This document shows positions 1 through 64,000 of a stretch of 64,000 nt of DNA, piece after piece. The stretch is taken from the NCBI GenBank assembly GCA_903856085.1, contig CAIOAT010000012.1, forward strand, positions 39,020 to 103,019, in the 5' to 3' direction. Numbering within the stretch: position 1 is the first letter of the stretch; every line of letters begins with the position of its first letter. The stretch comes from Candidatus Omnitrophota bacterium. GTDB lineage: Bacteria; Omnitrophota; Omnitrophia; Omnitrophales; Aquincolibacteriaceae. Under the pieces are notes generated by a model. That model was not told where the DNA came from, did not search any database, and worked only from the letters and a program-made list of their open reading frames with translations. Made by a program: the position numbers and the translations under genes.

Positions 1-1025
1 AAGAGCTTTGGGACCTTCCGGAAGGGACATTCGAGGCTGGACGGATCATGCACACGCTCGGCTATCCTTTTGAGTTCAATCATTTTGGCGGTGGGTTCGT
101 TTACGGTCTGAACGGCCGGCAGGTCGTAGTCGGGATCGCGGCAGGACTGGATTATAGGGATCCCGCGTTTGACTCCCACGCGGCGCTTCAGCTCTATAAA
201 AAGCATCCTTTCATCGCGAAAATCCTCGAAAAAGGAAAACTCCTGCGGTATGGCGCCAAGACGATCCCGGAGGGAGGCCTTTATTCGCTTCCCAAGCTTT
301 ATCATGATGGGGTCATGATTGTTGGGGATTCTGCTGGATTCCTCAGCATGCCGAGTCTCAAGGGCGTCCATCTCGCGATCGAGTCCGGGATGTTGGCTGC
401 GAAGACCGCATTTGAAGCTTTTGGGAAAAATAATTTTTCGGCAAAGCAGCTCAGTCTTTATGAAGAGCTTTTCAAGAAAAGCGCGACGCATCAAACGCTT
501 TCCCGTACCCGTAATTTTCGCGCAGGATTCGGGCACGGCATGATCCTGGGCGCGTTCTATTTTGCGACTCAGATTCTCACCGGGGGACGTGGCATCACGT
601 GGTCGGGGAAGATGAAGACGCATGAGGATGCAGCTTGCTATAAGAAACTCTCGGATGTGAAAACGCCATTCTGCAAAAAGTTTGCGAAAGAGCTCGCTTA
701 CGACAAGAAACTGACGTTTGATAAAGTGACGGATGTCTATTTTTCAGGCTCCAAACACGATGAAGAGCAACCGTGTCATCTGCGGGTGCTGGATCTCAAT
801 CTTTGCCGGGATGTTTGTATTCCAAAATATGGCGGGCCGTGCCAGCATTTTTGTCCTGCCGAGGTTTATGAGATCGTGACGGACCCAAAGACCGGGAAAA
901 AGGACCTCCATCTCCATCCGGCCAATTGCGTGCATTGCAAAACTTGCGACATCAAAGATCCGTTTGGGAACATTGAATGGGCCGTGCCCTACGGGGGCGA
1001 TGGCCCCGAATACGAGAATTTATAG
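1..1025 (+). CDS. electron-transfer flavoprotein:ubiquinone oxidoreductase (ETF-QO), C-terminal portion; 5' end lies outside the window
   Basis: Frame of ORF 48..1025 stays open to the window edge. C-terminus carries the ETF-QO-type 4Fe-4S motif CPAEVYE...CVHCKTCDIKDP and the tail WAVPYGGDGPEYENL. Confidence 0.8.
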   Translation, partial: ELWDLPEGTFEAGRIMHTLGYPFEFNHFGGGFVYGLNGRQVVVGIAAGLDYRDPAFDSHAALQLYKKHPFIAKILEKGKLLRYGAKTIPEGGLYSLPKLYHDGVMIVGDSAGFLSMPSLKGVHLAIESGMLAAKTAFEAFGKNNFSAKQLSLYEELFKKSATHQTLSRTRNFRAGFGHGMILGAFYFATQILTGGRGITWSGKMKTHEDAACYKKLSDVKTPFCKKFAKELAYDKKLTFDKVTDVYFSGSKHDEEQPCHLRVLDLNLCRDVCIPKYGGPCQHFCPAEVYEIVTDPKTGKKDLHLHPANCVHCKTCDIKDPFGNIEWAVPYGGDGPEYENL

Positions 1026-1106
1026 CGTCGTGCCACGGGCTACGACTCAAGCGCCACGCGGCGCGAGGAGCGTGGGCCGACGGTCGTTTTTAAAATAGAG
1101 GAGAAT

Positions 1107-3074
1107 ATGGGTTTAAAGATCATCACCATCATGAAACAAGTTCCGCTCCCGACCGAAATGCGTATGGGCGCGGACGGGCTTATGGACCGCACCAAGGCGA
1201 AGTCCTCGATCAATGCAGATTGTACGTTTGGTCTGGAGCAGGGGCTGCAGATCAAAAAGCATGTTCCGGACGCGGAACTGATCGTGGTTTCGATGGGGCC
1301 GACAAGTTTTGAGCAGTCGCTCAAAAAAGCCTTGGCCATGGGATACGATCGCGCGGTGCTTCTTTCAGACAGGAAGCTTGGGGGCTCCGACACTTTTGCC
1401 ACCGGTTATGCGATTGCCTCGCTTCTCAAAAAACTTGGGTTCACCAAGGACAGCAAAGATCCCTTCATCATTTTTTCAGGACGGCAGACGACAGACGGGG
1501 ATACAGCGCATGTGCCGTCTCAGACGGCCGAGAATCTCGGTATTCCCCAGGCGACTTTTGTGGAAAAGGTGGAGTTCAAGGGAGACCATTTAAAGGTCCG
1601 TCGCATTATTGAAGGTGGATTCCAGGTTCTCAAAGTTCCTATCCCGTGTCTTATTTCCATTGCCCCGACCGCCACTCCGGCGCGTCGGCCGTCTCTCAAA
1701 GGAGCTATTCGTGCGAAGAGCGCCAAGATCGAGATCTGGACGCTGGATCAAACCGGGGCGGATGCCAGCGTGGTAGGCCTCAATGGGTCACCGACGCTTG
1801 TGTCAAAGGTTGTGGATATTCAAAAAGATCGGCCCCCGGTCAATATGATCTCCGGTCATGAGCCCAAGGATCTTGCGGAGGTTCTTGTCTCCGAGATCGA
1901 AAAGGTCAAGAATTCGAGCGGCGGGGGCCCTGGGGCGCATGCGGAAGCGGACGATGGAAAAGATGTGTCTGGGGAAAAGGCCAAAGTGGATGTGGATTTT
2001 CCAAGAGTGGATTTTCGCAAGGGTGCGCGAGGCATTTTGACCTGGATTGAAATGCACGGTCAAACACCGGCACGGTCATCCCTTGAGATTCTGAATCCTG
2101 CCCGGAAACTAGCGGACCAGCTCCAGACCCAGGTGACTGCGGTTGTGACCGGATATAACATCAAGGATGTGGCGGCTGAGATCATCGCCTATGGCGCCGA
2201 CGAGGTCGTAGTGGTGGATGATCCGCGTCTTAAGGAATACAGAATCCTGCCGGTCGCAGCGGTGTTGGCGCAGTGGATTGAACATAAACGTCCGGAGATA
2301 GCGCTTTTTGGAGCAACGACTTCAGGCCGTGAGCTCGCGCCAAGACTTGCGAGTCGTGTGAAGGCTGGCGTGACCGCGGATTGCACAAGTCTGAAGGTCG
2401 GGGAATATGTGCACCGTATTAAAAAAGCGATCATGTATCCCTGTCTTGAGTCCATCCGACCGACTTATGGTGAAAGTAAGCTTGCGACTATTATCGGGTT
2501 CTGGTGCCCGCAGATGGCGACTGCCCGTGCCGGAACTTTTAAAATATTACCAAAAGATCCAAACCGTAAAGGGACCGTTCGTGAATTTACTCCTACGTTC
2601 AGGGACAGTGATTTCGCGGTAGAGGTGCTTGAAGTCAAGCGTGAGGCGGGCGGCGGCGATAATCTTTTTGTAGCGGATATCATTATTTCTGGGGGACGTC
2701 CGGCCGGCGATCACGACGATTTCAAACTCGTCAAGGATCTCGCAAAGGCTTTGCAGGACCAGGGGATCAACGCGGACTGGGGCGCGAGCCGTCACGCGGT
2801 GGATAACGGTTATGCTCCCTACGCGCGTCAGGTCGGACAAACCGGGAAGACCGTTCGTCCCAAGATCTATATCGCTGTCGCAATCTCCGGGGCTATCCAG
2901 CATCTCGCGGGGATGAAAGAATCTGGTAAGATCATCGCCATCAATCAGGATCCACAGGCTGCAATCTTTCGCCATTCGGATTTCGGCATTGTTCGTGATT
3001 ACCAGGAAGTGCTTCCCGAGCTTATTGCGAAGGTGAAGGCTGGCTTTACCTTCGGACTTACGCCGAGCAAATAG
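1107..3074 (+). CDS. fused electron transfer flavoprotein beta-alpha subunits (EtfB-EtfA) in one 655-aa polypeptide
   Basis: RBS AGAGGAGAA precedes the ATG. N-terminal ~265 aa look like EtfB (MKQVPL...DGLMDRTKAKS...). A Gly/charged linker (NSSGGGPGAHAEADDGKD) follows. The C-terminal ~330 aa look like EtfA (TGYNIKDVAAEIIAYGADEVVVVDDPRL ... FAD-binding ISGAIQHLAGM). Confidence 0.85.
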   Translation: MGLKIITIMKQVPLPTEMRMGADGLMDRTKAKSSINADCTFGLEQGLQIKKHVPDAELIVVSMGPTSFEQSLKKALAMGYDRAVLLSDRKLGGSDTFATGYAIASLLKKLGFTKDSKDPFIIFSGRQTTDGDTAHVPSQTAENLGIPQATFVEKVEFKGDHLKVRRIIEGGFQVLKVPIPCLISIAPTATPARRPSLKGAIRAKSAKIEIWTLDQTGADASVVGLNGSPTLVSKVVDIQKDRPPVNMISGHEPKDLAEVLVSEIEKVKNSSGGGPGAHAEADDGKDVSGEKAKVDVDFPRVDFRKGARGILTWIEMHGQTPARSSLEILNPARKLADQLQTQVTAVVTGYNIKDVAAEIIAYGADEVVVVDDPRLKEYRILPVAAVLAQWIEHKRPEIALFGATTSGRELAPRLASRVKAGVTADCTSLKVGEYVHRIKKAIMYPCLESIRPTYGESKLATIIGFWCPQMATARAGTFKILPKDPNRKGTVREFTPTFRDSDFAVEVLEVKREAGGGDNLFVADIIISGGRPAGDHDDFKLVKDLAKALQDQGINADWGASRHAVDNGYAPYARQVGQTGKTVRPKIYIAVAISGAIQHLAGMKESGKIIAINQDPQAAIFRHSDFGIVRDYQEVLPELIAKVKAGFTFGLTPSK

Positions 3075-3114
3075 ATTCGCAGTGCGTCGGTCTTCAGAAG
3101 CTTCAGAGTGTCTA

Positions 3115-3143
3115 TTGACGTGGGGACTACTTACAATTAAAAT
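3115..3143 (+). promoter_or_regulatory. candidate sigma70-type promoter TTGACG-N17-TAAAAT upstream of the 3284 gene
   Basis: Hexamer spacing read directly from the sequence. The leader it would produce contains conserved element family 1. Confidence 0.35.
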
Positions 3144-3203
3144 TCTCAGGGAATGGTCGATAACGTACCCTGGCTTTGGGTTTCTTTTTCTTGATGGTAG
3201 CCA

Positions 3204-3252
3204 GGGTTGCCCCAATTTCATCTCGGATGAAATTGAAAGGTTGGGACTAAGG
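3204..3252 (+). promoter_or_regulatory. conserved 5'-leader element family 1, copy 1 (GGGTTGCCCC-hairpin-GAAATTGAAAGG..GGGACTAAG)
   Basis: Perfect 10-bp hairpin CAATTTCATC/GATGAAATTG with a 3-nt loop. One of four related copies in the window; it sits 30 nt upstream of the start codon at 3284. Confidence 0.6.
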
Positions 3253-3283
3253 GCGTCATAAAAATTAACAAAGGGGAGGGATT

Positions 3284-3661
3284 ATGTTAAAGAAGATTAT
3301 CAGTATGACAGTGGTTTTGGCTATGTTTATGGCCGTGAGTGGTGTTGCGTATGCCGAGGAGAATAACTCGGACAAGAGTCTGACCCGCGGTGCGGCCTCG
3401 TTAGTGCTGCCGGGTTGGGGACAATACCTGAATAACGAAATGGATAACAAGAGCGGAAAGTTTAAGACCGGCGCTATGATCGTTCTCGAGATCGGCGGCA
3501 TTGTGACCACGATCCTTCTCGGGACGCTTGTAGGCTATCCCGTGATCTGGGTGGGTATTGGGATCCTGATGTTCAACCATATCTGGAGCGCTTCGGATGC
3601 TTACCTGAAGGTCCCCGTGGGCCCTGAAGTGGCGATGAAGGGCGATAAGCTCAATCGTTAA
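3284..3661 (+). CDS. small secreted/membrane protein (signal peptide plus two TM helices; PGWGQY motif)
   Basis: RBS GGGGAGGG precedes the ATG. Hydrophobic N-terminus ends in AYA. Shares a PG(W/L)GQ motif with the protein encoded at 4694. Confidence 0.55.
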   Translation: MLKKIISMTVVLAMFMAVSGVAYAEENNSDKSLTRGAASLVLPGWGQYLNNEMDNKSGKFKTGAMIVLEIGGIVTTILLGTLVGYPVIWVGIGILMFNHIWSASDAYLKVPVGPEVAMKGDKLNR

Positions 3662-3665
3662 TTCT

Positions 3666-4697
3666 TTGGAAACCGTTCTTTCGTTTAAAAAAGGCAGGCC
3701 GTGGAGACTCTGCGGCCTGCTTTTTTTATATCTGCTATCTTCAGGATTTTCTCTCTCATCCTCCACTTCGGAAGGCCGGTCGTTCCCGCTTCCCGGGAAT
3801 TTTGAAGAAGTTTGGAAGGCTACCCTTGCGACACTGGAAGCCGAAAAAATCCCGCTTGTCACGACCGATAAAGCCCGGGGCTATATCCGGTCTGCAACCT
3901 TTCCTTTGTATTCCAAAGAATATAAACAATGGGCCAAAGCTCCGAGCTTGTCCTCGAGCGGGTTTTGCGCTCTCGAGATCGGTGTCGTAGAAAAGGATCC
4001 GACTATGACGGTCGTGGGCCTTAAGGCCTATTTCAAAAGGAAGACGGGTTTTTCTTCCAAAGGGTTTCGGAGGAGTGACGGGTCCCGTGGTGTGTTCGAA
4101 GGATTCTTAGGCAAGAATATCCACGAGCGGCTTGTGGAAGCGAAGTTTCCGGCCATCAAAAGTGTGATTTTAGGTTGTGACCTTCACTATGACGACAAGA
4201 CGGCGCATTATTTTATTGCAGAAGCTGATGTCTCAACACTTGCTTATGAACAAGGGCTTCGCAATGGGGATGTGCTCATGAAGATCTCAGGGCAGGCGGT
4301 GACGCCCGGAAATCTTTTCGGATTCTTTCTAAATATCCCAGGAGAATCCCTCAAGAAATTCACGGTCCTTCGCGAGGAGGGAGAGCTGGAGCTACCGGTC
4401 AGTATTTTTTTTCTGAACCCCGATGCGCCGCATATGGGATTCCGTGTGGAACGTGATCCTAAAACCCTGAGATTTGCGATTACGGACGTGCGCGCCGGCT
4501 CTCCGGCAGAGCGGGAAGGATTTTTGCCAGGGGATATTCTTCTCAAGCAGAACAGTGTGTTGCTCGATTGCTGGGAGAACTATTACCGGGTGATCCTGGC
4601 TCAAAAGAATGGAGAGCCTCAGATCTTCCAGATCGAACGGAGAGGGAAGCTCCTTGAAAAGAAAATAACTCCCGCTGGGGCTGCAACTCCTTCGTGA
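3666..4697 (+). CDS. PDZ-domain lipoprotein/periplasmic protein
   Basis: N-terminal hydrophobic segment. C-terminal PDZ-like motifs are present (GSPAEREGFLPGDILLKQN; GLRNGDVLMKISG). Confidence 0.55.
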   Translation: METVLSFKKGRPWRLCGLLFLYLLSSGFSLSSSTSEGRSFPLPGNFEEVWKATLATLEAEKIPLVTTDKARGYIRSATFPLYSKEYKQWAKAPSLSSSGFCALEIGVVEKDPTMTVVGLKAYFKRKTGFSSKGFRRSDGSRGVFEGFLGKNIHERLVEAKFPAIKSVILGCDLHYDDKTAHYFIAEADVSTLAYEQGLRNGDVLMKISGQAVTPGNLFGFFLNIPGESLKKFTVLREEGELELPVSIFFLNPDAPHMGFRVERDPKTLRFAITDVRAGSPAEREGFLPGDILLKQNSVLLDCWENYYRVILAQKNGEPQIFQIERRGKLLEKKITPAGAATPS

Positions 4698-5128
4698 AAG
4701 ATCCCCGTCTCGCTTTGTTTTATTCTGTGATCGCCCCAGGCCTCGGACAGCTTTACCTCGGAGATCGCGCCAAAGGATGGACGCTTTTATGCATGGCGGC
4801 CGGGGTGGTGGTGAGTCTCATCGTCAGCCATACGGTGATGGCATGGTTTTTGATGGGAGGGATCTATTTAGCCGTCATGATTCCCGCAGCTTTGGACGCC
4901 TTTCAAACTGCTGCAGGCCAGCCGCGGACTTTCGCAGGAAATACCATTCCCTATGTGATTCTCATGTTGCTGACGGTCGGTCCGTTCGCGATCCCTCTTT
5001 TGTGGCAGAGCCCGAGATTTTCGAAGACAGCGAAGATCCTTTGGACGATCCTCGTGATCCTGATCGCGTTCTTGGCGATCGCGACCCTGACGTTTATGGC
5101 CTCGTTCTTCGATTCGCTTATGAAATAA
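4694..5128 (+). CDS. integral membrane protein (4 TM; PGLGQLYLG motif)
   Basis: Its start overlaps the upstream stop codon. Hydrophobic throughout. Paralogous in its motif to the 3284 protein. Confidence 0.5.
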   Translation: MKDPRLALFYSVIAPGLGQLYLGDRAKGWTLLCMAAGVVVSLIVSHTVMAWFLMGGIYLAVMIPAALDAFQTAAGQPRTFAGNTIPYVILMLLTVGPFAIPLLWQSPRFSKTAKILWTILVILIAFLAIATLTFMASFFDSLMK

Positions 5129-5219
5129 AAACGAGTCTTCGACAGGCTTTGGCCTCGAAAAGATGTTGGGTTCCTTTAAAGGATGCGTGATAAAATATAG
5201 AAAATTTTAAGGAGATTTT

Positions 5220-5714
5220 GTGAATTCTAAGAAACTAATAACGTTTTTCTTTTTAACTTTTTTTCTTATCGGGTCGGGATGTTATGCCCAGGATTCCGAT
5301 TCCTCCTATGTATCGAGCAGTGCCTCCGTTGCATCGTCTCCGACCCAGATTACGCGCCGATGGTCCGATGGCTGGTACCAGGGTGCTTCAGGTTACGACA
5401 GGGCGGTTGAGGAATACAAACGGACCAATCAACCCATGGTCGTTTATATGAGCGTCGGGTGGTGCCCTTATTGCCGTAGGTTCGAAAAAGAGGTGCTTTC
5501 GTCCCCCTCGGTTCAGGCTATGCTGAAGGGCAAGATCAAGGTCAATATCAATCCGGAATCCGGAAGTCGCGAGAACACTATCGCGTCCCAATACGGGATT
5601 CGGGGATATCCGTCTTTCTTTCTCCACCCGCCTCAGCCTGACGGTGCCGTACAGTTTTATACCGGTGTCACCTCTGAGCAATTCGTTGAGTTTTTCAAGC
5701 AAGTCCTCAAGTGA
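5220..5714 (+). CDS. secreted thioredoxin-fold protein
   Basis: GTG start follows AAGGAGA. Signal peptide is present. Carries a WCPYC active-site motif. Confidence 0.7.
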   Translation: MNSKKLITFFFLTFFLIGSGCYAQDSDSSYVSSSASVASSPTQITRRWSDGWYQGASGYDRAVEEYKRTNQPMVVYMSVGWCPYCRRFEKEVLSSPSVQAMLKGKIKVNINPESGSRENTIASQYGIRGYPSFFLHPPQPDGAVQFYTGVTSEQFVEFFKQVLK

Positions 5715-6484
5715 TCCCGACAGCGCTTTCCATAGCCGGGTCTGATCCTTCGGGCGGGGCCGGCATTCAAGCTGATCTCAAAACTTTCCATCAGCACAAG
5801 GTTTACGGGATGGCGGTAATCACGCTTCTCACAGCCCAGAACACGCGTGGCGTCCAGGCTGTCTATGTAATAAAACCTGCTCAAGTGATGCGTCAACTCG
5901 AAGCCGTGCTTACGGATCTCCCGCCTCAAGCGGCCAAGACGGGTGCTCTGGGCGATGAAAAGGTTCTTCGTGCGGTCGCGAGAGCAGCCAGAAAATTCCG
6001 GTTTCCTCTTGTGGTCGATCCGGTGATGGTGAGTAAACACGGTGCGCCGCTTCTCAAACAAAGTGCCATTCGTATTTTCATCAAAGAGCTTCTACCCCAT
6101 GCTGTTTTGGTTACGCCAAATCTTTGTGAAGCTCAAGTGCTGAGCGGAACCACAGTTTGCGATCTCGAGTCCATGGAAAAAGCTGCGCGGATCATTGCAG
6201 GGCTTGGTTCTCAAGCGGTGCTTGTCAAAGGCGGTCATCTTCGAGGGGAAGCTGTGGACCTTTTTTATCAGAGCGGGCGGATCCGTCTCCTCAAAGCTCC
6301 GCGGATCAGGACACGGCATACGCATGGGACCGGCTGCACTTATTCTGCGGCCATCACCGCCGAACTGGCTAAAGGGCAGGATCTTTTTTCGGCGATCACG
6401 AGCGCCAAAAAGTTCATTACCCGTGCCATTCGCACAAGTCCCGGTCTTGGGCATGGCATGGGCCCCGTGAATCATTTTTCCTGA
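5711..6484 (+). CDS. thiD: hydroxymethylpyrimidine/phosphomethylpyrimidine kinase
   Basis: N-terminus ALSIAGSDPSGGAGIQADLKTF matches ThiD. Carries the ribokinase-family GTGC motif. Confidence 0.85.
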   Translation: MIPTALSIAGSDPSGGAGIQADLKTFHQHKVYGMAVITLLTAQNTRGVQAVYVIKPAQVMRQLEAVLTDLPPQAAKTGALGDEKVLRAVARAARKFRFPLVVDPVMVSKHGAPLLKQSAIRIFIKELLPHAVLVTPNLCEAQVLSGTTVCDLESMEKAARIIAGLGSQAVLVKGGHLRGEAVDLFYQSGRIRLLKAPRIRTRHTHGTGCTYSAAITAELAKGQDLFSAITSAKKFITRAIRTSPGLGHGMGPVNHFS

Positions 6485-6567
6485 CGCGTCTTCCAATAAA
6501 AGATTGTTTTTAAAAGATTCCGCGTTCGGATATAATTCCCTCCTCAAACTGAGCGAAGGAGCAAAAC

Positions 6568-7164
6568 ATGATCTGTTGTCTTGATCTGGAAGGTGTGTTG
6601 ATCCCTGAGATATGGATCAACGTGGCGAAGGAGACCGGCATCAAAGCACTGGAGATCACCACGCGCGATGAGCCCGATTACGATAAGCTCATGCGCTACC
6701 GGCTTGCAATCTTGAAGAACGAGGGGATCAAGCTCCGCGACATCCAGGCTGTGATCAAGCGCATGAATCCGCTCCCGGGCGCGAAGGAGTTCTTAAGAAA
6801 GCTGCAGGAGAAATATCAGGTCATCATTCTTTCCGATACTTATTATGAGTTCGCCGGGCCGATGATGAAGAAGCTCGGATATCCGACCCTTTTTTGCAAC
6901 TGGCTTTCGACGGATAAAAAGGGTTTTATTTCGAATTATCATCTGCGACAGAAGAACGGCAAGAAAGAAGCCGTGCAAGGGCTTAAAAGTCTTGGATTTA
7001 GAGTCGTCGCTGCGGGGGATTCCTATAATGACATCGCCATGCTCCGGGCTGCTGACCGTGGAATTTTGTTCCGTCCCCCTGCGAAGATCGTCCGTCAATT
7101 TCCCCAGCTCAAGGTCACGACCACCTACTCGCAGCTCCTCGCCGCGTTCCTCAAGAACGCCTGA
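6568..7164 (+). CDS. thrH: HAD-family phosphoserine phosphatase (ThrH-like)
   Basis: MICCLDLEGVLIPEIWI...TRDEPDYDKLMRYRL closely resembles the ThrH N-terminus. Carries the HAD motif GDSYND. Confidence 0.7.
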   Translation: MICCLDLEGVLIPEIWINVAKETGIKALEITTRDEPDYDKLMRYRLAILKNEGIKLRDIQAVIKRMNPLPGAKEFLRKLQEKYQVIILSDTYYEFAGPMMKKLGYPTLFCNWLSTDKKGFISNYHLRQKNGKKEAVQGLKSLGFRVVAAGDSYNDIAMLRAADRGILFRPPAKIVRQFPQLKVTTTYSQLLAAFLKNA

Positions 7165-7280
7165 AAAACAAAACCCAATCACTGCAGAAAACCGACAACA
7201 ATAAACAGGCCTGGAGCAGCAGACTGCTTATTGACTATAGGTGATATCCTAGGGAAGGCTATCGGCTATGAGCTAGGGTT

Positions 7281-7670
7281 TTAGAGGTTTGCCCGGATTT
7301 TCGCGGCAGTCGATGCAAGCTCTTCCTGCGGCATGGGTTTTGCGCGTGCGAAATTCAAGTCGCTGACACCATCGATTGGGATGAGGTGGATATGGGCGTG
7401 AGGGACTTCGATCCCGGCAACCATGATGCCGACTTTCTGGCAGGGAACGGTTTGCTTGATAGCTTTGGCGACCTTTTTGGCGAATATCATAAGCCCCTTC
7501 AGCAGTTCATCCTCGATGTCAAAGATGTAATCGATTTCTTGCTTTGGGATTACGAGCGTGTGGCCTGGATTTACGGGACGAATATCGAGGAATGCGAGAT
7601 AGCGGTCATTCTCAAGGATCTTGTGGGCGGGGATCTCGCCCGCGAGGATCTTGGTAAAAATAGTTGGCAT
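7281..7670 (-). CDS. HIT-family (histidine triad) hydrolase
   Basis: Carries the HIT motif HAHIHLIP. Start chosen at MPTIFTKILAGEIP, which has RBS AGGAGAG upstream; the longer TTG-initiated ORF runs to 7706. Confidence 0.8.
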   Translation of the reverse strand: MPTIFTKILAGEIPAHKILENDRYLAFLDIRPVNPGHTLVIPKQEIDYIFDIEDELLKGLMIFAKKVAKAIKQTVPCQKVGIMVAGIEVPHAHIHLIPIDGVSDLNFARAKPMPQEELASTAAKIRANL

Positions 7671-7832
7671 AGGACTCTCCTGTCGGTGTGGAAATAGCTT
7701 CTTCAAAGCGGCATTATTCTACCCCGCTTTTTTGAGAGCGGGATAGTTTTTTTGTAAGAATACGGTACAATATCCTGTGCGATGCTTCTATCCTTGATTT
7801 TAATTTATTCTGGATAAACGGGAACGGCAGTC

Positions 7833-7884
7833 AGGGCAACCCGAATCTCAGCTTTGCTTCGACTGATTGAAATTGAGACTAAAA
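7833..7884 (+). promoter_or_regulatory. conserved 5'-leader element family 1, copy 3 (GGGCAACCC...GATTGAAATTGAGACTAAAAA)
   Basis: Shares the 3' block GAAATTGAGACTAA with copies 1, 2 and 4. Ends 14 nt before the ATG at 7899. Confidence 0.5.
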
Positions 7885-7898
7885 ACAGGGGGTTCAAG

Positions 7899-8243
7899 AT
7901 GGTCGATGAAAATAAAAATACGGTTCTCGGTGTGACGGAAAATATCGAAGCGCTTCTTTGCTACGCGCTGGGGTGGGTGACGGGGCTTGTTTTCCTGTTG
8001 CTTGAGCAAAAAAACGAGTTCGTGCGTTTTCACGCGCTTCAGTCGCTTGTCACATTCCTCGCTCTTTTTATCCTCTCCGCGGTGGTAGGGTTCATTCCGT
8101 TCCTGGGGATTCTGGTGGGGTTGGTGCTCTGGCCTTTGGGAGTGGTTCTTTGGATCGTTTTGATGGTGAAGGCTTATAAAGGGGAGCGCTACAAACTGCC
8201 CGTGATCGGTGATTTCGTCGAACAGCAACTCGCAAAAAAGTAA
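7899..8243 (+). CDS. DUF4870-type small membrane protein
   Basis: Start chosen at MVDENK, which follows CAGGGGG. Hydrophobic core YALGWVTGLVFLLLE. Confidence 0.65.
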   Translation: MVDENKNTVLGVTENIEALLCYALGWVTGLVFLLLEQKNEFVRFHALQSLVTFLALFILSAVVGFIPFLGILVGLVLWPLGVVLWIVLMVKAYKGERYKLPVIGDFVEQQLAKK

Positions 8244-8267
8244 CCTTCTGGGGCCACGACCCACGTC

Positions 8268-8612
8268 ATGTGCCGTGGTGCGTGGCCCTTTTTCTCTCTC
8301 ATGAATGCCTTCCAATGTCAGCGTTGCGGCGCATGTTGCCGCCAACCCGGTTTTGTCTATCTGAAGGAAGGAGATGCCGAGCGTCTTGCCGCGCATCTTG
8401 CGATGGATATTTACCAATTTACTGGGACACATTGTCTTCTCATGGACCGGCAACATCTCGTGCTTAAAAAACTTTCGGACGAGACGTGTTGCTTTTTTGG
8501 GGCCCAAGGTTGCTCGGTCTATGAAGCGAGACCCGCTCAATGTCGAGAGTTTCCCTTGAAATGGAAAACGGAGAGAAGTTTGAATTATTGCGAGGGTTTG
8601 AAGAAAGTTTAG
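8268..8612 (+). CDS. YkgJ-family cysteine-cluster (putative Zn/Fe-chelating) protein
   Basis: Carries CQRCGACC...CCFF..C motifs. Start uncertain (8268 or 8301). Confidence 0.65.
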   Translation: MCRGAWPFFSLMNAFQCQRCGACCRQPGFVYLKEGDAERLAAHLAMDIYQFTGTHCLLMDRQHLVLKKLSDETCCFFGAQGCSVYEARPAQCREFPLKWKTERSLNYCEGLKKV

Positions 8613-9991
8613 TTTGCGAGAGGGGTGTCAGTAGCAGGCTTTTCGGACTGGGGCGCCGGGGGAGCCGGTGGGAGTGTGAGGATGAACCTGGAGCCTTTGC
8701 CCGGCTCGCTTTCGACCCAGATCTTTCCGCCATGCATTTCCACGAACTGTTTGCTGATGGCAAGCCCCAACCCTGTCCCTTTGATGCTCTTTGAGGTTGC
8801 GCGCCCTGCCTGCTCATACGGCTGAAAAATTGCTCCCTGATTTTCTAAAGCGATCCCCGGACCTGAGTCTTCGACTGTGATCTTTGCTCCGCCGTCCGGC
8901 TCTTTGACTAAGGCGATATGAATAAAGCCCTTTTTGGTGAACTTTAGCGAGTTCGAGAGGAGATTGTAAAGGACCTGCCGGAGTTTAAGTTCATCGGCTG
9001 TGATCTTGAGAGCTACCGGTTTTTCCGTGAATCCCAGCAGTAGATGCTTGGCGAGGGCCTCTTCATAAAAGACATCAAGCGCCGATTGGATGATCTTCAC
9101 GAGTTCGATCTCATGGAGTGAAAGCTGCATTTTTTTTGACTCAATCTTGGAAAGATCGAGTACGTCATTGATAAGCTCGCGAAGATGCTTTCCGCCGCGC
9201 TCGATACGGGAGAGAAAATCTTTCTGTTTTTCTGTGAGAGGTTCGGTCGGGCTCTCGATTAAGAGTTGGGAAAAACCAAGGATTGAGTTCAGCGGCGCAC
9301 GGATCTCATGGCTCATTCGAGCAAAATAATCAGTCTGCAGATGATAGGCATACTTGACTTTATCACTTGTTTCTCGGAGCTCCCAAAGCAGTTCCTCGAG
9401 GCGATCATCTTTTTTCACGAGAGCCGAAGCCAGGGATCTTATGAAGAATGCGATCAAATAGAAGAAAGCAATGTGCCTGAAGATAATGGCGGTTTCTTGG
9501 ACCGAGGTCAAGTCGGGCCCGAAAGAAACAGTCTGGGGGATGATATTTAAATGTCCGAGAACGATCAGCCCTGCATAAAGGGCCGAAGCGAGTGTGGCCA
9601 TTTGGAGGGTCAGGACGGTCGGTAGATTGAGGGCGCAGTAGACGATCGAGATAAAGAAGCAGGAGGCATAAATGAAAAGATCCACATTGCCCAAAAGATG
9701 CAGGGCCGTTGTTTCTGCCAAAAAGTCGATTACGACCGAAGCGATCAGGGCTTCCATGCCGGATTTTGGATTTTGGTAAAAGGCTTTGTAGGGATGGTTG
9801 ATGAAGACCTCAATGAGGACCACGATATAGAGAGGCCAGAGATTTGAAACCGTGAAATTTCCCCACTTGCAGGTCAGAACATAAAGGGGAATAAGAAAGA
9901 GGATGATGAGGATGCGGAGCTGGTAGAGTTGACAGGCTTTTTGGTAGATCTCTTCGACCGGAGTTTTTCCCGTGATTCTCATGATGTGCAT
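8609..9991 (-). CDS. membrane sensor histidine kinase
   Basis: Six N-terminal TM helices. H-box SHEIRAPLNSILGF. HATPase N/G boxes present (GTGLGLAISKQFVEMHGG). Confidence 0.85.
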   Translation of the reverse strand: MHIMRITGKTPVEEIYQKACQLYQLRILIILFLIPLYVLTCKWGNFTVSNLWPLYIVVLIEVFINHPYKAFYQNPKSGMEALIASVVIDFLAETTALHLLGNVDLFIYASCFFISIVYCALNLPTVLTLQMATLASALYAGLIVLGHLNIIPQTVSFGPDLTSVQETAIIFRHIAFFYLIAFFIRSLASALVKKDDRLEELLWELRETSDKVKYAYHLQTDYFARMSHEIRAPLNSILGFSQLLIESPTEPLTEKQKDFLSRIERGGKHLRELINDVLDLSKIESKKMQLSLHEIELVKIIQSALDVFYEEALAKHLLLGFTEKPVALKITADELKLRQVLYNLLSNSLKFTKKGFIHIALVKEPDGGAKITVEDSGPGIALENQGAIFQPYEQAGRATSKSIKGTGLGLAISKQFVEMHGGKIWVESEPGKGSRFILTLPPAPPAPQSEKPATDTPLAN

Positions 9992-10159
9992 CCTCAGAAG
10001 TTAGGTGTCCCGTCAAACGAGAATGTCCTTATAATAGCCAACTACGCTATAAAAGGAAATCTATTTTCAAAAGAGAGAGAGAGGCTTGTTGCGATGCTCT
10101 TGCTGGACTGTTAAAATGAGCTATTGTTTTTAAGGGGCATCCTGCATGAAAGGAGATTT

Positions 10160-11269
10160 ATGAGCACGAGCGCTTATTTGAAAGTCTGTCTTGAAAAGGT
10201 CATTGAACAAAGGGGGCAGGACGTTTTTTTTAAGGCCGGGACGCCTCCCCGCATGCGTCTTGGCGGGCAGGTAGTGTCGCTGCCCTTGAAGGCATTTTCC
10301 GCGGAAGAGATCTGCGGGCTTGTTGATGAGCTGCTGGATCCTCGCCAGAAAGAAATACTTCAAAAAAACAAGAGTGTGGATTTTGGATTCTTCTTTCGTG
10401 AAAAGGATTGTCGTTTCCGGGCCAATGCTTTTTTTCAGCAAGGGGATATTTCCCTGGTGTTCCGCTTGCTGTGGGAAGGCATTCCGAGTTTTGATGAGCT
10501 CCGGTTGCCGCCGGTCCTGAAAAGGGTTGCGCTTGAAAAATCCGGGATCATTCTCATCGGGGGAGCGGTCTCTTCCGGGAAGACCACCACGGTGGCGGCC
10601 ATGCTCCGGGCCATGAACGAGAGTGTCCCAAAGCATGTTCTCACAATTGAGGATCCGGTGGAATACCTGCATAAGGACCAGCAATGTCTCATCCAGCAGC
10701 GCGAGATCGGTCGGGATGCAGAAAGTTTCAGTTCGGCTCTGAAGTACATGGTGCGTCAGTCCCCGGATGTGATCGTGATCGGCGAAATGCGTGACGCGGA
10801 ATCTTTCAGTTTTGCGCTTTCGGCGGCCGAGGTCGGAAGGCTTGTGATCTCGACAATTCACGCTCAATCCGCTAGTCAGGTTTTTGATCGGATACTGAGC
10901 TTTTTCAGGCGTGAGAGTGAACGCGAAGTGGTGTTTCGTCACTTTGCGGCGAATATGTCCTGCATTACGATTCAGAAATTGTTAGTGGCTAAGGATGGGA
11001 AGACGTTCGTGCCTGCGGCCGAAGTGCTTTTGGGGAATTACACGATCAAACAGCTGATCCTTGAAAAAAAGATCGACAAGCTTCCGCAAGCGATCCGTAA
11101 TGCTCATGAAGAAGGGATGCAGACGATGGATCATTCGATCCTGGGGCTTTGGAAGGCCGGATTAATCAGCCAGGAGACCGCGATTGCCGCGAGTTCTTCG
11201 CCGGAGGACCTTCAGGCTCTAATGAAAGGTATTCGGATCGGTCAGGACACCAAAATCCTCGGAGACTAG
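10160..11269 (+). CDS. pilT: PilT/PilU-family type IV pilus retraction ATPase homologue (orphan)
   Basis: RBS AGGAGA precedes the ATG. Walker A GAVSSGKTTT. Carries PilT-family motifs (IEDPVEY, VIVIGEMRD). Confidence 0.8.
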   Translation: MSTSAYLKVCLEKVIEQRGQDVFFKAGTPPRMRLGGQVVSLPLKAFSAEEICGLVDELLDPRQKEILQKNKSVDFGFFFREKDCRFRANAFFQQGDISLVFRLLWEGIPSFDELRLPPVLKRVALEKSGIILIGGAVSSGKTTTVAAMLRAMNESVPKHVLTIEDPVEYLHKDQQCLIQQREIGRDAESFSSALKYMVRQSPDVIVIGEMRDAESFSFALSAAEVGRLVISTIHAQSASQVFDRILSFFRRESEREVVFRHFAANMSCITIQKLLVAKDGKTFVPAAEVLLGNYTIKQLILEKKIDKLPQAIRNAHEEGMQTMDHSILGLWKAGLISQETAIAASSSPEDLQALMKGIRIGQDTKILGD

Positions 11270-11347
11270 GAGAGGGTCGATTCTTCGATAACGTTTCGTT
11301 TGCCAGCCGGAAAGAGAAAATTTTTTATGGGGGGGCTTCTCGAAAGA

Positions 11348-12421
11348 TCAGACGTATTTTTCGCGGTAGATTTTGATCAGCGCGAAGAAGATCGAAAGTA
11401 CCACCGGCGCCAGGAAAATTCCCATTAGACCGTAGAATTTCATCCCACCCATGATCCCGAAGAAAAGAAGAAAATAGGGGAGTTTTGTTTTTTCTCCAAT
11501 GATCGCCGGTTTCATGATGTTATCCAGCAGGCTGATCCCGAAAAAACCCACCACAAAAAGAATGATCGCTTTGCCATACAGCTGCATGATTAAAAGATAA
11601 ACCGCGATTGGAAACCACACACTTGCCGCCCCAAGGATTGGGATGAGCGAAGTCAGAAAGATCAGGAATGTAAAAAAAAGCGGGATCGGGACCCCCAAAG
11701 CCGTGAACAGCATTCCCGCTACGGCTGCCTGTGTGACACTGGTCAGGAGCTGTCCCCGGATCACGGCGACAAAGGTCTCATGGATCTGTGTAAAAAGGGC
11801 CTTCTTGGTTTCTTTCTCGAACGGAGCGATCTCATAAATGAAGTGGTAGATCTTTTCTCCGTGTTTGAAGAAGATGAAAGTGAGGAAGGACATGAAAAAA
11901 ACGTTTAGAAGGACAAAGAAGATGTTCTTGGTGAAGGTTCCCGCTTGAGCCGCAGCTAAATTCCCAAGTGTTTTCGTGGCTCCCAGGAACCAGGAAGAAA
12001 GGCTGTCTTTTACCGTCTGGGATGCGAAGACGTGTGTCTGGATATTCTGGAACCAGGGAAGCCCCCGGACCTGTTCGGCCAGCTGTTCTAGTTTTCCATC
12101 CCGGACATAGCTGTAGGCCCAATGGGAAAATTCGATGACCTGTGTGGTCATGTTGATGATAATGAAGATGAGGGGAGGAACGACGGCGAGGAATACTGCA
12201 ACGGTCATGAGGAGCGCGATGGAATTGTTCCGTCTCGGGAACAATTTGCGCAGTTTCTCATAGAGAGGATAAAATGCGAATGCAAGGATCGCCGCCCAGA
12301 AAATAGCCGTGAAGAACGGCGCGAAGATGTTAAAGACCTCGTAAATAATGAAAGCCAAGACACCGATGAAGAAAAACGAGATAAATTGTTCGCGTTTCAT
12401 GACTTTTGCACTGTTCTCCAT
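11348..12421 (-). CDS. AI-2E family transporter (UPF0118 permease)
   Basis: Eight predicted TM helices. The C-terminal region is typical of the family (FGIMGGMKFYGLMGIFLAPVV). Confidence 0.8.
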   Translation of the reverse strand: MENSAKVMKREQFISFFFIGVLAFIIYEVFNIFAPFFTAIFWAAILAFAFYPLYEKLRKLFPRRNNSIALLMTVAVFLAVVPPLIFIIINMTTQVIEFSHWAYSYVRDGKLEQLAEQVRGLPWFQNIQTHVFASQTVKDSLSSWFLGATKTLGNLAAAQAGTFTKNIFFVLLNVFFMSFLTFIFFKHGEKIYHFIYEIAPFEKETKKALFTQIHETFVAVIRGQLLTSVTQAAVAGMLFTALGVPIPLFFTFLIFLTSLIPILGAASVWFPIAVYLLIMQLYGKAIILFVVGFFGISLLDNIMKPAIIGEKTKLPYFLLFFGIMGGMKFYGLMGIFLAPVVLSIFFALIKIYREKYV

Positions 12422-12425
12422 TTGA

Positions 12426-12485
12426 TTTTAAGGGTTCACAAAACTATACCGCATACCCCTAAATTAAAATGTGATGTGGTATTAG
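12426..12485 (+). repeat. conserved ~60-nt intergenic element family 3, copy 1
   Basis: TTTTAAGGGTTCACAAAACTATACCGCATACCCCTAAATTAAAATGTGATGTGGTATTAG is about 80% identical to 58263..58321. Inverted arms CCGCAT/ATGTGG flank an AT-rich core. Confidence 0.55.
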
Positions 12486-12520
12486 TCTAGCGATTTCCAC
12501 TGTTTTGGCAAGCAAGACAC

Positions 12521-13438
12521 TTACTTCTTCAGAAGGTAATTCCGGACGTAATCGATGATGCCTTCGCGCGTTGTGTAGCGGCACCGGAAACCGGTCATGG
12601 CTTCATGATGGCGCATGTCTGCCTGCGTGAAGTTCTGGTAAAAACTGTAGGGATTGTCGAAGTAATCGGGCTTGTGGTTCGTGCCGAGGGCTTCATTGAG
12701 TGCATCCACGATCTCATTGAAGGAGGTCGCTTGCCCGGTTCCAAGGTTCATGACCGTGGATTCCTTGGCTTTGTGGGCCAGGAGCGTGGCCGTGACGACA
12801 TCTTTAACGTAGATATGATCGCGTTTTTGTTCGCCCCATTTGAAAATGCGCGGATGGTGCCCTTCCATCATCTTGAGCGCTAGCTGATAGATCATGCTGG
12901 AGGCATGTCCTTTGTAACATTCCCGGGGGCCGAAGACGTTGAAGAACCGGAGTCCCACTACCTTGATCTTGTCATAATAGGAGGGAGCTAGCTGGTCCAT
13001 GATCCACTTGGAATAACCGTAGATATTGTTCGGGTTGCCGGCGTCGGATTCCTTAATGGGCCGGTCGATCGAGCCGTAAGTTGCGGCGGAAGAGGCATAG
13101 ACTACGGCGGCCTTTTTCTCAACCGCGAGGTCGAGGACATTACGGAAGCCTTCGACATTGTCGTACATCATTTTTTGCTCATCGAGGATAGTCGTGTCCG
13201 TGATGGCGGCCATGTGGTAAATTACGTCAAGCTTTTTGCCCTTGGCCCAGCTCATCCAGGCCTTGTCAGAGCAGTCGTAGGCGAGCAGGTCCCCCTTAAA
13301 GCCGAGGAGGTTCTTGAATGAGGAGCTACGGAAGTCCTCCAGAACCGTGATGCGGGCTTCCGGAAGACGGGCTTGGAGTTCAAGGGCTATGTTCGAGCCG
13401 ATAAAACCGGAACCACCCGTTACGAGGATATGTTTCAT
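12521..13438 (-). CDS. hldD: ADP-L-glycero-D-manno-heptose 6-epimerase
   Basis: MKHILVTGGSGFIGSN Rossmann N-terminus. Carries the YGYSK catalytic motif. A GTG-initiated extension runs to 13465. Confidence 0.8.
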   Translation of the reverse strand: MKHILVTGGSGFIGSNIALELQARLPEARITVLEDFRSSSFKNLLGFKGDLLAYDCSDKAWMSWAKGKKLDVIYHMAAITDTTILDEQKMMYDNVEGFRNVLDLAVEKKAAVVYASSAATYGSIDRPIKESDAGNPNNIYGYSKWIMDQLAPSYYDKIKVVGLRFFNVFGPRECYKGHASSMIYQLALKMMEGHHPRIFKWGEQKRDHIYVKDVVTATLLAHKAKESTVMNLGTGQATSFNEIVDALNEALGTNHKPDYFDNPYSFYQNFTQADMRHHEAMTGFRCRYTTREGIIDYVRNYLLKK

Positions 13439-13512
13439 AGGGGGGTTATCATAGCCAAAATCCACGAAAGTTCAAACCTTAAATGCCGACAATAGAGGGG
13501 GAGAGATTCGTG

Positions 13513-13824
13513 ATGAGAAAACTCAAAAAATCCTTTTACCTTCTGTTTGTCTTTGGCGTGCTTTTCATGCCTTCCTTGGGCTATGCCGAAATGGGTGAGG
13601 ATATTTCCTACGCCGCGCGCGGGGCCGGCAAGATCGTGGGAGGGGTGTTTGCTATTCCGAAAGCTATGCTGCAGGATTCCGGCCGCGTGTTGTTTCCGTT
13701 TGGACTTGTGACGGGAGCCATTCGCGGCACTGTTGAGACTGTGACGGGAGTGGTCGGCGGGGTAGTGGATGTTGCCCGCGGCGGTGCTCCTTACGCCAAA
13801 TATGCCGCGATCGCGGCACTTTAA
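13513..13824 (+). CDS. small secreted hypothetical protein (Gly/Val-rich)
   Basis: RBS GGGGGAG precedes the ATG. Has a signal peptide. Confidence 0.45.
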   Translation: MRKLKKSFYLLFVFGVLFMPSLGYAEMGEDISYAARGAGKIVGGVFAIPKAMLQDSGRVLFPFGLVTGAIRGTVETVTGVVGGVVDVARGGAPYAKYAAIAAL

Positions 13825-13827
13825 GAA

Positions 13828-14181
13828 TTATTCCTTCCTGAAGATCTTCACACCGGCGCATTGAGCGTTCCTGATTGCTCCCGGCTTTGAGATGCGCAGT
13901 GTCACATTTTTTAATTTGAATTCCTGGAGCAGCATTTGGGCGAGGCGTTCGGCCAGAGTTTCTATTAAATAGAATTGGCTTTGAGAAACGAACGCTAGTG
14001 TGCGTCCGGCAATCTTCTGATAGTTCAGGGCATCTCTAAGGTCATCCCGTCTTGCTGCTATTCGGACAGGGGCCGGGAACTCGAGATCAATCATCACCTT
14101 CTGCTTCTTTTTGCGTTCCCGGGGAAGCGTACCGATGATGCAGCGAATTTCAAGCCCTTGAATAAAGATTTTGTCAGCCAT
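13828..14181 (-). CDS. folB: dihydroneopterin aldolase
   Basis: MADKIFIQGLEIRCIIGTLPRER resembles the FolB N-terminus. About 117 aa. Confidence 0.75.
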   Translation of the reverse strand: MADKIFIQGLEIRCIIGTLPRERKKKQKVMIDLEFPAPVRIAARRDDLRDALNYQKIAGRTLAFVSQSQFYLIETLAERLAQMLLQEFKLKNVTLRISKPGAIRNAQCAGVKIFRKE

Positions 14182-14276
14182 GGGGACAGTGTACCGTTTC
14201 ACGGAGTCATTTTCAACCCGTCCCGTTCCAAAACAACGCTCGACGAGCTGGGGCCTTCTTCGTAAACTATCGCATC

Positions 14277-15329
14277 ATGTTGACTCCCACGACGGTATCC
14301 ATCCAAGTAAAACCTTTATGCCCGCTTTTCGGGACCTGCGGAGGATGTCAATACCAGGACCTCCCATACGAAGAAGAGCTTGCCCGGAAAGAGACTATTC
14401 TTAAAGACTTGATCGTGAAAGAATTAAGTCTCCCAGAAGATATTTTTGAGGCGATCACGCCGTCTCCGGAATCCTATTATTATCGCAACCGACTGGATCT
14501 GACGTTGCGTAAAAGGAATAACGGAGAGCGGCAGATGGGTTTTATGCTGCCAGGGACGCAGAGGCTCCAGGAAGTCACAAATTGTTCCATTGCGCGCAAA
14601 GAGATCAATGATTTCCTGGTCGTCCTGAAGGAAGAGGCGGTGCGTAAACTGCCGGAGGATTATAAGGTTGCGAATCTGGTGGTTCGTGTGGGCGACGAGG
14701 GGAAAGTGTTTTGGGGCGGGATCGGCCGCAGATCGCTGAGAATGGAGGAAAAGGATTATTTTTGGACGATCGTGCATGGACGCAAGATCTTTTATGCGCT
14801 CGACACTTTCTTTCAGGCGAATTTGTCGATCCTGGAAAAGATCGTTTCAAGGATCGAAAGTCTTATCCAGTGGGAGAAGGACACTGTTTTTCTTGATCTT
14901 TATTCCGGCGTCGGGCTTTTCGGGATCGCTCTGGCCGATCGCGCCAAGGAAGTCGTGATGATCGAAGAATGCCGCGATTCGGTGACTCTTGCGCAGTTTA
15001 ATGTCAATTATCACCAGCTGGAAAATATCAAAATGCTCGTGGGAAAAGTCGAGACGTATCTCCCGGCGATTTTGAAGGAACTTGATGGCAAACCTTGTGT
15101 GGCCTTGATTGATCCGCCCCGCGGCGGACTTGCAAGTTCTGCCATTGAAACTTTGGGTGCGGCGAAAAGCCTCGAATCTTTATTTTATCTATCCTGTTCG
15201 CCGGAGTCGCTCGCCCGTGATTTGAAGCATTTGGCGAAAGTCGGCTGGAAGGTCCGGAAGATCATGCCGTTCGATTTTTTCCCGCGGACGCGGCATTTGG
15301 AGGTCTTGATATGGCTCGCGCGTTCATAG
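14277..15329 (+). CDS. RlmD/RumA-family 23S rRNA (uracil-C5)-methyltransferase
   Basis: N-terminal Cys cluster CPLFGTCGGCQYQ. SAM-binding motif DLYSGVGLFG. Catalytic motif DPPRGG. Confidence 0.7.
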   Translation: MLTPTTVSIQVKPLCPLFGTCGGCQYQDLPYEEELARKETILKDLIVKELSLPEDIFEAITPSPESYYYRNRLDLTLRKRNNGERQMGFMLPGTQRLQEVTNCSIARKEINDFLVVLKEEAVRKLPEDYKVANLVVRVGDEGKVFWGGIGRRSLRMEEKDYFWTIVHGRKIFYALDTFFQANLSILEKIVSRIESLIQWEKDTVFLDLYSGVGLFGIALADRAKEVVMIEECRDSVTLAQFNVNYHQLENIKMLVGKVETYLPAILKELDGKPCVALIDPPRGGLASSAIETLGAAKSLESLFYLSCSPESLARDLKHLAKVGWKVRKIMPFDFFPRTRHLEVLIWLARS

Positions 15330-15904
15330 AAGAGAAGTACGGCTCCATCGTTTTCGAAGAATTATTTGGGAATTCCCATGCTGTTGAGATGGAGATCGGA
15401 TGCGGGAAGGGGAAATTCCTTGTTGCCCGTTCTATTGAGAATCCCGGGACGAATTTCTTAGGGATCGATCGCGTGAGCAAGTTCATGAATATCGGGAAGA
15501 CGCGCGCGCAGAAACGGGCGCTTCCGAACATCCGCTTTCTCCGGGCCGAGGCGCGGGCATTTTTAAACGAAGCAATCGCACCGGAAAGCGTGAGCATTTT
15601 TCATATTTATTTTCCGGATCCTTGGCCCAAACGCCGGCATCAGGTTCGGCGTGTTTTTACAGCGGAGCTTCTTCGGTTGCTTCATGTGCGGCTTGCGCCT
15701 GGAGGGCTTGTCGAAATCGCGACCGATGATAAGGACTATTTTGCCGCCATGAAGAAAACCATAGCGGCGACAGCGGAACTCTGGGAGAATGTGCGCGAAA
15801 CGATGAATGAGAGGATTTTAGACGGAATGAACAAGACCAATTACGAACTCAAATGGGCCGCCCAAGGGCGGTCTCTTTTCTATGCGGAGCTTAAAAAACG
15901 ATGA
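15311..15904 (+). CDS. trmB: tRNA (guanine-N7)-methyltransferase
   Basis: Carries EIGCGKGKFLV and FPDPWPKRRH motifs. Confidence 0.85.
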   Translation: MARAFIEEKYGSIVFEELFGNSHAVEMEIGCGKGKFLVARSIENPGTNFLGIDRVSKFMNIGKTRAQKRALPNIRFLRAEARAFLNEAIAPESVSIFHIYFPDPWPKRRHQVRRVFTAELLRLLHVRLAPGGLVEIATDDKDYFAAMKKTIAATAELWENVRETMNERILDGMNKTNYELKWAAQGRSLFYAELKKR

Positions 15905-16638
15905 GAATCGCGCACGCTTTGGCTAGCGCGGGGCTTGGCTCTCGCCGGAAATGCGAGGTTTTTGTCACCAATGGCGCTATTTCCGTCAATGGCGAGGTCG
16001 TGCAGGATTTGGGCCGGCAGGTGGATTTTCAAAACGATACCATCATGTATCGCCAGAAAGTTCTCCAGTTGGCGCCGCATGTTTATTATCTTTTGAACAA
16101 GCCCGAAGGCTATGTTGTGACAGCGCAGGATATGCACGCCAAGAAAACGGTTTTTGATCTTTTGCCGCGACATCTTGTGAACGCGACGCGCCAATCCTCG
16201 ACGAACCGTGTTCGTGTGTTTCCGGTGGGCCGGCTCGACAAGGACACCTCCGGGTTGCTTCTCATGACCAATGACGGAGATCTCGCGAACCGGTTGATTC
16301 ATCCGCGCTTTCACGTTGAGAAATGGTATCAGGTGAAGCTCCATCGCGCCTGGGATGAGAGGGATCGCAACAAGGTGCTTGAGGGTTTTCATTCGTACGA
16401 CGGTTTTCTTAAATTAGAAGAGATCCGGCCGATCTCCCCGAGAATTTTGATGGTGGAATTGCGCGAAGGAAAAAAACGGCAGATCCGGCGCGTGTTCCAA
16501 CGATTCGAGTATGATGTAGTGATGCTCAACCGCTATTCTTTTGGTCCTTTGAAGCTTGGGCATTTGGCCCCCGGGAAGGGACGCTTTCTGACTTCCTTCG
16601 AAGCCCGGGAACTTCGCAAAGCCGTGGATCAGGCATAG
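15901..16638 (+). CDS. pseudouridine synthase (RsuA/RluB family) with an S4 domain
   Basis: N-terminal S4-like domain. Catalytic motif GRLDKDTSGLLLMTNDG. Confidence 0.85.
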   Translation: MRIAHALASAGLGSRRKCEVFVTNGAISVNGEVVQDLGRQVDFQNDTIMYRQKVLQLAPHVYYLLNKPEGYVVTAQDMHAKKTVFDLLPRHLVNATRQSSTNRVRVFPVGRLDKDTSGLLLMTNDGDLANRLIHPRFHVEKWYQVKLHRAWDERDRNKVLEGFHSYDGFLKLEEIRPISPRILMVELREGKKRQIRRVFQRFEYDVVMLNRYSFGPLKLGHLAPGKGRFLTSFEARELRKAVDQA

Positions 16639-16649
16639 CCCTCCCGGGT

Positions 16650-16895
16650 TCATTCCTCGATCGTCTTTTTTCGCGGATGATAGAAAAGACGCTTCTTCGA
16701 ATCCGCATCTTCCATAATAACCACCAAGTGATCGTCCACTGAGAAGGCCGGATGCATCCGAATGGCCTCGGCCTTGACGCCCTTGCCCTTCAAAAAATCC
16801 AGAAGGAACTCTTGCTCCGGTTCTTTTAGGGTGCATTTTATCTCCAGAAAATCGCGCACCATATATTCCCACGTTTGCTTTGTGATGACGCTCAT
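16650..16895 (-). CDS. hypothetical small protein (81 aa)
   Basis: Strong RBS AAGGAGGT sits 7 nt before the ATG. No family recognised. Confidence 0.45.
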   Translation of the reverse strand: MSVITKQTWEYMVRDFLEIKCTLKEPEQEFLLDFLKGKGVKAEAIRMHPAFSVDDHLVVIMEDADSKKRLFYHPRKKTIEE

Positions 16896-17078
16896 CGCGA
16901 CACCTCCTTTGATTGTTTTCTTGTTCTTAACCTTAGTGTGTGTTTGAAATCTTTGACAGGGGAGGGGGCCGGAACTTTGTTAAGGCATCTATTATTGATA
17001 GGGGCAGCAGGGATTTTTAGGCGCATCCCGAGGAGGGCTTCTGCCTCGTTCTTTGCGGAAAAAACTTTTAAAATAAAT

Positions 17079-17107
17079 TTGACAGACGAAGCGACATGGG
17101 TTATATT
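17079..17107 (+). promoter_or_regulatory. candidate sigma70 promoter TTGACA-N17-TATATT for the rrf2-metY unit
   Basis: Near-consensus -35 and -10 hexamers with 17-nt spacing, about 30 nt upstream of the rrf2 ATG. Confidence 0.45.
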
Positions 17108-17136
17108 AGTGCCATCACTCTATGGGGTACTAGACT

Positions 17137-18911
<1,775 letters not shown>

Positions 18912-18917
18912 GATGTG

Positions 18918-19118
18918 ATGACGAACGATATTTCAAAGGGCAAAAAGGGCAGCATCGTTAACGATGCAATCTTGAAGGAGATTGCGGGGGTGCTTGCCTC
19001 GTTGAAATATGGGGACATTGTTATCAAGGTCCATGATTCCAAGATTATCCAGATCGAAAAGACCGAAAAAGTTAGATACGACGGTTTACACAGTGTGGAA
19101 CAAGGGGGTGGCATTTAA
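18918..19118 (+). CDS. DUF2292/YezD-like small protein
   Basis: GSIVNDAILKEIAGVLASLKYGDIVIKVHDSKIIQIEK is characteristic of the family. The family commonly sits next to sulfur-assimilation genes. Confidence 0.55.
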   Translation: MTNDISKGKKGSIVNDAILKEIAGVLASLKYGDIVIKVHDSKIIQIEKTEKVRYDGLHSVEQGGGI

Positions 19119-19243
19119 AACGGGAATAAAATTTTTAATCTACCGGACGACCGGCTGACTCAAATCAAACAATCACTATTTCGCCTTTCCGACCAGACCA
19201 CTGGATGATGGGGCACAAAAGATCGGACAAGGAGAAAATTAAA

Positions 19244-20137
19244 ATGAAGAAGTTCATTGTGTTGGGGCTTTTAGCCTCTGTCGTCAGCTGGCAATTCACC
19301 GGGGTCTCGTATGCTGGAGTTCCCTTAAACAACCTGGAAGGCGTCGGGGGTATTGCGTTTAATCCGTTGGCGTATCTAGCCAATGCTGGAAGTAAGTGGA
19401 GAAAAGAAGCGCCGGCAACACCCGTGCCTGGAAAAACAGGGACGGAAAAGAAGGCTTTTAACGATTTTGGGTTGCTGGAAAACGTTAGCAAACCCCAAGC
19501 CGGAGCTTGGTATGTGCGGTTGCCCCAGTCGCATGTGGATTGGACCGCGCTTGGAACGGCTTTTTCGCTGTATGACCGTGTGGAAGTTTCGTATGGATGG
19601 GAAGCTGTGGCGCCGCATGGCGGTAAGACGATCTACAAGAACAATATCGGTACAAAGTTCTTGTTGGTTCCGGAGAACGCGGGAGATCACAAGTTCATCC
19701 CGGCAATCTCGATCGGCGGGATTCTAAAGAATACCGACTACGTGCCTGCGAAGACGAACCATGTGGGTTTTGACGCGTATCTGGTCGCGACCAAGCTGAT
19801 CAAAGAAACGCCGCTGCCGGTGCTGTTGTCCGGCGGTTTATTGGCTACGAACAGCCGTACGACCGGTGTTTTTGGTTACGATCCGAATTACCGCTTCACG
19901 TGGTTCGGGAACGCGGATCTGATCGTGCTTAAAAACTTGGCGGTCGGGTATGAGTACAAACAAGGCGCCAAATTCCACGGCTGGCATGATGCGGATTATC
20001 AGGACATCCATGCGGCGTGGTTCATCAATGATAAATGGACCCTTGTGGGTGCTTGGGTCTATGCCGGCGCGGCCAAGAGCACCAAAGAAGTTGGGCTTGG
20101 AGATGGTTTTACGGCTAGCCTGCATTATGCGTTCTAA
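19244..20137 (+). CDS. outer-membrane beta-barrel protein (putative porin)
   Basis: RBS GGAGAA precedes the ATG. Signal peptide ends in SYAG. Alternating amphipathic strands; C-terminus is ...HYAF. Confidence 0.6.
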
Positions 20138-20190
20138 AAGAAAAGAAGTGCTTGCATTTAAGTAGCCGAAAATATAAAAGGGAGGTCCCT

Positions 20191-21123
20191 ATGAACGTTT
20201 ATCAGGATATTACACAGACCGTTGGAAGGACTCCTTTAGTCTGGTTGAACCGGATCGGTAAGGATTCGGGCGCACGCATTGCCGTGAAGCTCGAATCCTC
20301 CAATCCTCTTTCCAGCGTCAAGGACAGGATCGGTGTCGCGATGATCAATGCGGCCGAGCAGGCCGGAAAACTCAAGCCGGGCAGTGTTATTGTGGAGCCC
20401 ACGAGTGGCAACACGGGCATTGCGCTGGCTTTTGTGGCTGCGGCACGCGGTTATCGGTTGATCTTAACCATGCCGGAGACCATGAGCGTAGAGCGCCGGC
20501 AGCTTTTGAAGATCCTGGGCGCGGAATTAGTTCTGACTGAAGGACCCAAAGGTATGCGGGGGGCTGTGGAAAAAGCCGAGGAGATTGCAAAAACCATCCC
20601 CGGAAGTTTTGTCCCGCAGCAATTCAATAACCCGGCAAATGCGGAGATCCACCGGAAGACCACAGCCGAGGAGATCTGGAAAGATACGGACGGGACCGTG
20701 GATATTTTTGTCGCGGGGATCGGGACCGGCGGCACGATCACCGGTGTCGGTGAGGTTTTGAAACAGAGGAAGCCTTCTGCTAGAATCATTGCCGTGGAGC
20801 CGGTTGATTCGCCGGTGCTTTCGGGCGGAAAGCCGGGACCGCACAAGATCCAGGGAATCGGAGCGGGATTTGTTCCCGGGGTCTTGAACACGAAGGTCTA
20901 CGACGAGATCATTCAAGTGCGTCACGAAGATGCGGGGGCGACGGCGCGGCAGTTGGCCCGGCAGGAAGGGATCCTGGGAGGGATCTCGTCGGGCGCGAAT
21001 GTTTGGGCTGCTGCAGAGGTCGCTAAACGGCCGGAATCGAAAGGAAAGACGATCGTGACCGTGATCTGTGATACCGGGGAACGTTATCTTTCCACATGGC
21101 TTTTTCAGGAGTTTGCGGGATGA
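20191..21123 (+). CDS. cysK: cysteine synthase A (O-acetylserine sulfhydrylase)
   Basis: RBS GGGAGG precedes the ATG. Motifs [23 protein letters not shown] and [10 protein letters not shown] present. Confidence 0.9.
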
Positions 21124-22238
21124 CAGCGAAAGAAATCGAAGTGGTTGAAACAAAATATTTTACGTTTGCGGAGGCGGACGGGTTTAAACTGGAATCCGGA
21201 CGCGCGTTCGGGCCCATTACGCTTGCCTATGAAACATACGGCCAGCTGGACGCAGAAAAAAGTAATGCTATCCTCGTGATGCATGCTTTTTCCGGGAACG
21301 CGCATGTCGCGGGCCTCGGGACGGGCGATCAAGATCCGCCGTGGTGGAATTTTATGGTCGGATCGGGCAAAGCCCTTGATACGGACAAATATTTTGTGAT
21401 CTGCATTAACGTGATTGGGGGATGTAAAGGAAGCACCGGTCCTTCTTCCATAAACCCCAAGACGGGGAAACCTTACGGGATCGATTTTCCGCTTATTACG
21501 ATCGGGGACATGGTTCGCACGCAGAAGGTCCTGATCGACCATCTCGGGATCAAGAAGCTCCACGGCGTGATCGGCGGCTCGATGGGAGGCATGCTCGCGC
21601 TCCAGTGGGTTGCGTGTTATCCCGATGCTGTGGAATGTGTCATCCCTATCGCGGCGACCCTGAAGCATTCTCCGCAGCAAATCGCGTTTAACGAGGTCGG
21701 CCGTCAGGCCATCATGGCGGATCCGGCATGGAACCACGGGAATTATTATGGCGGGTCCCTGCCCGAAAAGGGACTTGCGGTTGCGCGCATGGTCGGACAC
21801 ATCACCTATATGAGCAATGATTCTATGGAGAAGAAATTTTCCAGGCGGCTTAAGGATGACAACACCGGTTTCAAGTTCTCGGCAGATTTTGAGGTGGAGG
21901 GCTATCTCCAGTATCGCGGGATGAGTTTTGTGAAGCGCTTTGATGCTAACACGTATCTCTATATTACCAAGGCGATGGATTACTTTGATCTCTCGGATGC
22001 CAAATGGATCCCGAAGGACGGTCTTCCAGGCGTCCGTTTTCTTGTGATCGCATTCAAGTCGGATTGGCTCTATCCGTCCGTTCAATCGCAGGAAATGGTC
22101 AAACAGCTTCAAATGCGGCGCGTGGATGCGACCTACTGTGAAACAGATTCAACCTATGGCCACGATACCTTCCTGATCGAAAGCGAAGCTGAGAAGCAGT
22201 CGCATCTCATCAAGCATTTTCTCGCGAAGAGGAAATAG
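21120..22238 (+). CDS. metX: homoserine O-acetyltransferase
   Basis: ATGA overlap with the cysK stop. Alpha/beta-hydrolase fold with GGSMGGM nucleophile elbow. N-terminus resembles MetX. Confidence 0.9.
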
Positions 22239-22267
22239 CTTCCACCCCGAACATTTGATTGAAGAGC

Positions 22268-22285
22268 CAGGCTTTAAATTTAAAG
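22268..22285. repeat. perfect 18-nt palindrome GGCTTTAAATTTAAAGCC just after metX
   Basis: Self-complementary as read. Shares the TTTAAATTTAAA core with element family 3. Confidence 0.5.
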
Positions 22286-22341
22286 CCGTCCTAGTCGTTC
22301 TTTCTATTTCTTTGAGGTTGACTTGGGCTGTGCTGATTTCC
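22282..22341 (+). promoter_or_regulatory. conserved leader element family 2, copy a (long hairpin with CU-rich loop ... GACTTGGGCTGTGCTGATTTCC)
   Basis: Aligns with 29129..29187 and 55532..55590. Lies between metX and metW. Confidence 0.5.
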
Positions 22342-22433
22342 AATTTTAAATAATGATAATCAGGCGGTTTTGATCAGGGCTTTCCGTTGTTTCTCTTGAA
22401 AAAAAGCCGGTAGAGGAATACTATTTCAATCCT

Positions 22434-23027
22434 ATGGAATCTATCATTAAGCGGTTCGATCATCAGGTGATCTGCGGGATCGTGGAGTCTGGCTCCAAGG
22501 TTCTCGACTTGGGCTGTGGGAACGGGGATCTGCTGCATCTGCTCGCGGAGCAGAGTGGCGTAAAGGCGCAGGGAGTGGAGCTCAATAATGACGCCATTCA
22601 TGCTTGCGTCGAAAAGGGTCTGAGCGTTTTTCATAGTGATATCGACAGCGGACTTCCGTATTATCCTGATCAATCGTTCGATTACGTGATCCTGAACCAG
22701 AGCTTGCAGGAAGCGAAAAAGGTCGAGACCGTGATCTCCGAGGCGCTTCGCGTGGGGAAAAAGGTCATCATTGGCTTTCCCAATTTCGCACATCTTGAGG
22801 CGCGTATTCGGATATTCTTCGGCGGCCGAGCGCCTATCGTTTCATCGCTTCCGTATGAATGGTACAGTACGCCGAATCTTCGTTTTCTTTCCATTAAGGA
22901 CTTCAAGTCCTTTTGCAGGATCAAGGGTTATAAGATTCTGGCCGCGCATTTTCTTGATTCACAAGGCCAGGTCCGTGTGCTTCCCAACCTTTTCGCCCAG
23001 AACGCAATTTTCGTTATCACCCGATAA
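22434..23027 (+). CDS. metW: methionine biosynthesis protein MetW
   Basis: N-terminal motif KVLDLGCGNGDLL present. Typical MetW length, and sits after metX. Confidence 0.85.
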   Translation: MESIIKRFDHQVICGIVESGSKVLDLGCGNGDLLHLLAEQSGVKAQGVELNNDAIHACVEKGLSVFHSDIDSGLPYYPDQSFDYVILNQSLQEAKKVETVISEALRVGKKVIIGFPNFAHLEARIRIFFGGRAPIVSSLPYEWYSTPNLRFLSIKDFKSFCRIKGYKILAAHFLDSQGQVRVLPNLFAQNAIFVITR

Positions 23028-23060
23028 TCATCCATTCCAGTTAAATGTGGCGGGGAATTC

Positions 23061-23831
23061 GTGTCTAATCACAAAGATCTTGAGCACAATAAAAGGATCG
23101 TCGAGCAGTTTTCCAAGCAGGCCATCCCGTTTTCGGAGGTGCCGGGGCACCGGGATTTCATGCAGTTGCTGATCCAGATGTCTGGCGTTAGTTCTTCGGA
23201 TAATGTTCTGGACGTAGCTTGCGGTCCGGGACTGGTCGCTTGTGAATTCTCAAAAGTTGCGGATCATGTGACGGGGATCGATATTACCGCAAAAATGATC
23301 GAACGCGCCAGGTGCCTTCAGGAAGAAAAGCAGCTCACAAATATGGGCTGGTGCGTCCATGATATTTTACCCCTGCCTTATTCCGATAATGATTTTTCAA
23401 TTGTTCTGACCCGGTACAGTTTCCACCACTTCTTGAAGCCTGTGGAGGTGTTGGCGGAAATGATCCGAGTATGTAGGCCCGGGGGCAGGGTTCTGGTTGC
23501 CGATGTGGCATTGCCGTCCGAAAAATCAGCCACCTATGATCGCTTGGAGAAAATTCGCGATCCTTCTCATACGCATGCCCTCACAGTTCCGGAATTTGAG
23601 GCGTTGTTTGCAGCAAGCGGACTGGGGCATATCCAAAGAGGGTCTTATAAAGTCGAGTTGGAACTGGAGCAGCAGCTGAAGGCATCTTTTCCGGATCCCG
23701 GAGATGAAGAAAAGATCCGGGAGATTCTAAGGGCAGATCTTCATGAGGATAAGCTGGGCGTGGGTGTCCATCTCCAAGGGAATGAGATTCATTATTCGGT
23801 TCCGATAGAAGTCTTTGTCGGCCGTAAATAA
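23061..23831 (+). CDS. class I SAM-dependent methyltransferase
   Basis: GTG start. Carries motif I VLDVACGPG and a Methyltransf_11-like core. Confidence 0.75.
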   Translation: MSNHKDLEHNKRIVEQFSKQAIPFSEVPGHRDFMQLLIQMSGVSSSDNVLDVACGPGLVACEFSKVADHVTGIDITAKMIERARCLQEEKQLTNMGWCVHDILPLPYSDNDFSIVLTRYSFHHFLKPVEVLAEMIRVCRPGGRVLVADVALPSEKSATYDRLEKIRDPSHTHALTVPEFEALFAASGLGHIQRGSYKVELELEQQLKASFPDPGDEEKIREILRADLHEDKLGVGVHLQGNEIHYSVPIEVFVGRK

Positions 23832-23877
23832 AAAAAGGCAAGCGGTTTTTAAAAAGCCGCTTGTCCCGTTTATTTTT
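23828..23877. terminator. bidirectional rho-independent terminator between convergent genes
   Basis: An A-run, then stem GCAAGCGG ... CCGCTTGT, then a T-run. Confidence 0.6.
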
Positions 23878-23884
23878 ACTTTGG

Positions 23885-25021
23885 TTATTTCCCTAAGGCT
23901 TTCTTCAGATCCTCAATCAGATCGTCCGCGCTTTCGATGCCGACGGAGATACGGACGGTTTCTTTCGTGATGCCGGAAGCCTTGAGACCTTCGGGTCCCA
24001 TGGAAGCGTGGCTCATGCTCCATGGATGTTCGATCAGGGATTCCACGCCGCCTAATGATTCCGCCAATTGGAAGAGTTTCAGCTTTTTGAAGAATGGTTT
24101 GAGCGGAACTTTTTTTGTGTCCAGTTCGAACGCGAGCATGCCGCCGAAGCCCTTCATCTGTTTCTTGATCAAGCTCTGTTGGGGATGGCTTTCCAGACCC
24201 GTGTAATAGACCTGCTTGACACGGGGATGACCTTCGAGGAACGACGCGATCTTCAGGGCATTCCGTTGATGGGCTTCCATCCGGTAAGGCAGAGTCTTGA
24301 TCCCCCGGAGGACGAGCCAGGCATCAAAAGGGGCTTCGCTTACACCCAAGGCGTTCACGAAATAGCGTATCTTTTCTCCGAGAGCTTTATGGTTATAAAC
24401 AACCGCGCCGCCGACCACGTCGCTATGTCCGTTCAGATATTTTGTGGTGGAATGAATGATGATATCTGCGCCAAATTCAAATGGGCGCTGGAAGTACGGT
24501 GATAGAAAAGTATTATCCACGACGGTCAGGAGTTTTTTCTTTTTGGCCAGACCGATCACGGTCTCGAGATCCACGATGTGGAGCAGGGGATTGGACGGTG
24601 TTTCGATCCAGATCATCCGAGTGCTGGGCCGTATGGCTTTTTTGATGGCTTTCAAGTCCATCATGTTGATGAAAGAGAACGAGATCCCGCGTTTTGAGAA
24701 AATATCTTTGAATAAACGATACGTGCCACCGTAAATATCATTTCCCGTGACGACATGATCTCCCGGCTCCAGGAGGAAGAGAGCCGTCGTGATGGCTGCC
24801 ATGCCGGTTGCCGTGGCAGAGGCTCCCAGTCCGCCTTCGAGCGCCGCGATATTCTCCTCCAGGGCCCCGCGCGTCGGGTTGCCGCTTCGTGAGTAATCAT
24901 AGCCTTTGTGCTTTCCGAGCTCCTCAAAGCGGAAGGTGGAAGTCGGATAGAGCGGCGTGATGACGGAATTATACTGGGTGTCTTTGGCGGTGCCCGTGAG
25001 GACAGCCCTGGTTCGTATGTC
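23885..25021 (-). CDS. cystathionine gamma-synthase/beta-lyase family PLP enzyme (MetB/MetC/MGL-like)
   Basis: Start chosen at MDIRTRAVLTG. Carries YSRSGNPTR and the remaining Cys/Met-metabolism PLP motifs. The longer ORF to 25228 has a non-homologous N-terminal extension. Confidence 0.85.
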   Translation of the reverse strand, partial: DIRTRAVLTGTAKDTQYNSVITPLYPTSTFRFEELGKHKGYDYSRSGNPTRGALEENIAALEGGLGASATATGMAAITTALFLLEPGDHVVTGNDIYGGTYRLFKDIFSKRGISFSFINMMDLKAIKKAIRPSTRMIWIETPSNPLLHIVDLETVIGLAKKKKLLTVVDNTFLSPYFQRPFEFGADIIIHSTTKYLNGHSDVVGGAVVYNHKALGEKIRYFVNALGVSEAPFDAWLVLRGIKTLPYRMEAHQRNALKIASFLEGHPRVKQVYYTGLESHPQQSLIKKQMKGFGGMLAFELDTKKVPLKPFFKKLKLFQLAESLGGVESLIEHPWSMSHASMGPEGLKASGITKETVRISVGIESADDLIEDLKKALGK

Positions 25022-25178
25022 CATGAGTGCTTTTCCTCTCTTGAGTTCAAATCCGTTTATAATGGCGAGTGATAGCGTGTATGGTAAGCGGAAAATAAAA
25101 CAAGGGCAAATGGAAAAAGGTTTTAAATTGACGGCGAAATAAGCGCTTGATACAATTCCTACTAACCTTATAGGGATT

Positions 25179-25580
25179 ATGAAGCTAACCACTCGCAGCG
25201 AATACGTTTTTCTTGCCATCTTGAGCATTGCCCGTTCGAAAGAGAAGGGCTATATCCCGTTGTCTAAAATCGCCAGGGAACAAAAATTACCCATGAAATA
25301 CATGGAACAACTGATGCAAACCCTGTGCAGGTCCGGTTATCTTTCCAGCTCACGCGGCAAGGAGGGCGGGTACCGTTTGGCAAAGCCGGCCCGGAAAATC
25401 ACAATCGCAGAAATCATTCGTTTGTTTGACGGCCCCTTGGCGCCCACGGAATCCGTGAGCACGTATTTTTACAGACTCACGCCGCTTTCGAGAGAAAAAA
25501 AACTGCTCGGAGTGATGCAGGAGATCCGGGATTATGTTTCCAATGCTTTGGAAAAAACGACGATTGCAGATGTGCTGTAA
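25179..25580 (+). CDS. Rrf2-family transcriptional regulator lacking Cys ligands (CymR-like)
   Basis: MKLTTRSEYVFLAIL wHTH N-terminus. No C-terminal cysteine triad. Confidence 0.8.
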   Translation: MKLTTRSEYVFLAILSIARSKEKGYIPLSKIAREQKLPMKYMEQLMQTLCRSGYLSSSRGKEGGYRLAKPARKITIAEIIRLFDGPLAPTESVSTYFYRLTPLSREKKLLGVMQEIRDYVSNALEKTTIADVL

Positions 25581-25627
25581 AAAAAATAAATATTAAAACA
25601 TACCAATCAGATGGGGAAAGAGGGTTT

Positions 25628-26413
25628 ATGATTGAAAGCATTACGATCTTGAGCGGCCATGGGAAAAAAGGTGACAATGAAGCCGTGGAACGGATCGATT
25701 TTAAAATGGGGGATGTGGTCAGCATTGTCGGCCCCACAGGATCCGGTAAAACTACGTTAATTAATGATATCGAATTGTTTGCCGATGGGACCACCCCCAC
25801 AGGGCGGAGCGTATTGATCAACGGTTTGCTGCCGCTACCTGAATATCGCGACAATCCGGCATGCAATCCCATTGCCTTGATCACGCAGCATACGACTTTT
25901 TTGTCCGACTTGCCGGTCGGTGATTTTTTAAGGGCGCATGCGCGTATCCGTTCGAATGTTGCCGTGGATGGCGACAAACTTGTACAGCAGACGCTGGATT
26001 TTGCGAATCAGCTGACCGGAGAGCCGATCATTCCGACGAGTCAGATGACGGAGCTTTCGGGTGGCCAGACGCGGGCGCTTTTGATCGCCGATGCGACGAT
26101 CATTTGCAATACTCCGATCGTGTTGCTTGATGAGGTGGAAAATGCCGGGATCCACAGGACGCGAGCTCTTGAGCTTTTACGCATGCACAAAAAGATTTTT
26201 ATTTTTGTGACGCATGATCCTCGTATCGCGTTACTTTCGGATTACCGGATCATTATGAAACAGGGGTGTATCACCGACGTCTTATACGCGAACGAAGAAG
26301 AGCGCGAGTGTTCGGTGAAAGTCAGGCGGTTGGATGATCTCCTGACGAAGATGCGGGACAAACTGCGGTTCGGGGAGCGATTGACCTCTAAGGAATTGGA
26401 GGGCGTGTTATGA
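25628..26413 (+). CDS. stand-alone ABC-type ATPase (no permease partner)
   Basis: Walker A GPTGSGKTT. Q-loop ITQ. Signature LSGGQ. Walker B VLLDEVE. H-loop VTHD. RBS GAGGG precedes the ATG. Confidence 0.75.
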   Translation: MIESITILSGHGKKGDNEAVERIDFKMGDVVSIVGPTGSGKTTLINDIELFADGTTPTGRSVLINGLLPLPEYRDNPACNPIALITQHTTFLSDLPVGDFLRAHARIRSNVAVDGDKLVQQTLDFANQLTGEPIIPTSQMTELSGGQTRALLIADATIICNTPIVLLDEVENAGIHRTRALELLRMHKKIFIFVTHDPRIALLSDYRIIMKQGCITDVLYANEEERECSVKVRRLDDLLTKMRDKLRFGERLTSKELEGVL

Positions 26414-27111
26414 AGCTTCTGATCTGCGCGGGACCGGCCACGACCGGCAAATCAGCGGTGTTGCGGCACATGATCCGCAAGTTGTTGAGCAAGAATTTGA
26501 AGCCGGCCTTTTTAAAGATCGATGTTCAATATGCGGAGGAAGATGAGATCTTCGCCAAGGAATTCGGTATCCCGACACGCAAGGTCTATTCCGGCGAGCT
26601 TTGTCCTGATCATTGCAACGTGATGGTATTAGGAGATGCGCTGCGTTGGGCCAGTCACGAAGGTTGCCAGGTCCTGATGGTCGAAACGGCGGGCTTGTGT
26701 CTGCGATGTGCGCCTTATGTGGATGGTGGTTTAGGGATGGTTGTTCTGGAAGCGACAAGCGGCATGAATCTGCCTTTGAAAGTGGGGCCTCTGCTATCGC
26801 TGGCCGATATCGCGGTGGTCACCAAGATCGACCGTGTTTCTCAAGCAGAACGCGAGGTTTTCCGTTCACGTATTCAGGATGTGGCGCCGCAAGTACGTAT
26901 CCGCGAGGTCAACGCGCTGTATGGTATCGGGATCGATCCCCTTGTCGCAAGCATTGAGGCCTTTCCGGATGCCGGAGAAAACTTATTGCTCCGGGGCAAT
27001 CCTCCCGTTGGGACTTGTACGATCTGCGTCGGAAAAAAAGAGATAGGTTGGCAGTCTCATTTCGGAGTGGTCCGGGCGCTTGAAAACCAGGTTTTCTATC
27101 GGGGAGAATAA
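26410..27111 (+). CDS. G3E-family P-loop GTPase (UreG/HypB-like metallochaperone)
   Basis: ATGA overlap with the upstream gene. P-loop GPATTGKS. CPDHC motif corresponds to the UreG CPH metal site. ETAGLCLRC corresponds to the HypB ENVGNLVCP region. NKxD-like TKID motif. Confidence 0.7.
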   Translation: MKLLICAGPATTGKSAVLRHMIRKLLSKNLKPAFLKIDVQYAEEDEIFAKEFGIPTRKVYSGELCPDHCNVMVLGDALRWASHEGCQVLMVETAGLCLRCAPYVDGGLGMVVLEATSGMNLPLKVGPLLSLADIAVVTKIDRVSQAEREVFRSRIQDVAPQVRIREVNALYGIGIDPLVASIEAFPDAGENLLLRGNPPVGTCTICVGKKEIGWQSHFGVVRALENQVFYRGE

Positions 27112-27112
27112 T

Positions 27113-28291
27113 ATGCCGGATCGGATCTATTTTGATTATGCCGCGACAACACCGGTGGATCCTCGGGTTGCTGAAAATATGATCCCTTATTTGAAGGATC
27201 AGTTCGGGAATCCATCGAGTCTTCATGAGGTTGGTCGTGAAGCGCGGTTTGTCGTTGAGAAAGCCAGGCAACAAGTAGCGGATCTTTTAGGCGCGTCAAG
27301 CGATGAGATAATCTTTACAAGCAGCGGCACTGAGGCTAATAACATGGCTCTGATTGGTTTTGTGGAGGCCCACGCAGAAGAAGAAATCCATATCGTTACG
27401 AGTGCGATCGAGCATCCATCGATCCTGAAAACATGCCGCTATCTTGAAAAGCGCAAAGTTTCAGTGACCTATCTTTCCGTGACTCCGGACGGGCAAGTAG
27501 AGCCGGATTCACTTCAGGCCGCGATGCGGCCCGAGACGAGGCTTGTTTCGATCATGACCGCGAATAACGTCGCCGGCACAATTCAGCCGATCTGTGAACT
27601 TGTGCGTATAGCCCGTCAGCACGGCGCTCTTTTTCACACAGATGCCGTTCAAGCTTTCGGCAAACTTCCGTTTCATGGTGGACAAGACTCTCCGGATCTC
27701 ATTTCAGTCTCGGCCCATAAACTTTATGGCCCCAAGGGGATTGGTGCTCTTTTTGTGCGCAAAGGAATTCGTTTGAATTCTTTGATCCATGGCGGTGGTC
27801 AAGAACGCGATTTGCGGGCTTCTACGGAAAATGTTCCCGGGATCGTTGGTTTTGGATATGCCGCGGAAATTGCGCGTCAAGGGATGGCTTCGGAAACCGC
27901 ACGGCTTGTAAGTTGGCGTGATGAAATGATAGGACATATTCTAGGTAAAATCCAAGGCTCCTATTTGATAGGACATCCTTATCGGCGTCTTCCGGGGCAT
28001 CTTTGTCTTGGGTTCTCGGGGTTGGAAGGAGACATGATCAAACTTCTAATGCTTCTGGATAAAGCCGGGATTGCTGTTTCCACGGGGAGTGCTTGCAGTT
28101 CCAACCATCCGGGCGAAGCTTCTTATGTGTTGCAGGCCATGGGTTTGGATCCGCTCAAAGCCCGAGGCTCCCTGCGCGTGACCTTGGGGCGGTTTAACAC
28201 TCAGAAAGAAATCGACTGGTTTTTGAAAATTCTTCCAAAAACCCTGGCTGAGCTAAGGCCCATGACAACAGATTCATTTTCTAGTCGCTGA
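27113..28291 (+). CDS. cysteine desulfurase (class I NifS/IscS type)
   Basis: PLP motif HKLYGPKGIGALFVR. Active-site loop GSACSSNHPGEASYVLQAMG. Starts 1 nt after the upstream stop. Confidence 0.9.
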   Translation: MPDRIYFDYAATTPVDPRVAENMIPYLKDQFGNPSSLHEVGREARFVVEKARQQVADLLGASSDEIIFTSSGTEANNMALIGFVEAHAEEEIHIVTSAIEHPSILKTCRYLEKRKVSVTYLSVTPDGQVEPDSLQAAMRPETRLVSIMTANNVAGTIQPICELVRIARQHGALFHTDAVQAFGKLPFHGGQDSPDLISVSAHKLYGPKGIGALFVRKGIRLNSLIHGGGQERDLRASTENVPGIVGFGYAAEIARQGMASETARLVSWRDEMIGHILGKIQGSYLIGHPYRRLPGHLCLGFSGLEGDMIKLLMLLDKAGIAVSTGSACSSNHPGEASYVLQAMGLDPLKARGSLRVTLGRFNTQKEIDWFLKILPKTLAELRPMTTDSFSSR

Positions 28292-28315
28292 GATTAAACA
28301 TAAAAGGAGATTTTT

Positions 28316-29017
28316 ATGTCTATGACCGTTTCAGATCTACCGGGCCTGAATTGTGGGCTTTGTGGTTATCGCACTTGTGCCGAAATGGCCGAGCAACTTC
28401 CGATGAAACCGGAATTGCTCAAACGATGTCTTCCCATGTCCGAGCATCGCGAGCGATCTTTTGAAACAAAGCCTTTCAGCGTTCCCTCGCCTAAAAAAGA
28501 TTGCGGTGCTTGTTCTGTCGCTTGTGCGCCGGAAAAGACGGACGGGGTAAAATGGAAAGATAGTTTGGGACGGGAATTTGATTTTTATCTCGAGCATTTT
28601 CCGGAAGACCCCGGCCCCCGGGAGATCATTATTCCGCATAATCCGATGATCACGCGTGAAATGGAGATCCAACGCGGCGATATCCTGATCGGTCGTCCGC
28701 TTGGTATGTCGTGCGGGTGCCCCATCACGCATTGCGGGGTTGTCATGGAAGTGGACAAGCGTACCGGTGTGATCGTCTGGTGCGTGACTGGGCCTTTGCA
28801 GCCGCGCCAGCATGGATTTAAAGATGTTGGGTATTATATTGCCGAAGGGTACGAAGGTTTGATTAAGCAGACACGTTGTGAGCCCAAGATCGGGATGCGT
28901 TATTACTTTCAGCCGCAGCTATGTATGCTTCAATGGCGCCACAGCGGTCTTGTCAATTATCTGAATCGTCTCAAGGATGGCTACCAAGTCCGTTTGGAAG
29001 GTCTATGGATCGGGTGA
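28316..29017 (+). CDS. Cys-rich Fe-S protein with RnfB-N-terminal-type cluster domain
   Basis: RBS AAGGAGA precedes the ATG. N-terminus LPGLNCGLCGYRTCAEMAE (CX2CX4C, as in the RnfB N-terminal domain). Then CGACSVAC, then CGCPITHCG. Confidence 0.6.
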   Translation: MSMTVSDLPGLNCGLCGYRTCAEMAEQLPMKPELLKRCLPMSEHRERSFETKPFSVPSPKKDCGACSVACAPEKTDGVKWKDSLGREFDFYLEHFPEDPGPREIIIPHNPMITREMEIQRGDILIGRPLGMSCGCPITHCGVVMEVDKRTGVIVWCVTGPLQPRQHGFKDVGYYIAEGYEGLIKQTRCEPKIGMRYYFQPQLCMLQWRHSGLVNYLNRLKDGYQVRLEGLWIG

Positions 29018-29111
29018 AGGGTATTGCCAGATAGCCGGTTCGTTGAAAAAATACGCTGGCAGGCGATGACTCATCAGAAGGGGTTGGATTGTTTTTATCG
29101 GACAAGGCTTG

Positions 29112-29120
29112 TGGTATAAT
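29112..29120 (+). promoter_or_regulatory. extended -10 promoter element TGGTATAAT for the queF unit
   Basis: TGnTATAAT sits about 8 nt before the base of the family 2 hairpin. Confidence 0.4.
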
Positions 29121-29128
29121 TCCCTCCC

Positions 29129-29187
29129 TATGACGGCCAAGTCTTTGTTTTCTCTTTGTGACTGGCGACTTGGACAGTCATGATTAC
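29129..29187 (+). promoter_or_regulatory. conserved leader element family 2, copy b
   Basis: Stem ATGAC-GG-CCAAGTC / GACTTGG-ACA-GTCAT around a 23-nt pyrimidine-rich loop, then GATTAC. 28 nt before the queF ATG. Confidence 0.55.
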
Positions 29188-29214
29188 TGCTTTATTTTTT
29201 AATTAAGGAGAATT

Positions 29215-29583
29215 ATGGCGCAACCTTCGAAGAAACTCGAGATCTTCAGGAATCCGTATCCTCGCCGGGATTATGATATTGAGATGGATTGTCCGGAATT
29301 CACATGCCTTTGCCCCAAGACAGGGCAACCGGATTTTGCGACGATCCGTATTTGTTATGTGCCCGACGAATTCTGCGTGGAACTGAAAAGTCTCAAGCTC
29401 TATCTCTGGAGCTACCGGAATGAAGGTGCGTTCCATGAAGCCGTCACCAACAGTATCCTGGACGATCTGGTCAAAGCGACCAAGCCCCGACACATGTCGG
29501 TCGAGGCGGACTTTTTCGTACGCGGGGGTATCCATACGGTGATCTCCGTTAACTATTCCAAATCCCGCAAGAAAAAATCCTAA
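29215..29583 (+). CDS. queF: NADPH-dependent 7-cyano-7-deazaguanine reductase (unimodular type)
   Basis: Carries the [16 protein letters not shown] motif and E(S/L)K(S/L)(K/Y)(L/Y)(Y/W)-type motif. RBS AAGGAGAA precedes the ATG. Confidence 0.85.
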
Positions 29584-29606
29584 AATCTCTCAAGGAGGAA
29601 AATCCC

Positions 29607-30137
29607 ATGGCGCAAGAGCGAAAGAACGCAGTAACTTTTAAAGGTGGACCGCTGACATTGATCGGTCCCGAAATCAAGGTGGGAGACAAAGCTCCGGATT
29701 TTAAGCTTATCGACACGGGCTTGAAGCCTATCACTTTAGCGGATTCCAAGGGGAAAACCCGTTTGATCAGTGTCGTGCCTTCGATCGATACGCCGGTTTG
29801 TGATCTTCAAACGAAGCGCTTCAATCAGGAAGCCTCGAAGCTCCCGGCGAATGTGGCCGTTATCACGGTCAGTATGGACCTTCCGTTTGCTCAAGGCCGA
29901 TGGTGCGGTCTTGCGGGAGCCGACAAAGTTCAGATGCTTTCTGATTACCAGGACCACGCGTTTGGACAGGCGTATGGAGTGCTTATCAAGGAACTCAAGC
30001 TTCTCTCCCGCGCTGTTTTTGTAATCGGGCCGGATGACAAGGTACAGTATGTCGAATACGTCAAAGAGGTTACCGAGCATCCGGATTACGACAAGGCACT
30101 GCAATCCCTCAAACCGAAGTCCTGCTGCTGTGGGTAA
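29607..30137 (+). CDS. tpx: thiol peroxidase (atypical 2-Cys Tpx) with an unusual C-terminal CCCG tail
   Basis: Tpx N-terminus VTFKGGPLTLIGPEIKVGDKAPDF. Peroxidatic Cys motif PSIDTPVC. Ends in an extra ...SLKPKSCCCG. Confidence 0.85.
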   Translation: MAQERKNAVTFKGGPLTLIGPEIKVGDKAPDFKLIDTGLKPITLADSKGKTRLISVVPSIDTPVCDLQTKRFNQEASKLPANVAVITVSMDLPFAQGRWCGLAGADKVQMLSDYQDHAFGQAYGVLIKELKLLSRAVFVIGPDDKVQYVEYVKEVTEHPDYDKALQSLKPKSCCCG

Positions 30138-30138
30138 G

Positions 30139-30561
30139 ATGATTCGGACTCCGGGTCACGGACCATGTACCACGTGGCCCGTGGCGCGTGGGGCATGGCG
30201 CATCGGTTTTTTTTGTGTGCTGGGCATTGCCCTGGTCTTGTTTTATTTTTCTCCGCTTTGCAGGGCAGATATTCCGGGCATGAAAACACTTTCCGCTCAT
30301 GTGGCGAAGGTCGCCGCGGATGGAGCCAGCCTTGATGTGGATTTTCGCCATCCTGCGACAAAGGACATCCACCGCCTTACCTTTTACGTTGATAATCAAA
30401 CGGGTCTGAGTGGTTTTGATAAGCTTCAGGAACTGCGTGCCGGACAGGTTGTGAGCATCGATTACGTGGAAGGTGAAAAACACCGTCTTCTTATACGCCA
30501 TATCGCGCGTGTTAAACTTTCCGGTCCTCCTGCGGGGCTTGAGAACTTCCGTGGCCTCTAG
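30139..30561 (+). CDS. hypothetical secreted protein
   Basis: ORF follows the tpx stop. Hydrophobic N-terminal region. No family recognised; start uncertain. Confidence 0.35.
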   Translation: MIRTPGHGPCTTWPVARGAWRIGFFCVLGIALVLFYFSPLCRADIPGMKTLSAHVAKVAADGASLDVDFRHPATKDIHRLTFYVDNQTGLSGFDKLQELRAGQVVSIDYVEGEKHRLLIRHIARVKLSGPPAGLENFRGL

Positions 30562-31378
30562 TAGTAAACGCGTCCTAGCAGTTTTCTTTATTCTTCTAGC
30601 CTTCTATTTCACCCTCCCTTTGCTTTATGCGAATGACAATGAGGGATCCGATGATCCCATGTCCGTGCGGGATACGACAGGCGAAAATCTTTCTGAAAAG
30701 ACCGATGCGGAACTTATCGGTATGGAACGGGAACTCAAGACGAGGCTCGGCATGGAACCCGGCAACGTGGACCTTTATTACCGGCTCTCGACGGTCTATG
30801 CCACTCTTTTTGACCGGACGCGCAAACAAAAAGGAAATCAGTCCCTGGAGTGGCTCATGAAAAGCCGGGACGCGCTTGACAAGGTTTTGATGATCCGGCC
30901 TGAGGACAAGGTCGCGCATTACAATCTCGGGGTGGTCTATAAACGGCTCGGACAGATGGAGCGTTCTCGCGAAGAGCTCAAGAAAGCGATACGCCTTTGT
31001 GATCCGAAACAGGATGCGTATCTCTTGTCTGCTTCCTGGATCCAGATCGGGTCGGTTTATGAGGAGCAGGGGTTTTTCGATGAGGCCAAAGAGGCCTATC
31101 TCCAGGCGCGTGAGTTCGACTACGGAAATCAGGATATTCAGGAAGCGCTTCGCGATGTGGACGAAAAGCGCAAAGCTCCGGAAAAAGGAGGCGGTTCCTC
31201 GTTCGGGATGCCGTCGATGGGAAGTTCCCTTTCCACCAACCCACAGACCGCGGCGGCGATGGGGCAGGATCCCAATGCGCAAGATCAGGGCGGGATTGCG
31301 CAGGCGCTTCCCGCGTTGGGGCAAATGCTTATGCAGAAATTCAGCGGTGGCGGGGAGGATACGAGTGGAAAAAATTAG
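30473..31378 (+). CDS. TPR-repeat protein with Gly/Ser/Met/Gln-rich C-terminal tail
   Basis: TPR-like helices (AHYNLGVVYKRLGQ...). Start uncertain: the only in-frame ATG overlaps the upstream ORF by 89 nt. Confidence 0.55.
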   Translation: MKNTVFLYAISRVLNFPVLLRGLRTSVASSSKRVLAVFFILLAFYFTLPLLYANDNEGSDDPMSVRDTTGENLSEKTDAELIGMERELKTRLGMEPGNVDLYYRLSTVYATLFDRTRKQKGNQSLEWLMKSRDALDKVLMIRPEDKVAHYNLGVVYKRLGQMERSREELKKAIRLCDPKQDAYLLSASWIQIGSVYEEQGFFDEAKEAYLQAREFDYGNQDIQEALRDVDEKRKAPEKGGGSSFGMPSMGSSLSTNPQTAAAMGQDPNAQDQGGIAQALPALGQMLMQKFSGGGEDTSGKN

Positions 31379-32087
31379 TAAGATCCCCGCGGGTACAAAG
31401 GCAATCCTTCTTGACGCAGGAGGAACACTTTTTCGTCCATTTCCTTCCGTCGGACATTATTACAGCCAAGTGGCCGCCAAACATGGCTGCAAAGTGGGCG
31501 TCAAAGAAGTCGAGGCTGCGTTCCGCCGCGTGTGGAGCGAGCATGACGGGATCGGGGATCTCAGGGGCCAATCGAATGAAAAGGTCGAGAAAGAATTTTG
31601 GCGTAAGATCGTCATGGCGGTCTTCAAGGATTTTAAAGGACTCAAAGCGTTCGATCCTTTTTTTGATGAGCTCCATACCCTTTTTGCCGAACCCGGCGTT
31701 TGGAAGCTTTATCCTGAGGTTGAAGAAGTGCTCCGGGCGCTCAAGGAAAAAAAGTTTATTATCGGGATGGTGTCCAATTGGGACAGCCGGCTTTTGAAAT
31801 TATGCAAGGGTCTTGGGATCGACCGGTATTTCGATTTCAAAGTTATCTCGGCGGTTTTCGGTGTGGCCAAGCCAGACCCCAAAATTTTTAGAGAAGCTTT
31901 AACGCAAGCGAATGTTCACGCGGACGATGCGGTGCATATCGGCGACAGCCTGGAGGACGATGTTCGTGGCGCGCATCTGGCCGGCATCAAGGCCCTCTGG
32001 CTTGATCGTTCAAACCGGCATGGGACCTTGACCCAGGATCATCAGGATTTCGTGACCGTGATCCGCGATCTGAGAGAACTTATCTAG
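31365..32087 (+). CDS. HAD-superfamily hydrolase (subfamily IA)
   Basis: GTG start lies 6 nt after GGGGAGGA. Motif I LLDAGGTLF and motif IV IGDSLEDDV present. Confidence 0.65.
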   Translation: MEKISKIPAGTKAILLDAGGTLFRPFPSVGHYYSQVAAKHGCKVGVKEVEAAFRRVWSEHDGIGDLRGQSNEKVEKEFWRKIVMAVFKDFKGLKAFDPFFDELHTLFAEPGVWKLYPEVEEVLRALKEKKFIIGMVSNWDSRLLKLCKGLGIDRYFDFKVISAVFGVAKPDPKIFREALTQANVHADDAVHIGDSLEDDVRGAHLAGIKALWLDRSNRHGTLTQDHQDFVTVIRDLRELI

Positions 32088-32112
32088 ACCCTAGCCGCAA
32101 GGAAAGGCGCAA

Positions 32113-33012
32113 ATGAAGAAGATCCTAGCGATGCTTACGATAGCCAGTTTTCTCTTTTCCGGCAATGCTGTGTATGGTGCCGGAACCGAGAAGGAAGTTT
32201 TTTTGAAGGGAGTGGCCGATGCTCAGCAGGGAAACTACCGCGTGGCCATCAAGGAATTCAGCAATGCTATTAAAATCAAACCTGATTTTGCGGAAGCGTA
32301 CCATAACCGGGGTCTTGTTTATTATCTGAAAGGGCAGGGAGACAAGGCGCTCGCGGATTTCAATAAAGCTTTGGAAATAAAGCCCGGGCTTGCGGAAACT
32401 TATTTTTACAGGGCAAGTCTCTTCGATTCCAAGAACGATCTGACGCGAGCTCTTGCGGACTATTCAAGAGTTATCGAAATAAAACCGGATTTTGCACCAG
32501 CCTACTCTGGCCGCGGCATTATTTATTCTAAAAAGAGCGATTTTGATCGCGCCCTTTCTGATTTTAATAAAGCCCTTCAGCTCCAGCCGGCCTCTGGCAG
32601 AGATTATTATTTACGGGGGAAAGTTTATTTATCCCAAAAGGTTTTTGATAAAGCGATTGCCGACTACGATCAAGCGATCCAGAGGGATCCTAAAGATGTC
32701 AGCGCCTATTGTGACCGGGGATGGGCCTATCAGGAGACGGGGGATTTTAAGCAAGCTCTCGCCGATGATACGAAGGCTCTTTCACTGGACCCGAAGTACA
32801 GCTGGGCTTATTATGACCGGGCGTTGGGTTTATTTAGAACAGGAAAATATGAAGCTGCGCTTTCTGATTACAAAAGGGCCGTGAAATTGAATTCGAAGGG
32901 CGCGCGGGATGCGTATCAAGAGTTCGTGAAACATGAGGACTCCCCCAAAAATCCAAAGGCCAAAGAGGTCGCCCAAGCCATTCAAGATCTATTGAAATCC
33001 CATCGTGGTTGA
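32113..33012 (+). CDS. secreted TPR-repeat protein (about 7 TPR units)
   Basis: Signal peptide present. Repeated AxxYxxRGxxY TPR signatures. Confidence 0.8.
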   Translation: MKKILAMLTIASFLFSGNAVYGAGTEKEVFLKGVADAQQGNYRVAIKEFSNAIKIKPDFAEAYHNRGLVYYLKGQGDKALADFNKALEIKPGLAETYFYRASLFDSKNDLTRALADYSRVIEIKPDFAPAYSGRGIIYSKKSDFDRALSDFNKALQLQPASGRDYYLRGKVYLSQKVFDKAIADYDQAIQRDPKDVSAYCDRGWAYQETGDFKQALADDTKALSLDPKYSWAYYDRALGLFRTGKYEAALSDYKRAVKLNSKGARDAYQEFVKHEDSPKNPKAKEVAQAIQDLLKSHRG

Positions 33013-33655
33013 TAAGGATAAATTTAAAGGACTTATGGCAGAGCCTAAAAATATTCTCGTGTTGGACGTTGAAACGCAGAAATCATTTAAGGAGATCGGG
33101 AAATCAAAGGCGATGAGCCTTTCGAAACTAAAGGTCTCAGTGGTTTGCACCTACGATTATCTTACGGATCAGTATGCGTCCTACGAAGAAAAAGATATGG
33201 TGAGATTCGAGCAGAGACTCCAGACCGCGGATCTTCTTATCGGGTTCAATATCCGGCGTTTCGACATGGCAGTGCTGCAACCGTATCTTTTTAAAACGGT
33301 CGACCAATTTCCTGTTCTCGATTTGCTGGATGATATCGAAAAGGCACGCGGACACCGGGTGAGTCTTGACAGTGTGGCGCGCGCAACGGTCAAGGAAGGG
33401 AAGTCCGGCGATGGGGCCGAAGCGCTCGTTCTTTTTAAAGAAGGTCGGATGGAGGAACTCAAGAAGTATTGTCTGGATGATGTGCGTCTGACGAAGAATG
33501 TTTACGAGTATGGCTGTCGCGAAGGGAAGATCCATTTTACTTCGACCTGGGATTTCAAAACCTACGAGATTCCGGTGAATTGGAAACAGGCGACCGGAGA
33601 ATTTCTGCAGAAAAAAAGTACGCCGAAAACTGATTTCCCAACGAGTTTGTTTTAA
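33005..33655 (+). CDS. DEDD-type 3'-5' exonuclease domain protein (RNase H-like fold)
   Basis: Exo I LVLDVETQ. Exo II GFNIRRFD. Exo III YCLDDV. GTG start overlaps the upstream stop; an ATG at 33035 is an alternative. Confidence 0.55.
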   Translation: MVDKDKFKGLMAEPKNILVLDVETQKSFKEIGKSKAMSLSKLKVSVVCTYDYLTDQYASYEEKDMVRFEQRLQTADLLIGFNIRRFDMAVLQPYLFKTVDQFPVLDLLDDIEKARGHRVSLDSVARATVKEGKSGDGAEALVLFKEGRMEELKKYCLDDVRLTKNVYEYGCREGKIHFTSTWDFKTYEIPVNWKQATGEFLQKKSTPKTDFPTSLF

Positions 33656-33758
33656 TAAATTGTGCACGGGCCATGATCTATGGGTGGCGTGGCACGCGGG
33701 GCGTAGGGTTCTCTGTAGCGTTGAGCGTTTCACTCTAACCATCTAGGACTTAGAGATA

Positions 33759-34967
33759 ATGATCGAGCTTAGTCAGTCCCCCTTCATTTTTGTGAGTGTT
33801 TTTTTTCTCGGTCTTGGCTTGAACCTTACGCCGTGTATCTATCCCATGCTTTCCATTACGATCTCTCTTTTCAGGGGATCAGCGCATGAATCCCGCGGCC
33901 ATGCGTTCGTGAAGGCACTCGCCTATGTGCTCGGTATGGTGACTATGTACAGTGTTCTGGGACTCGCTGCGGCTATGACCGGGAGTTTTTTCGGCGAATG
34001 GCTCCAGAATTTTTGGGTGCAGCTGGCGACGGGGATTCTGGTCATAGGTCTCGCATTCAGCATGCTCGGACTTTATCAGTTTCGTTTGCCCTCGTGGCTT
34101 ATGCCTTCCCGTCAGGGAGTGGCCCAAGGCACCTTGCTTAGTTTTTTTATCTCAGGGCTTTTGGTGGGGATTATTGCAGCGCCGTGTATGGGGCCCGCAG
34201 TGCTGGCACTTCTCGCTTTTGTGAGCGTGCAGCAAAACAGGCTCTTTGGTTTTTCGCTCTTCTTTGTCATGGCGCTCGGTCTCGGACTTCCTTATCTTGT
34301 GTTGGGGACTTTTTCCGGGCTTCTTGCAAAACTGCCCAAGGCGGGTGCGTGGCTCGTCTGGTTCGAACGGTTGATGGGCGTGGTGCTTCTGACGTTCGGG
34401 GTTTTTTATGTCGCGATCGCCTTCCAATGGCCATTTCTGAAGTGGATCGTGCCGGCAGCGTTTGTGGCAGGAGGTCTTTATCTCGGGTGGATCGAGAAAT
34501 CAGCGCGGCTTTCGAAGAATTTTTTTGCCTTTCAATGGATCTTAGGATCTCTCGCCGTTGCGATCGGTCTCTTCATTTTTTTTACACCCAAGAGCGGAGT
34601 CGTGTGGGAAAAATATCACGCGGGTATTCTTGAGGAGGCCCGGTCAGCGGGGCAGCCGGTGATTCTTGATTTTTACGCGGATTGGTGCATCCCGTGCCAT
34701 GAGTTGGACCAGTTCACGTATTCGGATCCTCGGGTTATTAAAACTCTGGGACGTTTCCGAAGAATCAAGGTGGATGCCACTTCCTTGGATACGGATGAGA
34801 TCCGCGAGGCGATACGCCGGTTTGATGTGTTCGGTGTCCCAACAATAGTTTTCCTGGACGAAAAGGGTGCGGAGGTCCAGGCGCTGCGTATGAACGGTTA
34901 TGTCGAGCCTGCGGAGTTTACGGATGATATCCGTTCTTCCAGACTGGAAAAGTATATTGGCGATTAA
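33759..34967 (+). CDS. dsbD: thiol:disulfide interchange protein DsbD-type (CcdA-like TM core fused to a C-terminal thioredoxin domain)
   Basis: TM Cys motif TPCIYPML and a second PCMGP motif. C-terminal WCIPCH thioredoxin motif. Confidence 0.8.
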   Translation: MIELSQSPFIFVSVFFLGLGLNLTPCIYPMLSITISLFRGSAHESRGHAFVKALAYVLGMVTMYSVLGLAAAMTGSFFGEWLQNFWVQLATGILVIGLAFSMLGLYQFRLPSWLMPSRQGVAQGTLLSFFISGLLVGIIAAPCMGPAVLALLAFVSVQQNRLFGFSLFFVMALGLGLPYLVLGTFSGLLAKLPKAGAWLVWFERLMGVVLLTFGVFYVAIAFQWPFLKWIVPAAFVAGGLYLGWIEKSARLSKNFFAFQWILGSLAVAIGLFIFFTPKSGVVWEKYHAGILEEARSAGQPVILDFYADWCIPCHELDQFTYSDPRVIKTLGRFRRIKVDATSLDTDEIREAIRRFDVFGVPTIVFLDEKGAEVQALRMNGYVEPAEFTDDIRSSRLEKYIGD

Positions 34968-35054
34968 TTCGTACGCCGCGCTTCGCACGCAATCTTGACA
35001 AAGGCGGGGAGAGCTTCTATCCTTGTCTGAGATTTTTTTCTAAACGGTTGACAA

Positions 35055-35104
35055 GGGTTGCCCCAATTTCAGAAAATCTGAAATTGATAGGAATTGAGAC
35101 TAAG
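35055..35104 (+). promoter_or_regulatory. conserved 5'-leader element family 1, copy 2
   Basis: GGGTTGCCCC then hairpin CAATTTCAG-AAAAT-CTGAAATTG, then ATAGGAATTGAGACTAAG. 45 nt before the ATG at 35149. Confidence 0.6.
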
Positions 35105-35148
35105 ATACTGTAATTCATGTTCGCGAAACCCCAGAGAAATTGTTCAAA

Positions 35149-36249
35149 ATGAAAATTCTCCAGCGTTATGTTCTAAAAGAACTGCTTTTGCCATGTCTTC
35201 TTTGTTTTACGGTCCTGTGCTTCATCTTTATGGCCGCAAATTTAGTCAAGATGGCCGACATGATCATCGGGCGCGGCGTACCGTTCGTTCAGACCCTTTA
35301 TATCCTCGCACTCGTGTTGCCTACTGCGGTCAGCTGGGCCGCACCGATGAGCCTTCTGACGGGGGTGCTGATCGTGTTTGGAAGCTTTTCCCAACACAAT
35401 GAATTCCGGGCGATGAAGGCCTCCGGAGTGCATCCTCTGAAATTCATGATGCCTCCGCTACTCTTAGGGCTTGCACTTAGCATGTTGATGTTCGTTTTTA
35501 ATGATCAGGTCGGTCCCGCAGCCCGTTTTGAATTTCGCAAGGCTACCAAGAAAATGATTATGAAACATCCGATGGCGCTGATCGAGCCGGGCCGCTTCGT
35601 GAAGATCAGTGCGAACATCCTTTTTTTGGCGAAACGAGTCGAAGGCAACGAAATGAAGGATATCGTGGCGCATGAAGGTGTGGATTCGGAAAATCCTGTG
35701 AGGACGATCGTTGCAGAAAGTGGCCAGATCCTGATGGACCCCAACACCGGACAGCTCGAGGTTCAGCTTTTCAACGGGAGTATTTCGGAATCGCAGGATA
35801 AGGGGATCCAGTCGGTGCAGTTTAAGACCTACAAGTTTCCGACCATGGATGAAGACGATATCCGCAATATGGGCAAAAAGAAAAAGGATATGACCCTAGC
35901 CGAGCTTCTCGTGGAAATTACAGAATTTTTGACAGACCTTTCGAGCAAGGCGGATCAAAAGGACCTTCGCGGGCTTTGGGTCACTTTTCATCAGAGGATC
36001 GCTTTCTCATTCGCGTCACTTGTGTTCATGTTCATCGGAATTCCGATCGCGGTGATCGTTAAACGAGGGGAAGTAGTGGTCAGTTTCGGAATCTCGATGG
36101 CGGCCATGGGGATTTATTATATTCTTTTCGCGATAGCCCAGACTCTCGCGTCACGCGGCGGTCTGCCGCTCATAATCAGTCTTTGGCTTCCGAACATCAT
36201 TTTGATCGGAGCCGGGATGGTCCTTCTCCGGAAAGCCATTCTTTCCTAG
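35149..36249 (+). CDS. LptF/LptG-family LPS export permease (YjgP/YjgQ)
   Basis: MKILQRYVLKELLLP N-terminus. Six TM helices with a periplasmic beta-jellyroll insert. Confidence 0.8.
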   Translation: MKILQRYVLKELLLPCLLCFTVLCFIFMAANLVKMADMIIGRGVPFVQTLYILALVLPTAVSWAAPMSLLTGVLIVFGSFSQHNEFRAMKASGVHPLKFMMPPLLLGLALSMLMFVFNDQVGPAARFEFRKATKKMIMKHPMALIEPGRFVKISANILFLAKRVEGNEMKDIVAHEGVDSENPVRTIVAESGQILMDPNTGQLEVQLFNGSISESQDKGIQSVQFKTYKFPTMDEDDIRNMGKKKKDMTLAELLVEITEFLTDLSSKADQKDLRGLWVTFHQRIAFSFASLVFMFIGIPIAVIVKRGEVVVSFGISMAAMGIYYILFAIAQTLASRGGLPLIISLWLPNIILIGAGMVLLRKAILS

Positions 36250-36402
36250 CGCCGCCGGCTATTTTTTTACAGATTTAACGGTGCAATTTTGATTCCTAAT
36301 CCTTTTAAATCAGTAGGGAATCAGGGGAGTCCTACGAGCCCTAAGAATCCATAGCTGCTTAGCGCGAGTACGTCGTCAGGATTTAAATCAGGTGACACGG
36401 TG

Positions 36403-37215
36403 CTAGCATTTTATTTTCACATAATCCTCAACCCGAGTCTTCCAGCCCTTCAGCCGTTTGGAGCAATCTTTTTCGGGAGGGGCGTTCTTGACCCTGTTTT
36501 CAAGGACCTTTTTTGCTGCCCGCACGAATTCTTTCAAGGAGTCCTCTTTTTTTTTGGGGATGCGCATTTCTTCCAGAACCTGAAGCAGCCCCCAGCCTTG
36601 TCCTTGCGATCTTTCGGTTTCCAGAATGCCTTCCCCTTTAAAATTTACATAATCGATCAGGGCGAACATCCCCTTAGGATCATCCGCGATCTCCTTGAAT
36701 TTCAGTTCGATCTCAGAGCGTTTTTCCTCAGGGATCGCTGTCAGCATCCGGGGAAGGATCCCCTTGACCCTGCGGATAATGAATTGAGTTTGGAACCCCT
36801 GGGTTTTTCCCAGGAAATTCTTGAGAGCAGCCATGCGGTCGCTTGAGAGGTCGCTTAAGAATTCTTCGCGGCTCTGCCACGGGGCTTCTCGCGTCGGTAG
36901 GACTTTGATCCACGCGGGGATTTCCGTTTTTTGAGCCTCCAGAAAGGAGAGAAATTCCGGGAACAGGGCTTGGTAAGGGCCTTTTGTTCCTTTGGGATAC
37001 CAGAGAAAATGCCCAAGTCCGAACGAGGGAAAAGCCTCATCGGCATTCCAGGTGACCATTCGTTCTACGCGACCCGAGCATTCATTGAAAAAGATCATTT
37101 TTTGAAGGCAACCCAATTCATCCGCAGTCATCGGAGCCTCTTGAGATCGGGCCCAGAGGGAGGTGGTCGCGGAAAGGGCCCATAAGCAAAAAAACCCCAT
37201 TACGAATGGTTTCAT
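36403..37215 (-). CDS. secreted hypothetical protein
   Basis: Signal peptide present. No confident family assignment. Confidence 0.5.
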   Translation of the reverse strand: MKPFVMGFFCLWALSATTSLWARSQEAPMTADELGCLQKMIFFNECSGRVERMVTWNADEAFPSFGLGHFLWYPKGTKGPYQALFPEFLSFLEAQKTEIPAWIKVLPTREAPWQSREEFLSDLSSDRMAALKNFLGKTQGFQTQFIIRRVKGILPRMLTAIPEEKRSEIELKFKEIADDPKGMFALIDYVNFKGEGILETERSQGQGWGLLQVLEEMRIPKKKEDSLKEFVRAAKKVLENRVKNAPPEKDCSKRLKGWKTRVEDYVKIKC

Positions 37216-37321
37216 GATCTCCCCGGCATCAGTCTTTTAAGAAAAAACGGAAATATTTTTGATCGCCTGAAGGATTTTAACTTTGGGGTCTTCGAAATAC
37301 AATCGAAGAATCAAAAAAAGG

Positions 37322-38314
37322 TCAGATCTTCAGAAGACGGCAAAGATCCGCGGGGGTTTTGATAAAAAAATCAGGTTTGACGGACTCGAGCTCTTTGGTA
37401 GCCTGGAAGGGGTTGGCGGCGAGCATGGGAAAAGCGACGGAACGGATGGCGAGGGAGGATTTCGCGCGGTTCGCGGCGAGAACATCGTCGGGGAGATCGC
37501 CGACGTAGAGAAACTTCTTTTTGGCGCCGAGAGCTTGCGCGGTCCTAAGAATTGAAAAAGGATGGGGTTTGCGAAGGGATTCCTTTTTCTCCCGCTCTTC
37601 TTTTTTGACATCATCCATGGTTGTCATGGCATCAAAAAGGTCGGCGATACCGAAATGTTTGAGTGCGTGGGAAGCTTCATAAAGGGGGCGGCCAGTTGCG
37701 ATTCCGAGTTTCAGGCCGTGGCTTTTGAGCTTTTCCAGAATCGGGCGTTTGAAAACAAGTTTTTCTCGGTGGATGAGGCCGCGTTTTTTCCAATAGCGCA
37801 TTCTGTTCATGGTCACACGCGGAAAAATGTCTTTGCCGAGGTAGACTTCCTGGAAAATACGGGCCACTTTTTCGATGGTCACGGTTGTGGGGCGGCCGAA
37901 AAGTGCGGTAATGCCGGATACCCTGAGGGGTCTTTGTTTAACGCTTTTGGCGAATTTTTCGATCGCGACTGACTTTTTTAGCGCTTCGAGGGTCCTGTTT
38001 TTGACTGGAAGCGACAGGAGGTACACGAGCAGGCCGTAACAGCAGTCCCAATCGTCATTGAGTCCGCCCAAAAGCTTGAATTGGTCCACGTCTTCGGGGG
38101 TGAGAAGGCTCGGGAATTTTCCTCCGGTCGAGCGGCTGAAGAAAGGAATGGGGCCGTGCGTCAGATAGAGCTCTACGGTGTTACGAATGGCCTCCAGATA
38201 CGACAGACGGGTATCTACAAGGACATTGTCGATGTCAAAAATGATGGCGTCCGCTTGAACTTTTTCAACCAGGGGGTGTTGGACGGGCAGTCTCGAAGGA
38301 ACTTTCTGTTTCAT
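37322..38314 (-). CDS. HAD-superfamily hydrolase
   Basis: Motif I IIFDIDNVLVDT. Motif IV YVGDLPDDV. Confidence 0.6.
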   Translation of the reverse strand: MKQKVPSRLPVQHPLVEKVQADAIIFDIDNVLVDTRLSYLEAIRNTVELYLTHGPIPFFSRSTGGKFPSLLTPEDVDQFKLLGGLNDDWDCCYGLLVYLLSLPVKNRTLEALKKSVAIEKFAKSVKQRPLRVSGITALFGRPTTVTIEKVARIFQEVYLGKDIFPRVTMNRMRYWKKRGLIHREKLVFKRPILEKLKSHGLKLGIATGRPLYEASHALKHFGIADLFDAMTTMDDVKKEEREKKESLRKPHPFSILRTAQALGAKKKFLYVGDLPDDVLAANRAKSSLAIRSVAFPMLAANPFQATKELESVKPDFFIKTPADLCRLLKI

Positions 38315-38525
38315 GCGTTCAGTTTACGCCTTGAAGGGGGTCCTGTAAAGAATGATTTGGGTTCCTTTTTTGGGCCGCAACCGCACTTGTGTGTTCGCGC
38401 GAAGCTGTGCTAATATACCCGCCCTCGTATCCGGCTGCGGGCAGGAAAGCCCTGCGCTCTGTACGGTTCGGGGCGCCCTCATTCAGATTGATTTTTCAGC
38501 GTTGCTTCTTTTTTGAGATTATCAT

Positions 38526-38599
38526 GCCGGGGTAGCTCAGTTGGCTAGAGCGAGGGACTCATAAGCCCTAGGTCGCCAGTTCAATCCTGGCCCCCGGCA
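38526..38599 (+). tRNA. tRNA with anticodon CAT; probably tRNA-Ile2 (lysidine-modified) rather than tRNA-Met
   Basis: Cloverleaf: acceptor GCCGGGG/CCCCGGC, D-arm GCTCAGTTGGCTAGAGC, anticodon loop CTCATAA, T-arm GCCAG-TTCAATC-CTGGC. G1-C72 pair argues against an initiator. Lies directly upstream of tilS. Confidence 0.8.
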
Positions 38600-38801
38600 T
38601 TGACTCGCATCATTTTGACGGAATGAAAAGCAGTCAGGTCTGTCCTTGTTTTTGATAATATTTTCATAAGAACAAGTCCGACAGCATTTCTGTTCTGGCG
38701 TGCGGCCCGGGCTTTTACGAAACGATACAAGGCTGTTAGTACCGCACTCATTCTTTTGTTTGTTCTGATGCGTATGCCGTAAATTTTACCCTTCCTCGGA
38801 T

Positions 38802-39839
38802 GTGCTGAATGCCAATGATTTATTTATGAAGGAAAAGCAAGTTTCTGCAACAACGTTGCTTCCGCGTTTCGAAGAACATCTCAGGGACAAGCGCTTTTTC
38901 AAAACGCGTCAAAAGATCCTCATTGCCTGTTCGGGCGGGCCGGATTCTGTCGCGCTTTTTCATCTCCTGCAATCGCTTGCTGCGAATCACGGTTGGAAAT
39001 TAGGTCTTGCTCATTTCAATCATCAACTCCGGCCCGGTGATGCAAAAAAAGATGAGCGGTTCGTCAAAGATCTGGCCCGGAAATTCAAGGTCCCATTCTA
39101 TAGCGGGACGGGGAACGTAAAGCGCGAGGCCAAAAGAACGAAGACCTCGATCGAGGAATGCGCTCGGCAAATGCGCTACGATTTTTTTCTCAGGACTACG
39201 CAAATAGAAAAATTCCAGGCGGGCGTGTTGGCCCATACGAAGGACGATCAAGCCGAGACCGTACTCATGCGAGTTCTTCAGGGGACAGGTCTGCGGGGTC
39301 TGCAGGGGATCCGCGAAAAGTTCAGAATGGGTCGTACGACTTGGGTCCGACCGCTTCTCGTTTTCACCAAAAAAGAACTGCTAGGTTATCTTGCTAAAGA
39401 GCGTGTTCCGTTCCGTTCGGATAAGACGAACGATTCTTTAAGATTCGTTCGTAATCGTATCCGTCTGGAACTCATCCCCGGGCTTCAGCGCGATTTTAAC
39501 CCGCGAGTCGTGGAGGCTCTTTCTCGCATTCCTTCGATCGTGGCCGGGGAGAGCGCTCTTATCGCCGAGCTTGAAGAAAAGGCCTGGGAGAAAACGTTCA
39601 AAAGGAGATGCGGTAAAGAAATAGAACTCCGCCGCTCGGTTCTTCTTAAATTCCCTCCGGCGCTTCAATTCCGCATTTTAGAAAAAGCTCTCAAGAAGCT
39701 GGACAAACAAAGCGGGCTTTCGTTTGAGGCCTGGGAGCGGATCCGTCAAGGGCTTGTACGGTCCCGCTACCGATCATCGCTTCCGAAGGATATCGATTTC
39801 GCGCTAACTCCCAAAAAGGCAATCCTTTACAAGAAGTAA
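38802..39839 (+). CDS. tilS: tRNA(Ile)-lysidine synthetase
   Basis: PP-loop SGGPDS present. TilS family length. Start is GTG at 38802 or ATG at 38826. Confidence 0.85.
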   Translation: MLNANDLFMKEKQVSATTLLPRFEEHLRDKRFFKTRQKILIACSGGPDSVALFHLLQSLAANHGWKLGLAHFNHQLRPGDAKKDERFVKDLARKFKVPFYSGTGNVKREAKRTKTSIEECARQMRYDFFLRTTQIEKFQAGVLAHTKDDQAETVLMRVLQGTGLRGLQGIREKFRMGRTTWVRPLLVFTKKELLGYLAKERVPFRSDKTNDSLRFVRNRIRLELIPGLQRDFNPRVVEALSRIPSIVAGESALIAELEEKAWEKTFKRRCGKEIELRRSVLLKFPPALQFRILEKALKKLDKQSGLSFEAWERIRQGLVRSRYRSSLPKDIDFALTPKKAILYKK

Positions 39840-39933
39840 GACTTCCTTTAATCCGATTTGATATCTTCAAACTCCCATGCTAGACTACGGCTCCTTTTCT
39901 CCTGAAAAACCAAGAGAGATTTGAGAACAAAAT

Positions 39934-41883
39934 ATGCCGAATCCTGTCAATAAGGTGAAGAAAAATATGCCGCGTCCAAAGAACGGCCGCAAGCCACCGC
40001 CCAAGCCGGGAGAACCGGATCGTCGGCGGTTAATGGCGCTTTTTCTTATACCTCTCGGGATCTTTCTTATTCTTCAGGTCTTCGTGTTCCCGAATTTTGA
40101 GCTTAAAGAGCTTAGTTACTCCGAATTCTTCCGGATGCTTACGCGCAATCCAGAGACCGGAGAGATCCTCTCCTGTGAATTGGTGGACAACGTGGTGCAG
40201 GGTAAGCTGACCACGCTTTCTTATTTCCAGGTCCACATTCCCTACAATGATCCCGATATCATCCCGTTGATCCGTAAGAACGTCGCGAATTTCTCCGTCA
40301 GCCCGCCGCAAACTTTTTGGCGTAATTTCTTTGCGGGGATCTTTCCGACGCTGCTCTTGATCGGATTTTTCTGGTTCTTCGTTTATCGCGGCGTCCAGCA
40401 GGGTGGAGGCAAGGTTTTTTCATTCGGGAAATCCCGCGCCAAGCTCGTGGACAAGGAGAAAAGTCCGATCACGTTCAAGGATGTTGCCGGCGTGGATGAG
40501 GCTAAAGACGAGTTGCAGGAGATCATAGAATTCTTGAAGGACCCGCCGCGCTTTCAAAAACTTGGCGGCAAGATCCCCAAGGGCGTCCTTTTGATGGGGC
40601 CTCCGGGAACGGGAAAGACACTTCTCGCGAAAGCGGTGGCCGGTGAGGCCGAAGTGCCTTTTTATTCCATCAGTGGTTCAGATTTCGTGGAGATGTTCGT
40701 TGGAGTTGGCGCCGCACGTGTGCGGGACCTTTTTGAACAAGCCAAGCGCTCGGCTAAAGCGGGTGGCAAAGGCGCGATCATTTTTATTGATGAGATCGAT
40801 GCGGTGGGCCGTCAGCGTTTCGCCGGGATCGGCGGCGGGCATGATGAACGCGAACAAACCTTGAACGCGCTTCTGGTGGAAATGGATGGTTTTGATACGC
40901 ATATCGGTGTGATCCTGATCGCTTCGACGAATCGTCCGGACGTATTGGATCCCGCGCTTCTGAGGCCGGGTCGTTTCGACCGTCAAGTGGTGATCGAGCG
41001 GCCGGATATCAAGGGCCGTGAAGAGATCCTCAAGGTCCACGCCAACGGCGTAAAACTCGGACCGAATGTGGATCTTGCGAAGATCGCGCGCCAGACGCCC
41101 GGTTTTTCAGGTGCGGACCTTGCGAATCTTGTGAACGAAGGCGCTCTTTTGGGAGCGCGCCGGAAATTGGATTTTGTCGGACAACCCGAATTGGAACAAT
41201 CGATCGAACGTGTGATGGTCGGACCTGAGCGCAAAAGCCGTGTCATTTCCAAACGTGAAAAGAAGATCAAAGCGGTCCATGAATCCGGACACACGCTGAT
41301 CGCCCTGCTTCTTCCCGGAGCGGATCCTGTGCATAAAGTTTCCATCATTCCTCGCGGTTATGGTATCGGCGGCTACACCCTTCAAGTTCCCGATGAAGAC
41401 CGCAATCTGATCACCCAAACCGAGATCCTCGACCGGATCACGGTGCTTCTCGGAGGCCGGGTGGCGGAAGAGATTTATTTTAAAGAGATCAGCTCCGGTG
41501 CTTCGGATGATCTTGAGAAAGCGACGCATTACGCGCAGACCATGGTGTGTGAGTTGGGCATGAGCGATAAGCTCGGGCATCTGACATTCGGTAAAAGAGA
41601 TAGGCAGATCTTTCTGGGCCGCGACCTGATGCGCGAAAAGGATTATTCCGAGCAAACCGCAGTCTTAATCGATGGCGAAGTTCGCAGGATCGTTGATGGC
41701 TGTTATGAAAGGGCCACCGGCCTTCTCACGCAGAACCAGGACAAGCTTTCGCTCCTGACGGATGTGCTGCTCGAAAAAGAAGTGATCGATGCTGAGGAGA
41801 TCAAAAAGATCACCGGGCTCCAAGGGGCTACATTGCCCGAGAATGGGAGTGGAACTCCGGAAATAGGAAAACCCGTCGCTTGA
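39934..41883 (+). CDS. ftsH: ATP-dependent zinc metalloprotease FtsH
   Basis: AAA+ Walker [12 protein letters not shown] motif. HEXXH motif HESGH. Confidence 0.9.
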
Positions 41884-42704
41884 TCTGGAAGATCCGGCAA
41901 AACACCGTTTCTTTTGGCCGGACTCTTTTGATGGGGATCTTGAATATCACGCCGGATTCGTTTTTTGATGGCGGCCGTTATTTCGATCCGGAAGCTGCGG
42001 GCGCGCGAGCTCTGACGCTGGTCGAAGAAGGCGCGGACATCTTAGATTTGGGCGCTCAATCCACACGGCCGGGCGCGCTGCCGGTCACAGAACGGGAAGA
42101 ACTGGAACGGTTGCTGCCCGTCCTCAAGTGCGTCCGCAAGGCAGTCTTGGTTCCCATCTCGATCGATACAGTCAGCCCGGAAGTTGCGAAGAAATGTCTC
42201 GAGGCCGGAGCCGATATCATCAACGATGTGAGCGGGCTGAAGCGATCCGGTCCTGACATGGCGAAAGCCGTCAAGGAGTTTGGCGCGGGGATCGTGCTGA
42301 TGCACAGCCGCGGGACTCCGGAAACGATGCAGACCTTGACCGAATATGCAGAAGTGGTGCCGAATGTGATGACGGAGCTTCGCGAAAGTATCCGGCTCGC
42401 TACGGACGCAGGGATCGAGCCTGAACGGATCGTGGTTGATCCGGGGCTTGGTTTTGCGAAGACCGCGGAACAAAATCTTGAAATCTTGAAAAAAATAAAC
42501 CTATTCCACGAACTTGGTTTTCCCGTGCTTGCCGGTCCTTCCCAAAAATCTTTTATCGGTCAGGTGATAGGTCGCGAGACAAAAGACCGGACGTTCGGGA
42601 CGGCCGCTTGCGTTGCAGCATGTGTCCGGGAGGGCGTTCAGATTCTTCGGGTGCACGAAGTCGGCGCGATGCGGGATGTCGTTCGCATGACAGAAGCCCT
42701 TTAA
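41880..42704 (+). CDS. folP: dihydropteroate synthase
   Basis: Pterin-binding motifs GILNITPDSF and DIGAQSTRPG. Confidence 0.85.
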   Translation: MIWKIRQNTVSFGRTLLMGILNITPDSFFDGGRYFDPEAAGARALTLVEEGADILDLGAQSTRPGALPVTEREELERLLPVLKCVRKAVLVPISIDTVSPEVAKKCLEAGADIINDVSGLKRSGPDMAKAVKEFGAGIVLMHSRGTPETMQTLTEYAEVVPNVMTELRESIRLATDAGIEPERIVVDPGLGFAKTAEQNLEILKKINLFHELGFPVLAGPSQKSFIGQVIGRETKDRTFGTAACVAACVREGVQILRVHEVGAMRDVVRMTEAL

Positions 42705-42784
42705 GGAAAGTGGACGTTCTGGATTTTAGGGAAAAAATTATCAATTTTGTTTCTAAATGAGAAGCTTGAGAGAGGGTTTGAATC

Positions 42785-45184
42785 ATGGCTCAACAGCAGG
42801 GAATCCTTCCCAGTTATGTTGATGTTCTTGTCACAAATCTGAAAACCGATGCTTCATGGATCGTCCGAAAATCAGCCGCAACGGCTCTTGGGCAATTAGG
42901 GGATCCTCGTGTTGTGGAGTCTCTGATTGAGGCCATGGGGGATATGGATCAGGCCGTGCAGAATGAGGCGGCCAAAGCCATCGCCAGCATGGAATCTTAT
43001 GCTGCCGGTCCGCTGGTGAATGCGCTTAAGAACAGTAATGAACAGATCCAGCGGAGGGCATCCCGTCTTCTTGCGAACATTAAAAATCTCCCCGTGGAAA
43101 TCCTTGCGCCTATTCTCAATGAAAAGAATAATTTGATCCGTGGGTTGGCCATCGAGCTTTTCGGAATTCGCAGGGAGAAACAAAGCGTTCCGTTGCTTAT
43201 GGATTGCTTGAACGATGTCAATCCGGAGATCCGAAGAAAAGCTATCAAATCGTTGGAAATGATCGGGGATGAAGAGGCCGGACCCGCGATCGAGCGTTTC
43301 ATAAAAGATTCCGAAGAAAGCGTGAGAATGGCGGCGGTCGATCTGGCAGAAAGATTATTGTTGAATGATTCTGCGAATGCGGTTGCGGGTGCAATGAACG
43401 ACAGTAATGCGGGGATCCGCAGAAAAGCGGCCATGATCCTCGGGATTTTAGGGAATCCAGTGGCTCTGGAAGCCCTGATGGGAGCGCTGGGCGATAATGA
43501 CGCGTTGGTCCGGGCTAAGGCAGCCGAGGCCTTGGGGCGGTTGGGGAAAAACGAGGCGTTGAGCGCCTTGACCAAGGCTGCGAATGATCCTGATCTCGAG
43601 ACCCAGAAAAAGGTCACAGAAGCTATTTATATTCTTCAGGCCAACAAGACCAAGCCGGAATTGATGGAGGATCTCGGGAATGCCAATGCGAGCATTCGCC
43701 GCCTGGCGGCAATGAAGTTGAGCCATATGGACGGAACTGAGGAAATCGCCGTCTTGATCAAGGCTCTTCAGGATTCAGACGACTACGTTCGCAATTGCGC
43801 GGTGGATGGGCTCATCAAGCGTGATGCGGAGGAAAGTTACTTAGCGCTTGTCCAGGCTCTTGGGGATATGAATAGTCAGATTCGTATCAAGGTGACTCAG
43901 TATTGTCAAGATCTCGGGAGTAAGGTGGCAGTGTTTTTGCGGGACCTATTGGCTACCGGCAATGCGGAAGCCCGCACCCGAGCTATTTCACTTTTAGGGA
44001 AACTCAAGGATGCCCGAGCCGTTGATGCTTTGATCAAACGGCTTCATGATCCGGATCTTCTTGTTCGTTCAGAAGCCGCTCTGGCCATGGGGAGCATGGG
44101 GAATATTGCGATCGATCCTCTGACGCCTCTTTTGGGGGATTCGAACCCGATGATCCAAATGGTTGTCATTGAGGCCTTCGGAAAGATCGGGAGCAACAAG
44201 ATCGTGCAGCCCATGCTTCAGGCGGTCCAGGGAGGCGGGGAAATGATCCAGGCCAAAGCGATATCCGTCCTCGCGACCATGGGGGATTCGGTGCTGAAGG
44301 CTTTGATCGATAGTTTAAAAGAGCAGAATCCTTCCGCCGTGCGAAAGATGGCCGCGGAAGTTCTTGGCAGGATCGGGGATAAAAAAGCTGTCCCGCCGTT
44401 GCTGGAGGCATTGAGCGATGGCGATACTGAGGTGCGGAAAAAGGTCGTGGAGGCTCTTAACGAGTTCTCGGACCCGCGCATCACGAAAAAAATGATCGAG
44501 CTGATCAAAAATGAAGAACCTTCCATCAAACTTCGAGCGGCCTGGTGCCTGGCTCAGCAGATGGATCCCTTGGCGGTGGATGCGCTCGTGGATCTTTTGA
44601 AAAGTGACAATGTTTCGGTCCGGGAAGAAGCGATGTGGGTGTTGAGTCGTATGCGGGATCTTCCCATTGTCGCGATCCGTAAGTGTGTGAAAGACGCTAA
44701 CCCTCAGGTTCGTGTACTCGCGGTGCGGTTGCTGGGCTTTCTTGGCGGGAGGGCGAGCTCGGATTCGTTGATCGATGCCTTAAAGGATTCCGATGATAAG
44801 GTCCGGGAAATGGCTGTTCGCAGTATCGCTCAAACAGGCGATAAGACGGCGATAGAAACATTGAGTTCGGTCATGAAGGATTCCAATGAAAAGATCCGCG
44901 CATTGGCGTCGGAAGCTCTGGGCGTGGTGGCCAGTAGTGAGGTGGTCGCCCCAGGTCGTAAATGCCCGCGATGCGGCAGGCCCCTTCGGGAAATGAAAAA
45001 ATACAAGGGGGATACGTTCAATCCCGGGCTTTATTGGGGATGTATGATAGGGGGAGTGTTTCTGACCCCGGTTTTTATTGGGGTGTTTCTCATGCTCTAT
45101 GCTTGGAAGATGAGGACGGAGCGCAAGCGCTTTTTGATGTGTGTTTATTGTCAGGAAATGGTTTCTCTGAAGTGGCACGACTAA
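42785..45184 (+). CDS. 799-aa HEAT/PBS-lyase-repeat protein with C-terminal zinc ribbon and TM anchor
   Basis: About 20 repeats of the AxxALGxLGD..AV..L pattern. C-terminus CPRCGRP ... TM helix ... CVYCQ. Confidence 0.8.
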   Translation: MAQQQGILPSYVDVLVTNLKTDASWIVRKSAATALGQLGDPRVVESLIEAMGDMDQAVQNEAAKAIASMESYAAGPLVNALKNSNEQIQRRASRLLANIKNLPVEILAPILNEKNNLIRGLAIELFGIRREKQSVPLLMDCLNDVNPEIRRKAIKSLEMIGDEEAGPAIERFIKDSEESVRMAAVDLAERLLLNDSANAVAGAMNDSNAGIRRKAAMILGILGNPVALEALMGALGDNDALVRAKAAEALGRLGKNEALSALTKAANDPDLETQKKVTEAIYILQANKTKPELMEDLGNANASIRRLAAMKLSHMDGTEEIAVLIKALQDSDDYVRNCAVDGLIKRDAEESYLALVQALGDMNSQIRIKVTQYCQDLGSKVAVFLRDLLATGNAEARTRAISLLGKLKDARAVDALIKRLHDPDLLVRSEAALAMGSMGNIAIDPLTPLLGDSNPMIQMVVIEAFGKIGSNKIVQPMLQAVQGGGEMIQAKAISVLATMGDSVLKALIDSLKEQNPSAVRKMAAEVLGRIGDKKAVPPLLEALSDGDTEVRKKVVEALNEFSDPRITKKMIELIKNEEPSIKLRAAWCLAQQMDPLAVDALVDLLKSDNVSVREEAMWVLSRMRDLPIVAIRKCVKDANPQVRVLAVRLLGFLGGRASSDSLIDALKDSDDKVREMAVRSIAQTGDKTAIETLSSVMKDSNEKIRALASEALGVVASSEVVAPGRKCPRCGRPLREMKKYKGDTFNPGLYWGCMIGGVFLTPVFIGVFLMLYAWKMRTERKRFLMCVYCQEMVSLKWHD

Positions 45185-45337
45185 GGATGTAACACCCAGT
45201 TGTTGTGGACACCTTCACGGAAGGCGTTTGCCGCAGGGGAGTTGACAATGACTTGGGTGCGAGCAAGTAGGATGAAATTTGAAATACCAACAGAGGAAAG
45301 ATTTCTAAAATTCGGTTAAGAATCCAGCGGAGGAGTC

Positions 45338-46087
45338 ATGTCAGGACATTCAAAGTGGGCGAGTATCAAGCATAAGAAAGCGATCGTGGACGCCAAACGC
45401 GGCCAGGTTTTTACGAAATTTATCCGTGAGATCACGGTGGCGGCGAAAACGGGCGGCGGGGACTTGAACACCAATCCGCGCCTTCGCACCGCTATTCAGT
45501 CCGCCAAAGATTCCAACATGCCCGCCGACAATATTGATCGTGCGATCAAAAAAGGTACGGGCGAGCTCGAAGGCGTGACCTACGAGGAAATTGCCTATGA
45601 AGGATTTGGTCCTGATGGCGCGGCGGTCCTGGTAGCGTGTCTGACGGATAACAAGAACCGGACCGCCTCCGAGATCCGGAGCATTTTTAATAAAGGGAAT
45701 GGCAATATGGGCGGCGCCGGGACTGTGGCGTGGATGTTCGAAAAAAAAGGGTTTGTCGTTGTTTCTAAGGCCGCAACGACCGAAGATCAGCTGATGGAGA
45801 TCGTGCTCGGTGCCGGCGCTGAGGATATGACTTCGACCGATCAGGTGTTCGAAGTGACGACCGCGCCGCACGACCTTTGGGCGGTTCGCGAGGCCGTGGA
45901 AAAGGCCAAGATCAAGATTGAAAGCGCAAATCTCACCATGATCCCAAAAAATCTTGTGAGTGTGTCCGCGGACACCGGCCGCAAGGTGGTGCACTTGATT
46001 GAAGCTCTTGAAGAGCACGACGACGTCCAGAACGTTTATTCGAATGCGGATATTCCCGAAGAAGTTATTAAGGAGATGTCGGCGTAA
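45338..46087 (+). CDS. yebC: YebC/PmpR-family transcriptional regulatory protein
   Basis: MSGHSKWASIKHKKA N-terminus. Confidence 0.9.
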   Translation: MSGHSKWASIKHKKAIVDAKRGQVFTKFIREITVAAKTGGGDLNTNPRLRTAIQSAKDSNMPADNIDRAIKKGTGELEGVTYEEIAYEGFGPDGAAVLVACLTDNKNRTASEIRSIFNKGNGNMGGAGTVAWMFEKKGFVVVSKAATTEDQLMEIVLGAGAEDMTSTDQVFEVTTAPHDLWAVREAVEKAKIKIESANLTMIPKNLVSVSADTGRKVVHLIEALEEHDDVQNVYSNADIPEEVIKEMSA

Positions 46088-46150
46088 TTCACACCCTTTT
46101 AAAACCCGGTTTTTCACGATTTGAACTTGGTTTTGATCTTGGAGGCTGGT

Positions 46151-46627
46151 ATGCGAGTCCTTGGTATTGATCCCGGCACGCATCGGACCGGATTTGGGGT
46201 TCTCGAATCGGACGGCCGGAGCTATAAACTCGTGATCTGTGGGACCATCCGCGCGGCAGCCAAAGACCCCATCGCCAAACGCCTCCTTCATATTTTTGAA
46301 TCTCTCCAAAAGAACATTCAAAGTTATAAGCCCGATGTGGTAGTGCTTGAGACTCTCTTTTTCGCCAAGGATATCCGGGCCGTCGAACGGATCGGGGCGG
46401 CACGCGCCTGTGCCATGCTCGCGGCTTCTAAACAGGGCCTTGAAGTGATAGAATACGCTCCGACCGCGGTGAAAAAGTCTGTGACCGGTAACGGTCGCGC
46501 TTCCAAGGATCAGGTTCAATTCATGGTGAAGCGACTTTTAAATTTGAAAGAGGCGCCTGCACTCGATGCCTCAGACGCCTTGGCGATCGCGATGTGTTAT
46601 TTGCATTCTTCTAAACGAAAAACGTAA
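46151..46627 (+). CDS. ruvC: crossover junction endodeoxyribonuclease RuvC
   Basis: RBS GGAGG precedes the ATG. N-terminus MRVLGIDPGTHRTGFGVLE. Confidence 0.85.
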   Translation: MRVLGIDPGTHRTGFGVLESDGRSYKLVICGTIRAAAKDPIAKRLLHIFESLQKNIQSYKPDVVVLETLFFAKDIRAVERIGAARACAMLAASKQGLEVIEYAPTAVKKSVTGNGRASKDQVQFMVKRLLNLKEAPALDASDALAIAMCYLHSSKRKT

Positions 46628-46656
46628 TGAACCATTTGTTCAACAAGGAGGCACCC

Positions 46657-47514
46657 ATGTTTCTTCGGTTTCTTTTCGCGTGTTGCTTTGCCATCTCGAT
46701 GGTTTTCTGCAGTACGACGGCTTTCGCGGGGCAAGTCCAGCTTACAACCTACTATCCCTCACCGTATGGTGAGTATCAGCAGTTAAAGGCGACGGGTGTT
46801 GATACCAACAATGGCACCACTGCGTTGCAGGCGGCAGGGAGTTCAGGAACGGGATTGATTGTGACGAACGCGAACAATGTCGGCATCGGGACGACGGCGC
46901 CGAATGCAAAACTTAGTTTCGGAACGTCTGTTCAGGATAATGATATCTATCTGTACGATGGAACAAGTGACAAGTATGGATTCGGCGTAAGATCTAGCCA
47001 GTTCATGATCTATAGCGGTGCAGGCGGGGCTTCCACGGGCGGTGTCACTTTAGGAAAATTTGATGGGACAACATTTACAGAAGCCATGAGAATACGAAAT
47101 GATGGCAACGTCGGCATCGGGACGACGGCCCCGGCTTATAAATTAGCAGTAGCGGGAACGATCTGGGCGAATGGGACGGTCATCACTGCGGGAATTGCGA
47201 CATGGTCGGATGTCAGGCTAAAAGAAAACGTAGAATCCATCGGTAACGGTCTTGACAGGATTGAAAAATTGAACGGGGTTTTTTATGACTGGAAACAGAA
47301 TGAATTTACAAAGAATTTCCCTAAAGGGAGGCAAATAGGTTTGATCGCTCAGGACGTCGAAAAGGTCGTGCCGGAATTAGTAACCGAGGGTGAAGACGGT
47401 TATAAAAAGGTTTCTTACGAAAGGTTAACAGCCGTACTCGTAGAAGCTGTAAAAGAACAGCAACAACAGATCGATTTGTTGAAAAAAGAAATCGCGGAAC
47501 TGAAAAAGCGGTAA
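46657..47514 (+). CDS. secreted tail-fibre-like protein with C-terminal peptidase S74 / intramolecular chaperone domain
   Basis: RBS AAGGAGG precedes the ATG. Signal peptide. NVGIGTTAP repeats. C-terminus SDVRLKENV...GLIAQDVEKVVPE...coiled coil matches the autoproteolytic chaperone domain of phage tail fibres and endosialidases. Confidence 0.75.
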   Translation: MFLRFLFACCFAISMVFCSTTAFAGQVQLTTYYPSPYGEYQQLKATGVDTNNGTTALQAAGSSGTGLIVTNANNVGIGTTAPNAKLSFGTSVQDNDIYLYDGTSDKYGFGVRSSQFMIYSGAGGASTGGVTLGKFDGTTFTEAMRIRNDGNVGIGTTAPAYKLAVAGTIWANGTVITAGIATWSDVRLKENVESIGNGLDRIEKLNGVFYDWKQNEFTKNFPKGRQIGLIAQDVEKVVPELVTEGEDGYKKVSYERLTAVLVEAVKEQQQQIDLLKKEIAELKKR

Positions 47515-47606
47515 GCTGATCTGCGGAAGAAATGTAATAGTTTCCAAGAAAGGGACAGGTATTGATTGACAGACTGTCCCCTTCTTGAAACAAAGGAACA
47601 GTTCAA

Positions 47607-48209
47607 ATGTACCATTACTTGACAGGAAAGATCGCGGAGAAGACGCCGGTGGCGGTGATCCTGGATGTGAACGGGATCGGCTACGAGGTGCGCGTTTCTC
47701 TCTCCACGTTTTCAAGCCTTCCCGCGCTTGGGCAAACCGTGAAACTTTTCACGCATTTCGTTGTGCGTGAAGATGCCCAGTTACTTTACGGCTTTGCGAC
47801 GGAGGAAGAACGCGAGGCGTTCAAGCTTCTTATTTCTATTTCCGGGATCGGCCCCAAGCTTGCGATCACGCTTTTATCCGGTGTCACACTTCCGGAATTG
47901 AAACATGCGATTCAGGAGAAAAACATTCCGGTGCTAACGGCGATTTCCGGGATCGGTCAGAAGACCGCCGAACGCGTGATCATTGAACTCAAGGACAAGA
48001 TCGGCAAGGCGGAGGTTTCGGCCGGCAAAGAACTCATCCATGACGCGAGCGTTTCAGACCAGATGGTCGAGGATTCGGTTTCGGCGCTTGTGTCGCTTGG
48101 TTATACCAAACAAAAAGCCAAGGAAGCCATTCAGAAAACACTGAAGGCGATGCTTGGTAAAAAACCGTCGGTGGAAGAAATCATCCGCGCGGCGCTGAAA
48201 CATGTTTGA
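47607..48209 (+). CDS. ruvA: Holliday junction DNA helicase RuvA
   Basis: MYHYLTGKI...GIGYEV N-terminus. HhH motifs GIGPK and GIGQKTA. Confidence 0.9.
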   Translation: MYHYLTGKIAEKTPVAVILDVNGIGYEVRVSLSTFSSLPALGQTVKLFTHFVVREDAQLLYGFATEEEREAFKLLISISGIGPKLAITLLSGVTLPELKHAIQEKNIPVLTAISGIGQKTAERVIIELKDKIGKAEVSAGKELIHDASVSDQMVEDSVSALVSLGYTKQKAKEAIQKTLKAMLGKKPSVEEIIRAALKHV

Positions 48210-48227
48210 ACGGACTAGAGACTAAAG

Positions 48228-49247
48228 ATGGCAGACGACAGAATGTTGGATCAGGAATTCAAGCCGGAAGAGATCGAGATCGAGGTGACGCTCCGTCCGG
48301 CCACGCTCGATGAATTTATCGGGCAGACGCAGGTCAAGGAGAATCTCAAAGTCTTCGTCGAGGCGGCGCTCGGCCGTAAAGAATCGCTGGACCACATTCT
48401 TCTTTTTGGGCCTCCGGGTCTCGGCAAAACCACGCTTGCCAATATCATCGCAAACCGCATGAAAGCCAAGATCCATCAGGTGTCCGGGCCGATCCTCGAA
48501 CGGGCAGGGGATTTGGCCGGCATTCTCACCAACCTTGAAAAGGGAGATGTTCTTTTCATTGACGAGATCCACCGCATTCCGCACGTGGTGGAAGAATATC
48601 TTTATTCGGCAATGGAGGATTTTTCGATCGAGATCATGATCGACAAGGGGCCGCATGCCCGTTCTGTGAAAATGCAGATCCCGCGTTTCACCTTGATCGG
48701 TGCCACCACAAGGAGCGGTCTTCTCACCGCGCCGTTGCGTTCACGATTCGGGATCATTGAACGGTTGAATTATTATGAAATTGAAGACCTGGCCACGATC
48801 GTAGAGCGCTCGGCGAAAATATTGGAGATCGCGATCGATGAAAAGGGCGCCCTCGAGATCGCGGGTCGCGCACGCGGCACACCCCGTATCGCCAACCGCC
48901 TTCTGCGCCGTGTACGTGATTACGCGCAGGTGAAAGCCGATGGGAAGATCACGGTCGATGTTGCCGACAAAGGTCTCAAGATGCTTGGCGTGGATCAGGA
49001 AGGCCTGGATCCGATGGATAAAAGGATCCTGCAATATATTCTCAAGGAATGTAAAGGCGGGCCGGTGGGCGTCAACAGCCTTGCCGTTGGCGTGGGAGAA
49101 GATGCCGAGACCCTGGAAGAAATTTACGAACCCTATCTTATTCAACGCGGATTTCTCAAGCGCACCGCCTCTGGTCGCGTTCTAACCGAGCGCGCGTACA
49201 TTCATTTCGGCGCCAAACCTCCGGCTTCCGCACAACAACTTTTTTAA
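48228..49247 (+). CDS. ruvB: Holliday junction DNA helicase RuvB
   Basis: Walker [15 protein letters not shown] motif. RuvB C-terminal winged helix. Confidence 0.9.
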
Positions 49248-49319
49248 TCCGTGCCCAGTACTGCGTTTCTAAGGGTCCTATGGGCTTGCAGTGCCGGCAC
49301 CGTTAACCCATAAAAGCGA

Positions 49320-49901
49320 ATGAAAAACGGTGTTAAAAAAATCCTGATCCTATCCGGGAGCCCCAAGAAGAACGGCAATACGGCCGCGCTGGTGGAGTGG
49401 TTCACTGAAGGAGCTGTCTCCAAGGGCGCCCGGGTTGAGTTGATCCATACCGCTTTCCTTAAATACAAATTTCCGGGCTGCACGTCTTGCCGCTCTTGCC
49501 AGAAGCAAGTCCTTTACGAATGCGTGATCGAGGACGACGCGAATCCCGTTCTCAAAAAAATGGCCTCAGCGGACGTGATCGTAATGGCCACGCCCCTTTA
49601 TTTTTTCGCAGCCAGCGCGCAGCTCAAAGTTATTATTGACCGCATGTTTTCCCTTTACAAATGGGACAATGTTGCCGACACCATGAAGACGACGCTCAAA
49701 GGAAAGGCGCTGGTCCTGCTCGCAAGCGCTTATGAGAATGTCGGGATGGAAGCGCTTGAAAGGCCGTTCGCCTTGACGGCGGATTATACGGGAATGACAT
49801 TCGATTCCCTGCTCGTGCCGGACGCGGGTGAATCAGGAGAGATCCGGAAGAAAACCGCGGCGCGTGAAAAAGCCAGGGCGCTTGGAGAAAGGTGGGCATA
49901 A
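49320..49901 (+). CDS. NADPH-dependent FMN reductase / flavodoxin-like fold protein
   Basis: ILILSGSPKKNGNTAALVEW flavodoxin-like N-terminus. Confidence 0.65.
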   Translation: MKNGVKKILILSGSPKKNGNTAALVEWFTEGAVSKGARVELIHTAFLKYKFPGCTSCRSCQKQVLYECVIEDDANPVLKKMASADVIVMATPLYFFAASAQLKVIIDRMFSLYKWDNVADTMKTTLKGKALVLLASAYENVGMEALERPFALTADYTGMTFDSLLVPDAGESGEIRKKTAAREKARALGERWA

Positions 49902-49946
49902 ATTTCAGCGCTTCTTGAACAGCAACTTTGTCTATGAGGAGAGACC

Positions 49947-50732
49947 TTGAAGAAGTTGAATGGATTTTTGTTTATCGTCTTGTTCGTGACGCTGGGGATC
50001 GCTTTCTTCACCCGCAATAACCTCCGCAGCGTTCAGGAGATCGCCCCCGAAGTTTTGAAACAGCCTCTCCAGTCGCAACTGATCCGCTCCAAAATCATTC
50101 GTTTTACTCGCAATGATTATGCCTACGAACTAACCCCAGTCTATGCTTATGACATTAGCGGATTAATCACCAGTAAGCTTAACTATTCCATATTCACCAT
50201 TTATAAATCCGAAAAAATCTTTTCGGTGGATCTTTGCCTGATCTGGGGAAGTAACGCGGCGAGCCGGATCTTTAAGGATCAAGGCGTGAACTTTTCGCAG
50301 GATTGCCGTTTCTGCTGGGTCCACTGGTGCGGGAAAAAGGAATTCAACCTGCAAGAATTTTCCAACAACCATCTGCTGATCGTTGATCCTGCCCTGGAAA
50401 AAAAGATCAGGGGTTTTCATGAGGGGGATCAGGTGCGGATTTGGGGGAAACTGGTGAATGTGAAGGGCAAACTTTTTGGCAGAGGCGGAAGGTATGATCC
50501 TCCGGAGATCATCTGGAAAACCAGTGTAAGCCGGTCCGACAGTGGTGCCGGCGCGTGCGAAGTGATCTATGTTGAAGATGCTGAGGTTCTGAAAAGGGCG
50601 AACACTCTTTCCTGCGATCTGTTCATCTGGAGTGCTTACGGATTGTGTCTTTGGCTCTTGTTTAATTTTCTCAATTTTATCCGGGAAATCATTGAGATTT
50701 CAAAAGGTGAGACTACGGAAAGGAAGCTCTGA
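49947..50732 (+). CDS. hypothetical membrane protein (N- and C-terminal TM helices)
   Basis: ORF with hydrophobic termini. No family recognised. Confidence 0.45.
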   Translation: MKKLNGFLFIVLFVTLGIAFFTRNNLRSVQEIAPEVLKQPLQSQLIRSKIIRFTRNDYAYELTPVYAYDISGLITSKLNYSIFTIYKSEKIFSVDLCLIWGSNAASRIFKDQGVNFSQDCRFCWVHWCGKKEFNLQEFSNNHLLIVDPALEKKIRGFHEGDQVRIWGKLVNVKGKLFGRGGRYDPPEIIWKTSVSRSDSGAGACEVIYVEDAEVLKRANTLSCDLFIWSAYGLCLWLLFNFLNFIREIIEISKGETTERKL

Positions 50733-50880
50733 GCAGCGATGCCTCCTCTTTTTCTCACTTGGGGATGAATCCTGCTGCTTTGAAAGGATCTCCGGCGCGG
50801 ATTTTCCGTCCCTGGATTTAGATGCTTGGATGAAAAATCGCGCTTATGATATAGTATAAAAAATATTTAAAGGGAGATTC

Positions 50881-51096
50881 ATGAGCGACCTTGCAAAGAC
50901 CCTGATCTTTTTCGGTGTGATCCTGATCTGCATGGGGATTTTTGCGACTATTTTTTCAAAAGTACCGATGCTCGGGAAACTTCCGGGGGATATCTTTCTC
51001 CGAAAAGGCAGTTTCGCCCTTTATGTACCCCTTACCACGTGCATTCTGCTCAGTATGATCCTCACGCTCGCCTTCACGCTTTTCGGGAAAAAATAA
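50881..51096 (+). CDS. DUF2905-type small membrane protein
   Basis: GKLPGDIFLRKGSFALYVPLTTCILLS is characteristic of the family. Confidence 0.6.
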   Translation: MSDLAKTLIFFGVILICMGIFATIFSKVPMLGKLPGDIFLRKGSFALYVPLTTCILLSMILTLAFTLFGKK

Positions 51097-51097
51097 C

Positions 51098-51919
51098 ATG
51101 TTTGAACTTCTGACCTCATTCTGGCGGCCGGTGATCGAGATCCTCTTCATCTGGGTGTTGATCTATTTCGTGATCCGTTTTTTTCAGGGCACGCGTGCCA
51201 TGCAGGTCCTTTTGGGACTTGTCATTCTCGTGGTGATCTTCCTTGTGGCGAAATTCTTTGAGCTGAACAGTATCATCTGGGTTCTTTCCAAGGTCTTTGC
51301 CGTGGGAGTTGTGGCCTTCCTTGTTATTTTCCAGCCGGAGATGCGCCGCGTGCTGGCGCGGATCGGGACCACGATGTCGAGTGGATTTTTAAGCAAGGGA
51401 GGCACTATTGATGAGGTGATTCGCGCCTGCGACCACATGTCGCGGCACCGGACGGGCGCTTTGATCGCGCTTGAGCGGGACGTGGGCCTCAAGAATTATA
51501 TCGAAAGCGGCATGATGATCGACGCGAAAGTGAGCGCAGAGCTTTTGCTCAGCCTTTTTGACCCCCACACCCCCACCCATGATGGGGCGGCCATTATTAC
51601 AGGAGACCGCATTGCTTCCTGCGGGTCGCTTTTTCCTTTGACGCAGATGACCGATCTTCCCACGTCGGTGGGTACGCGTCATCGGGCCGCGATCGGTCTT
51701 ACGGAAGAAAATGACGCTGTCTGCATTGTGGTCTCCGAAGAGACGGGCAATATTTCGGTTTCGGTCTTCGGAAAGCTGACGAAGGCACTGGACCTCGAGG
51801 ATTTGAAACAAATTCTCGAAGGGCTTTTTAAGCCTGCGGAAAACAAGAATGTCTTTATCGATTTCATCGAAAAAAATAAAAAGCTTTTTCAATTCCACGG
51901 AAAGATCCCCCCGACATGA
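51098..51919 (+). CDS. cdaA: diadenylate cyclase CdaA (c-di-AMP synthase)
   Basis: Three N-terminal TM helices. DisA_N motifs TGALIALER...DGAAII...GTRHRAAIGLTE present. Confidence 0.85.
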   Translation: MFELLTSFWRPVIEILFIWVLIYFVIRFFQGTRAMQVLLGLVILVVIFLVAKFFELNSIIWVLSKVFAVGVVAFLVIFQPEMRRVLARIGTTMSSGFLSKGGTIDEVIRACDHMSRHRTGALIALERDVGLKNYIESGMMIDAKVSAELLLSLFDPHTPTHDGAAIITGDRIASCGSLFPLTQMTDLPTSVGTRHRAAIGLTEENDAVCIVVSEETGNISVSVFGKLTKALDLEDLKQILEGLFKPAENKNVFIDFIEKNKKLFQFHGKIPPT

Positions 51920-52854
51920 TGCAATGGATAAGCCGTAACTGGGGTCTGAAGGTCATTTCGCTCGTTCTTGCGATCGGGACGTGGTATTACGCCGTTGGCG
52001 AAGAAAATATCGAGGTGACGCGCGTGATCCCGCTCAAGATTCAGATGGCGAGTCCCCAGATGACGGTTTCTGAGATCTCTACGAAGGTCGTGCAAGTGAC
52101 GCTTTCGGCTCCGCGCACGTTGATTGTGAACCTTGCAAGTCAGGATATTCAGGCCGTGCACAAAATTGGTTCCGAGATCAAGACCGCGGGGGAATATTCA
52201 TTCCGCCTCGAGGCCTCCGAGATCCGCCTGCCGAACTTTCAGATACGTGTTGTGAAGATCGTGCCTGAGACCGTGACCGTCAAGCTGGATGAGCTGATCG
52301 TTCAGAAACTCGAGATCCAGCCGGATTTTGTGGGGGAGCCCGCGGTCGGTTACAAACTTCTCTCAGATGAATTGCGCCTGGACCCGAACGCCATCCTTAC
52401 ACAAGGTCCCAAAGGCGTGCTTGAAAAAATGAAGTCCGCGAAGACCGAACCAATCGATCTGGTCGGCCGTATCCGCTCTTTTTACCGTACCGTCGAGGTG
52501 AAGTTGCCGCCCGGCGTCAAGCCCATGAGCGAATCGCTCGTCAATGTTTATATCCCTATCCGGGAAGAATTCGGCGAAAAAGAGTTCAAGGATGTTCCGG
52601 TGCGCATCTTGAGATCTCCCTCAGCAAGCGGTGTGGTGGATCTTAATCCGGATAAGGTGACCCTCGTACTCAAGGGGTCCAAGCTTTATCTGGAAAAGCT
52701 TGCTCCCGAGACCCTATTGGCTTATGTGGATCTCGCGGATCTTAAAAAAGGGGATTATGATAGACCTCTTCAGATGGTGCTTCCCGAGAACGTGAGCTTG
52801 AAAGATAAAGAGCCGATCAAGATCAAAGTAGCGATCCGGTCTCTTACCAAATGA
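51916..52854 (+). CDS. cdaR: CdaR (YbbR-domain) regulator of CdaA
   Basis: Overlaps cdaA. N-terminal TM helix followed by repeated YbbR-like beta domains. Confidence 0.7.
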   Translation: MMQWISRNWGLKVISLVLAIGTWYYAVGEENIEVTRVIPLKIQMASPQMTVSEISTKVVQVTLSAPRTLIVNLASQDIQAVHKIGSEIKTAGEYSFRLEASEIRLPNFQIRVVKIVPETVTVKLDELIVQKLEIQPDFVGEPAVGYKLLSDELRLDPNAILTQGPKGVLEKMKSAKTEPIDLVGRIRSFYRTVEVKLPPGVKPMSESLVNVYIPIREEFGEKEFKDVPVRILRSPSASGVVDLNPDKVTLVLKGSKLYLEKLAPETLLAYVDLADLKKGDYDRPLQMVLPENVSLKDKEPIKIKVAIRSLTK

Positions 52855-52861
52855 TCTCTTT

Positions 52862-53620
52862 ATGATCGCCCGCACGATTTCAAAAAAACTCGGCGTCAAT
52901 ATCGATCATGTTGCGACCTTGCGTCAGGCACGTCTCGGGGAAGAACCTTCCGTTCTGGAGGCTGCGCTCGAAGCTGAACAGGGCGGGGCGGATAGTATTA
53001 CAGTCCATCTGCGCGAGGATCGCCGCCATATTCAGGACGCGGACGTTTTCGAACTTATGGAAAAGATCTATGTTCCTCTCAATCTCGAGATGTCCGTCTC
53101 GCCCGAGATCCTCAAACTCGCGCTCAAGGTCCGTCCCCCAAAGGCATGCCTGGTTCCGGAAAAACGGAAAGAATTGACGACCGAAGGAGGGCTAGACCTT
53201 TTTTCAAGAAAATCCCCCTTGATCAGGACGCTCGATGCTCTTTTGGCAAAAAAAGTCGAGGTCAGTCTTTTTATCGATCCTGTGGAAGCTCAAGTGCGGG
53301 AAGCCGCAAGGCTGGGAACCTATGCGATCGAGATTCATACCGGGTCTTACGCGAATGCCATGGGCAAGAAAAAAGAAAGAGAGTTTTTTCGCGTTCGTGA
53401 GGCGGCGCGGTTGGGCCAGGAACTCGGGCTCCATGTTCATGCCGGCCACGGCCTCAATTATGAAAATATTTTTCCGTTGCTTGCGGTCCCGGAGATTCTC
53501 GAATTCAACATTGGTCACTCCATCGTCAGCCGAGCCGTGTTCGTGGGGCTTGCAAAAGCTGTTCAGGAAATGAAGAAGATTATCCAGGCTGAAGGCATCG
53601 GACCGAAGAATTCAGGCTAA
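52862..53620 (+). CDS. pdxJ: pyridoxine 5'-phosphate synthase
   Basis: LGVNIDHVATLRQARLGEEPSV...ITVHLREDRRHI matches PdxJ. Confidence 0.85.
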   Translation: MIARTISKKLGVNIDHVATLRQARLGEEPSVLEAALEAEQGGADSITVHLREDRRHIQDADVFELMEKIYVPLNLEMSVSPEILKLALKVRPPKACLVPEKRKELTTEGGLDLFSRKSPLIRTLDALLAKKVEVSLFIDPVEAQVREAARLGTYAIEIHTGSYANAMGKKKEREFFRVREAARLGQELGLHVHAGHGLNYENIFPLLAVPEILEFNIGHSIVSRAVFVGLAKAVQEMKKIIQAEGIGPKNSG

Positions 53621-53672
53621 ATCAAAAAAGTTTTGACTTTCGTCCGTGGTCTGCAGACTGTAGACTGCTTTT

Positions 53673-54536
53673 ATGAATATCCAATCCGTCGCTAAAAAAT
53701 TAAAGCGTTCTCCAACGGCTCATAAGGGTAATTTCGGTCGCATCTTCATCCTTGCGGGTTCCCGCGGCATGACGGGCGCGGCGCATCTGGCGGGCATGGC
53801 GGCCTTAAGGTCCGGGGCCGGACTTGTGACGATCGGCATTCCAGATGCTGTTTATCTCGTTATCGCCAGGCGCGAGTCTGAACTTATGATCCGGCCTCTT
53901 CCCTCGACAAAAAAGGGAACGCTCTCGCTGAAAGGTTTCCCCGAGATCCAGCGATTTTGCGCTACTCAGAATGTACTCGCGATTGGCCCCGGACTTTCCC
54001 AACATAGCACGACCCAAAAACTTATCCGAAAGGTTCTCCAAACGACGGAACTTCCGCTGGTGATTGATGCGGACGGGCTGAATGCGCTGAAAGGACATCT
54101 CAAGGTTTTGGACGCTTGCCGCGGGCGAGCGGTCCTCACGCCGCATCCGGGGGAATTTGTGCGCGTTTTCGGCGGTAAACTTGATGATTCAAATGTGTTG
54201 AGAAAAAAACGGGCTTTGGATGCTGCGCAAAAGCATGGCGCAGTCATCGTTCTGAAAGGACACCGGACGGTCATTGCTGCGCCCTCGGGTGATTGTCATA
54301 TCAACACGACCGGTAATCCCGGTATGGCGACCGCGGGTTCTGGAGATGTGCTGACCGGAATGATCGCGGCGCTGATGGGGCAAGGACTGACGCATTTTGA
54401 AGCGGCATGTCTGGGAGGCCATGTTCATGGATTAGCCGGGGATATGGCCGCCGAAAAAGTGGGTCAGATCAGCCTCACGGCTGGGGACATCCTTCGTTTC
54501 CTTCCCGATGCCTTCAAAACAGTTATTCCTGTTTGA
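53673..54536 (+). CDS. nnrD: ADP-dependent NAD(P)H-hydrate dehydratase (YjeF C-terminal domain)
   Basis: Motifs HKGNFGRIFILAGSRGMTGAAHL and GSGDVLTG present. Confidence 0.8.
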   Translation: MNIQSVAKKLKRSPTAHKGNFGRIFILAGSRGMTGAAHLAGMAALRSGAGLVTIGIPDAVYLVIARRESELMIRPLPSTKKGTLSLKGFPEIQRFCATQNVLAIGPGLSQHSTTQKLIRKVLQTTELPLVIDADGLNALKGHLKVLDACRGRAVLTPHPGEFVRVFGGKLDDSNVLRKKRALDAAQKHGAVIVLKGHRTVIAAPSGDCHINTTGNPGMATAGSGDVLTGMIAALMGQGLTHFEAACLGGHVHGLAGDMAAEKVGQISLTAGDILRFLPDAFKTVIPV

Positions 54537-54545
54537 CCTTTTCAA

Positions 54546-55481
54546 ATGAATTCTTTGGATGCTTATAAAAACTGCACTCTGTGCCCTCGCGATTGCCGGG
54601 TGGATCGCACGAAAGGAGTGTTGGGATTTTGCGGGGAGAGCTCGGCCTGCCGAGTTTCTTTTCTAGGACCGCATTTCGGCGAAGAGCCCTCGTTTACAGG
54701 ATCCCAAGGTTCCGGGACTATCTTCTTTAGCGGCTGTTCCAGTCAGTGTTTTTTCTGCCAGAATTATCAGATCTCGATCCAACATGAAGGCCGCACGATC
54801 ACGCCTGCGGAGCTTCTTTCTGAAGTTCATGTGCTCCTTGCCAAGGGGGTACACAATCTCAATTTCGTGACGCCGGACCATTTCTGGCCGCATATTCAGG
54901 GGCTCTGTCGCACTTTAAAAGAAGAGGGCGTTAGTGTTCCCTTGCTTTTTAATTGCTCCGGATATCAAAAGCAGCAAATGATTGGGGCATACGCGGAGGT
55001 GATCGATATTTTTCTTCCGGACTTTAAATTCGCGGAGTCTGAACTTGCGAAGACAAGTATGGGGGATGCGCGATACCCTGAGATTGCGCTTCAAGCCTTG
55101 CGCGAAATGGTGCGGCTCAAGGGATTTCTCGAGCCCTGGGATGTTACCGGCGAACAGACCGCCCGGCGCGGGGTGCTCGTTCGTCATCTGGTTCTTCCAG
55201 GACATATCGAGAATAGCCTGAAAGCTCTGAGGCTTCTTCACCGGGAGTTCGGTCCTGGCCTTCCGCTTTCGGTCATGGGTCAATTCCGGCCGGTGCCCGC
55301 ATGCGCGAAGAGTCAAAAACTCGAACGAAGTCTTCAGACTGAGGAATATAATCGAGTTCTGGAGCTCGTGGAGACACTTGGTTTTGAGAAGGTCTATACG
55401 CAGGAGCTTAAAGAAGAAACGACCTTCTTACCCGATTTTCAAGATCCCGATGATCCCTTCCCGGGGAATCGGAAAAAGTAG
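54546..55481 (+). CDS. radical SAM protein (PflA-/AmmeMemoRadiSam-like)
   Basis: CX3CX2C motif CSSQCFFC. An additional N-terminal pair CPRDC. Confidence 0.65.
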   Translation: MNSLDAYKNCTLCPRDCRVDRTKGVLGFCGESSACRVSFLGPHFGEEPSFTGSQGSGTIFFSGCSSQCFFCQNYQISIQHEGRTITPAELLSEVHVLLAKGVHNLNFVTPDHFWPHIQGLCRTLKEEGVSVPLLFNCSGYQKQQMIGAYAEVIDIFLPDFKFAESELAKTSMGDARYPEIALQALREMVRLKGFLEPWDVTGEQTARRGVLVRHLVLPGHIENSLKALRLLHREFGPGLPLSVMGQFRPVPACAKSQKLERSLQTEEYNRVLELVETLGFEKVYTQELKEETTFLPDFQDPDDPFPGNRKK

Positions 55482-55531
55482 CTTGCCCTGCGGTTCGGCT
55501 ATATAATTGTGGCGTTAATCCCAGAGGGAAA

Positions 55532-55590
55532 CCATGGCGTCCGGGTCTTTAATTTTTTTCTAAAGGGCGACTTGGGCTGTCATGATTTCC
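55532..55590 (+). promoter_or_regulatory. conserved leader element family 2, copy c
   Basis: A -10 TATAAT lies at 55502-55507. The hairpin CCATGGCGTCCGGGTC / GACTTGGGCTGTCATG (G-U wobbles) surrounds a 21-nt U-rich loop, then GATTTCC. 27 nt before the ATG at 55617. Confidence 0.55.
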
Positions 55591-55616
55591 TGTAAGCTTA
55601 TTCGTGAAGGAAAATC

Positions 55617-56288
55617 ATGTCGAAACAAGTCACGTTATCTCCATCGGCGCTGAGCCTTTTTAAGAATTGCCCCCGGTGTTTTTGGCTGGAGAAGGTCAAA
55701 AATATCAAGCGGCCTCGTGGTATTTTCCCGTCGCTTCCCGGCGGGATGGATCGCGTGATCAAGACCTATTTTGATACCTTTCGCATCAAGGGGCTGCTTC
55801 CTCCAGAACTTCGCATTGACGCATTCAAGGGTATCCGTCTTTATGACGATCAGGTCCAGCTAGAGCGTTGGCGCGCCTGGCGCACGGGGCTTCAGTATCA
55901 AAAAGACGATGAAGTTCTTTCCGGGATGCTCGATGATTTACTCGTCAAGGATGGCGCTTATATTCCATTCGACTACAAGACCAAAGGGTCTCCCACGAAT
56001 GAGGAGGATGCGACCAAGTATTATCAGACCCAATTGGACTGTTATGCGCTGATGCTGGAGGGAAATGGTCTAAAAACGGCCGGATACGGTTTTCTTCTCT
56101 ATTATACGCCCAAAGAAGTCGGGGAAAACGGTCAAGTGAGTTTTGAGATCCAACCGATCAAAATCGGAACGGACACGGAGCGCGCGAAGGCTTTGGTCCA
56201 TCAGGCGCTTTCCATCCTGACGGGCCCGGCGCCAAAATCTGCGCACGATTGTGAATATTGCGAATGGCTTGAAAAGTTCAGAAAATAA
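55617..56288 (+). CDS. PD-(D/E)XK nuclease-superfamily protein with Cas4-like Fe-S cysteines
   Basis: N-terminal CPRC and C-terminal CEYCEW. A D...E.K-like core between them. Confidence 0.6.
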   Translation: MSKQVTLSPSALSLFKNCPRCFWLEKVKNIKRPRGIFPSLPGGMDRVIKTYFDTFRIKGLLPPELRIDAFKGIRLYDDQVQLERWRAWRTGLQYQKDDEVLSGMLDDLLVKDGAYIPFDYKTKGSPTNEEDATKYYQTQLDCYALMLEGNGLKTAGYGFLLYYTPKEVGENGQVSFEIQPIKIGTDTERAKALVHQALSILTGPAPKSAHDCEYCEWLEKFRK

Positions 56289-56294
56289 GGAGGA

Positions 56295-56585
56295 TTGTTG
56301 ATGACACCCCAAGCCGCGTTGAAAGTCCTGGTGGAAAAGCCCACGAACGATAAACTAAATACGCTTAAGGTTTTTTCCTGGCCCATCTGGACGAAAGAGG
56401 TCTCGAGCTTTGATTGGGATTACGATGAAAAAGAGATCTGCTATTTTCTGGAGGGAGAGGCGACGGTCAAAACTCCCGACGGAGAGATCGCTTTCGGTCA
56501 AGGGGATCTGGTGACATTTCCCCAAGGATTGAAATGCGTTTGGAATATCAAGAAGGCCGTCAGGAAACATTATAAATTCGGATAA
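56295..56585 (+). CDS. cupin-fold protein (DUF861-like)
   Basis: 96 aa. A beta-rich EGEATVKTPDGE...GDLVTFPQG cupin motif. Confidence 0.55.
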   Translation: MLMTPQAALKVLVEKPTNDKLNTLKVFSWPIWTKEVSSFDWDYDEKEICYFLEGEATVKTPDGEIAFGQGDLVTFPQGLKCVWNIKKAVRKHYKFG

Positions 56586-56587
56586 GC

Positions 56588-56639
56588 AGGATTGCTCTAA
56601 TTTCAGATTCTCTAAAATTGATAAGAATGAGGACTAACG
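56588..56639 (+). promoter_or_regulatory. conserved 5'-leader element family 1, copy 4
   Basis: GGATTGCTC, then hairpin TAATTTCAGA-TTC-TCTAAAATTG (one mismatch, one G-U), then ATAAGAATGAGGACTAAC. 11 nt before the ATG at 56650. Confidence 0.55.
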
Positions 56640-56649
56640 AAAGGTATTT

Positions 56650-57075
56650 ATGACATCTCCCACGCCCAAAACCAACGCCATGCTGATTTGTGATTATGTA
56701 ATCACCGAGCGAGGCACGAATAAGAAAAGTTTGATAGGGGTCTTCGAGAATATCGGCGCCGCAACATTTCCGTGCACGCATTTTGCACTGTCAGTTTACA
56801 TCAAGCTGACGGATGCGCAGGGAGGGTATCACTTCCGCCTTGAGCTCGTGGATCTTCAAAGTGACGTTATGATCGGTAAAAGCGAAATGCCCGAGGAGGT
56901 GCGCGTCCCCAGCCCTCTCGATGCGCATGAGTTAGTGTTCAATCTTCGAGGGGTCCGTTTCATGCATGCGGGCAATTATGATTTCCGGATCTTTGCCAAT
57001 GACAGGATCTTCGGGCAGAAGAAGCTCGTGGTGGAGCAGATCGATCCGAACGCACAGAATCCAGGACCCACATAA
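56650..57075 (+). CDS. hypothetical protein (141 aa)
   Basis: ORF preceded by AAAGG. No family recognised. Confidence 0.45.
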   Translation: MTSPTPKTNAMLICDYVITERGTNKKSLIGVFENIGAATFPCTHFALSVYIKLTDAQGGYHFRLELVDLQSDVMIGKSEMPEEVRVPSPLDAHELVFNLRGVRFMHAGNYDFRIFANDRIFGQKKLVVEQIDPNAQNPGPT

Positions 57076-57088
57076 GCAAGGAGATCTT

Positions 57089-57643
57089 ATGCTCAAAACA
57101 GCGCTGGTGATATTAGCGGAAGGATTTGAAGAGATCGAGGCGATTGCGCCGGTCGATGTCCTCAGGCGCGCCGGTGTGCGTGTCGCGCTCGCCGGGCTTA
57201 CGGAGCGGCGGGTGAAAAGCTCCCGAAACATCGAGGTTCAGGTGGATATCCTTCTCGCGGATCTTGTGGAAATACCGGATGCGGTGATCCTCCCTGGAGG
57301 GATCCCAGGAGCCACGAACCTTGCCAAGTCCGAGGAGGTTTCAAAGCTTGTCAAAAAGATGAACACGGAGGGGAAGATCGTGGCTGCGATCTGCGCAGCT
57401 CCCGCGGCTGTGTTGGCGCCGCTCGGCATCCTTGACGGTAAAAAGGCGACCTGTTATCCCGGTTGCGAATCGGATTTTAGTAACAAGATTTCTTATTCCA
57501 AGAAGCGGGTGGTCGTGGATGGGAATATTATTACGAGTCAAGGCCCCGGCACGGCTTTGGAGTTTTCACTCGAGATCGCTACGCAGCTTGTTGGAAAAGA
57601 AATGGCTGAAAACGTACGCGGCAAAATGCTGATCCCGTCTTGA
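57089..57643 (+). CDS. DJ-1/PfpI (ThiJ) family protein
   Basis: RBS AAGGAG precedes the ATG. Nucleophile-elbow motif AAICAAP. Confidence 0.8.
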   Translation: MLKTALVILAEGFEEIEAIAPVDVLRRAGVRVALAGLTERRVKSSRNIEVQVDILLADLVEIPDAVILPGGIPGATNLAKSEEVSKLVKKMNTEGKIVAAICAAPAAVLAPLGILDGKKATCYPGCESDFSNKISYSKKRVVVDGNIITSQGPGTALEFSLEIATQLVGKEMAENVRGKMLIPS

Positions 57644-57649
57644 GGCGCC

Positions 57650-58165
57650 ATGGCTTTTGTTGAGATTGAACAGAAATACCGCTTAAAGGATCCTGCGAAA
57701 ACCCGTGCTCTTCTCAAAAAGATAGGCGCCAGGAAGATCGCAAGCGGTGTGGAACTAAACGAGTTCTACGACAAGGGCGATTTTCTTAAAAAACAAAAAG
57801 TGGCGCTTAGATTTAGACGTTTTGGCAAGCAACCCGCCACGCTGACTTTGAAAGGCCCAAGGATCCGGTCCCGGTTTACCAAGCGTATGGAGATCGAAAC
57901 GCCTATGGATCCCGCGACCGCGAAGGCGTTCCTGAAGTTCCTGGGGTGCCGGGTTTGCAGAAGATATTCCAAGAGGCGAGAGCTTTTCAAGCTCGGCGAG
58001 GCGTTCGTGACCCTGGACTTTTTGAAGAAATTCGGATGGTTTCTTGAGATCGAAGCCCAGCCTCAGTCGATCAGAAACATCGAGAGGAAATTAGGACTTA
58101 CCCGAGCGGACCGGGAAGAGAGATCTTATTTGCAGATGTTGTTTCACCGTCTCGATTCTCATTAA
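57650..58165 (+). CDS. CYTH-domain (triphosphate tunnel metalloenzyme) protein
   Basis: N-terminal EIEQKYRL (the ExExK motif). Confidence 0.65.
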   Translation: MAFVEIEQKYRLKDPAKTRALLKKIGARKIASGVELNEFYDKGDFLKKQKVALRFRRFGKQPATLTLKGPRIRSRFTKRMEIETPMDPATAKAFLKFLGCRVCRRYSKRRELFKLGEAFVTLDFLKKFGWFLEIEAQPQSIRNIERKLGLTRADREERSYLQMLFHRLDSH

Positions 58166-58262
58166 TTAAGAATCAACGGGTTGCCCGTGCAGTCGTGGTT
58201 TCTTTAAATTCTTACAGAGAATAACCACAGCTGGAAACGTTAAGCGCTGTTCTCAATTTTAT

Positions 58263-58321
58263 TTTAGGGGTTAACAGTACTCTGCCGCATCCCCTTAAAT
58301 TTAAATGTCATGCGGTATTAG
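58263..58321 (+). repeat. conserved ~60-nt intergenic element family 3, copy 2
   Basis: TTTTAGGGGTTAACAGTACTCTGCCGCATCCCCTTAAATTTAAATGTCATGCGGTATTAG. Perfect inverted arms CCGCAT/ATGCGG around the palindromic core TTAAATTTAA. Ends 15 nt before the efp ATG. Confidence 0.55.
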
Positions 58322-58335
58322 AAAGGAAAATCACT

Positions 58336-58902
58336 ATGGTCATTGCATCAGATATCCGGGTTGGGAATGTGATTCGCGTGGACGGGAAGCTTTGCAAGGT
58401 TCTGACGCAGGAGATACGCGGGACGGGGAAATTCGGCAAGAGCGCGATGCTCAAGCTCAAGAGCCTTGAGGAAGGGAATGTGATCGAAAAGAAAATGTCG
58501 GCAGATGCGAATGCAGAGGAAGTGGACGTCCATGTCGTGAAGATGCAGTATCTTTACCGGGAAGGCGACCACTTCATGTTTATGAATATGGAGACCTTTG
58601 ATCAGTTCCCCCTGTCAGCGAAAGCGGTTGGCAAACATGAGGTATTCCTCAGGGAGAATGAAGTGATCGAGGTGCTTTTCGGCGAAGGAAAGGTTCTGAG
58701 CATCGCGTTCCCGAAGATTGTCGAGCTTAAGGTGGTCAGCACGCCGAAGGGGCTGGGAGCAGATGCGAATTTCAAGGAAGCTGAACTGGAGAACGGGCTC
58801 ATGGTTCTGGTGCCGCAATTCGTCAGCGAGGGCGAAACAATCCGTCTTAATACAGACGATCTGAGTTATCTGGACCGGATTTCCGTTCGCAGCATGTCCT
58901 GA
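58336..58902 (+). CDS. efp: translation elongation factor P
   Basis: MVIASDIRVGNVIRVDGK N-terminus; contains the conserved modified-Lys loop region (GKFGKS). Confidence 0.9.
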   Translation: MVIASDIRVGNVIRVDGKLCKVLTQEIRGTGKFGKSAMLKLKSLEEGNVIEKKMSADANAEEVDVHVVKMQYLYREGDHFMFMNMETFDQFPLSAKAVGKHEVFLRENEVIEVLFGEGKVLSIAFPKIVELKVVSTPKGLGADANFKEAELENGLMVLVPQFVSEGETIRLNTDDLSYLDRISVRSMS

Positions 58903-58942
58903 GATTCGTACGGAGTGCCGTGTGCGGCGAGGGACTGAGGAA

Positions 58943-59506
58943 ATGAAAAAGATCTTCGGTTTATTTTTAACGGGAGTCCTCTTGACAGCCTTGCCGATTT
59001 TCGGACAAGCGGAAGAGGCTAGGAGAAAGATCGATGTCTGGAGTTCCGCATTCGGAGAAGGGGCCAGGATCCCCTCGGATTTTACTTGCGACGGAGCCGA
59101 CATGTCGCCGCCGATCGAATGGTCCGGCGTTCCTGCCAACGCAGAAAGTCTTGCCGTCATCATGGATGATCCCGATGCTCCGGCCGGAAACTGGAAGCAT
59201 TGGCTGGTCTATAATCTTTCCCCGGATTTGACACTATTGCCGGCCGGAATTCCCGCCGGAGAGAAACTTCCCAGTGGAGGGTTCCAGGGTCGCACTGATT
59301 TTGGGAAGGCGAGTTACCAGGGGCCGTGTCCGCCGAATGGCGAACATCGTTATTTCTTCAAGATCTATGCTCTTGACACAATGCTCCGCTTGAAGCCCGG
59401 CGCGTCCAAACAAGAATTGTCCCGGGTCATGCAGGGGCACATTCTGGCGGAAGGTGTTTTAATGGGCAAATACGATCGCTCGTGGAAAATTCTGGAGACT
59501 GAATGA
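58943..59506 (+). CDS. YbhB/YbcL-family PEBP (Raf-kinase-inhibitor-like) protein, secreted
   Basis: RBS GAGGAA precedes the ATG. Signal peptide. Motif DPDAPAG...WKHW present. Confidence 0.8.
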   Translation: MKKIFGLFLTGVLLTALPIFGQAEEARRKIDVWSSAFGEGARIPSDFTCDGADMSPPIEWSGVPANAESLAVIMDDPDAPAGNWKHWLVYNLSPDLTLLPAGIPAGEKLPSGGFQGRTDFGKASYQGPCPPNGEHRYFFKIYALDTMLRLKPGASKQELSRVMQGHILAEGVLMGKYDRSWKILETE

Positions 59507-59907
59507 ATACGGAGCACGTTGTGCATCACCGGAAAAAAAGGATTTTGGCCGTCGACGATGACGGGTTGGTGCGAAGGTCGCTTGAAATTCTCCTCAGGGA
59601 TGCGGGCTTCGAACCGACCGTTGCAAGTGGCGGGCAGGAAGCTTTGGGGTTTCTCACCCAAAGGCATTTCGATCTTTTGATCACGGATATCCGCATGCCG
59701 GGAATGGACGGGCTTCAGGTCATTCGAGCGGTTCGGGATTATTGCCAGGAAATGAAAAAAGATCCGATCCCCGAGATCGTGCTGACAGCTTACAACGATG
59801 AAGCGGTCAGGCAATCGGCTGTCCGGCTGGGGGTGAAGGAATTTCTCTTAAAGCCGTTCAAGATCGATGAGTTTTTGAAGGTCCTGGCGCATAATTTAAG
59901 CCAGTAA
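59503..59907 (+). CDS. single-domain response regulator (CheY-like receiver)
   Basis: Receiver motifs ILAVDDD...LITDIRMPGMDG...K present. Confidence 0.8.
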   Translation: MNTEHVVHHRKKRILAVDDDGLVRRSLEILLRDAGFEPTVASGGQEALGFLTQRHFDLLITDIRMPGMDGLQVIRAVRDYCQEMKKDPIPEIVLTAYNDEAVRQSAVRLGVKEFLLKPFKIDEFLKVLAHNLSQ

Positions 59908-59957
59908 CCCTTGCAATGGGCGTTTGCATTTTTTTTTAGATAGGGTATCATGCACCC

Positions 59958-60329
59958 ATGAAATCGAATGATTTGGATTTTGAGATCTCATTCCTCGAAG
60001 GCGTTTTGAAGCACCGCCCCAACTATATTGACGCCTTGGCCCCGCTCGCGGAGGCCTATACGCGCCAGGGTCTCTTTGAAAAAGGCCTTGAGATTGACAA
60101 ACGACTCGCTTTTCTCTGCCAGGACGATCCGGTCGTTCATTATAACCTCGCCTGCAGCTATGTCCTTTCCGGGTATACCGCAAAGGCCCTGACAGCGCTT
60201 CGGCAAGCGGTCCGTTTGGGATTTACGGACCTGGGGCATCTGCAAAAAGATCCGGACTTGAAGCCCCTGCGCGAGTATCCTCCGTTCCAGAAATGGCTTT
60301 TGACCCTTTCTCAAACAACGAAATCCTGA
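59958..60329 (+). CDS. TPR-like repeat protein
   Basis: 123-aa helical protein with TPR-like AxxxLxxA patterns. Confidence 0.45.
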   Translation: MKSNDLDFEISFLEGVLKHRPNYIDALAPLAEAYTRQGLFEKGLEIDKRLAFLCQDDPVVHYNLACSYVLSGYTAKALTALRQAVRLGFTDLGHLQKDPDLKPLREYPPFQKWLLTLSQTTKS

Positions 60330-60350
60330 GAAGATCTTTCCAAAAATCTC

Positions 60351-61463
60351 ATGTCTCTTTCCCCAAAATTGAAGAATAAGAAGCAGGAGCATATCGCGGC
60401 TCATCACGGCCGGAAATTGCTCCGGTTCCTTGAAAAGAAAAAAGATTCTATTTCGCCTCTTCTGATCGTGACGCATGATTATCCCGATCCGGACGCCATT
60501 GCGACGGCCATGGGGCTTCAATATCTCGCGGAGCGTCTCCATGGGATCAAGTCCAGGATCGTGTACAAGGGGATCATCGGGCGCGTGGAGAACCGGGCTA
60601 TGGTGGATCTTCTCAAAGTCCCGATCCACAAGTTCCGTCCTTCGGACATCAAAAGTTATGAAAATGCCGCGCTGATCGATACTCAGCCTGAATTTGAGAA
60701 TAATCCCTATCCGCGGAACAAAAAAGTTACGCTGGTGATCGATCAGCATCCGTACGTGAAACGCCCCCTCGCGGAGCTTGCTATTATCGATCCGGATTGT
60801 GGTGCCACGAGCGTGATCCTTTCGCAGGCGCTGCTTCTGAGCGGTCTTGAGATCCCGAGACGGATCGCGACCGCACTCGCCTATGGCATTCTCTCAGACA
60901 CGCTGAATCTCTATCGGGCGCATCGGGCTGATATTATCCAGACCTATCTTGATATTCTGCCACTTTGCGACATGCGAGCCCTAATCCGTATCCAGAATCC
61001 TCCGAAGTCCAAGAAATTTTTCAGCACGCTAAACCGCGGACTTCAGGGCGCGCGAGCGTTCCGGGGCGTGATCGTGTCACATCTCGGGGAAGTAGAACAT
61101 CCGGATCTTGTCTCAGAGATCGCGGATTTCCTTTTGGCGTATAAAGGTATGGAGCGATCGCTTTGTACGGGCCGTTATAAAGACAAATTGCACGTGTCCC
61201 TCCGGAGCAACCGGCTGACAGACGAAACCCCGGAAATCCTTCGTGATATCTTTGATGACCGCAAGGAAGCCGGCGGTCATGACATGGTCGCCGGCGGTAG
61301 TTTTCATGTGCGTGGCAAGGATAAAGACGAAACCCGCTGGCATGACGCCGAGTTCACGCTTGTCGTTCGACTCCTAAAGCGTTTGCGCCTTCCCACGAAA
61401 GCCGATTTTTATAAACCTTTTCAACATGAAAAACCAGAATTGGCTTCTAAAAAAGAACTCTAG
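60351..61463 (+). CDS. nrnA: DHH/DHHA1 phosphoesterase (NrnA-like bifunctional oligoribonuclease / pAp phosphatase)
   Basis: DHH motif VTHDYPDPDAIATA. C-terminal DHHA1 GGGH motif. Confidence 0.75.
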   Translation: MSLSPKLKNKKQEHIAAHHGRKLLRFLEKKKDSISPLLIVTHDYPDPDAIATAMGLQYLAERLHGIKSRIVYKGIIGRVENRAMVDLLKVPIHKFRPSDIKSYENAALIDTQPEFENNPYPRNKKVTLVIDQHPYVKRPLAELAIIDPDCGATSVILSQALLLSGLEIPRRIATALAYGILSDTLNLYRAHRADIIQTYLDILPLCDMRALIRIQNPPKSKKFFSTLNRGLQGARAFRGVIVSHLGEVEHPDLVSEIADFLLAYKGMERSLCTGRYKDKLHVSLRSNRLTDETPEILRDIFDDRKEAGGHDMVAGGSFHVRGKDKDETRWHDAEFTLVVRLLKRLRLPTKADFYKPFQHEKPELASKKEL

Positions 61464-61493
61464 GGATTGGACCGAAAAGCCGTTTCTTCTGAT

Positions 61494-63206
61494 ATGAATC
61501 AAACCGTCATGAAAGCGTTTTACACCTCTCTTTTGCTTATTGCGGGTTTGCTGTTCGCAAGCGGGGAGCTTTTTGCGGCAAACCAAGACAATACTCATTT
61601 TGGAGCCTCCGCAGCCGTTCAGGAATCCAAAATCCGCGATCAAGCCGAAGATCAATTATACCAGCCCAATGTTGCCAAACCTGTTGCTTTCGAGGAAGAA
61701 CAAACCCAGGAAGCTCCGGCGACCGGTCCTTCCTTTTTCATAAAGAAAATCATCCTTGAAGGCGATGTGATGCTTGAGACGCCGGAATACGAGCCCCTTC
61801 TTCAAAAATTCGAGGGACGAGAGGTCCGTTTTGAAGAACTCCAGAAGCTGATCAGTATGCTCGAACAATTGTTCCGTGCGAAAGGCTACATCGCAGTCGT
61901 TCTGCTCCCGCCCCAGAAAATGGAAAATCAGGAAATCCATCTTCGGGCTGTGACCTCGCGCATGGGGGATCTTTCGATCGAGAAGAATCGTTATTATGCC
62001 CAATGGCGTACGCGATCCTACTGGCAAATCCGCAGGGGCGATGTTCTCCGCTATGATAAAATCCGTGACAATGTCATGGATATGAACGAAAACCCTGACC
62101 GCGTCGTGAAGCCGATCCTGAAGGCCGGTGCGGAAAAAGGGACGACGGATGTGGTGCTGGATGTCGAAGATCATTTTCCGCTTCATGCGGGTTATTCTTT
62201 CGATAACCAGGGTGTCAAGTTGACGGGGAAGGATCGTCAAGGGTTTACGCTCCGCAATAATAATTTTCTTGGCTTGGATGATACGTTCCTGATCGGGACG
62301 ACCTTCGGCAAGGCTTTCGGGGCTCTCTATCTTTATCATGTGATCCCGATCTCGAATTTCGGAACGAAATTCATCTGGTCGATCAGTCATGCACAAGTCA
62401 ATCCCAAAAAAGAATTTTCAATCGCCGGGATCAACGGAACTTCCGAGACTTACAGTCTGGCCCTGCAGCAGCGCGTGATCCGGACAGATAAATATTCTGG
62501 GAATGTTCAGCTCGGGTTTGATTTCAAGGAAAAACACACATCCGCATATAGCGTGACCACAGCCTGGGATAAGGAGCGCGTTATTTCGCTTACGGGGAAC
62601 CTTCAGTCCCGTGATCGTTGGGGGGGCTGGGGATTGGGGCAGGGTGTTTATTTTGGGCTCCCGACCTTCGGTGATGGGTGGGCTCTTGCAAGCGGTAACG
62701 GAGTGCAGTCCTTTTTCAAATACACTTATTCTCTGACGCGAGTGACACAATTGCCATGGCGTACGAAGTCGACTTGGAACCTTCAGGGTCAGCTCTCGCC
62801 GGATCCACTCCTGCCGCAGGAGCAGATGTTCCTGGGTGGCGCCAATTCCGTCCGTGGTTATCCGGAGAGCGATTATGGTGCGGACCAGGCGATCCAGTCC
62901 CAGTTGGACTATCTTTTACCGCCTTATGGAATGCCGGATCAGTGGAGGCTTCCCTTCGATACAGCTCCGCTGAAAGATCAGGTGAACCTTATTGCTTTCT
63001 TCGATACGGCTTATGGCCGGGCGCATGATCCTTCCGCGGATTCTGAATACCGGTCTGATTTTCTGATGGGGGCCGGCGGGGGTTTCGAGCTTCGCTACCG
63101 GAAGAACATTACGACGCGCGTGCAGTGGGGTGTTCCGTTGGGAGATAAGCCGATCACCGAGGCGGGACGTTCCCAGCTTCATTTCACATTCAACGTCAAT
63201 TACTAG
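61494..63206 (+). CDS. ShlB/FhaC/HecB-family two-partner-secretion outer-membrane transporter (TpsB)
   Basis: Signal peptide. POTRA region FFIKKIILEGD...L..F.G. C-terminal beta-barrel ending FTFNVNY. A TTG-initiated ORF begins at 61467. Confidence 0.75.
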   Translation: MNQTVMKAFYTSLLLIAGLLFASGELFAANQDNTHFGASAAVQESKIRDQAEDQLYQPNVAKPVAFEEEQTQEAPATGPSFFIKKIILEGDVMLETPEYEPLLQKFEGREVRFEELQKLISMLEQLFRAKGYIAVVLLPPQKMENQEIHLRAVTSRMGDLSIEKNRYYAQWRTRSYWQIRRGDVLRYDKIRDNVMDMNENPDRVVKPILKAGAEKGTTDVVLDVEDHFPLHAGYSFDNQGVKLTGKDRQGFTLRNNNFLGLDDTFLIGTTFGKAFGALYLYHVIPISNFGTKFIWSISHAQVNPKKEFSIAGINGTSETYSLALQQRVIRTDKYSGNVQLGFDFKEKHTSAYSVTTAWDKERVISLTGNLQSRDRWGGWGLGQGVYFGLPTFGDGWALASGNGVQSFFKYTYSLTRVTQLPWRTKSTWNLQGQLSPDPLLPQEQMFLGGANSVRGYPESDYGADQAIQSQLDYLLPPYGMPDQWRLPFDTAPLKDQVNLIAFFDTAYGRAHDPSADSEYRSDFLMGAGGGFELRYRKNITTRVQWGVPLGDKPITEAGRSQLHFTFNVNY

Positions 63207-63347
63207 TACCGTCTTTCATTTGTTTTTAGCAGTGCTAAAACCTTGCTCCGCCGAGGTTTTCCGCTTTAATTGATTACCAAGAATTTCCTCGAAAGGCTAT
63301 AATACGACCGTTGTTTTTTGCTACCCCATCATCTAGGAGAATCGATC

Positions 63348-63944
63348 ATGAAAAAGGCATTGTTCATCACTCTCGGGCTTATTGTCATCATAGTACTTTT
63401 GGGAGCGCTTGTGTTTGGCGGCGTTTATAACAATCTTGTGACCAAAGAAGAAGGCGTGACAAGCGCTTGGTCGCAGGTGGAGAATGTTTATCAGCGACGT
63501 TCGGACCTCGTGCCGAATCTGGTCGCGACGGTGAAAGGCTATGCTACCCATGAAAAAGAGACACTTCAGAACGTGATCGAAGCGCGTTCCAAGATCTCTA
63601 AAATGAACATTACTCCGGAACTGCTTAACAGTCCTGACGCTCTCGCAAAATTCCAGGAAGCGCAAACCCAACTCACCTCTGCCCTCAGCCGTCTGATGGT
63701 TGTGGTGGAGCGATACCCGGAACTCAAGGCCAGTGAAAACTTTCTTATGCTTCAGACCCAGCTGGAAGGGACCGAGAACCGCATCACGGTCGAGCGTCAG
63801 CGTTTCAATGAAGCCGCCCAGGATTTCAACACCTTTCGCCGTCGTTTCCCGAATGTGGTGGTAGCCGGGGCCATGGGCTTTAAGAATAAAGCCTATTTCG
63901 AGGCGGCTCAGGATGCCAAGACCGTTCCGCAGGTCAAGTTCTAG
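63348..63944 (+). CDS. lemA: LemA-family protein
   Basis: RBS AGGAGA precedes the ATG. N-terminal TM helix and the LemA core (NLVTKEEGV...YQRRSDLVPNLV). Confidence 0.8.
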   Translation: MKKALFITLGLIVIIVLLGALVFGGVYNNLVTKEEGVTSAWSQVENVYQRRSDLVPNLVATVKGYATHEKETLQNVIEARSKISKMNITPELLNSPDALAKFQEAQTQLTSALSRLMVVVERYPELKASENFLMLQTQLEGTENRITVERQRFNEAAQDFNTFRRRFPNVVVAGAMGFKNKAYFEAAQDAKTVPQVKF

Positions 63945-64000
63945 GCAGTGCTAAGGAAAAAGGGACAGTTTCAATTCCCATCCATGAAAAAAAATCTAAA

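Follow-up and report, generated by a model that had tools for sequence, protein, structure and literature searches.

A conserved ABC ATPase, G3E GTPase and COG2000 protein as a candidate nucleotide-driven metal-sulfur module for biosynthetic sulfur supply

Which system is encoded by the short operon that, in a Candidatus Omnitrophota bacterium, joins the genes for an ABC ATPase, a G3E GTPase, a NifS-type desulfurase and a Cys-rich Fe-S protein behind the gene for an Rrf2 regulator? A sequence-only reading of the window (the whole stretch of 64,000 nucleotides analysed here) had described a four-gene operon under Rrf2 control and had proposed a machinery that builds or inserts a metal centre containing sulfur, with the Fe-S protein as scaffold, carrier or first client. 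The open reading frames, families, junctions and motifs of the operon were all found as described; the features are:

23885-25024, minus strand: metB/C-like Cys/Met PLP enzyme, divergent, context (PF01053, 497 bits)
25128-25156, plus strand: Sigma-70-like promoter of the operon (TTGACG, 17-nt spacer, TACAAT, extended TG)
25156-25176, no strand: predicted palindromic Rrf2 operator TTCCTACTAACCTTATAGGGA (weight-matrix match)
25179-25580, plus strand: Rrf2 regulator (ORF list, PF02082)
25628-26413, plus strand: ABC ATPase, 261 aa, core component 1 (PF00005)
26410-27111, plus strand: G3E GTPase, 233 aa, core component 2 (PF02492)
27113-28291, plus strand: NifS/IscS-type desulfurase, class I, optional in bacteria (PF00266)
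28316-29017, plus strand: COG2000 Fe-S protein, 233 aa, core component 3 (PF04060)

Read directly from the sequence, the ATPase and GTPase genes share an ATGA (26410-26413), the TAA stop of the GTPase gene is followed by a single base (27112) and then by the ATG of the NifS gene (an alternative start, TTG at 27080, was judged less likely than 27113), and AAGGAG lies 7 nt 5' of the ATG of the Fe-S gene at 28316. The metB/C-like gene is also present as reported, with its start most likely near 25024 and not at 25228.

The operon is a genuine, widely conserved system. The ATPase and GTPase genes lie directly upstream of the Fe-S gene in 72/72 clade-1 (bacterial) loci with enough upstream sequence and beside it in 56/56 clade-2 loci (methanogens, Clostridia). 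The seed patterns of the scan that yielded the clade-2 loci were rich in methanogens, which biases the clade-2 proportions. The two clades are ~30% identical, and locus L085 keeps the three core genes in a rearranged order. At least ten bacterial phyla contain the module, and in methanogens it lies within the coenzyme M (CoM) operon. This linkage is far beyond chance, and an adjacency by chance, which had been named as one finding that would overturn the earlier reading, was not what the relatives revealed. NifS is adjacent in 55/82 clade-1 loci versus 0/80 clade-2 loci, has left remnants in loci L004 and L046 and is missing in L006, a close relative within the Omnitrophota; the rrf2 gene lies upstream of the cassette in 34/67 loci and is an optional bacterial add-on. 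Because NifS and the Rrf2 gene are such add-ons, the core consists of three genes and not four: the proposed linkage stood, but the unit had to be redrawn, NifS having been lost repeatedly.

The trio was noticed once before, in methanogens, as an ATPase, a Ni2+-binding GTPase and a COG2000 protein beside CoM genes, with role unknown and no function assigned (Chadwick et al. 2025, PLoS Genet, PMC12068725, Fig 2 legend). The window contains the same three families in identical order and all are homologous: the ATPase and the GTPase each to its methanogen counterpart, and the Fe-S protein with ~30-35% identity to methanogen COG2000, its PF04060 Cys being invariant too. Unlike the methanogen trio, the window version belongs to a separate bacterial clade, has five extra Cys, an embedded NifS and an Rrf2 regulator, and neighbours Cys/Met genes instead of CoM genes.

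None of the curated NCBIfam models captures the three core proteins, and the searches placed no protein of the cassette in a characterised pathway, in agreement with its earlier assignment outside ISC, SUF, NIF, Hyp, Ure and Coo. No urease, hydrogenase, CODH, nitrogenase, IscU or SufBCD was recovered among the 28 window ORFs that were profile-scanned, the rest having been read by eye, and to this extent the claim that the 64 kb hold no client or scaffold gene was borne out. The ATPase carries the complete ABC motif set that had been read from it (GPTGSGKTT, ITQH, LSGGQ, VLLDE, VTHD), invariant across 52 sequences; with it, no NCBIfam model reaches its cutoff, its best matches are transporter NBDs and no SufC chain matches at E<=1e-8. 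Like the SufC gene, it is a transporter-independent ABC ATPase gene next to those of a desulfurase and a Cys-rich partner; unlike SufC, it comes without SufB, SufD or SufE, is always paired with a G3E GTPase and in sequence resembles SufC no more than it does transporter NBDs.

A minimal general Fe-S biogenesis system serving the whole cell, composed of a SufC-like ATPase, an Nbp35/ApbC-like carrier, NifS and a scaffold, would explain why NifS, the ABC ATPase, the Cys-rich NTPase and Rrf2 resemble parts of SUF/ISC operons. We consider it very improbable, given these matches of the ATPase and given that NifS is missing in a third of the clade-1 and in all clade-2 loci, that neither the loci nor the scanned window ORFs show a U-type, A-type or SufB/D scaffold linked to the cassette, that the Rrf2 protein has no cluster ligands, and that the surroundings are cysteine and CoM genes and not Fe-S genes; the host phyla, moreover, generally possess SUF or ISC.

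The GTPase contains the motifs that had been listed for it (GPATTGKS, CPDHC, CLRC, TKID) as well as the ExxG hallmark, VETAG, and thus shares the G3E signature (Walker A, ExxG, TKID) with HypB and UreG. It matches PF02492 (cobW/HypB/UreG) with 36 bits and stays below the family cutoffs of HypB (43 bits vs 121) and UreG (21 bits vs 204). UreG 4hi0 matches it at E=1e-4, with its Cys-Pro-x-His between G1 and G3 aligned at the CP to the CP(H) motif of UreG. C65-P-D-H68, C97xxC100 and C203xxC206 are conserved in both clades, and Cys residues lie just after switch II, as in HypB. Unlike HypB and UreG, the window-type GTPase has additional CxxC pairs, carries CTIC in a conserved extension of its C-terminus, is never found next to hydrogenase or urease, and has the ABC ATPase and COG2000 as partners. 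Judged by its sequence, it belongs to a new subfamily, and its Cys/His motifs, which stand where HypB and UreG bind their metal, would by analogy do the same.

The best named matches, HypB/UreG and transporter NBDs, could also be taken at face value, i.e. as a HypB/UreG paralogue for a remote Ni enzyme that happens to adjoin an orphan transporter NBD, for instance of a sulfate importer. This is hardly credible and already contradicted by the linkage (72/72 and 56/56) across bacteria and archaea; the GTPase falls far short of the HypB and UreG cutoffs, and neither a permease nor a Ni enzyme turns up repeatedly near the cassette in the neighbourhood counts. In Planctomycetes the cassette does lie inside a sulfate/thiosulfate importer operon, which has its own CysA besides the cassette ATPase (the order in Thermoguttaceae is Sbp-[ABC-G3E-NifS-FeS]-CysT-CysW-CysA, with the sulfate/thiosulfate genes all above NCBIfam cutoffs).

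Since the neighbourhood counts of either clade contain no universally linked gene besides the trio, only the COG2000 protein is left as a candidate for client or effector, and it is the probable effector of the module. The N-terminal RnfB-type motif of this Cys-rich protein was confirmed together with the two motifs that follow it (LPGLNCGLCGYRTC, CGACSVAC, CGCPITHCG). The PF04060 FeS domain spans residues 8-40 (about 28337-28435), a linker with low model confidence contains CxxC, and the predicted C-terminal all-beta domain (about 28553-29014) is modelled confidently and has no relative among solved structures. RnfB and the N-terminus of the CODH/ACS corrinoid protein have the same CX2CX4C...C PF04060 domain, which in COG2000 scores above the Pfam cutoff, whereas COG2000 reaches only 17-18 bits against the RnfB and CdhE models (cutoffs 69-445) and the rest of the protein is unrelated. 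Invariant in 84 Fe-S proteins of both clades are 2Cys/2His (C135, H139, C203, H209) and five Arg, a pattern that suggests an anion-binding pocket next to a metal or metal-sulfur centre. The clade-1 protein has five Cys more than that of clade 2, and the occurrence of NifS tracks these. NifS itself (PF00266, Aminotran_5, 258 bits; best NCBIfam match TIGR03402, NifS, with 463 bits, under the cutoff of 531) is the putative sulfur donor.

Throughout, the module sits among genes of sulfur assimilation and of thiol/sulfonate biosynthesis. Directly upstream in the window lie a metY-like gene, cysK, metX, metW and the metB/C-like gene, and the clade-1 neighbours include CysK in 17-19 loci (two counts), CysE in 8 and MetB/C in 6; the metB/C-like gene, noted before only as a neighbour, is part of this recurring sulfur context. 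An MBL-rhodanese gene recurs near the cassette in 6 loci; a CysH/CysI/Sat-type gene showed no recurrence near the bacterial cassettes. In clade 2 the order is ABC-G3E-COG2000-MMP16/ComF-cysteate synthase-ComDE, where several of the genes share a few bases with the next, or, in a second arrangement, ComA-ComB-ABC-G3E-COG2000. ComF is found downstream of the trio in 54/80 clade-2 loci, the COG2000 gene overlapping the MMP16/ComF start by 4 nt in many of the loci, and a sulfite-consuming enzyme is encoded in nearly all CoM-linked clade-2 loci (cysteate synthase 48, ComA 6); the ComA(-ComB)-trio loci contain no thiol-forming enzyme.

Our preferred reading, put forward tentatively and at somewhat short of an even chance, is that COG2000 serves sulfur supply as a small redox metalloprotein, the metal-sulfur centre of which is built or recharged by the NTPases (and NifS in bacteria). 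The operon would then be a dedicated nucleotide-driven metal-sulfur module for biosynthetic sulfur supply: the PF04060 domain would bind a [4Fe-4S] cluster for electron transfer, the 2Cys/2His site of the C-terminal beta domain, presumably ringed by the five Arg, would hold the metal or metal-sulfur centre, and the G3E GTPase and the soluble ABC ATPase would load, assemble or recharge it. The co-encoded bacterial NifS may supply cysteine-derived sulfur for additional cluster(s) on the five extra Cys, for which free sulfide would substitute in methanogens and Clostridia. Loaded COG2000 would deliver or convert inorganic sulfur at the sulfite/sulfide/persulfide level, with Cys/Met as output in bacteria and coenzyme M in methanogens; both the division of labour between the two NTPases and the physiological reaction are here as we infer them. 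Anaerobes lack a known step in the supply of sulfur for biosynthesis, and the module is a strong candidate for it.

Counted against this proposal is the cross-phylum conservation: the median identities of the GTPase (80%) and the ATPase (70%) exceed that of the presumed client (65%) and of CysK (66%), which is atypical for maturation factors and suits obligatory catalytic subunits better. Also on this side are the lack of any linked Ni, Co or Zn transporter, a cysteine-consuming NifS as an odd member of an otherwise cysteine-making regulon, and bacterial loci in which neither a partner enzyme such as COG1900 is near nor a CysH/CysI/Sat-type gene recurs. The machinery proposed earlier is compatible with the data, but the conservation of the NTPases hints that they may be more than maturases. 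The trio might instead be one nucleotide-driven enzyme, in which GTP/ATP hydrolysis drives an unfavourable redox or sulfur-transfer step on COG2000 and the G3E dimer holds a bridging cluster or metal on its Cys pairs, like the nitrogenase Fe protein or Nbp35/ApbC-type NTPases; it could produce sulfite for ComA or cysteate synthase from sulfide/persulfide, split thiosulfate into sulfite and sulfide, or supply ComF, CysK or MetY with sulfur in an activated form. Besides the conservation of the NTPases, the strict one-to-one co-occurrence in both clades points this way, as do the conserved GTPase Cys just past switch II and in the C-terminal CxxC, the five invariant Arg (suggestive of an oxyanion substrate), the sulfite consumers of the CoM-linked loci together with the ComA(-ComB) loci that have no thiol-forming enzyme, the Planctomycete importer operon and the MBL-rhodanese gene. 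We nevertheless hold it to be rather unlikely: a G3E GTPase or soluble ABC ATPase as redox-coupling subunit is without precedent, the reaction itself is pure conjecture, NifS is left with no obvious task other than cluster assembly, and bacteria need sulfide and methanogens sulfite, i.e. opposite directions, unless thiosulfate/persulfide is the common substrate.

The COG1900 enzymes (L-ASST MA1821/MA1822 with ferredoxin partners, and MMP16/ComF) likewise perform Fe-S-dependent sulfur incorporation, into homocysteine or CoM, in anaerobes. Their sulfur species and donors are unresolved and L-ASST has a trafficking protein, MA1715 (PMC12068725), which would leave room for the module as a sulfur relay that passes protein-bound sulfur (persulfide or cluster sulfide, from NifS in bacteria and from sulfide in methanogens) and PF04060 electrons to thiol-forming enzymes, the recipient being MMP16/ComF in methanogens and sulfhydrylases or another acceptor in bacteria. 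The frequent COG2000/ComF overlap, the downstream position of ComF and the embedded NifS are in favour. COG1900 genes adjoin the trio in methanogens but are absent from the window and from 80 bacterial loci, the ComA-ComB-trio loci are without a thiolation enzyme, the need for two NTPases is not evident, and using cysteine sulfur to make cysteine/homocysteine would be partly futile, all of which renders such a relay distinctly improbable. Between COG1900 and COG2000 there is no sequence or fold relationship.

Rrf2 control of the operon, as had been proposed, is reinforced by the predicted operator, which is conserved across phyla and overlaps the promoter. The Rrf2 protein (PF02082 103 bits; TIGR00738 108 bits, cutoff 73) lacks all IscR-type cluster ligands and has an LFDGxLAPTESVS segment, conserved among the Rrf2 proteins, where IscR places its Cys ligands; the earlier label of a Cys-less, CymR-like protein was right about these ligands but not strictly, as a single, non-conserved Cys (C50) is present. 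CymR is the Rrf2 master regulator of cysteine metabolism, with a cymR-nifS(yrvO)-mnmA arrangement. Like the window Rrf2, CymR of Bacillus/Staphylococcus has no cluster ligands, and its gene, too, precedes one of NifS type in a setting of cysteine genes, whereas the window protein scores 87 bits against the CymR model, below its cutoff of 195. The promoter (10/12 matches) is the best site within 24900-29700, and equivalent promoters (CTTGACA...TATACT) precede rrf2 in other phyla. The operator begins at the final base of the -10 box, stops 2 nt short of the rrf2 ATG and scores 20.3 and 16.9 on its two strands (shuffle maximum 18.4), no other weight-matrix site in the 64 kb being significant; across the loci the motif precedes the rrf2 gene in 21 and the ABC gene in 29, and 4 loci have it at cysK. 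Its AATTCC...GGAATT-like palindrome presumably resembles the CymR box. Rrf2 would act as a CymR-type repressor on this palindrome, which abuts the -10 box, and would couple expression to cysteine/sulfur status. The metB/C-like gene shares the operator-containing intergenic region with the operon and is possibly co-regulated with it.

The trio made up of an ABC ATPase, a G3E GTPase and a COG2000 Fe-S protein is a module under strong purifying selection whose members are always co-encoded. In the window these genes form a cassette together with genes for an Rrf2 regulator and a NifS-type cysteine desulfurase. The five same-strand ORFs and their junctions, first proposed in the sequence-only reading, were confirmed in place, the motifs quoted for them are readable in the translations, and the family searches (Pfam, NCBIfam) that it had called for connected each protein to a Pfam family:

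25179-25580, + strand, Rrf2 regulator (PF02082)
25628-26413, + strand, ABC ATPase (PF00005)
26410-27111, + strand, G3E GTPase (PF02492)
27113-28291, + strand, NifS (PF00266)
28316-29017, + strand, Fe-S protein (PF04060)

As read from the sequence, the ATPase and GTPase genes share an ATGA overlap (26410-26413), the TAA stop of the GTPase gene is followed after 1 base by the ATG of nifS, and an AAGGAG lies 7 nt 5' of the ATG of the Fe-S protein gene at 28316. The ABC ATPase, the G3E GTPase and the Fe-S protein matched no NCBIfam model at its curated cutoff. The statement that urease, hydrogenase, CODH, nitrogenase, IscU and SufBCD genes are absent holds among the 28 ORFs of the window that were scanned. 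Among these 28 are 20 large ORFs beyond the cassette and its closest neighbours, which Pfam connected to ETF/ETF-QO, a histidine kinase, LptF/G, DsbD, HAD hydrolases, a HEAT-repeat protein and others.

At E ≤ 1e-3, 2,189 homologues of the Fe-S protein were retrieved, with 57-70% identity to the window protein across phyla, and a profile of divergent members recovered 1,325 proteins; these two partly overlapping searches (2,189 + 1,325 matches) put the size of the COG2000 family above 3,000 protein clusters (clustered at 90% identity), spread over at least ten bacterial phyla and several methanogen genera. The C-terminal domain of the Fe-S protein on its own gave 148 matches in an exhaustive HMMER search of 1.84 billion representatives, and every match inspected was a member of this one family, among them full-length proteins at 28-54% identity. 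Clade 1 of the family comprises the bacterial members, including that of the window, and clade 2 consists of members with about 30% identity from methanogens and Clostridia. The nearest clade 1 loci are found in other Omnitrophota (78-90% identity), and further ones in Chloroflexota, Planctomycetota, Verrucomicrobiota, Acidobacteriota, Bdellovibrionota, Alphaproteobacteria (including the cultured Rhodoblastus sphagnicola), Thiobacillaceae, Nitrospirales, Hydrogenedentota, Myxococcales, Geobacteraceae, Desulfuromonadaceae and Eubacteriales. The hosts recovered with the divergent profile were Methanomicrobiales (Methanogenium, Methanoculleus, Methanospirillum, Methanoplanus, Methanofollis), Clostridia, Desulfotomaculaceae, Phosphitispora and others.

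To count linkage, the window proteins were used as phmmer queries on 80 clade 1 loci (one genome per species), which with two earlier look-ups amounted to 82 distinct loci; a metagenome scan provided 80 more loci of clade 2. Wherever there was sufficient upstream sequence, the ABC ATPase and G3E GTPase genes preceded the Fe-S gene (72/72 loci in clade 1, all on the same strand, and 56/56 in clade 2). The linkage proposed for the four-gene cassette is thus conserved with respect to the trio, and NifS is optional: it is adjacent in 55 of the 82 clade 1 loci and in none of the 80 clade 2 metagenome loci. An Rrf2 gene lies upstream of the cassette in 34/67 clade 1 loci, and unbiased clustering of all ORFs flanking the clade 1 loci yielded no further universal partner. 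The median identities to the window proteins in loci outside the Omnitrophota were 80% (G3E GTPase), 70% (ABC ATPase), 65% (Fe-S protein), 59% (NifS) and 55% (Rrf2). The family is thus widespread and its NTPases are 70-80% identical across phyla, yet no member has a known function.

The individual components all belong to known superfamilies, and in each case the described systems that they recall could be set apart. The ATPase falls within the ABC superfamily (PF00005, 49.8 bits, threshold 25), with Walker A, Q-loop, LSGGQ, Walker B with the catalytic Glu, and H-loop invariant in 52 homologues. Among solved structures it is closest to ordinary transporter NBDs (about 1e-10), which also make up its top PDB and NCBIfam matches, whereas no SufC chain was retrieved at E ≤ 1e-8, and SufB or SufD was encoded neither by the scanned ORFs of the window nor in the flanks of the clade 1 cassettes. 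The NBD relatives agree with an orphan transporter NBD, a reading that is poorly supported and that we rejected because the Planctomycete operon in which the cassette lies within a transporter operon has its own CysA.

The GTPase carries the G3E signature GPATTGKS (Walker A), VETAG (ExxG) and TKID (G4) and is a member of that superfamily (PF02492, 36.1 bits, threshold 20.7). It scores below the cutoffs for HypB (42.8 bits vs 121.2 for TIGR00073) and UreG (20.7 bits vs 204.2 for TIGR00101), and it differs from the COG0523/CobW type in the absence of CxCC, with CPDHC, CLRC and CTIC instead, and of a CobW_C match. Residues kept in both clades are C65-P-D-H68, C97-x-x-C100, which immediately follows switch II, and C203-x-x-C206, which lies in a C-terminal extension that is itself conserved. 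The CPDH motif aligns to the similar CPH metal motif of UreG, a likeness that fits the maturation of a distant Ni enzyme; this explanation is poorly supported, as urease genes are missing and hydrogenase genes were neither found among the 28 scanned ORFs nor recurrent in the 160 related loci.

NifS matches PF00266 (258 bits) and has the SACSS active-site loop, but stays below the equivalog cutoffs (463 vs 531 bits for NifS, TIGR03402; 382 vs 643 for IscS), so by its profile scores the desulfurase classifies as class I, neither a NifS nor an IscS equivalog. It is dispensable, because it is absent from a closely related Omnitrophota locus (L006, 7216-8702), where an 84-bp gap separates the GTPase and Fe-S genes, and only remnants are left in two other loci: a stretch of 77 aa (L004, 7766-7999) and two fragments (L046, 7296-7918). 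The cassette has lost its NifS gene on repeated occasions. A general Fe-S biogenesis system, for which the desulfurase might speak, is poorly supported: the U-type scaffold of the ISC and NIF systems (IscU/NifU) is not recurrent in the cassettes of the 82 loci and was not found among the scanned ORFs of the window.

The Fe-S protein possesses the CX2CX4C...C motif of PF04060 (35.7 bits, threshold 23), with C13, C16, C21 and C38 invariant in 84 sequences of both clades. It is distinct from RnfB (17.5 bits vs 68.7 for TIGR01944), as it lacks Fer4 domains and rnf genes are missing. Invariant in the same 84 sequences are C135-x3-H139 and C203-x5-H209, as well as five arginines (R102, R127, R164, R195 and R226); C63, C66, C133, C140 and C156 are restricted to clade 1. 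Based on the alignment of these 84 sequences, AlphaFold modelled the monomer with a pLDDT of 80 overall and above 90 in the C-terminal domain (52 with a shallower alignment of 44 near-identical clade 1 sequences), and this C-terminal, putative effector domain has no solved structural relative.

The genetic context of the cassette consists of genes for sulfur uptake, assimilation and incorporation. In the window a block of sulfur amino-acid genes (17445-25024) lies directly upstream:

17445-18911, MetY-like Cys/Met PLP enzyme
19205-20137, DUF3034 protein
about 20191-21123, CysK, gene overlapping metX
21096-22238, MetX
22434-23027, MetW
23061-23831, SAM methyltransferase
23885 to about 25024, - strand, MetB/C-like, divergent, probably starting near 25024

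Recurrent neighbours within clade 1 were CysK (19 loci; median identity of 66% to the window protein outside the Omnitrophota), CysE (8), a sigma-54 activator (8), the sulfate/thiosulfate transporter Sbp-CysT-CysW-CysA (7), MetB/C (6) and an MBL-rhodanese (6). In a Thermoguttaceae locus (L068) the cassette is even embedded within the importer operon, in the order Sbp-[ABC-G3E-NifS-FeS]-CysT-CysW-CysA, where all four transport proteins score above their NCBIfam cutoffs. Sulfite-level enzymes of the CysH/CysI/Sat type are not recurrent near the clade 1 cassettes. Genes of coenzyme M (CoM) synthesis were not found among the scanned ORFs of the window and do not recur among the clade 1 neighbours, which are Cys/Met genes instead, and a six-frame search for MMP16/COG1900 was negative for the window and the 80 clade 1 loci.

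In clade 2 the same trio, with homologous proteins in the same order as in the window, is linked to CoM synthesis genes. Contexts of clade 2 members are:

L089, Methanogenium: ABC-G3E-FeS-cysteate synthase (TIGR03844, 656 bits)-ComDE
L092, Methanoplanus: ABC-G3E-FeS-MMP16/ComF (TIGR03287, 526 bits)-cysteate synthase-ComDE
L093, MAG contig: order as in L092 (ComF by Pfam PF01837), plus one 100-aa ORF after ComF
L091, Clostridia: ComA (337 bits, cutoff 280)-ComB-like-ABC-G3E-FeS
L085, uncultured: YeiH-like membrane protein-FeS-epimerase-ABC-G3E

In the Methanoplanus locus, overlaps of a few bases connect the Fe-S gene to comF, comF to the cysteate synthase gene and the latter to comDE. Among the clade 2 metagenome loci, the Fe-S gene is directly followed by comF in 54, and cysteate synthase (48) and ComDE (46) are encoded downstream as well; ComA is encoded upstream in 6 loci, all of them without ComF. 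Methanogens are over-represented in these proportions, as the alignment behind the search patterns was rich in them. The 510-aa membrane protein encoded before the Fe-S gene in L085 (2477-4009) shows a weak YeiH match (82 bits vs a cutoff of 233), and as the family is labelled 'putative sulfate export transporter' this hints at another link to sulfur oxyanions. L085 and L094 encode an epimerase next to the Fe-S protein; its identification with a third sulfite consumer, SqdB/UDP-sulfoquinovose synthase, was considered and rejected (36 bits vs a cutoff of 575).

The trio has been noticed once before, in methanogens, where its position beside CoM genes is remarked on in the legend of Fig 2 of Chadwick et al. 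(PMC12068725); it was not studied there, and the supplementary tables of that paper contain no identifiable trio genes. According to the same paper, it is unclear which sulfur species and how many electrons take part in the ComF reaction, a backup route exists, and sulfur trafficking to COG1900 enzymes is an open point (PMC12068725). In the literature that we searched, nothing on the COG2000 trio was found beyond that one remark, and the bacterial version with NifS and Rrf2 is not described; likewise not found were the bacterial clade as such, the operator, the residue anatomy and the lack of structural relatives. We know of no resolved source of the sulfite for the CoM sulfonate group in sulfide-grown methanogens, a question on which the literature search gave nothing.

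The most economical reading of these data is a nucleotide-dependent metallocentre assembly system together with its client, which essentially keeps the metallocluster-assembly idea of the sequence-only reading and, judged from gene content, would now tie it to sulfur and CoM metabolism. What sets it apart from described systems is a client domain without relatives, a G3E GTPase and a soluble ABC ATPase that occur as a pair, the optional embedded NifS, and the sulfur-assimilation/CoM context. More specifically, and tentatively, the COG2000 protein may be the effector, whose centre the NTPases would build, load or recharge, with NifS feeding the clade 1 cysteines. It would act as a small redox protein, in which the PF04060 [4Fe-4S] domain would serve electron transfer and the 2Cys/2His site would hold a second centre, beside an Arg-lined pocket that would suit an anion (sulfite, thiosulfate or a sulfonate, for example). 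Building, loading or recharging this second centre would fall to the HypB/UreG-like GTPase and the ABC ATPase, and NifS would supply sulfur for the extra cysteines specific to clade 1, a role suggested because NifS presence tracks these cysteines (55/82 vs 0/80 loci).

Alternatively, the NTPases could themselves be catalytic subunits of a nucleotide-driven enzyme. They are more conserved than their supposed client, and the cysteine positions of the GTPase recall cluster-bridging NTPases such as NifH and Nbp35; we nevertheless consider this unlikely. If it were the case, the system would be categorically new. A related and likewise rather unlikely reading is that the trio as a whole constitutes a previously unrecognised type of metalloenzyme, driven by nucleotides, whose task would be to activate inorganic sulfur or convert between its forms; it would for example deliver sulfite for ComA or cysteate synthase, split thiosulfate to give both the sulfonate and the thiol sulfur of CoM, or produce the sulfur donor for ComF, CysK or MetY. 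If true, this would fill a missing step in the CoM biosynthesis of methanogens and in the sulfur assimilation of many uncultured anaerobic bacteria, and it would make catalytic partners of a G3E GTPase and an ABC ATPase, a use for which no precedent is known.

As to the sulfur species, sulfite provision is favoured by the presence of a sulfite consumer, cysteate synthase or ComA, in almost all CoM-linked clade 2 loci and by the ComA-ComB loci, which lack a thiol-forming enzyme; the Fe-S gene and comF overlap by 4 nt, which speaks for donation of sulfur or electrons in thiolation. A step at the level of sulfite, thiosulfate or persulfide would agree with the bacterial neighbourhood of sulfate/thiosulfate importer, CysK/CysE and rhodanese. 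An appealing but purely conjectural idea is that thiosulfate cleavage, by yielding a sulfite and a sulfide, would cover exactly both sulfurs of CoM. The gaps touched are the sulfur species and electron supply for the last step of CoM synthesis, the sulfite source for the sulfonate group in sulfide-grown methanogens, and sulfur trafficking in those anaerobes that do not depend on free cysteine. For the metallochaperone field, either a G3E-dependent metallocentre not seen before or an additional use for NTPases of the G3E and ABC types would be of interest. The module is testable, being compact (three or four small genes) and present in cultured organisms, which include Methanogenium, Methanoculleus, Methanoplanus, Phosphitispora fastidiosa and R. 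sphagnicola.

The regulator belongs to the Rrf2 superfamily (108.1 bits vs 73.3 for TIGR00738; 103.2 vs 30 for PF02082). It had been called Cys-less; it does contain one non-conserved Cys (C50), and the IscR-type ligand cysteines are indeed lacking. It differs from IscR (73 bits vs 208 for TIGR02010), with a Cys-free ligand region (FDGPLAPTESVSTYFY). It may be of the CymR type: it lacks the ligand cysteines, and its putative operator lies at rrf2, at the cassette and at some cysK genes, with a score of 86.7 bits vs a cutoff of 195 for the CymR model (NF047409). In many phyla the region upstream of rrf2 contains a promoter and, after it, a 21-bp palindrome, TTCCYAT-N4-TTAGTCATAT, that is conserved. 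In the window this box (25156-25176) scores 20.3 (highest score among shuffles, 18.4), is the sole significant site in the 64 kb and is directly preceded by the best sigma-70-like promoter (TTGACG-17-TACAAT, 25128-25156); the window cysK and metY-like genes have no significant box. The box occurs upstream of rrf2 in 21 loci, a second one 30-70 bp upstream of the ABC gene in 29, and one at cysK in 4, including the Omnitrophota locus L006. Such a layout would be expected if an autoregulated repressor controlled the cassette and, in some genomes, cysK. The box resembles what we take to be the CymR box of Bacillus.

Three other sites in the window (36299-36319, 55587-55607 and 14394-14421) were rejected as Rrf2 boxes, being at or below shuffle levels or intragenic. 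The palindrome at 36299-36319 (TCCCTACTGATTTAAAAGGAT), between convergent genes, scores 15.4, below the 95th percentile of shuffles (17.5), and is therefore probably due to chance. Chloroflexota loci contain a tandem pair of Rrf2 genes ahead of the ABC ATPase gene (e.g. L015, 4214-4618 and 4675-5154), and tandem pairs also occur in L016, L017, L019, L023, L025, L030, L032, L036, L040 and L050; one member is near the window Rrf2 (about 150 bits), the other divergent (55-97 bits), and an operator box stands ahead of each transcription unit. In 8 loci without adjacent Rrf2, from Planctomycetes and R. sphagnicola, a divergent gene upstream encodes a sigma-54 enhancer-binding protein (e.g. L066, 4370-5986, - strand; L080, 3228-4871, - strand; L083), in which we read a putative GAF sensor domain and which suggests a different mode of regulation.

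Downstream of the window cassette lie queF (preQ1 synthase, TIGR03139, 179 bits) and tpx (thiol peroxidase), at 29215-30137. The pair also follows the cassette in L005 (1928-2934) and L006 (8801-9724), and since this synteny is found in Omnitrophota but not in other phyla, it is probably outside the module. Near the P. fastidiosa trio (L090, 12228-15455), five tandem ORFs of 31-33 aa occur with a B12-binding radical SAM enzyme and a methyltransferase, which looks like a RiPP biosynthetic cluster. Elsewhere in the window, an ETF-ubiquinone oxidoreductase gene truncated by the window edge is followed by one for a 655-aa fusion of ETF beta-like and alpha parts (3-3074), and a 799-aa protein (42785-45184) consists entirely of HEAT/PBS-lyase-type repeats (PF13646, 375 bits, 10 stretches), which is unusual for a small-genome bacterium.

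What the first reader, a model, noticed from the sequence alone, without database searches (positions are those of the whole stretch)
46657..47514. Secreted phage-tail-fibre-like protein with an S74 intramolecular-chaperone domain inserted between ruvC and ruvA
yebC-ruvC-ruvA-ruvB is an almost universally contiguous housekeeping block. Here a 285-aa gene with its own strong RBS (AAGGAGG) sits between ruvC and ruvA.
The protein has a signal peptide and Gly/Thr/Asn-rich beta-type repeats (NVGIGTTAPNAKL / NVGIGTTAPAYKL).
Its C-terminal ~110 aa (SDVRLKENVESIGNGLDRIEKLNGVFYDWK...GLIAQDVEKVVPELV...coiled coil) match the autoproteolytic chaperone domain found at the C-termini of phage tail fibres, tailspikes and endosialidases.
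No other phage genes, integrase or att-like repeat flank it, so this is a host-encoded fibre or adhesin rather than a prophage remnant.
Such chaperone-assisted trimeric fibres on bacterial surfaces have been linked to cell-cell attachment in predatory or epibiotic bacteria.
Basis: partly seen in the sequence, partly recalled or inferred. Interest (0 to 1): 0.6.

Follow-up and report, generated by a model that had tools for sequence, protein, structure and literature searches.

The report
Swappable mini surface fibre in ruv operon
An uncultured Omnitrophota bacterium carries, wedged between two DNA-repair genes, a small exported protein built like the tip of a phage tail fibre; it is one interchangeable version of a large, undescribed family of probable cell-surface fibres that share one short N-terminal "handle".

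Summary
A 285-aa gene (46657-47514, +) with an AAGGAGG ribosome-binding site lies between Pfam-confirmed ruvC and ruvA. It has a signal peptide, two NVGIGTTAP..KL loops and a C-terminal Peptidase_S74 chaperone domain (66.7 bits; SDxxxK dyad S184/K189; fold matches MyRF and endosialidase chaperones). It is host-encoded, not phage cargo: neighbours within 10 kb are housekeeping genes, and no att/IS repeats flank it. Phage relatives are at most 31% identical and never cover the signal peptide.

New points:
- 12 close Omnitrophota relatives have an empty slot, in 11 of which ruvC overlaps ruvA by 16 nt. Four hold unrelated small genes.
- The window's own clade holds different genes in this slot with the same 5' end (ruvC end, RBS, signal peptide, handle) but different tips: S74, PTL_trimer or unknown. 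This looks like a tip-swapping slot.
- The handle, (V/I)x(L/V)TTYYP(S/A)PYGxY, defines about 5,220 protein clusters. It is always N-terminal, is absent from 2.9 million viral contigs and has no Pfam or NCBIfam model.
- Handle genes recur beside type IV pilin-like genes.

The closest known system is the Bdellovibrio MAT fibres. I rate this a new variant of a known kind.

The parts
46151..46627 (+). ruvC. Its last few codons and its stop codon differ from empty-slot relatives, where ruvC runs 16 nt into ruvA.
   Evidence: PF02075 at 161.8 bits. Homology to the empty-slot relative L015 ends at 46620. The 16-nt overlap is seen in 11 relatives.
46621..47606 (+). Inserted segment relative to empty-slot relatives (986 nt). 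It holds a new ruvC end, the RBS, the fibre gene, and a 3' spacer with a hairpin and a new RBS for ruvA.
   Evidence: blastn against L015 breaks at 46620 and resumes at 47607.
46644..46650 (+). Ribosome-binding site AAGGAGG, 6 nt upstream of the ATG.
   Evidence: Read directly from the sequence. GGGGAGG or GAGAGG sits at the same place in L036, L040 and L038.
46657..47514 (+). Fibre gene: 285-aa precursor made of signal peptide, handle, short stalk or beta-helix, and S74 chaperone.
46657..46728 (+). Predicted Sec signal peptide, aa 1-24, cut AFA|G.
   Evidence: Hydropathy and the -3/-1 rule. The position is conserved in homologues.
46729..46791 (+). N-terminal handle of the mature protein, aa 25-45: GQVQLTTYYPSPYGEYQQLKA. 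Proposed docking or sorting module.
   Evidence: Y32, Y33, P34, P36 and G38 are invariant. The profile finds 5,220 clusters, with the match at or within about 30 residues of the N-terminus in all 150 listed hits. The pattern has no match in viral contigs.
46876..46914 (+). Capping-loop type repeat 1, NVGIGTTAPNAKL (aa 74-86).
   Evidence: It aligns to the beta-helix repeats of Bdellovibrio MAT structures 8ond and 8oml.
47107..47145 (+). Capping-loop type repeat 2, NVGIGTTAPAYKL (aa 151-163), 21 residues before the cleavage serine.
   Evidence: aligned to 8ond, 8ol4, 8oml and MyRF 7dc3.
47206..47223 (+). Predicted autoproteolytic site S184-D-V-R-L-K189 (the SDxxxK dyad). Cleavage before S184 would leave a mature chain of aa 25-183, about 16.3 kDa.
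   Evidence: It aligns with SDRRIK of phage S16 fibre 6f45 and with the A/S-DLRAK position of MyRF 7dc3. S184, D185 and K189 are at least 90% conserved. The motif is defined in PMC10769870.
47206..47511 (+). C-terminal intramolecular chaperone (Peptidase_S74) domain, aa 184-285, ending in a long helix (aa 254-284).
   Evidence: PF13884 at 66.7 bits; pLDDT about 90; Foldseek hits 7dc3, 3gw6 and 3gud.
47540..47591 (+). Stable hairpin in the 92-nt spacer before ruvA: a stem of about 17 pairs in three segments, a 15-nt loop, and no U-tract. Its role is unknown; it is not a canonical terminator.
   Evidence: MFE -25.4 kcal/mol, z = -2.5. The terminator scan did not call it.
47607..48209 (+). ruvA, now with its own upstream AAGGAA instead of overlapping ruvC.
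   Evidence: Pfam RuvA_N, HHH_5 and RuvA_C; sequence.

Best explanation
The gene encodes a host (Omnitrophota) surface mini-fibre of the phage tail-fibre type.

Proposed mechanism:
1. The precursor is exported by Sec and its signal peptide is cut after Ala24.
2. Three chains fold into a short interdigitated beta-helix bounded by two capping loops (aa ~70-183). The C-terminal S74 intramolecular chaperone guides this folding.
3. The chaperone then cuts itself off before Ser184 using the Ser184/Lys189 dyad. This leaves a trimer of about 16 kDa per chain.
4. The conserved N-terminal handle (TTYYPSPYGEY) attaches the trimer to a common envelope partner or export route. The distal beta-helix acts as the ligand-binding tip.

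The gene sits in a variable slot created by an insertion between ruvC and ruvA in the ancestor of a small clade. Within that slot the 5' part (ruvC end, RBS, signal peptide, handle) is kept. The tip-encoding part is exchanged by recombination, which gives each lineage a different tip.

Shown here: the domain architecture, the intact catalytic motif, the non-phage context, the slot polymorphism, the conserved arms, and the size and modularity of the family.

Inferred: trimerisation, self-cleavage, surface location, docking through the handle, and an adhesin role.
For: Architecture
- S74 domain at 66.7 bits. The fold matches MyRF and the endosialidase chaperones.
- SDxxxK is aligned to known catalytic positions.
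- The stalk repeats align to Bdellovibrio MAT beta-helix structures 8ond, 8oml, 8ol4 and 8ojn.
- 45 PHROG tail-fibre families match the C-terminal 120-260 aa.

Precedent
- Bdellovibrio MAT fibres are signal-peptide-bearing, surface-located and trimeric. Bd3182 was shown to self-cleave at S782 (PMC10769870).

Host origin
- Neighbours are housekeeping genes, and GC content is like the flanks.
- The handle pattern has 0 matches in IMG/VR, against at least 599 stretches in metagenome contigs.
- Phage hits are at most 31% identical and start at aa 29-60.

Variable slot
- 12 relatives are empty (ruvC overlaps ruvA by 16 nt in 11 of them and by 1 nt in L024), and 4 carry other cargo.
- L036, L038, L040, L039 and L053 carry handle genes with other tips.
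- Nucleotide homology at about 80% runs from ruvC through codon 40-80 of the gene, then breaks.
- The window, L038 and L036 form one clade on the ruvC+ruvA tree.
- L036 has two tandem alleles separated by a 257-nt duplicate, 95.7% identical, of the ruvC end, RBS and first 62 codons.

Handle as a shared module
- 5,220 clusters, with the match at or within about 30 residues of the N-terminus in all 150 listed hits, on proteins of 56-627 aa.
- The tips that can be identified are trimer-forming types: S74 26 of 130, plus C1q, Gp53-like_C and Peptidase_G2. PTL_trimer is also seen.
Against: - There is no experimental or multimer-model evidence for trimerisation, cleavage or surface exposure. The monomer model is unconfident for aa 24-181.
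- The protein has no known outer-membrane anchoring or secretion signal, so it could stay in the periplasm or be released.
- The handle's role is inferred only from its conservation and position.
- The mature fibre is very short (159 aa) compared with characterised fibres of 600-1000 aa.
- The clade on the tree is built from the flanking genes themselves. Those genes could have been transferred together with the slot.
- The signal peptide was judged by rule of thumb only.
Confidence: 0.68

Rival explanations
1. The fibre is a client or tip component of a type IV pilus or type II secretion-like machine. After Sec export and folding in the periplasm, the handle binds the minor-pilin (pseudopilin) tip complex. 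That complex carries the fibre through the secretin and displays it at the pilus tip, as PilY1-type adhesins are displayed. This differs from the main model only in naming the partner.
For: - A conserved Omnitrophota locus (LpxD and SurA_N on one side; IMPDH-like, GuaA and DnaE on the other) has 4-6 pilin-like N_methyl genes directly followed by handle genes. These are P0010 (S74, 432 aa), three tandem S74 genes, or 71-75-aa mini handle proteins plus an 883-896-aa secreted GLUG protein.
- Pilin-like ORFs are about 9 times denser in handle loci than in control DNA. 6 of 34 loci have them directly upstream.
- Type 4a pili are near-universal in Omnitrophota (PMC10066038).
- The MAT paper itself raises possible interplay with type IV pili.
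Against: - The pilin-adjacent cases may all be one syntenic locus, and so a single evolutionary observation.
- Most handle genes, including the one in this window, are not next to pilin genes.
- There is no interaction evidence.
- The window itself has no pilin-like ORF.
Confidence: 0.2
2. It is a released or periplasmic soluble trimer with a non-adhesive job. Examples would be a glycan-binding or glycan-cleaving protein acting on the cell's own envelope or on prey polysaccharide, or a decoy that blocks phage receptors. It would not be a cell-anchored fibre.
For: - No recognised anchor is present: no lipobox, TM segment, sortase signal or beta-barrel (sequence).
- S74 domains also mature soluble enzymes such as endosialidases (Pfam description).
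- About 100 of 130 handle proteins have no recognisable tip domain, so their functions may be diverse.
Against: - The invariant N-terminal handle, shared by thousands of proteins with different tips, is hard to explain for unrelated soluble proteins.
- The stalk contains only beta-helix repeats and no catalytic domain.
- The best-studied bacterial analogues are surface-located.
Confidence: 0.12
3. It is a prophage, tailocin or contractile-injection-system remnant: a tail-fibre gene left behind by, or belonging to, a phage-derived element.
For: - There is strong homology to phage tail-fibre C-termini: 45 PHROG families and 1,439 phage records.
- NCBI names homologues 'tail fiber domain-containing protein'.
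Against: - The protein has a signal peptide.
- No phage, tail, integrase or att features are present within the surveyed region.
- The same holds for 8 homologue contexts.
- The handle is absent from 2.9 million viral contigs.
- Identity to phage proteins is at most 31%.
- The 5' part of the gene has diverged in step with ruvC, at about 80%.
Confidence: 0.04

Closest known systems
Bdellovibrio bacteriovorus MAT (mosaic adhesive trimer) fibres, S74 subgroup, e.g. Bd3182 (PMC10769870; PDB 8ol4/8onf, 8ond, 8oml, 8ojn)
   Same: - Host-encoded, with a signal peptide.
- Beta-helix stalk built from RMRI..GNVGIGT.AP..KL.V capping-loop units that align to the query.
- C-terminal S74 chaperone with SDxxxK.
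- A conserved N-terminal part combined with variable tips ('tip swapping').
- Found in a predatory or host-dependent lineage.
   Different: - MATs are about 600-1000 aa with long stalks and a conserved beta-rich N-domain of about 130 aa. Here the whole precursor is 285 aa. The conserved N-terminal element is a motif of about 20 aa, with only about 50 aa before the first capping loop.
- A different phylum.
- The gene lies in a variable slot inside the ruv operon.
- The family also includes mini-proteins of about 45-50 mature residues.
Phage tail-fibre and tailspike C-terminal intramolecular chaperone domains (Peptidase_S74: K1F endosialidase 3gw6, GA-1 3gud, T5 pb1 4uw8, S16 gp37 6f45)
   Same: - The same domain family and the same catalytic motif.
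- The same position at the extreme C-terminus, after a trimeric beta-helix.
   Different: - Phage proteins have no signal peptide. Their N-termini attach to a virion baseplate or tail, and they are encoded among structural genes.
- Identity is at most 31%.
Eukaryotic MYRF intramolecular chaperone auto-processing (ICA) domain (PDB 7dc3)
   Same: - The best structural match (E 7.5e-7, TM 0.69 normalised to the target).
- The capping loop plus S/K dyad align.
   Different: MYRF is a membrane-bound transcription factor. Its cleavage releases a DNA-binding domain, so its biology is unrelated.
Replacement-type variable surface loci flanked by conserved genes (e.g. O-antigen or capsule loci, pilin or flagellin glycosylation islands). 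This comparison is from general knowledge and was not tested here.
   Same: Conserved flanks act as recombination arms, and different lineages carry different alleles of a surface structure.
   Different: - Here the cassette is a single gene, sometimes two, and one recombination arm lies inside the gene itself (signal peptide plus handle).
- The slot interrupts a translationally coupled DNA-repair gene pair.

Membership tests
Peptidase_S74 / intramolecular chaperone domain proteins | Match to PF13884 above the gathering threshold | tested here: met
   66.7 bits against a 22-bit cutoff, full-length match 1-58/58 at aa 184-243.
Peptidase_S74 / intramolecular chaperone domain proteins | Catalytic Ser-Lys dyad in an SDxxxK motif at the start of the domain | tested here: met
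   S184-D-V-R-L-K189. It aligns to SDRRIK of 6f45 and to the corresponding MyRF position. It is at least 90% conserved among homologues. The motif is as defined in PMC10769870.
Peptidase_S74 / intramolecular chaperone domain proteins | Chaperone fold at the extreme C-terminus, ending in a long helix | tested here: met
   pLDDT is about 90 for aa 184-285, with a helix at aa 254-284. Foldseek hits are 7dc3, 3gw6 and 3gud.
Peptidase_S74 / intramolecular chaperone domain proteins | Trimerisation-dependent self-cleavage | not testable with these tools
   This needs expression with an S184A control, or at least a multimer model. Only monomer prediction was available.
Bdellovibrio-type MAT surface fibres | N-terminal signal peptide | tested here: met
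   Heuristic only: Arg4, a hydrophobic core and AFA|G. The feature is conserved across homologues.
Bdellovibrio-type MAT surface fibres | Conserved beta-rich N-terminal domain of about 130 aa directly after the signal peptide | tested here: not met
   Only about 50 residues separate the cleavage site (aa 24) from the first capping loop (aa 74). The conserved element is a motif of about 20 aa. No direct comparison with a MAT N-domain sequence was made.
Bdellovibrio-type MAT surface fibres | Beta-helix with capping-loop motif (V-G-G/N-pi-x-x-P-x-x-x-L) | tested here: met
   The two NVGIGTTAP..KL units align to 8ond, 8oml, 8ol4 and 8ojn. The spacing differs by one residue from the published consensus.
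Bdellovibrio-type MAT surface fibres | Long fibre (hundreds of residues of stalk) exposed on the cell surface | tested here: not met
   The mature chain is predicted to be 159 aa. Surface exposure cannot be tested here.
Prophage / phage structural module | Neighbouring phage structural, integrase or lysis genes, or att sites | tested here: not met
   The homologue contexts also lack them.
Type IV pilins / pseudopilins | Class III signal (G|FTLxE) with an N-methylation motif | tested here: not met
   The query has no PF07963 hit, and the hydrophobic segment precedes the conserved motif. A few S74 homologues such as P0071 do carry N_methyl.
Handle family (proposed here): SP + (V/I)x(L/V)TTYYP(S/A)PYGxY | The motif begins 3-10 residues after the predicted signal-peptide cut at the protein N-terminus | tested here: met
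   The query scores 85.4 bits against the handle profile, as P0001. Invariant residues Y32, Y33, P34, P36 and G38 are present.

The most novel reading that the evidence does not exclude
The TTYYP(S/A)PYG handle marks a previously undescribed, phylum-wide Omnitrophota system of modular trimeric surface fibres. The system has about 5,000 protein clusters, from 45-residue mini-proteins to 600-aa fibres with S74, C1q, PTL or unknown tips. All of them would dock through the handle onto one common envelope machine, possibly the type IV pilus minor-pilin complex. They would serve as exchangeable host- or prey-recognition tips for these ultra-small, host-dependent bacteria. Dedicated recombination slots, such as ruvC|ruvA, would let lineages swap tips while keeping the handle.
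Probability: 0.3. Interest if true: 0.78.

Novelty: new variant of a known kind. Interest (0 to 1): 0.62.

Why it matters
Omnitrophota are abundant, uncultured, ultra-small bacteria. They are thought to live as predators or parasites (PMC10066038), but how they recognise partner cells is unknown. Discussion so far has centred on giant ORFs and pili.

This finding points to a second candidate recognition system that is experimentally tractable. The proteins are small and self-maturing, resemble phage receptor-binding proteins, and share one conserved handle with many interchangeable tips.

- The proteins are small enough to express, so cleavage, trimerisation and ligand binding can be tested directly.
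- The handle gives a simple sequence tag for cataloguing the whole repertoire in any genome.
- The ruvC|ruvA slot is a clean natural example of tip swapping by recombination at an arm inside the gene.
- It extends the Bdellovibrio MAT concept to another phylum with a different anchoring solution. That suggests host-dependent bacteria have repeatedly recruited phage fibre modules.

Tried and rejected
1. Relic of the ruvA start. Right after the ruvC stop the window reads TAATGAACCATTTG, against ATGTACCAYTAC in ruvA, which suggests a target duplication. The alignment is not significant (shuffle p of about 0.05 against the window's own ruvA and 0.4 against L015), and L036, L038 and L040 lack it. 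I treat it as inconclusive. A clear 37-nt duplicate of the ruvA 5' end does exist in L010, upstream of its Fic/RhuM cargo.

2. Recent foreign acquisition. GC is 0.41-0.52 across the gene against about 0.51-0.55 in the flanks, and the dip lies in the Lys/Glu-rich S74 part. There is no composition signal.

3. Own promoter or terminator. The sigma-70 and terminator scans found nothing above shuffled expectation. The downstream hairpin is stable (z = -2.5) but has no U-tract.

4. Paralogues in the window or in about 300 kb of related loci. None were found besides the known ones. The genome-wide count could not be obtained.

5. Monomer AlphaFold model of the stalk. It was unconfident (pLDDT below 50 for aa 24-181), as expected for an interdigitated trimer. 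No multimer tool was available.

6. NCBIfam gave no family for the protein. The local Pfam copy lacks PF26696, so the PTL_trimer assignment for P0065 rests on the precomputed annotation.

7. Literature. No paper combines Omnitrophota with tail fibres, and none contains the handle motif string.

8. The handle-only word-index search returned only proteins shorter than 95 aa, apparently a length effect. The exhaustive search corrected this.
Full report
OBSERVATION

The ORF is real. It runs 46657-47514 on the + strand, encodes 285 aa, and is preceded by AAGGAGG (46644-46650). Pfam confirms the neighbours as yebC, ruvC, ruvA and ruvB. The protein matches Peptidase_S74 (PF13884) at 66.7 bits against a 22-bit cutoff, over the whole model, at aa 184-243. 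Forty-five PHROG tail-fibre families match its C-terminal 120-260 residues, and NCBIfam has no model for it.

The N-terminus looks like a Sec signal peptide with an AFA|G cut after residue 24. This rests on the hydropathy and -3/-1 rule only.

A monomer AlphaFold model is confident only for aa 184-285 (pLDDT about 90), which ends in a 30-residue helix. Its best structural matches are the MyRF ICA domain (7dc3, E 7.5e-7) and the endosialidase/GA-1 intramolecular chaperones (3gw6, 3gud). Residue alignments place S184 and K189 on the SDxxxK catalytic positions of the phage S16 fibre and MyRF. They also place the units 'RMRI..GNVGIGT.AP..KL.VAG' on the beta-helix repeats of the Bdellovibrio MAT structures 8ond, 8oml, 8ol4 and 8ojn.

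ORGANISM AND PHAGE QUESTION

The exact protein occurs on 10 metagenome contigs with the same neighbours. RuvA is 82-96% identical to 17 Omnitrophota MAGs in GTDB, and an 18th (L024) is 64% identical. Genes within 10 kb on each side carry only housekeeping Pfam families. No att- or IS-like repeats flank the gene, and the only tRNA is 8 kb away. GC content is unremarkable.

Against 50,697 phage genomes the protein finds 1,439 records. Identity is at most 31%, and alignments begin at residue 29-60, so they never cover the signal peptide. Eight homologue contexts also lack phage genes. The prophage explanation is therefore very unlikely.

THE INSERTION IS ONE ALLELE OF A VARIABLE SLOT

In 12 of 16 GTDB relatives that have both genes, nothing lies between ruvC and ruvA. 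In 11 of these ruvC runs 16 nt into ruvA. Four others carry unrelated cargo at the same junction. L010 has a Fic/RhuM gene, flanked by a 37-nt duplicate of the ruvA 5' end. L019, L020 and L023 have small membrane proteins.

Three to five further genomes carry a gene in this slot that starts like the window's gene but ends differently:
- L038 (P0065, 208 aa) is 73% identical to the query over aa 1-88, then has a PF26696 PTL_trimer region and a Cys-rich tail.
- L036 has two tandem genes with identical first 55 residues. One is a PTL-like 236-aa protein and the other is the S74 fibre P0029.
- L040 and L039 have a 388-aa protein whose tip has no Pfam match but hits phrog_17490.
- L053, whose RuvC is only 73% identical, also has a handle gene directly after ruvC.

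At nucleotide level, homology at about 80%, the same as in the flanking genes, runs without a break from ruvC through the RBS, signal peptide and handle. It reaches 46776-46896 and then stops. It resumes at 47452 (L036) or at the ruvA start (L038, L040). Against the empty-slot relative L015 the breakpoints are 46620 and 47607.

On a ruvC+ruvA neighbour-joining tree the window, L038 and L036 form one clade. In L036 a 257-nt segment is duplicated at 95.7% identity between the two alleles. It comprises the last 46 nt of ruvC, the RBS and the first 62 codons. The simplest reading is one ancestral insertion, followed by exchange or tandem addition of tip-encoding parts. Recombination would use the conserved 5' arm and the ruvA-side arm. 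This is an inference. The tree is built from the arms themselves, so co-transfer of arms and cargo cannot be excluded.

THE HANDLE

Right after the predicted signal-peptide cut, full-length homologues share a nearly invariant motif, (V/I)x(L/V)TTYYP(S/A)PYGxYxxL. It is present in 23 of the top 120 S74 homologues, almost always at about aa 30-35.

A profile of this region alone finds 5,220 representatives of 50%-identity clusters at E <= 0.001 (848 at <= 1e-10) among 1.84 billion proteins. The match is at or within about 30 residues of the N-terminus in all 150 listed hits, on proteins of 56-627 aa. Source names are almost all Omnitrophota. The pattern TYYP[SA]PYG has no match in 2.9 million IMG/VR contigs but at least 599 in metagenome contigs. 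The motif string is absent from the literature library.

Of the 130 best handle proteins, 26 carry S74 and one each carries C1q, Gp53-like_C and Peptidase_G2. About 100 have no Pfam domain. Some are complete mini-proteins of 71-76 aa with a second motif, GEIWVE. Tandem arrays of handle genes are common. The handle is thus a shared N-terminal module on many tips. Where the tips can be identified they are trimer-forming, which fits a common docking, sorting or nucleation role.

PILIN LINK

A conserved Omnitrophota locus has 4-6 pilin-like genes with classical G|FTLAELL N-termini (N_methyl) directly followed by handle genes. The locus is bounded by LpxD and SurA_N on one side and by IMPDH-like, GuaA and DnaE on the other. 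The handle genes there are:
- the S74 fibre P0010;
- three tandem S74 genes including P0030;
- mini handle proteins plus an 883-896-aa secreted GLUG/Cys-rich protein.

One of these loci (L033) comes from the same sample as the window's own contig. By a regex test, pilin-like ORFs are about 9 times denser in handle loci than in control Omnitrophota DNA. They lie directly upstream in 6 of 34 loci that have enough sequence. These cases may all be one syntenic locus, so I treat the pilus connection as a lead and not as a result.

COMPARISON WITH KNOWN SYSTEMS

The closest described system is the Bdellovibrio MAT fibre family. Those fibres have a signal peptide, a conserved N-terminal domain, a trimeric beta-helix with capping loops, and variable tips. 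Thirteen of 21 end in an S74 domain whose self-cleavage at SDxxxK was shown experimentally, and the fibres sit on the predator surface (PMC10769870).

The window's protein works like a minimal version: signal peptide, handle, one Bd3182-like tip module with two capping loops, and the chaperone. It fails two MAT features, the N-domain of about 130 aa and the long stalk. I therefore do not file it as a MAT member. I file it as a new variant of the same kind.

Omnitrophota are proposed to be mostly predators or parasites with near-universal type 4a pili (PMC10066038). Neither that paper nor a 2026 complete-genome survey mentions S74 or tail-fibre-like proteins.

MECHANISM AND CONFIDENCE

Shown:
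- the domain architecture and the intact dyad;
- the host context;
- the slot polymorphism with conserved arms;
- the size and modularity of the family.

Inferred from established S74 biology and the MAT precedent: folding as a trimer, self-cleavage before S184 to give about 16 kDa mature chains, and exposure of a binding surface.

Inferred from conservation only: the handle docks the fibre to a common partner.

Not shown: surface location, ligand, expression, or any effect on ruvA/ruvB expression. The insertion replaces the 16-nt ruvC/ruvA overlap with a 92-nt spacer that holds a stable hairpin and a new AAGGAA.

I put 0.68 on the overall model and 0.2 on the pilus- or T2SS-linked variant. 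I put 0.12 on a soluble, non-adhesive role and 0.04 on a phage or tailocin remnant.

VERDICT

The single gene is a modest novelty. What lifts it is the variable, tip-swapping slot inside a DNA-repair operon and the large unannotated handle family, with its hint of a pilus connection. Interest is 0.62.

Noticed in passing
window 46729-46791; proteins P0121-P0370: The N-terminal handle (V/I)x(L/V)TTYYP(S/A)PYGxY defines about 5,220 50%-identity clusters. The match is at or within about 30 residues of the N-terminus in all 150 listed hits, and source names are almost all Omnitrophota. There is no Pfam or NCBIfam model and no literature hit, and the pattern is absent from IMG/VR.
   Followed up: yes
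L033 7001-7228, L035 7001-7216 and 7312-7539, L034 5096-5326 and 7001-7231: Complete mini handle proteins (71-76 aa precursors, about 45-50 aa mature) carry a second conserved motif, LKVPV...GEIWVE. They are often followed within 8 nt by a large secreted GLUG-repeat/Cys-rich protein of 530-896 aa. Their function is unknown.
   Followed up: partly
L007/L008 6121-9299, L033 4555-9926, L035 1999-10177, L037 2419-7801: A conserved Omnitrophota locus (LpxD and SurA_N on one side; IMPDH-like, GuaA and DnaE on the other) has 4-6 type IV pilin-like genes directly followed by handle genes. These are S74 fibres, sometimes three in tandem, or mini-proteins plus a protein of about 900 aa that sits where PilY1 would be.
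   Followed up: partly
L010 4957-4993 and 5016-5996: In Omnitrophica RIFOXYB12_FULL_50_7 the same ruvC|ruvA junction holds a 326-aa RhuM/Fic gene. It is preceded by a 37-nt duplicate (30 of 37 identical) of the ruvA 5' end, a target-duplication-like signature.
   Followed up: partly
L019 5557-5976 and 6642-6905; L020 5588-5968; L023 5419-6000: Other relatives carry small membrane or secreted ORFs of unknown function in the ruvC|ruvA junction. L019 also has an 87-aa ORF between ruvA and ruvB. The ruv operon of this clade accepts single-gene insertions at several junctions.
   Followed up: no
window 47593-47606 and L023 5983-5996: A 14-nt identity (AAGGAACAGTTCAA) lies immediately upstream of ruvA in the window (non-coding) and in L023 (the 3' end of its membrane-protein ORF). 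L036 has a near-identical stretch. This may be a shared remnant of an older slot content, or a conserved RBS context.
   Followed up: partly
window 46625-46645: The ruvC stop overlaps an in-frame ATG (TAATG), followed by AACCATTTG. This resembles the ruvA start (ATGTACCAYTAC) and may be a decayed duplicate. It is not significant by the shuffle test (p about 0.05-0.4).
   Followed up: yes
window 47540-47591: A stable hairpin (about 17 pairs in three segments, 15-nt loop, z = -2.5) without a U-tract lies between the fibre gene and ruvA. It could attenuate or stabilise the transcript.
   Followed up: partly
window 42785-45184: A 799-aa HEAT/armadillo-like repeat protein lies just upstream of yebC. 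It has a C-terminal CxxC...CxxC segment and a hydrophobic helix, and no Pfam family is on record for it. It is conserved in the exact-match contigs.
   Followed up: no
L040 581-1747 (also L039): This slot allele has a 388-aa handle protein whose C-terminal 150 aa (..TFIIQHPLEQDKYLVHATLEGPENAVFYRG..) match only PHROGs of unknown function (phrog_17490, phrog_28536). It may be another fibre tip or chaperone type.
   Followed up: partly
P0071, P0027, P0028, P0039 (S74 homologues without the handle): Some bacterial S74 proteins instead start with a type IV pilin N_methyl motif (P0071) or an 'AWTEP/AWTSP' N-terminus. This suggests that S74 fibre tips have been fused directly to pilin-like anchors in other lineages.
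   Followed up: no
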